The notes beneath the pieces were generated by a model that saw nothing but the letters and a program-made list of their open reading frames with translations, did not search any database and was not told where the DNA came from. This document shows, piece after piece, positions 1 through 36,893 of a DNA stretch of 36,893 bases. This stretch comes from a bacterium (GTDB lineage: Bacteria; SAR324; NAC60-12), in assembly GCA_965233585.1 (NCBI GenBank), contig CBDDTI010000401.1, positions 1-36,893 of the forward strand. Direction: 5' to 3'. The stretch's first letter is position 1, and the number at the start of each line of letters is the position of its first letter. The position numbers and the translations under genes are program-made.

Positions 1-1502
1 CAGTATATCCTTATGTTAATAAGACAGCCCAGTGGATTTGGCGGGAAAAAAAATTTCAAAATCGTAGCTCCCTATGAATTTTTGATCATCAACCCTTCAA
101 AGTCGCTGGTTTTGAGAGCAAAGAACAGCTACTTAGCTCGGAAATGAAAGAGTGTCAACGTGGCCAACGTGGCGATCATCAACCCCTTCAAAGTCGCTGG
201 TTTTGAGAGCAAAGAACGGCTACGTAGCCCTGAAATTAAAGAAGATGGCATACGGTTCAAGATGGATCCTCCAAGAAAATACAAAAACTACAACGTTTTT
301 ACGCTGATTCGGAAACTCAACACGGTCGCCGGGTCGCCTAAAAAAATGGACAAGAAAAAGACTACGTTTTTACGCTGATTTGGAAACTCAACACAGTTTT
401 AAGAGCTTTGTTAAGAGCTTTACAGCTTTAGATCGTTGAAAGTGAGGCCAACGTGAACGGGGTCAGGACCTGAGATGACAACTTCATTCAAAAAATCACT
501 ATGTACGGCTTTAGATCGTTGAAAGTGAGGCCAACGTGAACGTGAACGGGGTCGGTACCTGAGACGACAACTCTCTCTCTCTTCATTCAAATTTCACTAG
601 CGTTGGTCGCTAAAAAACGGAAACTACTACGTACAGCTTTAAGTCTATTGTTGAAAGTGAGGCCAAAGACTCGTGAACTGGGAAGTGAGCGTTGCTATTA
701 CACATGATTAGCAAACCAAGACAAGAACAACTCCCAGAAGAGACTGTTAGACTTCTTACCCTCTTTGATTTTTGATTTCCCACCTATATACATGAAGTGT
801 TTATTGTCTAAAAATATATTTGTACAAAGTTTTCTCTAAAACACGAGTTTATAACTTTATATATCAATTCACGTCGTAAATAGCCTTCATTTCCCCTGAG
901 AACAAAAAGTAAACGAAACGAAACTTCTTCAATTTCCAAGCTAGTAGGCGTTGCTTGCTCTCAAAAAAAAACCAGCTCTGAAGTGGTTGATCGCCACGTT
1001 GTGAGAGGAAATTGAACTCTCTGAAGAAAGGTAGTTCAGGCAGTAGTAGTCGCTTTTGGGGTTGTTGGCCTCGTAGGGGTCGATGACGAACAGTCCGGAT
1101 CTCCGGAAATGAGTAGCGTGGCCCTGGCCGTGGCCGTTCACTCAGCCGTGGCCGTAGTAGTTGTTTTGGGGTTGTTGGCTTCAGAAGAGTCGATGACGAA
1201 CAGTCCGAATTTCCGGACCCGAATTTTGAATTTTTGTGGCCATCCTCTCTTCCAAGTTGCTTGGCCATCTCCTCTCTGAAGTCGCGTGGCCGTCCTCTCT
1301 TCCAAGATAGAGAGGTAGTTGAACTCTCTGAAGAAAGGCTAGGTCACAGTAGTTGTCGTTTTTGGGGTTGCTGGCCTCAGAAGAGTCAACGATCTCCAGA
1401 AATGAGTAGCGACCTAGGACTTGTAAGATTGGAATTTTTTTCGCCTTCGAACTTTCAAAATTTTTTTGGATTTTTTTGGAGGATGCAGCACAGAGTATTA
1501 TT
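1..1502. repeat. Host composite interspersed repeat into which the Polinton left end is inserted
   Basis: ~700-970 is an inverted match to ~34745-35030. ~920-1502 is an inverted match to ~29013-29570. 85-255 contains monomers of the 99-bp repeat at 31342-31817. No credible protein. Confidence 0.75.
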
Positions 1503-2038
1503 GGATGACGGGAGCGTGATTTTAGATGTTTTCGGCCCGAATTCATCTAAAAAAATCTAAATGCGTTCTAAATTCATCTAAATTCATCTAAATGCGTTCT
1601 CGTTGCAAGCAAAACGTCAACTGATTCAATCTAAAAGCATCTAAATGCACACCGATTTCTGGTGCGTGCACCAAAAGTTTGGTGCCTGCATTGCTGTGTC
1701 TAATGCTGGCATGAAAAATTTGGTGCGTGCACGAAAAGTTTGGTGCCTGCATTGCTTCGTCTAATGCTGGCATGAAAAGTTTGGTGCGTGCATGAAAAGT
1801 TTGGTGCCTGCATTGCTTTGTCTAATGCTGGCATGAGAAGTTTGGTGCGTGCATGAAAAGTTTGGTGCCTGCATTGCTCTGTCTAATGCAGGCATGAAAA
1901 AGTTGGTGCACGCACTAAAAATTTCATGCATGCATCAAAATTTTACTTGTCTGCATTACTTTTTCTGGTGCCGGGATCTCAATTTTGACGCTGGCGTGAA
2001 ATTTTAGATCCAGGCACCAGAATGTCAGCGGTCCATAG
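1503..2038 (+). repeat. Left terminal inverted repeat (536 bp)
   Basis: GGATGAC...GGTCCATAG is the reverse complement of 22158-22875. Contains 10-bp ATTCATCTAA repeats and four 61-bp units (TCTAATGC at 1699, 1760, 1821, 1882). Confidence 0.93.
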
Positions 2039-2561
2039 TTGAGTAAATTGGAGAAAAGAAGCAGAGCTTTTTTCTTTTTTACCATAACTGGTGTTGCAAT
2101 GTCGCAATGTTCTTCTTCATTCTGTGTAAATTTTCTTGCTGTAATGGTACCAGTGAACGAGCGATTTTTATCAATAATTTAATGCGATTTTTATCAATAA
2201 TTTAATCAATTGTGTTTTTGTTTTTAGCACAAAAAGGTTTTATATAAATTTGATTTCTCGAAAAAAGTTGTATGGTTCCTTGGTATTTTTTACCATGCAA
2301 TTTTAATTTTTTCCAAAAATAACTTTTGAACTGACCGCGATTTTTTCTGGTGTTTTCTAGATAATATTTTTGCGCAAAGCAGATGTTTCCTTCTTTTGTT
2401 CTTTTATAAATTCTTCCCATTTCTAGAACATTCCTATCATTTAGAAACAATTAGGATTGGTGGTATTTTGTAAAATAATTTTTTAATTTTTGACAAAATA
2501 AATTTTTCAACCTGTCCGCAATTTTTTCTAGGGTTTTCTAGAAAGTTCCTTTGTAATAAGG

Positions 2562-2592
2562 TATATAAGCAGCCTGAACATCACATTTCATT
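2562..2592 (+). promoter_or_regulatory. Putative TATA box plus initiator for ORF 2630
   Basis: TATATAA at 2562-2568 and TCATT at 2588-2592 (canonical ~28 nt spacing), ~40 nt upstream of ATG 2630. Confidence 0.55.
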
Positions 2593-2629
2593 GCATTTCA
2601 AATCCATCGCTTGAAAAATCAACATCATC

Positions 2630-3241
2630 ATGACTGACGAAACAGGAATTAGAGACATGACTGGTTATAGATCCATCATTCCTCCATTCCCAGAAACCCA
2701 GATGACCGAGTCCTGGATGAAAAACGATAGTCAGATGACAATAGCAAATTCTTCACCCGTTACAAACGATGAATCGGAAATTAGTGACACGAGTGGTTAT
2801 AAAACAATCATCCCTCCATTTCCTGAAACTCAGCCGACCGATGCCTGGATTGCCGATGAAAATCAACCAAAAATAGAAACTTCAAATCCATTGTCTTACA
2901 CCGTACCAAACTGTTTTAATTGGTCACCGTTGACGCACCAAAGGTCCTACCATGTTAAAAGCATCTTAGAGAATTTGATGGCAAACGTCTCTTACCTCGT
3001 TTTTGAGCTCGAAAAACTAAAGTTGAGTTTTCCTATTGATATGACTCGTGAAGATGCTCACAAAGAAGAAAAGTTATTGGAGAGATCGATTGAAAAATTT
3101 CGACAAATGGCTAGACAGGCGAGAAAATTAAAGAGGGAAATTATGGGTATGTTAGAAGATGGGGTGTATGTTAACCCACAAAATTACAACCGCTCCAAAT
3201 ACTCCGCGGCCGCTTCTCTTGAATTTGAAATACAAGAATGA
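2630..3241 (+). CDS. Hypothetical protein (203 aa) with duplicated N-terminal motif and helical C-terminus
   Basis: Open ORF behind TATA/Inr. Internal repeat GYRSIIPPFPETQxTxxW / GYKTIIPPFPETQxTxxW. Confidence 0.7.
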   Translation: MTDETGIRDMTGYRSIIPPFPETQMTESWMKNDSQMTIANSSPVTNDESEISDTSGYKTIIPPFPETQPTDAWIADENQPKIETSNPLSYTVPNCFNWSPLTHQRSYHVKSILENLMANVSYLVFELEKLKLSFPIDMTREDAHKEEKLLERSIEKFRQMARQARKLKREIMGMLEDGVYVNPQNYNRSKYSAAASLEFEIQE

Positions 3242-3492
3242 GTTCCCCGCGCGAAGACAATTATCAAGTGGCAGACGTGTCAAACGTTACCGCCGCCCCC
3301 AACATCACAACGAACGCTATTAACAAGATTGTAATTAACACCTTGGATAAACTCCTATCGTCGTCAGATAATACAAGAACCTCAACCCCATTTATTATAA
3401 TGGCATTAATTTTTTTCTTGCTCTTTTCAACCGTAGGAGCATTCTACGCCGCTTGGTCAGAATCAGACAAATCAGAAAATGATAATGTTTAA
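3238..3492 (+). CDS. Small single-pass membrane protein (84 aa)
   Basis: ATGA overlap with the upstream ORF. Hydrophobic stretch FIIMALIFFLLFSTVGAFYAAW. Confidence 0.6.
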   Translation: MSSPREDNYQVADVSNVTAAPNITTNAINKIVINTLDKLLSSSDNTRTSTPFIIMALIFFLLFSTVGAFYAAWSESDKSENDNV

Positions 3493-3559
3493 TCGCGTTT
3501 AAACTAGAAATACACATCAAAATTTTATTTTAATGTGCTCAAATACAGATCATGTTTTT

Positions 3560-5152
3560 TTATTTAGGGTTTTGTATGGCTAGATTCATCATGATTTTTT
3601 CATTTGTTTCAAAATTAATCAATTCTCCGTCAAGTCTTTTTAACTGAAAATGCAACAAATCCAGTCGACTTGTATTACACTTTATGTATTCCAAATTTTC
3701 AAAATGCGTCGTCACATAATTGTCTTGTTCCTCGGCTCTATTAATTGGTATAACTTTTAATACAGGGTAAAACTCGTCTCCAATTACCGAGTGATTGACG
3801 AAATTGGCATAGCAGATCATCACTCCCGGATATAGATAGTGCGGATCTAGACGTTCGTCACTTATAAATTGATTACTTTCATCCGCCAAAACAATGTCAT
3901 CATCTTGACTTATTCCTAGCAATAATCTTATTTCATGCGGCACTCTTATCCTTACTACCAAGGAGCGATTGAATTGATTGCCGACCCGTTTTACTTTAAA
4001 ACGGTCTTTATGCGCGGAAATTTGAATGAGACTTTGTAAATCTTTGCTCATACCATTATACATGGCCTCGATTAATTCATCCGTTGTTTTGATAAACCTC
4101 TTCTCAATGCAAAAGCAAAATCGCATTGTTTCAATCATTACCCTGATTTTCACAGGTGGAAATGTTTCTGTTGGGTCAGGATTTTGCATTGGCTGTTGCG
4201 ATATAAATTCTTTTTTCTCCGGTCCCATAACAATATATTCTTCTTTGATTCCCAAAATGTTTTTAAATTCGGGCGGTATCAGCACTTTTACCTCAGGTGA
4301 TTTAAATTCGGCATCGTACGTCGTCGGTCCGGTGTAAATTACTCGAAAAAACATATCGGCCGATTCTTTTGTTTTCTCCGTTTGCCCAAATTCAACAAAA
4401 TTACGTACTACGCTGTCTCTTCCGTCGTTTAAGCAATTTAATAAATAAGCAATTGTTTTCCGCTGATCAAGTTTGACCTCGATTTCTTGCTTGAACGGGT
4501 CTGTACTTACTTTAATTTTCTTATCAAAAACGCTTAACGGAACGCTGTTAACACGATTTGGAAAGGAGATGTCGGCTAAGGCTATTTTAGCTCCTTCGTT
4601 TAAATAAATGGGATGGCTCAAATGTACCTCGAAATTGTTGTTTTTCTGCGCGGGTTTTATGTTGTCGCCCATTTTTGAGTCGACGCGAATGTGCTTTGTC
4701 AAATATGTCATCGCTCGTTTTGTTTTTCGCAAATGAAGTAAAACTAGACTCGGCTGACCCGATTTTAGTTTTAGAAGTTTGTCGGATGCGTCTAAAAACT
4801 CAATGCCCACTGATTTTATTGAAGTGTTTTGAATAGGATAATATCGTATGTTGTTTAAAGTATGGTAGAAATATTTCCGTTTTTTGCTTGAAGGCAAGTC
4901 GGCCACGCATAAGATGTGAGAATTCTCGTTTGAGCTTGTAGACACAATGTTGGATTTAACCTGCACCACGTCAAAAACAAAATCTTGTTTCACGTTTAAA
5001 TGCAGACCAAAAGCTACAACCCCAACTTCCCAATCTCTTCTTTTGTTTAATTCTAAATTTTTCGGTAAAAAATTGTTAAAACGCGTTAGCGTGTTTACGT
5101 AACAATCAGTGCTTGCGTTTGAAATGCAATATATAAGATGTCCTCCTTTCAT
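3560..5152 (-). CDS. Minor capsid (penton-like) protein, apparently two fused units
   Basis: N-terminal SNxSxxxYxNTxxxFxxxLPxxLxL..WEVG motif and C-terminal YxNxVxxSxIGD..PVLKxIP..FENLEY..GELINF motif typical of Polinton pentons. Lies next to the integrase. Confidence 0.8.
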   Translation of the reverse strand: MKGGHLIYCISNASTDCYVNTLTRFNNFLPKNLELNKRRDWEVGVVAFGLHLNVKQDFVFDVVQVKSNIVSTSSNENSHILCVADLPSSKKRKYFYHTLNNIRYYPIQNTSIKSVGIEFLDASDKLLKLKSGQPSLVLLHLRKTKRAMTYLTKHIRVDSKMGDNIKPAQKNNNFEVHLSHPIYLNEGAKIALADISFPNRVNSVPLSVFDKKIKVSTDPFKQEIEVKLDQRKTIAYLLNCLNDGRDSVVRNFVEFGQTEKTKESADMFFRVIYTGPTTYDAEFKSPEVKVLIPPEFKNILGIKEEYIVMGPEKKEFISQQPMQNPDPTETFPPVKIRVMIETMRFCFCIEKRFIKTTDELIEAMYNGMSKDLQSLIQISAHKDRFKVKRVGNQFNRSLVVRIRVPHEIRLLLGISQDDDIVLADESNQFISDERLDPHYLYPGVMICYANFVNHSVIGDEFYPVLKVIPINRAEEQDNYVTTHFENLEYIKCNTSRLDLLHFQLKRLDGELINFETNEKIMMNLAIQNPK

Positions 5153-5157
5153 ACTTG

Positions 5158-6237
5158 TTACGCCCGATTAATAACGCTATCTTCCGCAATCCAGCTAAGG
5201 TTTTTATAGCCTTTCCACTTCACCAACACCAACTTCTGCCCGGTTCTTTTATCTTTCTTCCTTCTCACAATTTTTTCAATGTGAAATAATTTCGGCGGCT
5301 TGGCCAGAGTCAGCTCATTAGCATAAAAATTTCCCTCCACCGTCTCGTCACCGTCCAGAGTTTCCAGCTCGTATGTAGGTATGGGTAATCGCGTAAACAC
5401 CCGTTTGATCTTGTAAATTTCTTCAGTAAATTGCTTATTGTAACCTCTGTCAAATTGAGCTCTGTAGTTACTTATTCTGACCGTCTGGCCTTTCTTAAAT
5501 TTAGGCGGTCGCCTCTTTATTTTCGCATAAGCCTCTTCTTGTTTCATTCGGACTTTGGGAGCGTTTTTTGCTTTTTCCGCATCAGCTGGACTCATACCGA
5601 TCATTCTATGTACGCGCGAGTTATACGTCTTTACTAAAGATTGAAGCACGTGGATAAATCGATCCGTACCCCTAGATGTCATATATTTAAACATTAGACT
5701 TTTTAGAGATCTGTTAAATCTTTCCACAAACGGCGCGTGCACAAAGTTGTCGCTGTGTAAAAGAGTAATGCCTTTACGTCGACAGTAGTCTTTAAAAAAT
5801 TTATTTTTGATCTCTAACCCTCTATCAGCTAGAATTTTTCGAGGCGGCTGGCCAGCCTTATTGACAATGGTTTTGAATCCTTGTAAAAAAACCAAAGCTG
5901 TCTTGTTTTTTATGGGTTCAACAAAGGCATATCTCGAAAAAATGTCGATCGCTGTCAGCAAGTAACGATAATTGTCATTCGCGTTTGCCATTTTCCCAAT
6001 TTCAACCAAGTCTATTTGGAATTGATATCTTTTGTAATAAACATAGGTTGGGTTCCTAGGTTTTGGAGCCTTAGGTTGTCGGTGCAGAGTATAGGTGTCC
6101 GACGCCTGCAGCCATTTCTTTATTTTATTTATGGGTATGGTCCCGTTAAAATGATTAAAAACGCGGTTCGGCGATGAAAAAGCAAAAGGCGAGCCGGGCG
6201 AAGTGTAAGCTTTTAAAAATTCGCGTTTAGTAATCAT
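5158..6237 (-). CDS. int: RVE (DDE) integrase with C-terminal chromodomain
   Basis: YTLH, FQIDL, LTAIDIFSRY, ADRG and VERFNRSLK motifs; chromodomain FHIEKI..LVKWKGY..SWI. ATG 6237 is preferred over the upstream TTG at 6267. Confidence 0.95.
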   Translation of the reverse strand: MITKREFLKAYTSPGSPFAFSSPNRVFNHFNGTIPINKIKKWLQASDTYTLHRQPKAPKPRNPTYVYYKRYQFQIDLVEIGKMANANDNYRYLLTAIDIFSRYAFVEPIKNKTALVFLQGFKTIVNKAGQPPRKILADRGLEIKNKFFKDYCRRKGITLLHSDNFVHAPFVERFNRSLKSLMFKYMTSRGTDRFIHVLQSLVKTYNSRVHRMIGMSPADAEKAKNAPKVRMKQEEAYAKIKRRPPKFKKGQTVRISNYRAQFDRGYNKQFTEEIYKIKRVFTRLPIPTYELETLDGDETVEGNFYANELTLAKPPKLFHIEKIVRRKKDKRTGQKLVLVKWKGYKNLSWIAEDSVINRA

Positions 6238-6655
6238 CCTCGTCGTCGTCGTTGTCGTCCTCAACATAAAACAGCGGTTTTTGTTTTGTTTTTCTTCTCT
6301 TACCGCTTCCTACCGCATGCGTGCTATTTTTTCTCTTGACCGGTCTCTTGGACGCCTGTGCAGGCCTACTCGCCTTACCAGCCAGTAAGATGTTTCTAGT
6401 CGCGGATTTTAATCTCTTTTTCGCAGCGGCTCCAACTGCTTTGCCGTCCAAGGCTTCCAGTGCGGTGTCAATGGCCGCTCGTCCCGCCTCTTTTTTCAAA
6501 TATCGTCCCGCGGATCTGACACCCTCGCTTCTCGCAATTTTACCGATTGTCTTTGCGGCGCCCTTCGCCACCGGAACCAACGACCGGAAAAGACTGCTAA
6601 AAATTGAACCTAATCCCGCCCCAGCTTGCACAGACGGACCACGGTGGTATCGCAT
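6227..6655 (-). CDS. Small basic core-like protein (pVII-like) with acidic tail
   Basis: QAGAGLGSIFSSLFRSLVP matches the QxGxGLGxxFxxL motif of Polinton core proteins. K/R/A-rich. Confidence 0.75.
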   Translation of the reverse strand: MRYHRGPSVQAGAGLGSIFSSLFRSLVPVAKGAAKTIGKIARSEGVRSAGRYLKKEAGRAAIDTALEALDGKAVGAAAKKRLKSATRNILLAGKASRPAQASKRPVKRKNSTHAVGSGKRRKTKQKPLFYVEDDNDDDEDDY

Positions 6656-6661
6656 ACTTTA

Positions 6662-7381
6662 TCAATTTTCAATTTTTTTGACGCACCTGCTTAAGGCCAT
6701 CGGACTAACGCCTAATTGCTCGGCTAAACGCGATAAGCTTTTCGGCTTTTCCTGATCAACCCTACTCCGTTGTTCTCTTAAAAAGACGTGCGCGCATGCC
6801 GCGATTAGTGTTTTTGGCGAAAAAACAAACTTTTTTTCGTGTTGCTTTACTTTCTCTCTAATTTCCTTCAACTCCTTGTAGCTTAGATTTAAAGAGTGAA
6901 GAAAATATTCGCACATTAAATTTGGGCTGTAGAAAGAGTCGTCGTTTTTAAGATATTGCCACACTTTGTCCTGCTTGACGCCGGTTATGGCACATAAATC
7001 TTTCATCGGTCGCGGCACCCCCGACTCTATAAGCGCGGTGTAGATGCACATTACCGCTAAACTTTCTAAACAAACACCTCTTTTCCCTCTTTTCCCGCTA
7101 GCGTCCCATTTTTTGGCGATGACGCGTTTTAAATCCGCGCATTCGATATTGCACTTATAGCATACCCTTTGCATTGTCTCATCAGTAAAATTGTTTTTGT
7201 CGCAAGTCACATCCTCGCTCATTTTCTCCGTTTTAATCGATTCGAGCCGATAGTCATACGGGGCATATAGCCGATCATGCATCACGAGCCCGCAATCTGT
7301 ACATACTTCACACCCGTTTGAAAAATCATCCACAATATTGTAATGAGAACAAGTCCTGTTGAAATTATGAAAACGAGGCAT
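6662..7381 (-). CDS. TFIIB: TFIIB-like general transcription factor (239 aa)
   Basis: Zn ribbon CSH..VDD..G.EVCTDCGLV. Cyclin repeat 1 AVMCIYTALIESGVPRPMKDL; repeat 2 SPKTLIAAC..SLSRLAEQLGVS. Confidence 0.88.
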   Translation of the reverse strand: MPRFHNFNRTCSHYNIVDDFSNGCEVCTDCGLVMHDRLYAPYDYRLESIKTEKMSEDVTCDKNNFTDETMQRVCYKCNIECADLKRVIAKKWDASGKRGKRGVCLESLAVMCIYTALIESGVPRPMKDLCAITGVKQDKVWQYLKNDDSFYSPNLMCEYFLHSLNLSYKELKEIREKVKQHEKKFVFSPKTLIAACAHVFLREQRSRVDQEKPKSLSRLAEQLGVSPMALSRCVKKIEN

Positions 7382-7424
7382 GTTTATTTCTCCGCACGCG
7401 CTGCAAAACTGAAACGCGAATCAA

Positions 7425-7985
7425 CTATCGATCGCTTTTATATTGTTTCAAAAAATCTATAATAAAGTCCAAACTATGTTTGACCGCATCTTCGGACTTG
7501 GCCCCGATGATTACCATCTTGCCTGTGGAAAATATTAAAACCGTGTTGGCTTCAAAAGTCACAAACATGCCTGGGAAACGTTCGGGATTGAAGCGTACTT
7601 TTTTCACGTAGCTCTCCTTCCGAAGTTTATTAAAAACGTCCGGCAGCGGTATCTCAAAGCCCGCACGAAAGGAACAAGTTAAATTGTTTATTTCCCATGT
7701 TTGCACAAAGAAACGATTGCTGATAATGTCCGTCAGCAGACTTAACGATATTTTTATATCCGCTCGCGATGGCACTTTGGTAATATTGACATGATATGAT
7801 TTGTTGTTTCCGCGGGTCTTGAAAATGGTGTAGACGTATTGTTTCCTCACTACCGTAAAATTACTAAAAACTTTTTGTGACACATCTTTATTTAAGGATA
7901 ACGGCCCCTCATCCGTAAGAATAATTGTGCAGCTAAGCTTTATATTTGTCACAGTGACGTGCTCCGTGTTGTCTAGAAATGTCAT
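7425..7985 (-). CDS. TBP: Divergent TATA-binding-protein-like protein (186 aa)
   Basis: C-terminal repeat INNLTCSF..FNPERFPGM..TVLIFSTGKMVIIGAKSE is clearly TBP-like. The N-terminal repeat is degenerate (VTNIKLSC..YTIF..HVNIT). Size matches the TBP core. Confidence 0.9.
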   Translation of the reverse strand: MTFLDNTEHVTVTNIKLSCTIILTDEGPLSLNKDVSQKVFSNFTVVRKQYVYTIFKTRGNNKSYHVNITKVPSRADIKISLSLLTDIISNRFFVQTWEINNLTCSFRAGFEIPLPDVFNKLRKESYVKKVRFNPERFPGMFVTFEANTVLIFSTGKMVIIGAKSEDAVKHSLDFIIDFLKQYKSDR

Positions 7986-9319
7986 CGTTGATTAATGGCG
8001 GTGTCGGCGGTTTAAATGTGGATTTCAATGAATTGCAGGGTGATAGTTTGAATGCGCATGCGACCCCCCTCGAAGACACGGATTTAATATCAGGTCGTAC
8101 TGTGCTATATAGTAGCGTGACTCCCGTCGAAGATTTAGAAGATGTTACGTTTTCAATTCCTTCCGACCCCGAATGCGCTTTTGTTTTAAATCAGACGAGG
8201 CTAGAGGGTTACTTTGTGGTAAAGACCGACAGCGGCGAGGGTGTAACAGACACTGACACGCCAACAATTACTAACCATTATTGCGCCGCATTATTCTCGC
8301 AAATTGAAGTCCACCTTAACGGAACTCAAATATGTGATTTGAGTGCCCCTCTTTCTTATTCGTACAAACACCACATTGACTTTCTCCTGTCCTATAACAA
8401 TAATGTATTAACAAATGTGGGACGGTCCGAAGGCTTTTGCCGAACGCACCACGACAAATGCTTTGACAATATTACCACGACCGGTAAAATGTGCCAATGC
8501 ATCGCGGAGAATCGTGCGAAAATAATAAACGACAAAAAAGTTTATTTTAGCTCAACTTTGCCCGCAGATATTTTTTACACCGACAAATATTTACCTCCGA
8601 ATGTGGAAATCACTGTTGTATTACGCAGGTTCAACCCATGTTTCGGGCTGCTTCAAGATAATCCGAACAAAGTCTATCGCATTCGTTTAAAGGAATTAAA
8701 ACTTCGCATGAGAAAAGTGTTACCGTGCGAGCGTGTGCGAAACAGGCTAAACGCCGAACTGCTAAAAGGTCGACCATTTTTTCTGCCTTTTAAAGACACG
8801 CAGATGAAGCATTATCTGATCCCGTCTGGTTCCCTTAGTTTCTCTGCAAATCACATCAACAATAGCGAGATGTTGCCGCAACAAATTATTTTCTGCATGC
8901 TTCGAAGCGACCTTTTTGCTAAGGGACCGAGCGATCAATTTCCCTTTAAATTTAAACACGCCGATTTAGCATCCGTCATTTTAAAAAACAATGGAAGACC
9001 CCTCTTGCCTAGACCTATAGAATGCAAGATACTTACAGGCGATTATATGGAATTGTACGACCATTTTCAAAGCAACGTCGGCGGCAGAAATTGTATTTCA
9101 CCCCAAGCTTTTACAGAGGGTCAGATGTTTCTCGCGTTCGACCTGACTCCGGATAAATGCCTATCCTTTCACAATCACGTCGGAGTGCCCGGAAATTTAG
9201 AACTAGACTTGACTTTTAACACCCCCACCAGATCCCCCTTAACCCTGATTTCTTACGCTATTTATAATGCTGCCATTTCCATCGACAGCAACCTTCAGGT
9301 TACCAAAATAAAATATTAA
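7979..9319 (+). CDS. Major capsid protein paralog 1 (double jelly-roll)
   Basis: Polinton MCP motifs LFSQIEVHLNG, DIFYTDKYLPPNV, LRMRKV, LPQQIIF, PFKFKH, AFDLTPD, GNLELDLTF. Confidence 0.88.
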   Translation: MSSLINGGVGGLNVDFNELQGDSLNAHATPLEDTDLISGRTVLYSSVTPVEDLEDVTFSIPSDPECAFVLNQTRLEGYFVVKTDSGEGVTDTDTPTITNHYCAALFSQIEVHLNGTQICDLSAPLSYSYKHHIDFLLSYNNNVLTNVGRSEGFCRTHHDKCFDNITTTGKMCQCIAENRAKIINDKKVYFSSTLPADIFYTDKYLPPNVEITVVLRRFNPCFGLLQDNPNKVYRIRLKELKLRMRKVLPCERVRNRLNAELLKGRPFFLPFKDTQMKHYLIPSGSLSFSANHINNSEMLPQQIIFCMLRSDLFAKGPSDQFPFKFKHADLASVILKNNGRPLLPRPIECKILTGDYMELYDHFQSNVGGRNCISPQAFTEGQMFLAFDLTPDKCLSFHNHVGVPGNLELDLTFNTPTRSPLTLISYAIYNAAISIDSNLQVTKIKY

Positions 9320-9388
9320 AATTGCACACCGCCGACTCCCTCTTTTTAAGAAGAACAGAAAACTACAGACTAGCATGCATTTTCGACA

Positions 9389-10723
9389 ATGACTGAAAAG
9401 GGTGGCATCGGAGGTCTAGGGTTCGAGCAGGACGATTTGACAGAACAAGCTCTTGATCTGCACGCGCCGCTCGGGGTCGATATAAGCCTTGAAAAAGGCA
9501 ATGATGTGGTCTACAACAGCGTTTCCAGCGTTTCAAACACCGGACCGATCGAATTCATCATCCCGCGAGACGAAGAGTGTTCCATCATTCTGGATCAGAC
9601 TAGATTAATAGGGCATTTCGTTGTCAAGACAGCAAAGGATGAAAATGTCGGACCCGACGATCGAGTCTTTCTGGCCAATAATTTCGCGAGCAATCTATTT
9701 AGCGCGGTTGAAATCTACATTAACGGTACTCAAGTCTGCGACTTGAGCACGGCAAATTCCTACCCTTTCAAAAACTTTATCCAGACCGAGTTGTCGTTTG
9801 ATAGAGAGGCCAAACAGAGTCAGCTAAGAGCCGAAGGTTATTTTGAAGAAAAAGAAAACGATATTGGAGCTTGCGAGCCCGGTATAAATCAGCGTTTAAT
9901 ACACCGTCGAAATCTTATACTTCACGGCAAAAAAGTTTATTTCTGCTCTCGATTGGGGGCGGATATTATGTATACGGATAAGTATATGCCACCGAATGTC
10001 GACATCAAGATTAAGCTTATTAGAAACAGTCCGACATTCGGTATTCTTCACGCCGAAGATGACAAATCTTTTAAAATCGTTTTAAAGGATTTAAAGTTGA
10101 AAATGAGAAAAGTTTTGCCGGTCGAGCAGCAGAGAAAGCATTTTAGGATGAAAATGTCTCAACAGCCCTGCTATATACCCTTTAAGCTGAGTCAGTTGAA
10201 GGTTTTTGTGATTCCAGCCGGCGTCACATCGTACACCGTTACCAATATTGCCTCACAAATACTGCCCAAACAAGTTATTTTCACCCTAATTCACAACCAA
10301 GCCTTGACGCACGATAGCAAATTCAACCCGTTCGACTTTCAACACTTTGATCTTAATTATTTCAATCTTATTAAAAACGGACAATGCGTCTTCCCAAAAG
10401 CTTTTCAGCCGGATTTTGATGATGATAACTACATGGACCTGTACAGACACATGTACGACAGCACGGGTTTCGGCATTTCAAATAGTTCTTGCGACATTTC
10501 GCCCGCGGTTTTTAAGAGAGGAAGATGTTTTCTAACTGCCGATTTGACCCCCGATCGCTGCAACAGTTTTCACATTCACCCCGACGAAAAAGGCAAGTTG
10601 GACTTGGAATTAGGCTTTAAAACAGCCAAGCCTCACCCCATCTACCTGCTAGCCTACAGCATTTTTAATTCCGGAATTAAAATAGAGGAGAACGGCCAAG
10701 TTGTTAGGGCCGAAGAGCGATAA
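9389..10723 (+). CDS. Major capsid protein paralog 2 (double jelly-roll)
   Basis: GPIEFII, NNFASNLFSAVEIYING, YPFKNFIQTEL, NPFDFQHF, PDF, DLTPD, GKLDLELGF. Confidence 0.9.
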   Translation: MTEKGGIGGLGFEQDDLTEQALDLHAPLGVDISLEKGNDVVYNSVSSVSNTGPIEFIIPRDEECSIILDQTRLIGHFVVKTAKDENVGPDDRVFLANNFASNLFSAVEIYINGTQVCDLSTANSYPFKNFIQTELSFDREAKQSQLRAEGYFEEKENDIGACEPGINQRLIHRRNLILHGKKVYFCSRLGADIMYTDKYMPPNVDIKIKLIRNSPTFGILHAEDDKSFKIVLKDLKLKMRKVLPVEQQRKHFRMKMSQQPCYIPFKLSQLKVFVIPAGVTSYTVTNIASQILPKQVIFTLIHNQALTHDSKFNPFDFQHFDLNYFNLIKNGQCVFPKAFQPDFDDDNYMDLYRHMYDSTGFGISNSSCDISPAVFKRGRCFLTADLTPDRCNSFHIHPDEKGKLDLELGFKTAKPHPIYLLAYSIFNSGIKIEENGQVVRAEER

Positions 10724-11208
10724 TGGCCGGTTTGAGCAACGTATTTCTAGATCGGTTTTTATCCCCACTTTGCAAGAATTTCATCGGCACCTTTGCAGTC
10801 GACACGTTACCCTCAAACTTGTGGAACACTAGCTGTTGCGCCATCGTCAATCTTTCGGTTTCAAGCCATCCCGGCAGTCATTTCATCGCCTTTTTTATTA
10901 ATAAGCAAAACTATTTGTATTATTTCGACAGCTATGCACTACCCGTGCCCGCCTATAATCACCACCTCATCCATTTTTTGAAAAAATGGGAAAATTGCGG
11001 CAGAATAAGACATGTCCTGGACCGATCGATTCAAGCTTTCGATTCTTTGTTTTGCGGGTGGTATGCTGCCGCATTTTGCATGTTTGTCAATGCATACGCA
11101 AACGTGAAGCCGCGACACTTTTGCACTTTTTTTAATCCCAATAATTTACGCGAAAATGAAAAACGCGTCAAACATTTAGTTAATTGTTTGCAAGTCAAGC
11201 TTTATTAG
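10723..11208 (+). CDS. Adenain-like cysteine protease
   Basis: IVN..PGSHFIA (His), YFDS (Asp), IQ..SLFCGWY (Gln, Cys). TAATG overlap with MCP2; AATAAA at 11240-11245. Confidence 0.93.
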   Translation: MAGLSNVFLDRFLSPLCKNFIGTFAVDTLPSNLWNTSCCAIVNLSVSSHPGSHFIAFFINKQNYLYYFDSYALPVPAYNHHLIHFLKKWENCGRIRHVLDRSIQAFDSLFCGWYAAAFCMFVNAYANVKPRHFCTFFNPNNLRENEKRVKHLVNCLQVKLY

Positions 11209-11331
11209 AATATACAGAATTGCCTATAATGTTTTAGTTAATAAAAAGCCGCAAATCTGATTTCTGTTCTGCAGCAAAGCTGCAGTCGCCGCCGTTGCCG
11301 CGGCTGTTGCCGCGGTTGCACACACGCATCT

Positions 11332-12545
11332 TCACTTGCTGCCGAGTTTGACATTGACGGGGAAATCCAGACCTTGACACAGCTCCACCATACCCTCGGT
11401 AAATTCATCCAACTTGTGCAGAGGAAAATTCATCCTAATTATCTTGGTGCTGTGGCTTTTGTTGTTGTCGTTATACTGCGGGAAAAAAGATTTTTTACGC
11501 ATTTTTCCGCTCAATTTTTTTCTATTTACATTTTTATTTCGCCTTACCTGCTCTTTAGAGACGTAAAATACCGGCCACACGCTAAGGCCCGCAGCACGCT
11601 GGATATGCCTAACGCCGCTAACTCCAATTACCATCCTAGGGTTGGATGCAATCACTTTGCTCATCGGGGCAAAAGGCAAGCTCACCGATCGCGATGACAC
11701 CTCCTTGTTTTTAAAAGCCTCAATAAACTTTTTCATGGTGGCTGGATTAGGGTAGATGTACTGTTGAGCAAAACAGCGCAGAAAAGTTTTTTTAACAAAA
11801 ATACGCTGAGCTGATTCTGAACTGTTTTACTCACCCCGTCGTCTCCAATAAAATATTGTTCGCGATGGCTATGGCTTTCTAGCCACTTGGAAAAGTTTAC
11901 CTCCGCGGTTTTTACGCGCTCGTTAACATCCCATTTGCAGGGTCGAAACAACTCCTCTTGCTTTTTCCTTGTCAAATTAATCCCATCCACCTTGGACGAA
12001 ACCGGCTCCGGCTCGACATAATTTTTCCTTTTTGAATCGGGTAATTTCTTTTTGCCTGAATCGGACCTTGGTCTTTTTTTCGCGCAAAACGGCTTTCCTT
12101 GATCCTCCATCTCCGGTTCTTCAATATCAGTCGGAGCATCGTCATCATCATCGTCATCATCGTCATCCTCGTTATCATCTTGGGCGGCATCAGACTCAAC
12201 ATCGTTATCATCGTTATCAGAGCCGTCTTGCATGTTCTCTGAGCCGGATTCTTCAGACTCGTCATCGCTTGAATTCTCGTTGTCTCTCATGTCCTCATCC
12301 TTCTCCATGTCTGAGTCGGAATCTTCTAATTGCTTATGTCCTTTGTTCGCAGATGACGAACGGGATTTGGCAAGTTTACTACTTTTTTGCTCTTTGGTGT
12401 AAACTTTTGACGTTTTTTCAACGTGGCTTTTTTCGAACGGTGTCTTTTTCGCGACCTTTTTATGCGCAGACTTCCCCTTTTTTTTGTACAAGATCGTCTT
12501 GCTGCCTTTGCCATTGCTTTCAGATGATGTAGCCAGTTTACCCAT
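11332..12545 (-). CDS. Spliced gene for a basic/acidic low-complexity protein with a small C-terminal globular domain; exons 12545-11835, 11760-11548, 11475-11332
   Basis: Intron 11834-11761 (GTGAGT..CAACAG, 74 nt) joins IGDDG|YIYPNPATMKK in frame. Likely second intron 11547-11476 (GTAAGG..CCGCAG, 72 nt) joins SKEQ|YNDN. Confidence 0.7.
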
Positions 12546-13666
12546 GACGCGACCGATGTTTTATCTTAGGTGTGGATGTGAAGCCAGTCAAAATATTATT
12601 GGTGTTTCACCAAAAGCGCAAATTGGCTTTTATACTATTTTGACTTGTATAATGGCAAATGCTAGAATATTCTCGATGAAATTGTGGTCAACTTTTAACC
12701 CATTTTAAGGCAAAAAAAGTTCTAGAAGAAACTAGAAAAATCTAAAAGCAATTATTTTCATAAAGGTTTGAAAAAATTTAAAAATGCTCATTTCTATTTT
12801 TTTGTCGGTAAAATGACCTAAAATTAGGGCATCTTTTGTAAAATGGAGAATTTTTTCCCCCTTTTTAGATGCTGCTCCTTGGCACGTGCTTTTTTTCTCA
12901 CTTGAGCTAATGGTTTTTCTGCTTAATGGTTTTCAACGCTAATTTTCCTTCCAGAAAATTGTCATTCTTTATTTCTTTGACCGCAAAAAAGGGTGCAAAG
13001 ACCCGATTGTTAACCTTTTAATAATTAATCTTTTTCCTTTTGCTGATTTATTTTAATGGGTGTGCTGCTAAAAAAAATTGGCTGTTGTTTAAAAGAAAAA
13101 ACAATTTTTAGCAAACACACTGTCTCATATCTTGTCATTAATTTGCTCCAATTTCGGCGCTTTTGCTTTAAGCCTTAATGCATGTGCGGAAAAATGAACA
13201 AAAATAAAGGAAAATTGCACGGAAAACACAATCTGACGTCAGGTTGCGGGGATAAAAGGATTTACAAGAAGGGTTAAAATTTTCTCCAAAATTAATTATC
13301 TTTTCAAAAAACCAGGTTTAATTTTTGCGCCTTTTTTCTACTATTAAAAAGTTTACATGAATGACCCTTTTTGAGATAAGGAGTCATTCCAAAATCTAAA
13401 CTGAAACCGAAAAGATCCTGGTTTTATCTTTTAGACACTTGAAAAAAATCGTAAGTAGACAAAAAGTCTTTACAATTTTAAAACATTGAATTTTTTTGAA
13501 AAATATTTTTAAACATAAAGTTGGTTAAAGTCTAAAAATTTTTTACACAAATTGAGCTTACGCAAAAAAAATTTTAACAATTGCTTAAAGTCTTAAAATT
13601 TTTTACCCAAAATTGAGCTTACGCAAAAATCTTAAACCTGATTTCAATCACCCTGCTTTCTAGACA
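12546..13666. promoter_or_regulatory. AT-rich divergent intergenic region (probable control region)
   Basis: The only long non-coding gap between genes of the element, lying between divergent genes. Contains CTGACGTCAG (13233-13242), GCACGTGC (12882-12889) and a duplicated ~40-bp motif at ~13527 and ~13587. Confidence 0.5.
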
Positions 13667-14443
13667 ATGCCGAAAAATAGGGAATCAAGATTAATTGGTT
13701 TTAAGAGGTGTGGGCCTTTCCAAATAAAACTGGGAAGAAGGACACCTGTGGATCAAGTCTCGGTCGAGCTCACGTCCGCATCTTCCACCGTCGCGCTGCC
13801 TTCGAACTCACCGCCCGCTTCCCTTTCCACCTCTTTTATTCAAATTAGAACTGAGCCCCTTTTATCCTCGACACCAAACACCTCGTTTAGACCGGTGTGT
13901 TACAGCCCTCCGCCTTCCCCTTCGCCCGTGCCATCACCGGTCTATTCAATGCCGGCTCCCTTTCGTCCGCTTCAACCTGGCTTGTTCTTACCGGGCCCCC
14001 CAACTCCGGCTCCACCGAGACTACCAACCATGTCTCCAACGGCTGTGTCCCTCCCGCAATCCCCAATGTTGTGTGACATGAGGGCTTTGCGGGCTCAGCT
14101 AAGGCCGATCCGTCCGGCGCCCATAACAACTCCGCTTCTAGCAGCACCACCGCGACTCGTCATCCCCGAACCGCGAGGAGCAAGGGTGGTAAGATTACCG
14201 GGCGTGTCGGTAAATGGAGGGGTCATAAGTGAGGGGCTCGACTTGAGGGTAAACCGCCCCTGTCCGGATCCGCAGGTTTTTACGGAAAAATTAAAGAAAA
14301 TTTTAAGTAAGGTGTCCCCCTTGCTCGTATTTTACGAGTCGCAAGGGGAAAATTTATTTTTAAACCCGTCCATTCGCGAATTGTATAAAAAAAATTTAAC
14401 TGAAGTGCAAGAATTTGTAGAGAGTGCTAATAATTTATTGTAA
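13667..14443 (+). CDS. Proline-rich hypothetical protein with C-terminal helix
   Basis: 258-aa GC-rich ORF. A possible intron at 14440-14509 would extend it to 14555. Confidence 0.65.
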   Translation: MPKNRESRLIGFKRCGPFQIKLGRRTPVDQVSVELTSASSTVALPSNSPPASLSTSFIQIRTEPLLSSTPNTSFRPVCYSPPPSPSPVPSPVYSMPAPFRPLQPGLFLPGPPTPAPPRLPTMSPTAVSLPQSPMLCDMRALRAQLRPIRPAPITTPLLAAPPRLVIPEPRGARVVRLPGVSVNGGVISEGLDLRVNRPCPDPQVFTEKLKKILSKVSPLLVFYESQGENLFLNPSIRELYKKNLTEVQEFVESANNLL

Positions 14444-14538
14444 ATATAACAATTGTGTGTGTGTGTATATATAAAGATTAGAAGATACAACATTTTTTTC
14501 CTTTTTCAGAAAAAGTTTAAAAGCGAGAGAAAAAAAGA

Positions 14539-15174
14539 ATGACGCACAAGTGTGAAACGTGTCACATATCGTTTTCCAGAAAGAGTCGTCTTGCCAATCA
14601 TTTAAAATTAAAACACAGAAATCAAGCAAATCATAATGGTCGCGACAAGTTAAGAAAGTGCCCGTTTTGTGAACTTAAATACAGTGATAAGAACGAGTTA
14701 TCGTCTCACGTAGATTCGAATCACGCGGAATCAAGGGTATTTTCTAAAAGGCAAGGAGCCATTGGCGACAAAGTTTGCATTTTCCAACAAGAACTGACTC
14801 ACCTAAAAAGCTCTTTGCAAGATTTTTGCAACTCTAAGCAAACGATCGAAAATGTGTTTAATCTCGTTAAAAGTCAATTTACACATCGGGTGGTTTGTCG
14901 AATAAGTATAACAATCACGGCAGATTACGAGATACAGGGTTTAGATGAAGAAAGTCAGGGAAAAAGCGTCGACATCGATTCTTTCACGTTACGGTCAAAA
15001 GGCGTCGCGGTCAACAAATATCAAAGCGATGAGCAGATTCGAGATAGGATAAAGTCACTTTTGGCTGGATCGGTGGAGAGGGAAGACGATTTGTTAACTA
15101 GAGGTTCAGGTTGGCGATTTGCTCAACTTCAAAGTTGCAGCGTTTTAATCTATGACTGTAGCAGTATTTTTTAA
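14539..15174 (+). CDS. Two C2H2 zinc fingers plus terminal-protein-like domain (normally the pPolB N-terminus)
   Basis: CETC..HLKLKH and CPFC..HVDSNH fingers. RGSGWRF motif characteristic of the Polinton pPolB N-terminal region. Confidence 0.8.
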   Translation: MTHKCETCHISFSRKSRLANHLKLKHRNQANHNGRDKLRKCPFCELKYSDKNELSSHVDSNHAESRVFSKRQGAIGDKVCIFQQELTHLKSSLQDFCNSKQTIENVFNLVKSQFTHRVVCRISITITADYEIQGLDEESQGKSVDIDSFTLRSKGVAVNKYQSDEQIRDRIKSLLAGSVEREDDLLTRGSGWRFAQLQSCSVLIYDCSSIF

Positions 15175-15176
15175 TA

Positions 15177-18100
15177 ATGAACAGCGACTCTGTAAACGTG
15201 CCCGAGTATTTATTAAAGTGTCGAAGTGTTTTATGGAACAGAAAATACGATGAAAAGAATTTTCTATATTGTGTCATAGGACATCTTTGGCCGGAAACGG
15301 CAAACATCAGACGATGCGAAAAAATTCCAAAGGAGTATGAAAGTAAATTTAACTTGCAGGGTTTAACCTTTCCCCTGCAGTTTAGCCAGATTAGCAAGTT
15401 TGTTCGAATTAACAAGCACCTACCGTTACGTATAAGAGTTCTTTTTGAAGGTGAACATCAACTGAGTGTTTTAGACGTTTTCTCCAATAGATCTGGCGAG
15501 AAAAATAAGAACAAAAATACGCTAAATTTGCTAATGATTAAAAGTGATTGTCAAATTTCATCGGCCAATAAAGACAGCATTGACGTAAATGGCATTTCCA
15601 ACGTAAAAGACCTTGAGCATCAGCACCATTTTTTCACTATTGCTAATTTAAATGGCTTTCTGAACAACCGAAAATCTGCTATGACCAAAGGAAGACGGCA
15701 TAGAAGTCAGTTTTATTTTTGTGACAGCTGTTTAAGAGATTTTCGTTCGCGCAAGAAACAAAAATTACACGAAAAAATCTGTCAAATGGATAAACAAGCG
15801 GTGATTTATCCAGAAAAGGGCAGTGTCTTGAATTTCGATAAGCAAAGAAATGCTTTTAAAGCACCTGTAGTGGGATTTGCTGATTTTGAGTGTTTTATGG
15901 AAAAGTCAGAGCAAGAAGCAAAAACATGTAAAACATGCGGAAAAGCGTGGGTGACATGCGAATGTCAAGTGTCGGGATGCGCTGAGCTAAGTAAACATCG
16001 AGCTTGCGGCTATTCAATTTGTTTTGTCGATTCGGAAAACGAAGTATTTTATCAAGAAACGTACAGTGGAAAAGACGCTGTGGAAAATTTTCTATCAAAG
16101 CTGGATTATTTCGAAGAATTAGTGGAAGCGCGAAAGCAACGGTTCAAGAACACATCTCAAATTATAGCGAGCAAACATGATTGGGAAGAGTACCACGCCG
16201 CCACGCTATGTCATATTTGCAAAAAAGATTTTGATTCAGGCTCGCGATTATATAAAAAAGTGGTTGATCATGATCACGTCACCGGAAACATTGTTCAAGC
16301 GGCGCATTCTATTTGCAATCTGCAACGACAGGGCCCATTTAGAACACCTATATACTTTCACAACGCCAAGGGGTAAGTACAGACTTTTTTAATATTTATA
16401 ATCCTTGACTTGAGGGAAAGTCATTTTAAATTTTTTTAATTTTAAGATATGACATAAATCTACTAGTAGAAAAATTGGACAAAGAGGCTAATCTGATGGC
16501 GAGTAACCAAGAAAAGTTTAGGACAATCACTATTGGAAAATTTCAAATTAGGGATTCTCTAGAGCACGTGCCATCCAGTCTTGATGCGCTCATGACCGAT
16601 TTATGCAAGGATGAGACGTTTACCTTTCCGATTCTCAAACAATTCGAGCCTTACAAGAGGCTGTGGACGCGACAAAAGGCGAAAGGTTTAAAATTATTGA
16701 AAAGAAAAGGAGTATATCCGTATGAATACTTTTCATCATATGAGTCGATTAAAAACAGTCAATTTCCGCCAAAAGACGCTTTCTACTCGAGATTGAGCGA
16801 AGCCCACATCTCAACCGAAGATCATAAGCACGGCTATGAAGTGTTCAAGTTTTTTAATTGTAAAAATATGGACGACTACATGAAGTTATATTGCGGACTG
16901 GACGTGATTTTGCTGGCTGAGATTTTTGTAAAGTATCGAGAAATGGTGATGAAGCACTTTGAGTTGGATCCCATCTACTATTTAGGTATACCTGGCTTGT
17001 CATTTGACATCATGCTTAAAATGTTTCAAAATGAAGAAAGAAAAGACGAAGAAGAGATTAGTCCTGATTTAATGTCGAAACCACCGGGCTCATTGGACTT
17101 GTTTCACGATCCGGCAATGGAACAGTTTTTTACACGCGGCATTAGAGGAGGGCAGAGTTTTATAGCTACCAGACAAGCGACGGGTCAGGCCGATCCTAAA
17201 GCGAGCGGCGAGCATTTACTATATGTAGATGGTAATATTTTTTATTAAACGTCAAAGAAAAAAAGATTGATTAAAATTACGATACATTTTCAGCTAACAA
17301 TCTTTACGGCAGCATGGAAACACGCATGCTGCCGGTGGGTAATTTTAAGTGGGTGCCAAAAAAGGAGATAAAAACATGGACGGACAAGGACATTTTGAAT
17401 TTGCCTTCGCAAAGCAGGATTGGCTATGCTTTTGAAGTGGATTTGCACTATCCAAAAAAATATCATGAGGTAAATAATTGTTTCTGCTAAACACCAACTG
17501 CTAGAAAAATTTTTTTTATTTATTTTGCAGAGAGATGATCAATTTCCTTTGGCTCCTTACACTGACACAATAAACTTTGATGATCTGTCACCGTTTAACA
17601 AACAACTTTTGAAGAAGCACTGTCCGACTGATTACAAAAACAAACGTTACAGTTCGCGAAAGCTTCTTGCCACATTCTACCCGCGACGTAAATATGTCGT
17701 CTTGTTAGATAATCTAAAGTATTATTTGAGGCGAGGGCTGAAGCTTACAAAAATCAGACGAGCGGTCAAGTTTGAGCAAAAAGACTTTTTAAAAAACTTT
17801 ATCACAAAAATTACAAAATTAAGGTCGGAGGCAAAAACTGATTTTGAATTACGTCTCTTCAAGTTGTTTGCCAATTCCACATTTGGCAAATTTATAGGTA
17901 AAATAAAGTAATGGCTCCCTTTTTTCACAATAAAATGTTTAATTTTTTTCAGAGAACGCGCGAAACTACATCGAAATCGTATTGTGCCACAATGAAAAGA
18001 AGCTGAGAAAGACTTGCATGGGTCAGCATGTTTCGAATTTGAAAGTCATAAACGAAAACCTTGTGGCTGTCATGAAAAAACCGGCCGTTATTGAAATGAA

Positions 18101-18740
18101 GAAACCGTTGGCGGTGGGGTTTGCGATTTTGGAACTATCCAAACTCTACATGTATCGATCGTACGACAAATTTAGACGTTACTTTGGAACGGAGAATCTA
18201 AGGTTGTGCTTTTCGGACACAGACTCGTTTCTGTTTCAAGTAAAATGTCAAAATTTAGTTAAAAAGTTAAAAAGAATGGAACACATGTTCGACTTCTCAA
18301 AATACGATAAAGATCACGAGTTGTTTGACGATAGCAGAGCCAATCATTTGTTTTACTTCAAAGACGAGCTAAAAGGAAAGGCCGCAATTACTGAATTTAT
18401 CGGCTTAAGGCCAAAATGTTACAGCATGACGGTCAAGGATTTGAAAACCCGAGGAGCCAGCGTAAAGAAAATTTGTAAGGGCCTTAAAAAAACTAGTATT
18501 AAAAATCACTTGACCTTTGAGGATTATAAAAAATGTTTAAACGAATCAACATTGGTATATAAGCCTCTTGTTAATATTAAATCAAAGAATCACAGAATGT
18601 CAACAACCTACCAACGGAAAATTGCTCTATCTGCCATGGACACCAAACGTTATGTGCTTTCTTGTGGAAAGTGCACTTTGGCCTTAGGAAGTTGTCATGT
18701 AAAAAAATGTTATAAACATGAATGTAAGGAAATCAAATAA
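15177..18740 (+). CDS. polB: Protein-primed family B DNA polymerase, 5 exons (15177-16372, 16447-17231, 17294-17469, 17531-17897, 17953-18740; 1103 aa)
   Basis: Splicing four GT-AG introns restores HNAKG|YD, YVD|ANNLYG, YHE|RDDQFPLAP and KLFANSTFGKFI|EN. Also ADFE (ExoI), RKGVYPYEY, YCGLDV, SDTDS and an endonuclease VII-like CHIC..DHDHVTG..HSICNL insertion. Confidence 0.95.
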
Positions 18741-18802
18741 ACGTATTGATAAAAATTGATGGTAATATTTTGTCTCTTTTTTGTGACAAGAAAATTAAAA
18801 AC

Positions 18803-19489
18803 ATGGACGGATTTGATTTGCGCTTTAAGCTTCCATCTAACTTACTCGCGGTAGGTCCCACTTCTTGCGGAAAAACGTCATGGCTAAAAAAACTGGTTGA
18901 AGATAGGGCCGTAATGTGCTCGCCCGTTCCGGAATGTATGATTCTATTTTACAAAGAATTTCAACCGACCTATGCTGATATGGAGCGGGGGATGAACGAT
19001 GACGCGCGTGAAAAGAGGTTTTGCAAATTTTCATCCATGCCAGAATCGGTTGAAGAGATGAAAGATATACTGGAAACGTTCCCTAGAGCTCTTCCGAAAA
19101 TTGTGGTATTTGACGATTTTCTTGATGAAGTAGGATCGGTGCTAAAGCACTTTTTCACGGTTTTAACGCATCATTATAATTGTTTGACAGTTTTTTTGTG
19201 TCAGAACATGTTTAGCGCCAAAAGCGAACTCAGAATGCTCAGCATCAACTCGCAGTACATGATTTTATTCAACAATCCCAGAGACCGTAGCGCCGTCTCG
19301 CACCTGGCTAAACAGGTGTATCCGGGTAACGTGCATCGGCTAAACGATGCATATGCGGCAGCAACCGGTGAAAGACCTTATGGCTATTTACTGCTGGATT
19401 TTCATCAGCAGCAAAATAATTTGGTTCGATTAAGAAGTCATATTTTTCCGGACGAACAGCCTACAAGGGCGTACAACGTACGCACGTAA
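18803..19489 (+). CDS. Genome-packaging ATPase (A32/FtsK-like)
   Basis: Walker A VGPTSCGKT, Walker B IVVFDD, HH..LCQN, FNNPRD, PYGYLLLD, RLRSHIFP. First ATG at 18803. Confidence 0.93.
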   Translation: MDGFDLRFKLPSNLLAVGPTSCGKTSWLKKLVEDRAVMCSPVPECMILFYKEFQPTYADMERGMNDDAREKRFCKFSSMPESVEEMKDILETFPRALPKIVVFDDFLDEVGSVLKHFFTVLTHHYNCLTVFLCQNMFSAKSELRMLSINSQYMILFNNPRDRSAVSHLAKQVYPGNVHRLNDAYAAATGERPYGYLLLDFHQQQNNLVRLRSHIFPDEQPTRAYNVRT

Positions 19490-19519
19490 GAATGGCAAAA
19501 TCGTTAAGTAGAATGGTAA

Positions 19520-19873
19520 ATGACGAAATCACTAGAAAAAGCAGTTTCTCTTTTAAACGCGGTAAAACATTTAAAAGACCGTGACTGTTCCAATTTCATT
19601 GGATGTTTAAACGAGGAAGGCATCTATACTCTGTGTCGAATAATACACTACGTTTTGAACGGAGAGCTTACTTTTAGTAAGCGCGTTCGAGCAAGGTTAA
19701 GATCGAAAGTCGGGTGTCATCTGCCTGACTTTAAAAAACTGTCAAATTACCCGCGCAATAGTCGAGATATTTGCAAAAAGAAGCGAATACTGCAAAGAGG
19801 AGGCATAATCGGGGTTCTGACGGCTATTGCTAGCGCTGTAATACCTCTAATCACTCAACTTATTACAAAATGA
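19520..19873 (+). CDS. Conserved small Polinton protein with C-terminal QxGG and amphipathic helix
   Basis: KKKRILQRGGIIGVLTAIASAVIPLI matches the small gene usually found next to the ATPase. Confidence 0.75.
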   Translation: MTKSLEKAVSLLNAVKHLKDRDCSNFIGCLNEEGIYTLCRIIHYVLNGELTFSKRVRARLRSKVGCHLPDFKKLSNYPRNSRDICKKKRILQRGGIIGVLTAIASAVIPLITQLITK

Positions 19874-21384
19874 AAAAGAAACAGGAAGAGGACGTATCCA
19901 CCATGTTTTTGGTGCCGAAACGAATTTACCTTGCCGTGAGGGAGGTCATTAGCGAAGATGACAAGCTTAATCAATTAGATCAATTGAATAAAGGTACAAA
20001 TTATATAGAAGACGCTATTCAATTTAAGCAGCAGAAATCCTACAAGACACAACCGGAAGATTTGAAGAAAACGGTTTCAACTTTGGTAAATACGTTCAAT
20101 AACATTGAGCAGCCAGCACAGATCGAAATAAACTCCTTGCCTGCTCGAAACAGCGAAGAACTCTCGCAAGATGGTTTTACTTCTGTCCCTCCATCAAGCG
20201 GAAGCCAGCTCGATGGTCCTAATTTCATCTTTCCACCTGTAAATCCAACGGAAGCGGAAAACGTAAAACATCAAAAGGAAATAACGCTTTCGCATCAGGA
20301 AATTGCATCGGAAAATTTACTTAATAACGAGCCTCAGCCTCAACATTGCGAACCATCAAACATCGACTTGAAAAAGAAAAACAACGTTCCGCCAAAACTT
20401 AGATGCCCGTTTTGTAACTATGCAACCTACTCAAGGGTATATTTTCTTATGGAACATTTGCGTAATAAACACAACTACCGCGCTAGTTTGGAAGAAGAAA
20501 GATCAGCAAGAGAAACATTGGAAAAGGCCAAAATTGAGCGCAATTCAAACAAAACCAAGGAACCTTTGCCATCTTTTCGCGGCAAAAGAAAAAACATTAG
20601 TGTCGAGGATGAAAGCGGCATTCCATTAAAGCGGCGAAAACGTGATTGTTTAACTAAAAATTACGATGAAAATGAACCACTTTCGAAATTAAGACGCAAT
20701 GTAAAAAATAAAAAATTAAATGCAAAACCAACAAAGAAAAAGGTAAAAAAGTCAACTTTTGATGAAAACGAGCCACTTTCTAAATTAAGACGTCAAGGTG
20801 TAAAAACGAAGAAAGAAAAGAAAGAATCAAGAAAATTAACTGTTGATGAAATACCTAAACAAGATGGGAAGCTTTTTAAATTACGAAAAAACCCGTTTTA
20901 CATGAAGCCTTATAAAAAATACAATACGAAGAAAGAAAAGAAAGAATTAAAAAAGTTGACTGTTGATGAAATACTTAAACAGGATGGGAAGCTTTTTAAA
21001 TTACGAAAAAACCCGTTTTACAAGAAGCCTTGTGAAAATTACGATGAAAATGAACCACTTTCGAAATTAAGACGCAATGTAAAAAATAAAAAAATAAATG
21101 CAAAACCGACAAAGAGAAAGTTAAAAGAGTCGACTTTTGATGAAAACGAGCCACTTTCTAAATTAAGACATCAAGGTGTAAAAACGAAGAAAGAAAAGAA
21201 AGAGTTAAAAAAGTTGACTGATGATGAAATACAGCTTTTTAAATTACGAAAAAACCCATTTTACAAGAAGCCTTATAAAAATTACGATGAAAATGAACCA
21301 CTTTCAAAATTAAGACGCAATAGTAAAAAAAAAAACCCGTTTTACAAGAAGCCATTTCCTAAATTGATTGTTAGAAAGTTTTAA
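19870..21384 (+). CDS. Lysine-rich repeat protein with one C2H2 finger (504 aa)
   Basis: ATGA overlap with the upstream ORF; N-terminal MFLVP; CPFC..HLRNKH; five DENEPLSKLR repeats; AATAAA at 21408-21413. Confidence 0.75.
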   Translation: MKKKQEEDVSTMFLVPKRIYLAVREVISEDDKLNQLDQLNKGTNYIEDAIQFKQQKSYKTQPEDLKKTVSTLVNTFNNIEQPAQIEINSLPARNSEELSQDGFTSVPPSSGSQLDGPNFIFPPVNPTEAENVKHQKEITLSHQEIASENLLNNEPQPQHCEPSNIDLKKKNNVPPKLRCPFCNYATYSRVYFLMEHLRNKHNYRASLEEERSARETLEKAKIERNSNKTKEPLPSFRGKRKNISVEDESGIPLKRRKRDCLTKNYDENEPLSKLRRNVKNKKLNAKPTKKKVKKSTFDENEPLSKLRRQGVKTKKEKKESRKLTVDEIPKQDGKLFKLRKNPFYMKPYKKYNTKKEKKELKKLTVDEILKQDGKLFKLRKNPFYKKPCENYDENEPLSKLRRNVKNKKINAKPTKRKLKESTFDENEPLSKLRHQGVKTKKEKKELKKLTDDEIQLFKLRKNPFYKKPYKNYDENEPLSKLRRNSKKKNPFYKKPFPKLIVRKF

Positions 21385-22240
21385 GAAAAACAAGATAAAA
21401 AGATAAAAATAAAATTTTCATATTTTTGCAATTTCCTTAACTATTTAGTAACAGCATTCCGTTGAAGTTTATAGCCAAAAAAGAAAAGAAAAACCCAAGT
21501 TATTGAGCACGTTTCTTCGTCTATGGACCGCTGACATTCTGGTGCCTGGATCTAAAATTTCACGCCAGCGTCAAAATTGAGATCCCGGCACCAGAAAAAG
21601 TAAATGAAATACTAAAACATGGGAAGCTTTTTAAATTACGAAAAAACCCGTTTTACAAGAAGCCTTGTGAAAATTACGATGAAAATGAACCACTTTCAAA
21701 ATTAAGACGCCGTGTAAAAAATAAAAAAATAAATGCAAAACCGTCAAAGAGAAAGTTAAAAGAGTCGACTTTTGATGAAAACGAGCCACTTTCTAAATTA
21801 AGACATCAAGGTGTAAAAACGAAGAAAGAAAAGAAAGAGTTAAAAAAGTTGACTGATGATGAAATACAGCTTTTTAAATTACGAAAAAACCCATTTTACA
21901 AGAAGCCTTATAAAAATTACGATGAAAATGAACCACTTTCAAAATTAAGACGCAATAGTAAAAAAAAAAACCCGTTTTACAAGAAGCCATTTCCTAAATT
22001 GATTGTTAGAAAGTTTTAAGAAAAACAAGATAAAAAGATAAAAATAAAATTTTCATATTTTTGCAATTTCCTTAACTATTTAGTAACAGCATTCCGTTGA
22101 AGTTTATAGCCAAAAAAGAAAAGAAAAACTCCCAAGTTATTGAGCACGTTTCTCCGTCTATGGACCGCTGACATTCTGGTGCCTGGATCTAAAATTTCAT
22201 GCCAGCGTCAAAATTGAGATCCCGGCACCAGAAAAAGTAA
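20966..22240 (+). repeat. ~637-bp tandem duplication (20966-21603 and 21604-22240)
   Basis: The ORF 3' end, its UTR and the first ~82 bp of the right TIR are repeated with scattered differences. Confidence 0.9.
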
Positions 22241-22875
22241 TGCAGACAAGTAAAATTTTGATGCATGCATGAAATTTTTAGTGCGTGCACCAACTTTTTC
22301 ATGCCTGCATTAGACAGAGCAATGCAGGCACCAAACTTTTCATGCACGCACCAAACTTTTCATGCCAGCATTAGACGGAGCAATGCAGGCACCAGATTTT
22401 TCATGCACGCACCAAACTTTTCATGCCAGCATTAGACGGAGCAATGCAGGCACCAAACTTTTCATGCACGCACCAAACTTTTCATGCCAGCATTAGACAA
22501 AGCAATGCAGGCACCAAACTTTTGGTGCACGCACCAAATTTCTCATGCCAGCATTAGACACAGCAATGCACGCACCAAACTTTTCATGCACGCACCAAAC
22601 TTTTCATGCCGGCATTAGACGGAGCAATGCAGGCACCAAACTTTTGGTGCACGCACCAAACTTTTCATGCTGGCATTAGACACGGCAATGCACGCACCAA
22701 ACTTTTGGTGCAGGCACCAGAAATCGGTTGACATTTAGATGCATTTAGATTGAATCAGTTGACGTTTTGCTTGCAACGAGAACGCATCTAGATGAATTTA
22801 GATGAATTTAGATGAATTTAGATGAATTTAGATGAATTCGGGCCGAAAACATCTAAAAACAGGCTGCTGTCATCC
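22158..22875 (-). repeat. Right terminal inverted repeat (718 bp)
   Basis: CTATGGACC...GTCATCC. Seven 61-bp units (GCATTAGA at 22307-22673, period 61) and five 10-bp GATGAATTTA-type units. Confidence 0.93.
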
Positions 22876-22885
22876 GTTTTTACTA

Positions 22886-22975
22886 CAGTAATTCTGCATT
22901 TTTTTCCTTAAATTACCTGAAAATCTACTGGGTGCGGCTTATAATCAGGTGCGCCTTATAATCCGGAATTTACGG
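22886..22975. mobile_element. Short Tc1/pogo-like MITE remnant
   Basis: Flanked by TA. Right end GGTGCGCCTTATAATCCGGAATTTACGG resembles pogo/Tigger-type ends; left end CAGTAATTC is degenerate. Confidence 0.45.
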
Positions 22976-23847
22976 TATTTTTTGCTTTGTTTGAATAACA
23001 GATGAAAGTCAGGACTGTGTCAGGCCAGCTTTAACATCGATTCCTGAAAAAATTATGGACAGTAATGTCAGATAACTTCGAGAAAGGTAGTGAGATGAAA
23101 AATATTTGATGTTGCTGGTTAATATGGCCCTTTTATTGAATGATTTGTATAAGGAAGATGGTAACAATAACAAGAAAATTTTAAAATGTTGCTGCCAGCA
23201 GACATTTTTTAGACCATTTAGATTATTCAAAGCATATTACCATAGGTGAGCAAGGTCCATTTTCAATGTCTACGCTGTTTTTCAAAAACCTTTAGGGGGT
23301 TCTGTAATTTTTTTCAATTTGATCATGCTATTTTGCCATTTTACTTATATCGCCTAAAAATCGATCATAAGAGTTAAAAAAGTTTGACTGGCCTTTTTGG
23401 CCATGATGAAAGGCTGTCACATCAAAATTTTCATTTTTTAGCGTTCTTTAGGGGATAGATTATAAAAAAAGAAGAAAATACATTGAGCCAGAGGATGAAA
23501 AAAATTTTTGGAGTTTTTGTTAGGAAAATTCCTTTTGGTGTTTCTTGAAAAGGCTTGTGGTGTCAAATTTTTACCCTGTCTCTGCATCTTGCTATGTTAC
23601 ATAGTTTAACTTTCTGTCGCTTACTCGTCGTTGCAGGATTGCTCATTGCTCATTCATCACATCCCTTGTTTAATTTCATGTCCTTAATCACCCAATTAAA
23701 CAAGAACCGACCATTGTTATATGTGACCTGTATCTACATCCTACTTCATTTTCCTTCCAAACTAAGGGTGATTTTGGATCCAGAAGAAGAAATAAACAAA
23801 GATCTCCAGGGACTTAAGGTGTCATGAGGATTAATTTCAGAGGTTTG

Positions 23848-24095
23848 GTCGGGCAGGATTTCTTGCAAAAGATGGATAAGAAGAAAAAAGTACGTCCAGT
23901 TGAGCAGGATTTCTTGCAAAAGATGGCCAAGAGGAAAAGAGTTCATACGGTCGAGCAGGATTTCTTGCAAAAGATGACCAATAGAAAAAGAGTGTGTCCT
24001 GTCAACCAGGATTTCTTGCAAAAGATGGCCAAGAGGAATAGAGTTTATCTGGCCATCCAGGATTTCTTCCCACAGCAGGCCAAGAGGAAAAGTTT
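23848..24095. repeat. 51-bp minisatellite, ~5 copies
   Basis: CAGGATTTCTT at 23854, 23905, 23956, 24007, 24058. Confidence 0.9.
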
Positions 24096-24776
24096 ATGAG
24101 ACGGAGATATGCAAGTCCACCTCTCAGCAGTGCCCGATATCCCAACATAGAGCGCTTCACTTTCCCTCTGGTGCCAGTTGGAGCCCCTGCGCAAGGTAAT
24201 CCGGCCCAGCTGAATTCCTCCGTTTGACGCATTACACATCATTAGAGAAGATACGTAACCAATTAATTTTGGTTGGTATGGACGTGATCAGTAAAATTAT
24301 CAGATCCACCACTTCTCCCCCTTTTCCTTTCACGTAAAATCAAGGAAAAAAAAGCAACAATCAAGATTCAACATCGATTCCGTAATTAATGGGCTACTAA
24401 GGGATACGTTCCTGGTCAACCTGAGGTCAACACAGGCAAAGCCCGGACTCGATCACCCGGCAGATCCTTCATTTCGCAATGGAGCACATTGACAATCCTC
24501 TGACAATGTCAATTAAGCCCTGTCCTGATCCAGCGCACACGCTGTGTTTCCGAACATTTCATCGCCAGAGTCTCCGCTTCAGAGCATTACAACGTTGTTT
24601 CCGAGCATCTCAATCGCTTCAGAGCATCACAACTTCGCTTCGGAGCATCACAACATCACTTCCGAGCAACTCCACCGCTTCTGAGCAACACCGCTTCCGC
24701 AGCAACTTCGCTTCCGGGCGAAACTTTGACACTTCTAAGTGTTGTCACAACATTGGTTCAACGACAAGATCATTGC

Positions 24777-24919
24777 CTCAAAAAGGCAACAACACTGGTT
24801 CTAATCAATGATTCAACTGTCATCTGTTTGTCTCAAAAGGCAACAACATTGGTTCTGATAAATGATTCAACTGTCATCTGTTTGTCTCAAAAGGCAACAA
24901 CATTGGTTCCGATCAATGG
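24777..24919. repeat. 54-bp tandem repeat, ~2.6 copies
   Basis: GGCAACAAC at 24785, 24839, 24893. Confidence 0.85.
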
Positions 24920-26784
24920 TTTTATGATATGGTTCAACGTTGATGCACATGGTATTAGTCAACGTTGTTTTGTATGGTATCTGATTCATCATCGGATAAG
25001 ATGGAAAAATGCCAAGTGATGTCAAATTTGCCTCCAAGATCACTCGCTATCCAGGACTCATGTGTACCTGGACATCGCTTGCTATCATGAAGACATGGAT
25101 GATGCATTAGGGTTTCCTAGAGAAATAAGAATTTTAGAAAGCCCATCTTTCATGTGTGCAAGAACTAAGCTTTCTAATTCTCCTTGGGGGTACATGAAGG
25201 GACCAGCTTTTTCAGCAACTAAAATTGAGGAGAGCATTAGAACCATAGATATATTATACTCATAGATGAGCGGGTAAAAAGCTTCTCTGGGGTATCTTAG
25301 AAATAGCCGAGAGACGAACATTACAAATTCTTGGATCTTTCTTGCATTAAGCATATCAGACCTATTCAGCTGATATAGATGCAACACAGCAAGAGAAGGA
25401 TAGATATTACTTTATACAAAAATTTGTGATATCTCTCGGCCCATGCACCAGGACTCTGTTGGCTACCCCACCATGCACAAGGCCCTAGTGTTCCTCTATG
25501 TATATAATAGTACTTTGTGATTAGAACATTTAAGTGAATATTTAAGTTTGTAAATAATGTGACTCATTGTGCTTCTAACCGTCGCCAATTCTCAATTTTC
25601 CCTTCAAAGAAAAAAAGGCAGATTTGCCCCTTTTCTCCTAATTTTATCCAACTATCAATAACCCCTTACAGGGTTAAACGTCTCGTGATTAACTCGTGGA
25701 AGGTGGTTAATAGATCCACTTCCGCCATATTTTTCTTCCATCTTTTGTATTGATAATACTTAACTTTGTAGTTAGAATTTAGAAATAAATTCAGTCTTTG
25801 AATACCATCAAAGGACCAAGGTCTACGTCTTTATGTCTTTCCTCTAGCGATTCAAAAGACTATAACTCTTCGACCTTTCATTATGGAAAAAAAGCACCAA
25901 ATGTAGTTGGGGTAGAAAATTAAAATTTTTGAATGAGTCTATGTTGAAAGGCTTTCACATCAAAAAGTGACCATTTTTTGGCACACCTTATATTTTTGGG
26001 GATTTCTTTTCCAAGATATTGTCCTGTGACTACTTATCGACCCCCTCAATTCCGGCATTCAGCTGTTACTCAAAACAAAAAAACAAAACAAAGAAATTTT
26101 AATTTGCAGAGTGCTAGGTCCAACATCTTGTCAAAAGCACATAATCACCTCAACAAAAAATACACTGCCTTAAAATTGTAAGATTAAATTTTAAATAACA
26201 GGGCTTTCAAAAAAAAGCGCAGCTCGGGCACTTCAACTGAAAGCACAGAAATTGTTTTTCGGTTTTCAGGCGAATACTTCCTATGTTGTGTTAACATTCT
26301 GGTCAGCTGAAAAATGGGGTGGTAAAAAATAGACCGGAAGTAGGGGAAACGGAAAAAGGACGTGAATAAAGCATATACTCAGTAATAAAATTAGCACAAA
26401 TATCTCAGCTCGCTTCTCCGCCACATGTTTAGTAGATGGCGCTGCAGCCTGTGAAGACGGGCTGCAGTGCCACCTACTAAAACAGCGGAACTTCTTGAAT
26501 GGGACAAGGCCCAAAATATTTCAGCCTTTAAGCAATAGATTGCACCACTGGTGAAGGCATGCTCTGGAGAGTGGAAAAATTCAAACCCCTCTTTCTTACA
26601 AAAACAAAACACTTCTTCCTTGCCTTCTCTCTGAAGGAGTCACAGTGAAACTTACAAAAAAAGCCTTTTAATTCTTAAGAAAATTATTAACACTTTTTAA
26701 CAATGAGAAAAAAATTTCATTTTTAATAAAGATAGGCAATACCGTGGAGAAGACATGCTGAAGTTTTTAAAGCTAACTTTTCAC

Positions 26785-28324
26785 CAGGGTATTGATGATC
26801 GGCAATCATTTGATTGGGAATCGTGATTTTGGGTGATTTTTGGTGATCGTGATCTGATTGGAATCACCATTCAAAGTGATCGTGATTTTAGTGATTTTTT
26901 TTTTTCAAAATTTCCCCTTCCAATCACGATCACACTAAATAACCATCTAGAGTTTCTTCCTGGTAAATCCTCACTGTAAATTCCCATTTTAATTTTAACT
27001 AAACTTAACTTAAATAACCCCCAAAAATGGGAATTTCAAAAAAGATGTGTAAACTGTAAAGTGTTATGTAATTTTTCCAAACCTGCAGGTTCACATTTAG
27101 GACTCAGAAATCTCAAAACCCTTGAATTTTTAATCATGCTCATAATTTGTAATCAAAGATAAAGAATTCTAATCAACCTCAGAAATTCTGACAGAAAGGT
27201 TGCACGAATAAATCAGCATGATTAAATTACCACATTGTACTGAAAAGGGCATGATGGCAAATTTTTTGAGGCTTGGCTGCTTGTTCTGAGTGTGTTCCTA
27301 TAAGCAAAACTGTTTGTCATTACCTCTGGCCTAATGTAAAAACAAGAGCTTTTGCCGCTCAAAACACAAAATCAAAACAAACCTATTTTCGTTCTATGTA
27401 GTGAAGAAAAATTTCCAAAAAATATCAAAAAGTTCTCCACGATGCCTTTAATGTGTTTGAATAGAAATTATAAGTTTTGACAAGATATATCAATGTTTGA
27501 TCAAAAAGTCTTAAGGAGATTGAAAATTATGAGCATGATTAAAAATTTAATGCTTGACAATATTTTCTGAGCGCTAGGTGTGGACCGGCCCTACATGAAT
27601 TATATGATAAAAATTTGACAAATTAGCCTAAACAGGGGAATTTTTCAAAAACATCTTTTGAATAAATAAAAAAGAAAAACATAGTCTAGTAGCTAAAATT
27701 TTGGCAGTGTGATGAAGAATGTACAATAAAAAAGCACATGTCCTTTTTCATTCAGGTTTGGAAAAAATTATAGAAAATGGTCTGTCTCTAACACAGTATT
27801 ATAATTCCACAACATTTTTTGAAATGTTTTTTGCATTTTTTGCTTTGAAATGTTTTCACAGCAAATACTTGATCAATGATCAATATAAATCAAAAGTTAA
27901 CAAGACAGTTTGTTATGATCAATTGAATTGAATACTACTATTACAAATATTATTTGACTGAAGGAGTATGCAATGTTCAACACTCTTTTATAAGCCTCAG
28001 TAAAAAGGATGTCAGTTGGTTGGTGAGAAAAGCAGTTTTAGGGCCTTTCCTTCTGGTTTTTTATTTTTGGTCGGGTGACCAATTTTTTGTCACGATGACA
28101 AAAAATTGGTCGCGATGACAATTGGAATTGTAGCGTGGAATTGGAATCGCGACCAAAAATAAAAAACCAGAAAGAAAGGCCCCTTGTACTATGTTATGTG
28201 ATCTGATTGGTGATTGGTCCAATCACCAAAAAAATTGGTGATTGGTGAGTGGTTGAAATCATGATTTTTGACAAGTGATTGGTGAGTGATTGGAATCACT
28301 TTTTTGTGATTGTGCAATACCCTG
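26785..28324. mobile_element. Non-autonomous hAT-like element, copy 1
   Basis: CAGGGTATTG...CAATACCCTG termini, GTGAT(T/C)-rich subterminal repeats, perfect 8-bp TSD CTTTTCAC. Confidence 0.88.
28041..28182. mobile_element. Palindromic MITE nested in hAT copy 1
   Basis: GGGCCTTTCCTTCTGGTTTTTTATTTTTGGTCG / CGACCAAAAATAAAAAACCAGAAAGAAAGGCCC inverted arms. Confidence 0.7.
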
Positions 28325-28554
28325 CTTTTCACTAACAGATAAATGGTGGCACCAACATCAAAATTCATTGAAGCGAAAAAAATATTTTTGTCTCAGTCGA
28401 CGCGAGCGCCATCTACCAAGCTATAATATCACTAGATCTTTCAATTTGGGCCTCACCCCATGGATAAGGTCAAGTTAATTCTTAACGCGTTACTGTGGCA
28501 TGCGGCTGGGCTGACAAGAAACCTCTGTTAATTAATAAAAAAATTTATATATTA

Positions 28555-29675
28555 TGGGTATGGTCGACTTAATTTTAGGGACGTTCCTCACTACCTGGAG
28601 CAGGTGGAGGAGGAAACCTCTGTTACTAAATAAAAAAATATATATTATTATAAAATTTTTTTCTCTAATAAAGCCTTTAGCAGAGGCATAGCAGGGTTAA
28701 AATTATTGGGGGGCCGGGCTCCTTTTTTCCTTTTTTCCCCCCTCCCCACGCTATGGCATGTATATATTTTTTTTGGTGTTTGCCAAATTATTGGGGGGAC
28801 CCGGGCCCCCAGGGCCCCTTAATGCTGTTACGCCCCTGCTTTAGAGTATTTTAAAATATTCACATTTTATATAATAGAAAAAAAATTTTTTTGATATTAA
28901 AAATTGGAGAAATTTAAGGTAGAAAATCAGAAAAGTTTCGTGAAATTTAAAAAATGTGGTTCCATCGCCGGGGTGGGGTCAGCACTGAAGAGTGCTGCTG
29001 TTCATAGGTATATAATAATACTCTGTGGTGCATCCTCCAAAAAATCCAAAAAAACTTCGAAGGTTCAAAGGCGAAAAAAATTACGCCAATCACGACGAAA
29101 ACAAGTTCAAAGACGATCACAAGTGCTCTTTCCGGAGATCCGGACTGTTCATCGTCGACCCCTTCAAGGCCAACAACGCCAAAAACGACGACCACTGCCG
29201 GAAATTTGGAGCGATCTACAAGGCCTGTTCGTCATCGACTATTCTGAGGCCAACAACCCCAAAAATGACGACTACTACCTGAAGAACCTCGCCACAACCA
29301 AAAAGTTCGTTTCATTTCCGGAGATTCGGACCGTTCATCATCAACTCTTCTGAGGCCAACAACCCCAAAAACGGCGACTACTGCCTGAACTACTCTTCAG
29401 AGAGTTCAATTTCCTCTCTCAACGTGGCGATCAACCACTTCAAAGCTGTTTTTTTTTTGAGAGCAAGCAACGCCTACTAGCTTGGAAATTAAAGAAGATT
29501 TCGTGACTGTTCGCTCAGCCATGGCCATAGTAGTCGTTTTTTGGGTTTTGGGGTTGTTGGCCTCAGAAGAGTTGATGAAGGACAGTCCGGATCTCTGGAC
29601 ATGAGTAGCGTGGCGTGTAGCTCTGAAATTAAAGAAGATGGGCTATGTTTCGTTGAGCGTCAGCATGATGATAAC
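28555..29675. repeat. Host composite repeat copy
   Basis: 28555-28930 is an inverted match to ~36440-36660. 28850-29057 is a direct match to ~36700-36893. 29013-29570 is an inverted match to ~920-1502. Confidence 0.75.
28681..28838. mobile_element. 158-bp hAT-type MITE
   Basis: CAGAGGCATAGCAG / CTGTTACGCCCCTG imperfect TIRs, CTTTAG repeated on both sides. The paralogous repeat at ~36520-36545 lacks the insert. Confidence 0.75.
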
Positions 29676-29734
29676 CAGGGTATTGATGATCGGCGATCAT
29701 TTGATTGGGAATCATGATTTTTGGTGATCGTGAT

Positions 29735-29873
29735 GGGTCTTTTCCACATAAGCCCCGCCAAAAATTTAACCCCTGCCACCCCGTGCATTGAGTGAGCTGC
29801 AAATAGTGGCGGGGCTTAACTTTTCGCGTGTGCGCTTTTTTTATTAGTGGCAGGGCTTATCTGGAAAAGATCC
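29735..29873. mobile_element. 139-bp MITE (Merlin-like: GG ends, 8-bp TSD)
   Basis: GGGTCTTTTCCA / TGGAAAAGATCC TIRs and perfect TSD ATCGTGAT. Absent from hAT copies 1 and 3. Confidence 0.8.
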
Positions 29874-30151
29874 ATCGTGATCTGATTGGAATCACCATTG
29901 TAGATGATCGTGATTTGAGTGATTTTTTTTCCAAAATGTCCCTCCTGATCTCGATCACACTAAATAGCAATGGAAAATGCAGAAGGAAAACCGTGAAGGG
30001 GAGACCGGCAGGTAGCATGCACACCCTTCATAGATATGAAGGCAACACAGACATGGAAAGGAGCACAGGCGGGCAGGTAGAGTGCACACAGTGCCCAACT
30101 GCGGCTCTTACCAGCCAGTAACCTGCCAACCGGTCCCCTCTTTACACAGTC

Positions 30152-30684
30152 TATTCTGAATTAATTTTACTCTATTTTACTGCAGTATTGAATTATTTGG
30201 TATTTTATTATTATAATATTGACTTAATTTTATAAAAAAAACATTTCTCATAATAAATATTAGTAATTTTGAACTAATTATATTACTTGATTGCAAAAGT
30301 TTGTTCACAAAAGAACAAAAACAGGGACTATTTTAGTAGTGGATGATGCATTAAGACCACTAGCACCACCTGTTGTTTACACAGGGACAGGGTACAAGCA
30401 CTGATGTCTTTGGGTGCAAGGGGAAATTCTGAAATGGATGTAATTTTTCATGATTTACCCCAACAGGTGGCACTAGCGGTCTTAATACATCAGCCACTAC
30501 TAAAATAGTCACTGTTTTTGTTCTTTTGTGAGCAAACTTTTGCAATCAAGTATTATAATTAGTTCAAAAATATTAATATTTATTATGAGAAATATTTTTT
30601 TATAAAATTAAGTATATATTATAATAATAAAATACCAAATAATTCAATACTGCAGTAAAATGGTGTAGAATTAATTTCAGAATA
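30152..30684. mobile_element. Fold-back MITE with ~225-bp inverted arms
   Basis: 30152-30376 is an inverted match to 30461-30684. Confidence 0.85.
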
Positions 30685-31341
30685 TACGTAGCCAGCTGAT
30701 AGTTGAGAGGCTGGTTTTGCATCTGGTGTGGGTGTAAAGGAACTGAAAAAGGACTGTGAAAAATAACAGTTCCAGGAAATAAGGAACAGTTCCCGAATTT
30801 TGACAGAGGAACTGTTACTTGAACGATTCCTTGAAAAAATGGACTGTCTGAATGCCTGCCAATAAACCACCTTTTACCATTATGTACTCCATTTTTATGG
30901 CAAGGGGGTCACATTATAATAGGTAATAAAGAATGAAGCACTAAACAAAAAAGATGGGTCCCGCCAACATTAAGAGATATCAGTTGTTTTTATGAAAATC
31001 TACCGAGTGGTTTCCGCAAAAAAACCAGAGACCTGTAAAAAAACAACACAGTGTCTCTTTTGTGTACTTAAAATAGCTTAATTTTAAACATTTTCAATAG
31101 GAAAATTATTATATTTTTGCAAAAACTGTTTAAAATAAAAAAAGCAATATTGATATTAAGGGGGGTTGTATCAATGTTTCATAAAAATTTAATCCTGAAA
31201 AGTTATGTAGTGTGATCTGATTGGTGATTGGTCCAATCACCATCTGAAATTGTGATTGGTGAGTGATTGAAATCACAATTTTTTGACCAGTGATTGTTGA
31301 GTGATTGGAATCACCATTTTTCGTGATCGTGCAAATACCTG

Positions 31342-31817
31342 ATGACAACTCCTTCAAAGTTGCTGGTTTTGAGAGCAAAGAACGGCTACGTAGCTCTGAA
31401 ATTAAAGAAGATGGCCTACGTTTCATTGAGCGTCAACGTGACGATAACCCCTTCAAAGTTGCTGGGTTTGAGAGCAAAGAACGGCTACGTAGCTCTGAAA
31501 TTAAAGAAGATGGCCTACGTTTCGTTGAGTGTCAACCTGACGATAACCCCTTCAAAGTTTCTGGTTTTGAGAGCAAAGAACGGCTATGTAGCTCTGAAAT
31601 TAAAGAAGATGGCCTAAGTTTCGTTGAGTGTCAACGTGACGATAACCCCTTCAAAGTTTCTGGTTTTGAGAGCAAAGAACGGCTACGTAGCTCTGAAATT
31701 AAAGAAGATGGCCTAAGTTTTGTTGAGTGTCAACGTGACGATAACCCCTTCAAAGTTTCTGGTTTTGAGAGCAAAGAACGGCTACGTAGCTCTGAAATTA
31801 AAGAAGATGGCCTACGT
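31342..31817. repeat. 99-bp tandem repeat, ~4.8 copies
   Basis: 33-codon periodicity. Dispersed monomers at 85-255, 29615-29675 and 34195-34335. Confidence 0.92.
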
Positions 31818-32204
31818 AAGTTCTATAACATCTGTGATTATTAGTTATGTCATGTCTCAATAATTGAATGCTTAAGTTTTATTACCAAAAAAACAAATTT
31901 TATAAAAAAATTTTTGAGAAAAAGACCTCTTTTGATGGCCCAAAAACACAAAATTTCCATTTTTTCTGAGACTCAATATTTGGGATCGGGCAAAACATTA
32001 CACAGTAGCTCAAAAACCCCTCTCCCTCACTATTCTCTCTCTACCAGCCTAGCTACTCAACTGAAAAAGATGATGCAATCTCAAGTTCGAAGACGAAAAA
32101 AATTCAAATGGATCTGGAAACTTCAGAGAAGATCAAGATTCATGATCAAGATTGGGCCCGTCTCCAACAACGTGGCCGTAAGAAGTCTAAAAAGGCGGTA
32201 TGCC

Positions 32205-33999
32205 CAGGGTATTGATGATCGCCGATCATTTGATTGGGAATCGTGATTTTTGGCGATTTTTGGTGATCGTGATTTGATTGGAATTACCATTGTAGATGAT
32301 CGTGATTTGAGTGATTTTTTTTTCCAAAATGTCCCTCTCGATCTCGATCACACTAAATAATAGTTATAGCATAGGTGTTCACGCCATGACATCTCAGAAC
32401 GAACTGAATGTATCACGCTTTTTTTTCCTTCTGTTATTTCGTCCAGCATAGCCACTATGCTGTTGAGAGGGGAGGAAGGCAGAAATGCACTGTTATAGCG
32501 GGTCTGCAGCACAAACATTGCTCTTCCCCCTCAGCACAGTAGCTGACTGACCCATGTTTGTGCTGCGGATCCGCTATAACAGTGCATTTCTGCCTTCCTC
32601 CCCTCTCAACAGCATAGTGGCTACGCTGGACGAAATAACAGAAGGAAAAGAAAAGGTGGTTTATTCTCTATTCAGTTCGTTCTGAGATTTCATGGTGGTA
32701 AGATTTATTGTGGCAGTCAGCTGTGATAGTGCATTTTTGACTTTTCCTTTTTTGGCAACTATTAATAGATTCAAAAAAATGGCGCCAAAAATTTTAAGGG
32801 AGATGAAATTTAATTATGCTTTTATCACATTATTAGAAGTTGTTTAAGTACTCTTTCCTATCAAATAGTAAATAGTACAGACTGAATAATCTAATTTGAA
32901 CAGTTTTTCTCAATATTCACCCTCTAAATGAGTTTTTAAGTTAATCATGGCATAAGTGTGTAATTAGTTAATTAGTCAGTAGTAAAGGTTGAAAATACTG
33001 CAAAACCTTCCACATCCATTTAAAAGCTAAACCAATATCGTGTTGTTTTTTTAAACAGGTCACTGTAATTTTCATGAAATCTCTTCAGTAATATTTTGAG
33101 AGACCTTGTTTCAATCGTTCCTACGTACATTATGCACCTTCTACATTAATTTGAACTTGATTGGTCCAGTATTTCACTTAGAATTCATCAAAAACCAACT
33201 TCTACAAGCACAACTCCCTACTACATAACAGGAAAGGAAGAGAGGAAGGAGTCTCTGTCAATAAGCAGAATTTCAAAATGCAATTACAACTTCCCATTTA
33301 ATTGAAATGTTCCAATTCTTTTTGGAAATGATTACTACACCTGTCAGGAAGCTGTTTATAACAATAAACCACCTTTTACCATCATATCTTTCATTTTTGA
33401 GGTCCATGACAAGGGGGTCATGTTATGAGGTAATTATAGGTAATTAAGAAAAAAGCATTAAACAAAAAAGATGGGTCCTGCCAACATGAAGAAATAACAG
33501 TTGGTTCTATGAGAATCTACTGAGTGGTTTCCACAAAAAACACAGTGACCTGTTTAAAAAAACAACACAGTATATCAGAAACTGGTTCCCCTTACCACAC
33601 TGTTTCAATCAAATCTTTGTCCTTTTTAGCAGCTAAACATCTGCTGCTTAGACTTTGTCGTCAAGTACAGAAATTTGCATCAAGTACAGAAATTTGCATC
33701 AAGTATTGAATTTCTGTACCTTGGATTATAGATTGCAGGCAATATTTTCCAGAAAAATAGGTCAAAATTGACTGGCTTGAACTTTGAACAATAGTTATTA
33801 TTGAAAATGAAAACTTGTTAGAAATATAGTAGTCAAATTTTGATCCTAAAAAGTTATGTAGTGTGATCTGATTGGTGATTGGTGAGTGATTGGAATCACC
33901 ATTTGAAATTGTGATTGGTGAGTGATTGAAATCACAATTTTTGACCAGTGATTGGTGAGTGATTGGAATCACCATTTTTCGTGATTGTGCAAATACCTG
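32205..33999. mobile_element. Non-autonomous hAT-like element, copy 3
   Basis: Same termini; perfect 8-bp TSD GGTATGCC. Confidence 0.88.
32384..32695. mobile_element. Fold-back MITE (~312 bp) nested in hAT copy 3
   Basis: Near-perfect ~135-bp inverted arms around a ~35-nt loop. Confidence 0.85.
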
Positions 34000-35213
34000 G
34001 GTATGCCTGAGCTGAGTTCATTTCAAGATCGTGGACCTTTTCCGCCGATTCCCTGTTGGATGGCATCCTCGTGGCGGCGGCGGCCGGGGTGGAGACGGAG
34101 GTACTGGCGGTCTTCCGGCCCAACTCCTTGGCTTCCGTAGCCTCGCAGGGGTCGACGACGAGCAGTCCGGATCTCTGGAAATGAGTAGGGTGGCCTGTAG
34201 CTCTGAAATTAAAGAAGATGGGCTACGTTCAGTTGAGCGTCAACATGGCAATCACAACCCTTTCAAAGTCGCTGGTTTTAAGAGCAAAGAACAGCTACGT
34301 AGCTCTGAAATGAAAGAAGATGGCCTACGTTTCGTTCTCAGGGGAAGTGAAGATCTGTATTTCAATATAATTGAATATTGAATATAATTTGAAAATATAA
34401 TATATATATATATATATTTTTTTTTTGAGAGCAAGCAACGGAAATGGAAGAGATCAACGTGATGTGATATCAATCCCAAACAAGAGCAAGCTTGCTTTTC
34501 GTTCTCAGGGGAAATGAAGTGCGGAAAGTGGCGATCAACCACTTTTTTGAGAGCAAGCAACGCATACTAGCTTGGAAGATCAATCACTTTTTTAGAGCAA
34601 GACAATGTCTTCTCGACAACGCCTTCTCGGCAACGCCCTCTCGGCAACGCCCTCTCGACAACGCCTTCTCGATGACCTTGTCTCGACAACATCTTCTCGA
34701 TGTCTCTGTCTCCGATGGCCTAGAAAATCGGCGATCAAGCACTTTTTGAGAGCAAGCAACGCCTACTAGCTTGGTAATGGAAAAAGTTTCGTTTACGTTT
34801 AGTTCTCAGGGGAAATGACGACGTGAATTGATATATAAAGTTATAAACTCGTGTTTTAGAGAAAACTTAGTACAAATATATTTTTGGACAGTAAACACCT
34901 CATGTAGGAAATCAAAAATACCTAACAGTCTCTTCTGAGAGTCTGAGAGTTGTCTTGGTTTGCTGATCATGTGTAATAGCACAAAAAAAAGCTCACTTCC
35001 CGGTTCACCAGTCTTTGGCCTTACTTTCAATGATCGTTAAGAACTTGTAGAGGGCCGAATTTCCAGACCTGATCGACGAGTATAAAAGCGCAAGTTGCTT
35101 TTTTATCGTTGACCGTGTAGAGTTTCCGAATGAAGAGAGAGTTGTCGTTTCAGGTACCGACCACGTTCACTTTCATGTTTGCCTCACTTTCAAAGATCTA
35201 AAGCTGTCACCGC

Positions 35214-35584
35214 TTGAAGCTGGGGAAATCATTGCTCTACTACCACGACGATTAGCTTGAAATATACGTAGAGTTTTATCGTTTGAAGCTGGGGAAATCG
35301 TTGCTCTCTGTTACCACGACGATTAGCTTGAAATATACAGAGAGTTTTATCGTTTGAAGCTGGGGAAATCGTTGCTCTCTGCTACCACGACGATTAGCTT
35401 AAAATATACGGAGAGTTTTATCGTTTGAAGCTGGGGAAATCGTTGCTCTCTCTTACCACGACGATTAGCTTGAAATATACGGAGAGTTTTTTGGCATTTG
35501 AAGCTGGAGAAATCGTTGCTCTTTCCTACCACGACAAAAGCTTGAAATATACGTAGAGTTTTTTGGCGTTTGAAGCTGGGGAAA
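35214..35584. repeat. 71-bp tandem repeat, ~5 copies
   Basis: GTTTGAAGCTGGGGAAATCG at 35281, 35352, 35423, with further diverged copies on both sides. Confidence 0.9.
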
Positions 35585-36893
35585 TGTTGTCTTAGATCCC
35601 GACCCCGTTCACCTTACTTTCAACCGCGTTGAGTTTCCGGCATTGAGTTTCCGGCATTGAGTTTCCGGATCTTCATGAGAATTTCTGCCTAATTTCAGCC
35701 CAAGCTACCTTCTGCCTGCTGTTATTCTGCCTGCCTGCCTTGCCATAGATATATTATACTGTACATAATAGTACTCTGTGTGCTTCAGCTTCTTTAAAAG
35801 GTAGAAGGTAAAAGGCATAGATAAGTAAATGGTAAGAGCATAGATAGGGAAAAAGGTGCTTTTTTCTGCCAGATTTCAGCCCAAGCTAGCTTCTGCCTGC
35901 TGTGATTCTGCCTGCTTTGGCTTCTTTAACTCATCTCTAGCTATAATTATCTATGCCCCTTCCTTCTCTTTACTTGAGAGAACTTACTGTAAAATTTGGG
36001 CAAACGAAACATACATTAAACAATCACGAAACCTTTCATTTTTGATAAAAGGCCATTTTTTTGACCTTTAGGGGGCTGGCTTCAAACATGAAGCTGTATT
36101 TTTGTATTCCTCATGATCCTGTCTATCAACTTTATTATTATCAATTGGAGATGAATGACCTTGCAGTCAGAGAAAAATGTGTTTGAATTATTAAGACAGT
36201 ATATCCTTATGTTAATACCGGCAGCCCAGTGGGAAAAAAAGGGCAAATCTAATACACCTATGGCCTGTGGCTTTAGACCAAGTCATATAGAGGATACTTA
36301 GGCACAAAGAGTAGTATATACTACGTTGACATTTTTTATTATAAAAACGCTAGTACGGTGAAATTATACAAAATACAAAAAATGCAATGCTACCTGGCCC
36401 GTCCATAGAACCTACAATTTTAAAATTTTATGAAACTTATCCGATTTTCTACCTTAAATTTCTCCAATTTTTAATATCAAAAAAAATTTTTTTTCTATTA
36501 TATAGAATGTGAATATTTTAAAATGCTCTTAAGGCTTTATTAGAGAAAAAAAATTATAATAATATATATATATTTTTTTTATTTAGTAACAGAGGTTTCC
36601 TCCTCCACCTGCTAAAGGCAGTGAGGGCCGTCCCTAAAATTAAGTCGACCATACCCATTATGAAATTTTTTTGTCTGAAATAAAGCCTTTAGACCATGAT
36701 AAAATGTTCACATTTTAGATAATAGAAAAATTTTTTTTGATATAAAAAATTGGAGAAATTTAAGGTAGAAAATTAGGTAGGTTTCATGAAATTTTAAAAA
36801 TGTGGTTCCATCATCAGCACTGAAGAGTGCTGCTGTTCATAGGTATATCATAATACTCTGAGCTGCACCCTCCAAAAAAATCCAAAAAAACTT

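What the first reader, a model, noticed from the sequence alone, without database searches (positions are those of the whole stretch)
6662..7985. A Polinton/Maverick carrying its own TBP + TFIIB pair: a minimal viral pre-initiation module
Seen: adjacent, co-oriented, intronless, intact TBP-like and TFIIB-like genes between the integrase/core block and the capsid block, inside the TIRs. Both are strongly diverged. TBP has a degenerate first repeat and FNPERFPG where host TBP has YEPELFPG in the TFIIB-contacting stirrup. TFIIB keeps the Zn ribbon and two cyclin folds but lacks a recognisable EWRTF B-reader. Known: TBP/TFIIB homologs occur in Nucleocytoviricota, and beta/gamma-herpesviruses use a TBP mimic for late genes, but neither is in the standard Polinton gene set. 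Inference: lacking an RNA polymerase, this 21-kb element may redirect host Pol II to element-specific, probably late/capsid, promoters through a co-evolved TBP-TFIIB pair. I cannot confirm that this is undescribed.
Basis: partly seen in the sequence, partly recalled or inferred. Interest (0 to 1): 0.95.

Follow-up and report, generated by a model that had tools for sequence, protein, structure and literature searches.

The report
Polinton with its own TBP–TFIIB pair
A 21-kb virus-like transposon (Polinton/Maverick) carries conserved neighbouring copies of two basic transcription start factors, TBP and TFIIB, but no RNA polymerase, so it probably steers the host polymerase to its own genes.

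Summary
Two intact, co-oriented ORFs on the minus strand lie inside a TIR-bounded element that carries a protein-primed PolB and an rve integrase.

- **TBP-like gene, 7425-7985, 186 aa.** It matches Pfam TBP (E 8e-17, second repeat only). AlphaFold2 (pLDDT 91.8) gives a full two-lobed saddle, and every listed PDB match down to rank 44 is a TBP.
- **TFIIB-like gene, 6662-7381, 239 aa.** It keeps an invariant C-x-H…C-x2-C zinc ribbon and two five-helix cyclin folds. The family profile hits human TFIIB at E 3e-9. About 45 residues of the B-reader/B-linker are missing.

Both genes have many intact relatives (38-99% identity).

An independent 22.9-kb Polinton-like contig (L001) keeps the same gene order, TBP-TFIIB-basic protein-integrase-ORF530, at only 23-35% protein identity. 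So the pair is an old, selected module, not a recent capture.

The TBP belongs to a large family, separate from cellular TBPs. The window and L001 copies span 113 of its 141 sampled members.

Residues that mediate the human TBP-TFIIB contact are changed on both sides, which suggests a private interface.

The mechanism, recruiting host Pol II to element promoters, is inferred and untested. The only printed mention I found is a "TBP" gene label in one figure legend.

The parts
7425..7985 (-). TBP-like gene, 186 aa, single exon
   Evidence: Pfam TBP E 8.1e-17 on residues 98-182. The family profile hits PDB TBPs at E 8e-24 to 3e-14. AF2 pLDDT 91.8, two alpha/beta lobes. All listed Foldseek PDB rows down to rank 44 are TBP, TM 0.55-0.70 over about 190 columns.
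6662..7381 (-). TFIIB-like gene, 239 aa, single exon. Zinc ribbon at residues 11-33, short disordered linker at about 36-61, two cyclin folds at 68-238.
   Evidence: Pfam Zn_Ribbon_TF E 1.2e-4 and TFIIB repeat E 0.034, both below cut-off. The family profile hits human TFIIB at E 3.2e-9, on ribbon and first cyclin. AF2 pLDDT 72.5, ten helices. The best Foldseek matches are TFIIB/TFB chains and Pol II/III initiation complexes, E from 9e-7.
7435..7442 (-). TATAAAAG box about 55-60 nt upstream of the TFIIB-like ATG, lying in the last codons (Q-Y-K-S) of the TBP-like ORF
   Evidence: Pattern scan and upstream listing. Function not tested.
6227..6655 (-). Basic 142-aa ORF directly downstream of the pair; part of the conserved gene block
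   Evidence: 32% identical to the ORF in the same position in L001.
5158..6267 (-). rve integrase with a C-terminal chromodomain
   Evidence: Pfam rve 40.3 bits (cut-off 32.6); Chromo 21.8 bits, below cut-off. 35% identical to the L001 integrase.
3560..5152 (-). 530-aa ORF of unknown family; last member of the conserved block
   Evidence: 26% identical to the 538-aa L001 ORF in the same position. No Pfam or PDB match.
7979..10723 (+). Two paralogous 446/444-aa ORFs (capsid candidates, unverified), divergent from the TBP-like gene
   Evidence: 39% identical to each other. 23% and 28% identical to the single 460-aa L001 ORF. No family match.
15177..18740 (+). Protein-primed family B DNA polymerase, split into several frames
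   Evidence: Pfam DNA_pol_B_2 30.4 bits, cut-off 25.8. Pieces in different frames. 28-36% identical to the L001 PolB.
1494..2038 (.). Left terminal inverted repeat, with 4.5 copies of a 61-nt tandem unit
22158..22884 (.). Right terminal inverted repeat, with 7.1 copies of the 61-nt unit

Best explanation
The two genes are real, selected homologs of TBP and TFIIB. They form a linked module inherited within a lineage of Polinton/Maverick (adintovirus-like) elements. The element has no RNA polymerase of its own.

The most likely mechanism has four steps:
1. The TBP-like saddle binds and bends AT-rich (TATA-like) boxes in element promoters.
2. The TFIIB-like cyclin core clamps onto its C-terminal stirrup and the flanking DNA.
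3. The conserved zinc ribbon docks host RNA polymerase II.
4. This nucleates initiation on element genes without the host's TFIID/TFIIB.

The contact residues differ from the host pair on both sides, so the two proteins probably prefer each other (a private interface).

Shown: homology, folds, linkage, deep conservation and the residue changes.
Inferred: mutual binding, DNA binding, Pol II recruitment and which promoters are served.
For: Homology:
- TBP: Pfam E 8e-17; AF2 saddle at pLDDT 91.8; Foldseek returns TBPs only down to rank 44.
- TFIIB: the family profile hits human TFIIB at E 3.2e-9, on both the ribbon and the first cyclin. AF2 gives two five-helix folds. The best Foldseek hits are TFIIB/TFB. 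The L001 homolog passes the Pfam TFIIB-repeat cut-off on its second repeat (27.2 against 23.6 bits).

Selection:
- 34 TBP-like hits and 28 TFIIB-like hits.
- The 22 and 20 full-length sequences I aligned go down to 34% and 39% identity. They keep 18 and 41 invariant columns, including all four zinc ligands and four phenylalanines (F43, F55, F137, F152).

Linkage:
- Eight TBP-like/TFIIB-like cluster pairs report the same longest-contig length: 38135, 13686, 11102, 9991, 9421, 5462, 3532 and 1794 nt. I infer that each pair shares a contig.
- One protein, P0030, is a TBP-N/TFIIB-C chimera.
- L001 keeps the order TBP, TFIIB, basic ORF, integrase, ORF530 at 28, 23, 32, 35 and 26% identity.

No polymerase: none of the 22 ORFs of 100 aa or more scanned shows an RNA polymerase domain.

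Private interface:
- Human TBP E284/E286 and TFIIB R169/K188 mediate the contact (passages in PMC7221094 and PMC6004067).
- The matching element residues are N133/E135 (with R136 for L287) in TBP, and invariant I118 and Q137 in TFIIB (alignments).

Promoters: TATA-like boxes lie 50-90 nt upstream of several element ATGs, including the TFIIB-like gene itself.
Against: - No direct evidence of binding, DNA recognition or expression.
- The B-reader and B-linker, which cellular TFIIB uses for start-site selection and DNA opening (recalled knowledge), are largely absent. A productive Pol II complex is therefore not assured.
- The promoters look like ordinary TATA promoters. No shared element-specific motif was found in the window or L001. 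This weakens the idea of element-specific redirection.
- The first TBP repeat lacks helix H1. It could not be aligned to cellular TBP by profile comparison, so its DNA contacts are uncertain.
- The TFIIB model has only moderate confidence (pLDDT 72.5), and its ribbon is below 55.
Confidence: 0.55

Rival explanations
1. The two proteins work separately with host partners: viral TBP with host TFIIB, and viral TFIIB with host TBP. They would simply raise or retune general initiation capacity, for example in cells where host TBP is scarce, rather than forming a private pair.
For: Element promoters carry canonical-looking TATA boxes. E135, at the human E286 position, is retained. The first-cyclin segment around V-P-R-P aligns well with human TFIIB.
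Against: The genes stay adjacent and co-oriented across deep divergence. Both sides of the known salt-bridge contact are uncharged: N133, I118 and Q137.
Confidence: 0.2
2. The pair is a decoy or shut-off device. A TFIIB without reader and linker, plus a TBP that occupies TATA boxes, forms dead-end complexes. These would depress host Pol II transcription or evade host repressors during element reactivation.
For: The ribbon is kept, so the polymerase could be sequestered.
Against: An integrated, vertically inherited multicopy element gains little from harming its host. The element would still need some route to transcribe its own genes. No evidence either way from these tools.
Confidence: 0.13
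3. The proteins act as DNA-architecture factors for replication or integration, not transcription. They would bend the repeat-rich termini for protein-primed replication, with the TFIIB-like protein acting like ORC6.
For: The ORC6 second cyclin-like domain gives a weak hit in the L001 protein (E 0.006, below cut-off). The TIRs carry 61-nt tandem repeats that could be binding arrays.
Against: The invariant TFIIB-type zinc ribbon is a polymerase-docking element (recalled knowledge). The best sequence and fold matches are TFIIB itself, not ORC6.
Confidence: 0.08
4. The genes are passenger copies of host genes, captured by chance and decaying.
For: Both are highly diverged from cellular homologs: 17-24% identity to solved TBPs and 13-19% to TFIIBs.
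Against: Dozens of intact ORFs exist at 38-99% identity with invariant functional residues. Gene order is conserved in L001. The TBP family is separate from 13 of 13 cellular TBPs in the tree.
Confidence: 0.03

Closest known systems
TBP-like and TFIIB-like factors of giant viruses (Nucleocytoviricota), e.g. the poxvirus VITF-3 heterodimer (PMC12917281, abstract read); ASFV B263R-type TBP homologs appear among the fold matches
   Same: A virus encodes its own atypical TBP/TFIIB pair for promoter recognition. The best viral fold matches of the TBP model are giant-virus TBP-like proteins (E 9e-12 to 1e-3, TM 0.35-0.71).
   Different: Those viruses bring their own multisubunit RNA polymerase, and the factors serve it. 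This 21-kb element has none. Sequence identity to the viral matches is 21% or less, and most of them are longer, 190-500 aa and more.
Late-gene TBP mimic of beta- and gamma-herpesviruses (recalled knowledge; not tested here)
   Same: A nuclear DNA virus without a polymerase uses its own TBP-like protein to bring host Pol II to its promoters.
   Different: The herpesvirus protein is a remote structural mimic with no TFIIB homolog beside it. Here both proteins are recognisable by sequence, and the TBP matches Pfam TBP above cut-off.
Cellular TBP and TFIIB, and their paralogs
   Same: Same folds and the same zinc ligands. Phenylalanines are kept at the positions that flank the stirrup and precede the S-G-K strand.
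   Different: The first TBP repeat is not detectable by sequence and lacks helix H1. Contact residues E284, L287, R169 and K188 are replaced. The family is separate from 13 of 13 cellular TBPs (support 0.88).
[quoted passage not shown] 2021, PMC8502044, Figure 5 legend; section 3.4 read)
   Same: A TBP homolog annotated in a Polinton-related midsize DNA virus.
   Different: It is only a figure label. There is no TFIIB homolog, no analysis and no discussion in the text. The figure itself is not held, so I cannot tell which virus carries it or whether it is this family.

Membership tests
TBP (Pfam PF00352) | Sequence match above the curated cut-off | tested here: met
   61.3 bits against 22.9, on the second repeat only. 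L001 homolog: 44.1 bits.
TBP (Pfam PF00352) | Two tandem alpha/beta repeats forming one saddle | tested here: met
   AF2 pLDDT 91.8. Foldseek aligns about 190 columns to whole TBP cores, TM 0.55-0.70. The first repeat lacks helix H1.
TBP (Pfam PF00352) | Two phenylalanine pairs that kink the DNA (recalled feature) | tested here: inconclusive
   F137 and F152 align to the canonical positions in the second repeat. F43 and F55 are invariant in the first repeat, but I placed them by eye only.
TBP (Pfam PF00352) | Binds TATA DNA | not testable with these tools
   Needs EMSA or SELEX.
TFIIB | N-terminal zinc ribbon with Cys/His ligands | tested here: met
   C11, H13, C27 and C30 are invariant in 20 of 20 sequences. 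The ribbon aligns to human TFIIB residues 22-50. The Pfam match is below cut-off (22 against 29 bits).
TFIIB | B-reader and B-linker between ribbon and core | tested here: not met
   17 profile positions against 62 human residues. The region is variable and has low confidence. It is also short in L001.
TFIIB | Two cyclin-fold repeats | tested here: met
   Ten helices. The best Foldseek matches are TFIIB/TFB cores. The Pfam TFIIB repeat passes the cut-off only in the L001 homolog (27.2 against 23.6 bits); the window protein scores 14.6 bits.
TFIIB | Basic residues that contact the acidic TBP stirrup (human R169, K188) | tested here: not met
   They align to I118 (invariant) and Q137. Their role is taken from a passage in PMC6004067.
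Polinton/Maverick | Terminal inverted repeats | tested here: met
Polinton/Maverick | Protein-primed PolB and rve integrase | tested here: met
   DNA_pol_B_2 30.4 bits against 25.8. rve 40.3 bits against 32.6.
Polinton/Maverick | Adenain-like protease and packaging ATPase | tested here: inconclusive
   The window protease candidate (10723-11208) has no Pfam hit. Its L001 homolog hits Peptidase_C5 below cut-off (18.4 against 21.3 bits). The ATPase candidate has only weak hits.
Polinton/Maverick | Jelly-roll major and minor capsid proteins | tested here: inconclusive
   No sequence match for 7979-10723 or 3560-5152.
Polinton/Maverick | 6-bp target-site duplication | tested here: inconclusive
   The flanks share ACAG but no clean 6-mer.

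The most novel reading that the evidence does not exclude
A whole major lineage of Polintons/adintovirus-like viruses carries an orthogonal two-protein initiation module. It consists of a TBP with a re-specified first lobe and a reader-less TFIIB with a rewired mutual interface. The module captures host Pol II without TFIID and host TFIIB. The large family of 165-200-aa asymmetric TBP-like proteins in sequence databases is the unrecognised footprint of this module.
Probability: 0.35. Interest if true: 0.85.

Novelty: new variant of a known kind. Interest (0 to 1): 0.7.

Why it matters
- **Polinton gene expression.** Polintons are among the most widespread large DNA elements of eukaryotes. How they express their genes from within host chromatin is unknown. 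A self-encoded TBP-TFIIB pair would be the smallest known virus-borne pre-initiation kit that relies on the host polymerase.
- **Evolutionary link.** It would connect the transcription factors of giant viruses with those of their proposed small Polinton-like relatives.
- **A natural experiment.** The pair is a natural altered-specificity TBP-TFIIB combination, and a TFIIB that works, or fails, without a B-reader. Both are directly testable with two small recombinant proteins.
- **Annotation.** It would also give an annotation for hundreds of unnamed TBP-like protein clusters.

Tried and rejected
Steps that could not be run or gave nothing:
- Complex prediction of the pair was not available. 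No verdict on binding.
- The cluster-member look-up for names and accessions was switched off.
With the close TBP alignment, 77 pattern matches were found and none was confirmed. With the TFIIB alignment, two loci came back: L001, which was useful, and L002, an archaeal TFB ribbon of no relevance.
- tblastn of both proteins against 50,697 phage records gave no match.
- The promoter-motif hunt (upstream listings, a TATA scan and GC-block listings in the window and L001) showed ordinary TATA-like boxes and no shared special motif.
- Profile-profile comparison with cellular TBPs aligned only the second repeat. Residue mapping in the first repeat stays uncertain.
- The capsid identity of 7979-10723 and 3560-5152 was not resolved.
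- The target-site duplication was not resolved.
- One paper search with loose settings returned 7,390 papers. It was useful only for the VITF-3 paper.
- Two papers listed for Polinton + TATA matched only in their reference lists.

Not checked:
- Eukaryotic genome assemblies, and the closed viral and metagenome contig collections.
- Supplements of papers.
- Fused or split forms of either protein (longer or shorter length classes).
- dN/dS, because no DNA of close relatives was available.
- The host species.

Rejected:
- Passenger or decaying genes. See the rival explanations.
- A Pol III (Brf-like) role. The protein ends right after the second cyclin fold, with no C-terminal extension.
Full report
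**The element.** The window holds a roughly 21.4-kb element bounded by inverted repeats. The outermost arms are 1494-1562 and 22816-22884. The longest arm pair is 379 nt at 97% identity. The arms contain 4.5 and 7.1 copies of a 61-nt tandem unit. Inside lie:
- an rve integrase with a chromodomain (5158-6267; rve 40.3 bits against a cut-off of 32.6);
- a protein-primed family B polymerase, split over several frames (15177-18740; DNA_pol_B_2 30.4 bits against 25.8);
- a weak ATPase candidate (18803-19489);
- a protease-like ORF (10723-11208);
- two paralogous 445-aa ORFs (7979-10723, 39% identical to each other).

None of the 22 ORFs of 100 aa or more that I scanned has an RNA polymerase domain. 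PolB, integrase and TIRs support the Polinton/Maverick call. The capsid, protease and ATPase hallmarks could not be confirmed by sequence. The 6-bp target duplication was not resolved either.

The upstream one (7425-7985, 186 aa) is TBP-like:
- It matches Pfam TBP at E 8.1e-17, but only over residues 98-182, the second repeat.
- A profile of 22 family members hits 35 distinct PDB TBP sequences at E 8e-24 to 3e-14. The only other hit is at E 0.46.
- AlphaFold2 on that alignment gives pLDDT 91.8 and pTM 0.81. The model has two alpha/beta lobes, and the first lacks the short helix H1.
- In Foldseek against the PDB, every listed row from rank 1 to 44 is a TBP chain or a TBP fusion. E runs from 7e-10 to 1e-6, TM from 0.55 to 0.70, about 190 aligned columns, 17-24% identity.
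- The stirrup reads F-N-P-E-R-F-P-G (residues 132-139) and is nearly invariant in the family.

The downstream one (6662-7381, 239 aa) is TFIIB-like:
- On its own it falls below the Pfam cut-offs: Zn_Ribbon_TF E 1.2e-4 and TFIIB repeat E 0.034.
- A profile of 20 family members hits human TFIIB at E 3.2e-9 in two stretches. The ribbon aligns to residues 22-50 and the first cyclin repeat to 113-196.
- The model (pLDDT 72.5) shows a small beta ribbon, a disordered stretch at 36-61 and ten helices forming two five-helix bundles.
- The best Foldseek matches are TFIIB or TFB chains, followed by Pol III initiation complexes and Brf2. Ordinary cyclins appear only from rank 42. The TM-score is only about 0.3, which I attribute to a different angle between the two domains.
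- The zinc ligands C11, H13, C27 and C30 are invariant.
- Between ribbon and core there are 17 profile positions where human TFIIB has 62 residues. This stretch is the most variable part of the alignment.

**Relatives.** Word-seeded searches of 5.8 billion proteins gave 34 TBP-like hits among 71 candidates and 28 TFIIB-like hits among 194. None carries a name.
- I aligned the window protein with 21 of the 34 and with 19 of the 28, leaving out truncated entries and cellular TBPs. Identity to the window runs from 98% to 34% and from 99% to 39%. There are 18 and 41 invariant columns.
- Intact ORFs at such divergence argue for purifying selection. dN/dS could not be computed because I had no DNA of the relatives.
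- Eight TBP-like/TFIIB-like cluster pairs report the same longest-contig length, including contigs of only 1794 and 3532 nt. I take this as co-location, but that is an inference.
- P0030 is a chimera of a TBP-like N-terminus and a TFIIB-like C-terminus. A deletion across two adjacent genes in this order would produce it.

**An independent deep relative.** A scan of prokaryotic genome contigs with the TFIIB-like alignment returned L001. It is part of a 22,906-nt contig filed under a Leptospiraceae metagenome bin.
- Its genes show that it is a Polinton-like element, not bacterial DNA: a split PolB, one capsid-candidate ORF, a protease-like ORF and an rve+chromo integrase.
- It carries a 189-aa TBP-like ORF (Pfam TBP 44.1 bits) followed by a 252-aa TFIIB-like ORF. 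The second cyclin repeat of the latter passes the Pfam TFIIB cut-off (27.2 against 23.6 bits).
- The gene order is the same as in the window: TBP, TFIIB, basic ORF, integrase, 538-aa ORF. Identities are 28, 23, 32, 35 and 26%.
- The pair is therefore an old part of this Polinton lineage, kept in place while every protein diverged to about 25-35% identity.

**A large family.** An exhaustive profile search of 1.84 billion cluster representatives gave 3743 hits at E up to 1e-3 and 978 at E up to 1e-10.
- Of the 150 best listed, 148 were new. Nine of these are cellular-type TBPs. The others match the whole profile in one stretch, first repeat included, and most are 165-200 aa long. 116 of the 148 carry the first-repeat H-x-N-x-T signature.
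- I built a FastTree of 154 sequences on 175 columns: the window protein, L001, 9 close relatives, 130 representatives and 13 cellular TBPs. Nine representatives were dropped for length, and three multi-repeat or cellular-like ones were left out.
- The tree separates the family from all 13 cellular TBPs (support 0.88). The last common node of the window and L001 proteins spans 113 of the 141 family tips (support 0.89).
- The L001 protein is closer to family representatives (37%, 35%, 35%) than to the window protein (28%).
- Two Polinton-anchored members thus span most of the family. This suggests, but does not prove, that much of the family is Polinton-borne.
- Family members sit on contigs of at most 52 kb where a length is given.
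- The protein-atlas look-alikes are TBP clusters labelled mostly viral. One TFIIB-repeat cluster has its two phylum-assigned members in Preplasmiviricota. These are leads only.
- Among predicted viral structures, the named matches are giant-virus TBP-like proteins at 21% identity or less, plus one herpesvirus ORF at rank 35. No named row belongs to a Polinton, adintovirus or virophage, though many rows have no name.

**Mechanism.** The retained features point to a working promoter-recognition pair:
- a complete saddle;
- invariant phenylalanines where cellular TBP has its DNA-kinking residues. This is firm for the second repeat and by eye for the first;
- a TFIIB core with a conserved C-terminal helix-turn-helix, which gives sub-threshold HTH hits at 208-239;
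- an invariant ribbon, the part of TFIIB that docks on the polymerase (recalled knowledge).

The element has no polymerase, so host Pol II is the likely client.

The contact between the two proteins seems rewired.
- In the human pair, TBP E284 and E286 form the acidic patch that binds TFIIB (passage in PMC7221094). TFIIB R169E, and more strongly R169E/K188E, abolish binding (passage in PMC6004067, citing Tansey and Herr 1997).
- In the element, E284 is N133, E286 is kept as E135 and L287 is R136. R169 aligns with invariant I118 and K188 with Q137.
- Loss of charge on both sides fits a private interface, but this was not tested because the complex predictor was unavailable.

Three points count against a simple "redirection to special promoters".
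- Several element genes have ordinary TATA-like boxes 50-90 nt upstream of the ATG. One is a TATAAAAG box for the TFIIB-like gene, embedded in the last codons of the TBP-like gene.
- I found no motif shared by the window and L001.
- The missing reader/linker leaves open whether the complex is productive, needs host TFIIB as well, or is inhibitory.

**Literature.** I searched the full-text library for seven term pairs:
- Polinton with "TATA-binding protein" (5 papers);
- Polinton with TBP (6);
- Polinton with TFIIB (18);
- Polinton with TATA (31);
- Maverick with TFIIB (3);
- Maverick with "TATA-binding" (2);
- a looser adintovirus query.

From the listings, and from the passages I read, none describes a TBP-TFIIB pair in a Polinton.
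- The TFIIB papers concern giant viruses. This rests on the listings, plus passages of one preprint.
- Starrett et al. [quoted passage not shown] TFIIB does not occur in the text.
- The figure and the supplements are not held, so which virus carries the label is unknown.
- One paper mentions sporadic TBP genes in putative mirusvirus-derived elements, not in Polintons (PMC10675990, passage read).
- Subscription journals and supplements are outside these searches.

**Verdict.** The pair is real, conserved, linked and old, and it belongs to a large unannotated family. Virus-encoded TBP/TFIIB factors are known in giant viruses. A TBP mimic that recruits host Pol II is known in herpesviruses (recalled knowledge). 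This is therefore a new variant of a known kind rather than a new category. The function is a well-motivated inference, at about 0.55.

Noticed in passing
window 7979-9319 and 9389-10723 (+): Two tandem paralogous 446/444-aa ORFs, 39% identical to each other. The related element L001 has a single 460-aa copy. They are presumed virion proteins, but no family or PDB match was found.
   Followed up: partly
window 15177-18740 (+); L001 456-4564 (-): The protein-primed PolB is split into pieces in different frames. One break lies just after a Y/F-V/I-D-G motif, at the same place in the window (about 17248/17275) and in L001. This suggests short introns at conserved sites rather than decay. Splice sites were judged by eye only.
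   Followed up: partly
window 16200-16330 (PolB N-terminal part, residues 342-388 of ORF 15177-16376): An Endonuclease VII/HNH-like zinc motif sits inside the PolB N-terminal region (Pfam E 5.9e-4, below cut-off). A similar C/H-rich stretch occurs in the L001 PolB.
   Followed up: no
window 7435-7442 (-): The TATA box of the TFIIB-like gene lies within the Q-Y-K-S codons at the end of the TBP-like ORF. A Y-K pair at this tail position occurs in 13 of the 22 aligned family members. This could reflect dual use of the sequence. The DNA of the relatives was not available.
   Followed up: no
window 7979-7985: The start codons of the TBP-like gene (minus strand, 7985) and the first 446-aa ORF (plus strand, 7979) overlap by 7 nt. 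Each gene's promoter must therefore lie inside the other's coding region, or be distant and spliced.
   Followed up: no
window 1660-1935 and 22287-22719: The TIRs contain arrays of a 61-nt tandem repeat, 4.5 and 7.1 copies at 90-91% matches.
   Followed up: no
window 19870-21384 and 21507-22019: The 504-aa ORF ends in a lysine-rich 120-nt tandem repeat. Its C-terminal part recurs nearly unchanged in an open frame at 21507-22019, next to the right TIR.
   Followed up: no
L001 (contig JANYCR010000279.1, 22,906 nt): A contig filed in a Leptospiraceae metagenome bin encodes a eukaryote-type Polinton gene set: split PolB, rve+chromo integrase, TBP-like and TFIIB-like genes. It is most likely mis-binned.
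   Followed up: partly
window 789-1112, 28551-29604, 30159-30676, 32406-32666, 34818-35207, 36414-36803: The flanking host DNA is full of short inverted and dispersed repeats. Examples are hairpin-like pairs of 141 nt and 118 nt with 85-nt and 25-nt spacers, suggestive of small non-autonomous transposons.
   Followed up: no

Follow-up and report, generated by a model that had tools for sequence, protein, structure and literature searches.

A conserved TBP-TFIIB gene pair and two upstream motif classes in a Polinton lineage: a putative late transcription module

Orthogonal TBP-TFIIB systems have been proposed for dsDNA viruses, and the stirrup position that is altered in the element described here is reported to co-vary with TFIIB in them (Ravarani et al. 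2020, PMC7221094). In the accessible part of that paper, a change in the first stirrup is presented as typical of viral TBPs, and polintons, virophages and adenoviruses are unmentioned. Among giant viruses, Chrysochromulina parva virus BQ1 (hereafter CpV-BQ1) has been reported to have no RNA polymerase while encoding both TBP and TFIIB (PMC12085832, accessible text). A different arrangement is found in herpesviruses, where the late genes of KSHV carry TATTWAA approximately 30 bp upstream of the start, and this box is read by the TBP mimic ORF24 acting within a six-protein vPIC (PMC6541308, accessible text).

For Polintons, the published record is sparse. A 'TBP' label appears in the legend of the MELD-virus figure of Starrett et al. 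2021 (PMC8502044; preprint 10.1101/697771); the accessible text and supplement text of that paper do not mention TFIIB, and the supplement text does not mention TBP either. Other Polintons were reported with VLTF3 instead (PMC11131425, accessible text). In the published literature covered, including Polinton and PLV papers and Bamfordvirae preprints, with thin coverage of subscription journals and Repbase Reports, we found no Polinton with a TBP-TFIIB pair. The first-pass annotation of the locus, made from the sequence alone, had not gone so far as to confirm that such a module is undescribed; the pair itself was not found in the literature covered, a lone TBP label stands in the Starrett et al. 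legend, and the concept of an orthogonal pair is in print. Since this idea was already proposed for viruses (PMC7221094, PMC12085832, as far as their accessible text goes), what is new in the present system is the carrier, how small it is, and the promoter class that goes with the pair. The timing of Polinton gene expression is essentially unstudied in the literature surveyed.

The stretch of DNA analyzed here (the window; 36,893 nt, GCA_965233585.1 CBDDTI010000401.1:1-36893) contains an element of about 21.4 kb flanked by terminal inverted repeats, a size within the 15-25 kb expected of Polintons. Judged by its sequence, the element is a Polinton/Maverick of the adintovirus type. No clear 6-bp target-site duplication was seen by eye when 13 contigs were compared, in which the left ends are ragged. 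Its main features are as follows:

about 1503-2038: left terminal inverted repeat
3560-5152, minus strand: minor capsid/penton-like protein; no significant Pfam match
5158-6267, minus strand: retroviral-type integrase with chromodomain (Pfam rve E 4e-10, Chromo E 2e-4)
6227-6655, minus strand: small basic core-like protein; no significant Pfam match
6662-7381, minus strand: TFIIB-like protein, 239 aa (ORF, Pfam, profile, model)
7425-7985, minus strand: TBP-fold protein, 186 aa (ORF, Pfam, AlphaFold2 model)
7979-9319, plus strand: major capsid-like protein 1, 446 aa (ORF)
9389-10723, plus strand: major capsid-like protein 2, 444 aa; of the two capsid copies, this one shows the higher conservation
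10723-11208, plus strand: adenain-like maturation protease (Pfam Peptidase_C5 E 0.1, under the cut-off)
14539-18740, plus strand: protein-primed PolB (pPolB) region, several ORFs (Pfam DNA_pol_B_2 E 2e-7, Endonuclease_7 E 6e-4, zf-C2H2)
18803-19489, plus strand: A32-like packaging ATPase (Pfam Pox_A32 at the family level)
about 22158-22875: right terminal inverted repeat

The genes for TBP and TFIIB are uninterrupted ORFs, adjacent and co-oriented, and the ORF map places them between the integrase/core block and the capsid block, inside the repeats, just as the first-pass annotation had described. Capsid 1 and TBP are arranged head-to-head, with a 7-nt overlap between their ORFs; capsid 1 shares 39% identity with capsid 2. 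We take both ORFs to be of the major capsid-like family, and the labels of the basic core-like ORF and of the minor capsid/penton ORF are likewise our assumptions. In the capsid family, one of 12 members matches the Pfam DJR-like entry (Double jelly-roll) at E 3e-4, and a sequence-profile search of the family against the PDB gave no match. Pox_A32 is matched by 10 of 11 members of the ATPase family (best E 2.5e-10), with the window's own copy giving no match. A Pfam scan of 20 ORFs of the element, whose longest ORF has 530 aa, gave no match to any RNA polymerase family, in agreement with the earlier claim that this element of about 21 kb lacks one, and no initiation factor besides TBP and TFIIB was recognized among them. 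The pPolB region contains GT-AG introns at 16373-16446, 17232-17293 and 17898-17952 and a further donor at 17470, so the element is presumably transcribed by nuclear Pol II. The intron joints were absent from the contigs of four runs from one study that cover the region; these contigs are of undefined type and have no bearing on expression.

The TBP-like protein matches Pfam TBP at E 8e-17, with the match confined to residues 98-182, the second repeat. Its AlphaFold2 model (pLDDT 94.9, from a 95-row alignment) is a complete two-lobed saddle, which superimposes on human TBP with Z 16.7 and rmsd 2.0 A over 163 residues, the next unrelated fold reaching Z 7.7 (Foldseek was also run). Thus, the first repeat, called degenerate in the first-pass annotation, is indeed diverged in sequence, but in the predicted structure its fold is intact. 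In the profile comparison, archaeal TBP scored slightly over eukaryotic TBP, and in the fold search identity to giant-virus TBPs was at most 21%. Four phenylalanines and two asparagines of the DNA-binding face are largely kept across the 95 rows of the family: F43 in 76 (Tyr in 15), F55 in 92, F137 in 95 and F152 in 94, together with the central asparagine pair, N14 in 89 and N101 in 93. These we take to be the intercalating and DNA-face residues of TBP, guided by profile alignments. The two valines beside the asparagine pair are replaced, one by Lys and the other mostly by Thr. The stirrup sequence FNPERFPG, noticed in the first-pass annotation, occupies residues 132-139. Of the two acidic residues that contact TFIIB in this stirrup, the first is Asn in 82 of 95 rows and the second is Glu in 68 of 95. 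A family profile finds 254 protein clusters at 90% identity. Among family proteins with a single motif, the first of these positions is Asn in 231/254, while 22 of the 29 cell-like TBPs, which have two motifs, carry Glu there.

Two further substitutions may concern the reading of DNA. The yeast mutant TBPm3 carries three changes, has an altered specificity and relaxes position 2 of the box (PMC1636458, accessible text). Two of its three altered-specificity residues (I194F and V203T) are present in the family: the position of yeast I194, three after the Pro, is Phe in 88/95 rows, and that of V203, four before the last Phe, is Thr in 86/95 (F141 and T148 in the window). The third position is Ile or Leu, and 9 of the 29 cell-like proteins also have Thr there. 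The two TBPm3-type residues suggest an altered DNA reading by the element TBP, for which binding and bending of a TATA-like box is the predicted role. Since TBPm3 relaxes position 2 and the motif described below departs from TATA mainly at position 4, these residues leave the motif unexplained; G at box position 2 occurs in four related loci.

The 239-aa partner is, judged by sequence and model, a protein derived from TFIIB of the Pol II type, and not a full TFIIB. Taken singly, it matches Pfam Zn_Ribbon_TF (E 1.2e-4) and the TFIIB repeat (E 0.034), both short of the Pfam cut-offs, and human TFIIB at E 2e-6. The 43-row family profile recognizes human TFIIB at 5.7e-19, archaeal TFB at 3.3e-7, yeast TFIIB at 1.2e-6, Brf1 at 1.6e-4 and Brf2 at 2.7e-4, and the protein, with its two cyclin folds, is nearer to TFIIB than to Brf1, Brf2 or TFB. 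The zinc ligands C11, H13, C27 and C30 (CxH...CxxC) are invariant in all 43 rows. The model (pLDDT 79.6, with residues 39-62 below 50) finds as its top fold matches the TFIIB chains of Pol II initiation complexes, at E 5e-7. Structure prediction was among the checks proposed for the pair in the first-pass annotation, and both the TBP fold and the cyclin folds of TFIIB emerged from it. The loss of the B-reader, noted there as the lack of a recognizable motif, goes further than that: human residues ~57-101 (about 45), comprising the B-reader and B-linker, are without counterpart in the family profile, and the ribbon is joined to the core by 21-41 residues in 43/43 rows, a linker of low pLDDT that is disordered in the model. 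Binding of Pol II through the zinc ribbon is the predicted role of this protein. Prediction of the TBP-TFIIB complex scored 0.41, against 0.00 for the best control, with a contact agreement between runs of at least 53% and a partner pLDDT of at least 68; this counts as a weak pass, because the same level covers 18 of 157 solved complexes and both of the mismatches that passed. This result may stem from resemblance to solved complexes, as one such complex is solved.

In the assembly, 41 TBP and 41 TFIIB loci were found, 39 of each at full length, with 29-100% identity to the proteins of the window; the contig maps show them adjacent and in constant order. Outside the assembly, the pair was identified in one IMG/VR element (L001) and at 70 metagenome loci. 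TFIIB lies directly 3' of TBP in 62 of the 63 loci with at least 250 nt of downstream sequence, the lone exception being a weak match without Polinton neighbors. The block order is constant as well (protease-capsid / TBP-TFIIB-basic protein-integrase-penton). For the pair, dN/dS is about 0.13-0.24 overall. Medians by dS bin lie at 0.14-0.18 in TBP and 0.15-0.24 in TFIIB, and the corresponding ranges are 0.06-0.10 (integrase), 0.13-0.26 (protease) and 0.19-0.25 (penton); these are pairwise values from non-independent pairs, and TBP and TFIIB resemble protease and penton. Thus, the two expectations formulated earlier, that sister elements would carry the same linked pair and that it would be under purifying selection and not in neutral decay, were borne out. 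Trees of TBP, TFIIB and capsid from 23 elements agree in their main split and in the pairs that have good support; the capsid tree is a quick version, and some deeper branches differ or stay unsettled. Other Polinton-like elements of the same assembly are without the pair, which therefore marks one lineage. The TBP-TFIIB pair is a conserved core module of that lineage and not a stray capture. Decaying host pseudogenes as its source were ruled out by dN/dS, intactness and synteny, and mis-assembly by the 41 loci of the assembly and the 70 independent ones.

Searches with tblastn and HMMs found no host TBP or TFIIB in the assembly, which comprises 12 Mb, is partial and seems to be of mixed origin, and a search for the pair in a phage collection gave no match. 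None of the protein matches bore the name of a eukaryote or a virus. The IMG/VR element L001 is filed in a giant-virus bin, yet it shows the 20-kb Polinton gene order; it is probably mis-binned. TBP and TFIIB used as giant-virus markers can mislead such binning, being present in Preplasmiviricota-type elements too. In the ESM Atlas, the two classified members of a cluster of TFIIB-like proteins point to Preplasmiviricota, and labelled database entries may thus already include proteins of this kind.

The upstream regions of the lineage contain two motif classes, each specific to a class of genes, and their recognition is new in this analysis. Motifs were counted in 38 non-redundant loci, from -140 to -5 relative to the ATG, against 200 dinucleotide shuffles; two loci with weak, probably cellular, TBP matches (L067 and L068) were left out. 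The sequence TAT[CGT]TAA, which had been spotted by eye before it was tested, at start codons set by script and in related loci (about 29 of the 38 are freshwater relatives), occurs upstream of the major capsid gene in 28/37 cases, penton in 11/24, the ATPase in 9/18 and a 117-aa gene in 8/19, where the shuffles gave means of 4.7, 2.4, 2.3 and 2.1, respectively (each p<=0.005). The excess is strand-specific, and the penton and ATPase boxes cluster at -35 to -56. The variant box also stands ahead of one more gene, which does not belong to the discovery set, in 6 of 14 loci (expected 1.0, p 0.001). The same motif is at background before pPolB (1/20), TBP (4/34), TFIIB (0/30), integrase (0/27), protease (0/27) and the basic protein (5/29). 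Canonical TATAWA has the opposite distribution, with 14/20 for pPolB and 11/34 for TBP (p<=0.005) against 2/37 for capsid, and seven of the 11 TBP sites carry a TCAKT initiator at the usual distance. The first-pass annotation had inferred element-specific, probably late or capsid, promoters, and the TAT[CGT]TAA class lends this idea support at the sequence level.

The box before capsid lies antisense within the TBP gene. At this site, which was picked from the protein sequence alone, the Leu codon is TTA in 30 of 31 cases, whereas elsewhere in TBP 200 of 502 Leu codons are TTA (p 7e-11); the Asp/Asn codon that follows ends in T in 27/31 against 421/691. The skew of these synonymous codons indicates that the DNA itself is under constraint. 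Protein-level constraint was considered as the sole cause of the capsid box and is countered by this test and by the non-coding copies before penton, ATPase and capsid 2. An excess of reverse-strand boxes upstream of TFIIB (11/30) was also examined as a promoter and rejected, as it comes mostly from one coding position, I-K-Y-N of the TBP stirrup. Across 18 long elements, a long ORF begins 28-120 nt after 60 of the 361 strict sites, where 20.5 were expected (discovery genes included); the other 301 lie away from that position, so the 7-mer alone is insufficient and most sites are no promoters. Two single-capsid marine subfamilies (C328 and C212) lack the strict box before capsid. The TBP-less control is one distant Polinton of the same assembly, C304. 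Its capsid-, penton- and ATPase-like ORFs are preceded by canonical TATA, at -27 to -30, and ahead of capsid or ATPase no variant box lies at promoter distance.

In the window's own copy, the candidate promoters are these:

6777-6784, minus strand: TTTTTAAG variant, located within the TFIIB coding sequence at 129 nt from the start of the basic core-like gene, upstream of it; a weak candidate
7408-7442, minus strand: canonical TATAAAAG, 61 nt before the TFIIB ATG, followed after 30 nt by TCAGT, which resembles an initiator; putative early promoter of host type
7889-7896, plus strand: TATTTAAG, candidate late box, 90 nt before capsid 1, antisense inside the TBP coding sequence
9343-9350, plus strand: TTTTTAAG, one-mismatch late-box variant, non-coding, 46 nt before capsid 2
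14466-14475, plus strand: canonical TATA upstream of pPolB

The strict box is thus found before capsid 1 only; versions with a single mismatch stand ahead of capsid 2, the ATPase and the basic protein, and neither the box nor a one-mismatch variant precedes penton or the 117-aa gene. The variant before capsid 2 is preserved in the copies C213 and C58. Set beside TATAAA, the candidate target boxes for the element TBP are TATTTAAG, TATCTAAG and TATGTAAA.

We propose that the host machinery makes the pair early and that the pair then directs host Pol II to late structural and packaging promoters, a reading to which we assign a probability of roughly 0.7. In the early step, host TFIID and Pol II would read canonical TATA, with or without an initiator, and so produce pPolB and the element TBP and TFIIB. 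The element TBP would then bind TAT[CGT]TAA[AG], which departs from canonical TATA at position 4, and the element TFIIB would dock on the altered stirrup and bring in host Pol II through its conserved zinc ribbon. Capsid, penton and packaging genes would in this manner be switched on late, independently of the regulators of host TBP. As the B-reader is missing, the choice of the start site and the opening of the promoter would be left to Pol II and further factors of the host. The observations on which this model builds are the folds, the linkage, the selection, the inheritance together with the capsid and the two motif classes, and timing, motif binding and Pol II recruitment are what it would add to them. 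A more far-reaching formulation, to which we give even odds, is that these elements form a widespread, undescribed lineage of aquatic Polinton viruses with the smallest known orthogonal system for Pol II initiation, in which an altered-specificity TBP and a B-reader-less TFIIB recognize a TAT[CGT]TAA box of their own and employ host Pol II for a late programme, convergent on the herpesvirus TATT system and with the capsid promoter lying antisense in the TBP gene.

Other uses of the pair can be envisaged. It could be a general module, not specific to late genes, that allows any element gene to be transcribed where host TBP or TFIIB is limiting or blocked, with the variant box read by some other factor. 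The near-canonical DNA-binding face of the TBP, the many strict boxes far from gene starts and the small number of strict boxes in the window copy would all fit such a role. However, the box sorts by gene class, being found with structural and packaging genes and not with pPolB, integrase or TFIIB, canonical TATA sorts the opposite way, and the TBP changes are fixed at base-reading positions; we therefore consider a general role unlikely. The family-wide deletion of the B-reader and linker, together with the known theme of viral targeting of TFIIB, brings to mind a decoy that shuts off the host, in which the B-reader-less TFIIB would fill the Pol II dock and the diverged TBP would fill AT-rich promoters or soak up regulators. 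A decoy would need neither the core parts that both proteins retain, nor transmission with the capsid module, nor a cis-motif, yet all core parts are kept, the pair travels with the capsid module and the element contains a matching motif, which leaves this explanation with a rather small chance.

The pair or the box might instead serve another polymerase, either that of a helper large DNA virus, in the manner of virophages, or host Pol III. Baculovirus late promoters contain TAAG, which the end of many boxes resembles, short linkers occur in Brf-type factors, and L001 was placed among giant viruses. Nevertheless, the TFIIB is far nearer to that of Pol II than to Brf1 or Brf2, the spliceosomal introns of pPolB and the TATA-plus-initiator promoters indicate nuclear Pol II, and L001, with the same gene order as its relatives, is better explained by wrong binning; service to another polymerase is similarly improbable. 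Finally, a non-transcriptional use may be imagined, in which the pair labels the DNA sites to be used by the integrase, a service that TBP-Brf1 performs for Ty3, or takes part in replication or packaging. Tethering has a precedent in the Ty3-TFIIIB structure, and pair and integrase share one co-oriented block, but the zinc ribbon that binds polymerase is invariant, the motif stands before gene starts inside the element and not at its flanks, and the integrase has a chromodomain of its own. We regard such a use as very improbable.

If the late-promoter reading with host Pol II is true, it would provide the first late-promoter model for Polintons and evidence for virus-like temporal programmes in them. 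The published idea of orthogonal TBP-TFIIB systems could then be put to the test with just two genes and a predicted DNA target, and the element would be a natural case in which to examine how Pol II initiates when the B-reader is lacking. It could also provide a compact orthogonal expression switch.

In its general gene content, the element is similar to the adintoviruses (Starrett et al. 2021, PMC8502044, accessible text), with which it shares terminal inverted repeats, pPolB, an rve integrase with chromodomain, an A32-like ATPase, an adenain-like protease and capsid-like genes. Its TBP and TFIIB share with the cellular Pol II pair the fold, the zinc ribbon, the cyclin repeats and the DNA-binding face, and differ from it in an identity of about 20%, a diverged N-lobe, an Asn in place of the first stirrup Glu and the deletion of the B-reader and linker. 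Two of the three mutant residues of yeast TBPm3 (PMC1636458, accessible text) occur naturally in the element TBP. Poxvirus VITF-3 is likewise a viral TBP/TFIIB pair devoted to one temporal gene class; unlike VITF-3, which forms a ring loaded by the viral RNA polymerase, the pair described here belongs to an element without a polymerase and has a near-canonical TBP fold (PMC12917281, accessible text).

The closest parallel among viral pairs is with those of Nucleocytoviricota, above all the members that have no RNA polymerase, such as CpV-BQ1, chloroviruses and prasinoviruses, in which a viral TBP and TFIIB occur together, the first stirrup Glu is altered and redirection of host Pol II has been proposed (PMC7221094, PMC12085832, accessible text). 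In contrast to the giant-virus pairs, the carrier here is an integrating Polinton of 20 kb, and the two genes are adjacent in a fixed capsid/integrase block. With the late system of beta- and gammaherpesviruses, the element shares a TBP-fold protein, the use of host Pol II and late or structural genes behind a box that differs from TATA at position 4, which is C, G or T in the Polinton lineage and T in the TATTWAA of herpesviruses (PMC6541308, accessible text). KSHV ORF24 binds Pol II itself and has five unrelated viral partners, whereas the element has a small, full TBP saddle and a true TFIIB (PMC6541308, accessible text). The large ORF24-like TBP mimic with five partners that characterizes the vPIC was not found; in its place stand a TBP of 186 aa and TFIIB. 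The element pair may work like the vPIC, by analogy, and is not a vPIC, and as far as the comparison reaches the likeness appears to be convergent and not homologous. By analogy, then, the pair would resemble the giant-virus pair in its working and the herpesvirus TATT system at the promoter, while belonging to neither.

In most of the freshwater relatives of the element, which are metagenomic loci outside the assembly of the window, the ATG of the TFIIB gene lies within the sequence encoding the last TBP helix, and the two reading frames overlap by about 30-45 nt (L004-L065). This overlap suggests coupled expression of both genes from a single TATA+TCAGT promoter. In the window, the two genes are separated by a 43-nt gap, and TFIIB has a TATA+TCAGT of its own. 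Two variants of TFIIB were also observed: an in-frame fusion with the downstream basic core-like protein, seen at one locus (L043:905-1924), and a TFIIB with a duplicated zinc ribbon (L042:2959-3741).

The other end of the TBP gene meets the first capsid gene, and this junction is listed below together with the repeats of the element.

7889-7985, TBP/capsid 1 junction, reading frames head to head with a 7-nt overlap
1660-1935, 61-bp tandem array of the left terminal inverted repeat (TIR), 4 units
22158-22812, 61-bp tandem array of the right TIR, about 7 units
20606-21999, internal repeats, both within the 504-aa reading frame and following it

Because the TBP and capsid 1 frames overlap head to head, the promoter of each must sit within the coding sequence of the other. 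Among the freshwater relatives, the TBP-capsid gap is 0-60 nt.

Two major capsid-like genes stand in tandem in the window (7979-10723) and share 39% identity. Such a pair is confined to the subfamily of the window (contigs C401, C58, C98, C593, and C93), and each of its genes is preceded by a separate candidate late box. Capsid 1 evolves faster, with dN/dS of 0.15-0.35 versus about 0.05 for capsid 2.

Across copies of the element, a TGTAGT-type end is kept at one terminus, while the final 8-15 bases are usually missing from the opposite one (window 1490-1510 and 22860-22890). Tandem or nested copies occur within single contigs of the assembly (C435, C328, C670, C112, C224, and C212). The assembly also contains Polintons or Polinton-like elements without TBP/TFIIB (C304, C492, C581, C657, C322, C315, C606, and C493); since the flanks of some of these resemble a different kind of organism, the assembly may be of mixed origin.

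The zinc-finger N-terminal part of the protein-primed DNA polymerase B (pPolB) forms a reading frame of its own in the marine subfamilies (window 14539-16376), where a stop codon is followed 2 nt on by an ATG. This part is fused in the freshwater relatives and in L001. The latter, an IMG/VR GVMAG contig placed in a giant-virus bin, is a 20.6-kb Polinton with the gene order of the element in the window, and its pPolB region holds a reading frame that we take to be dUTPase-like.
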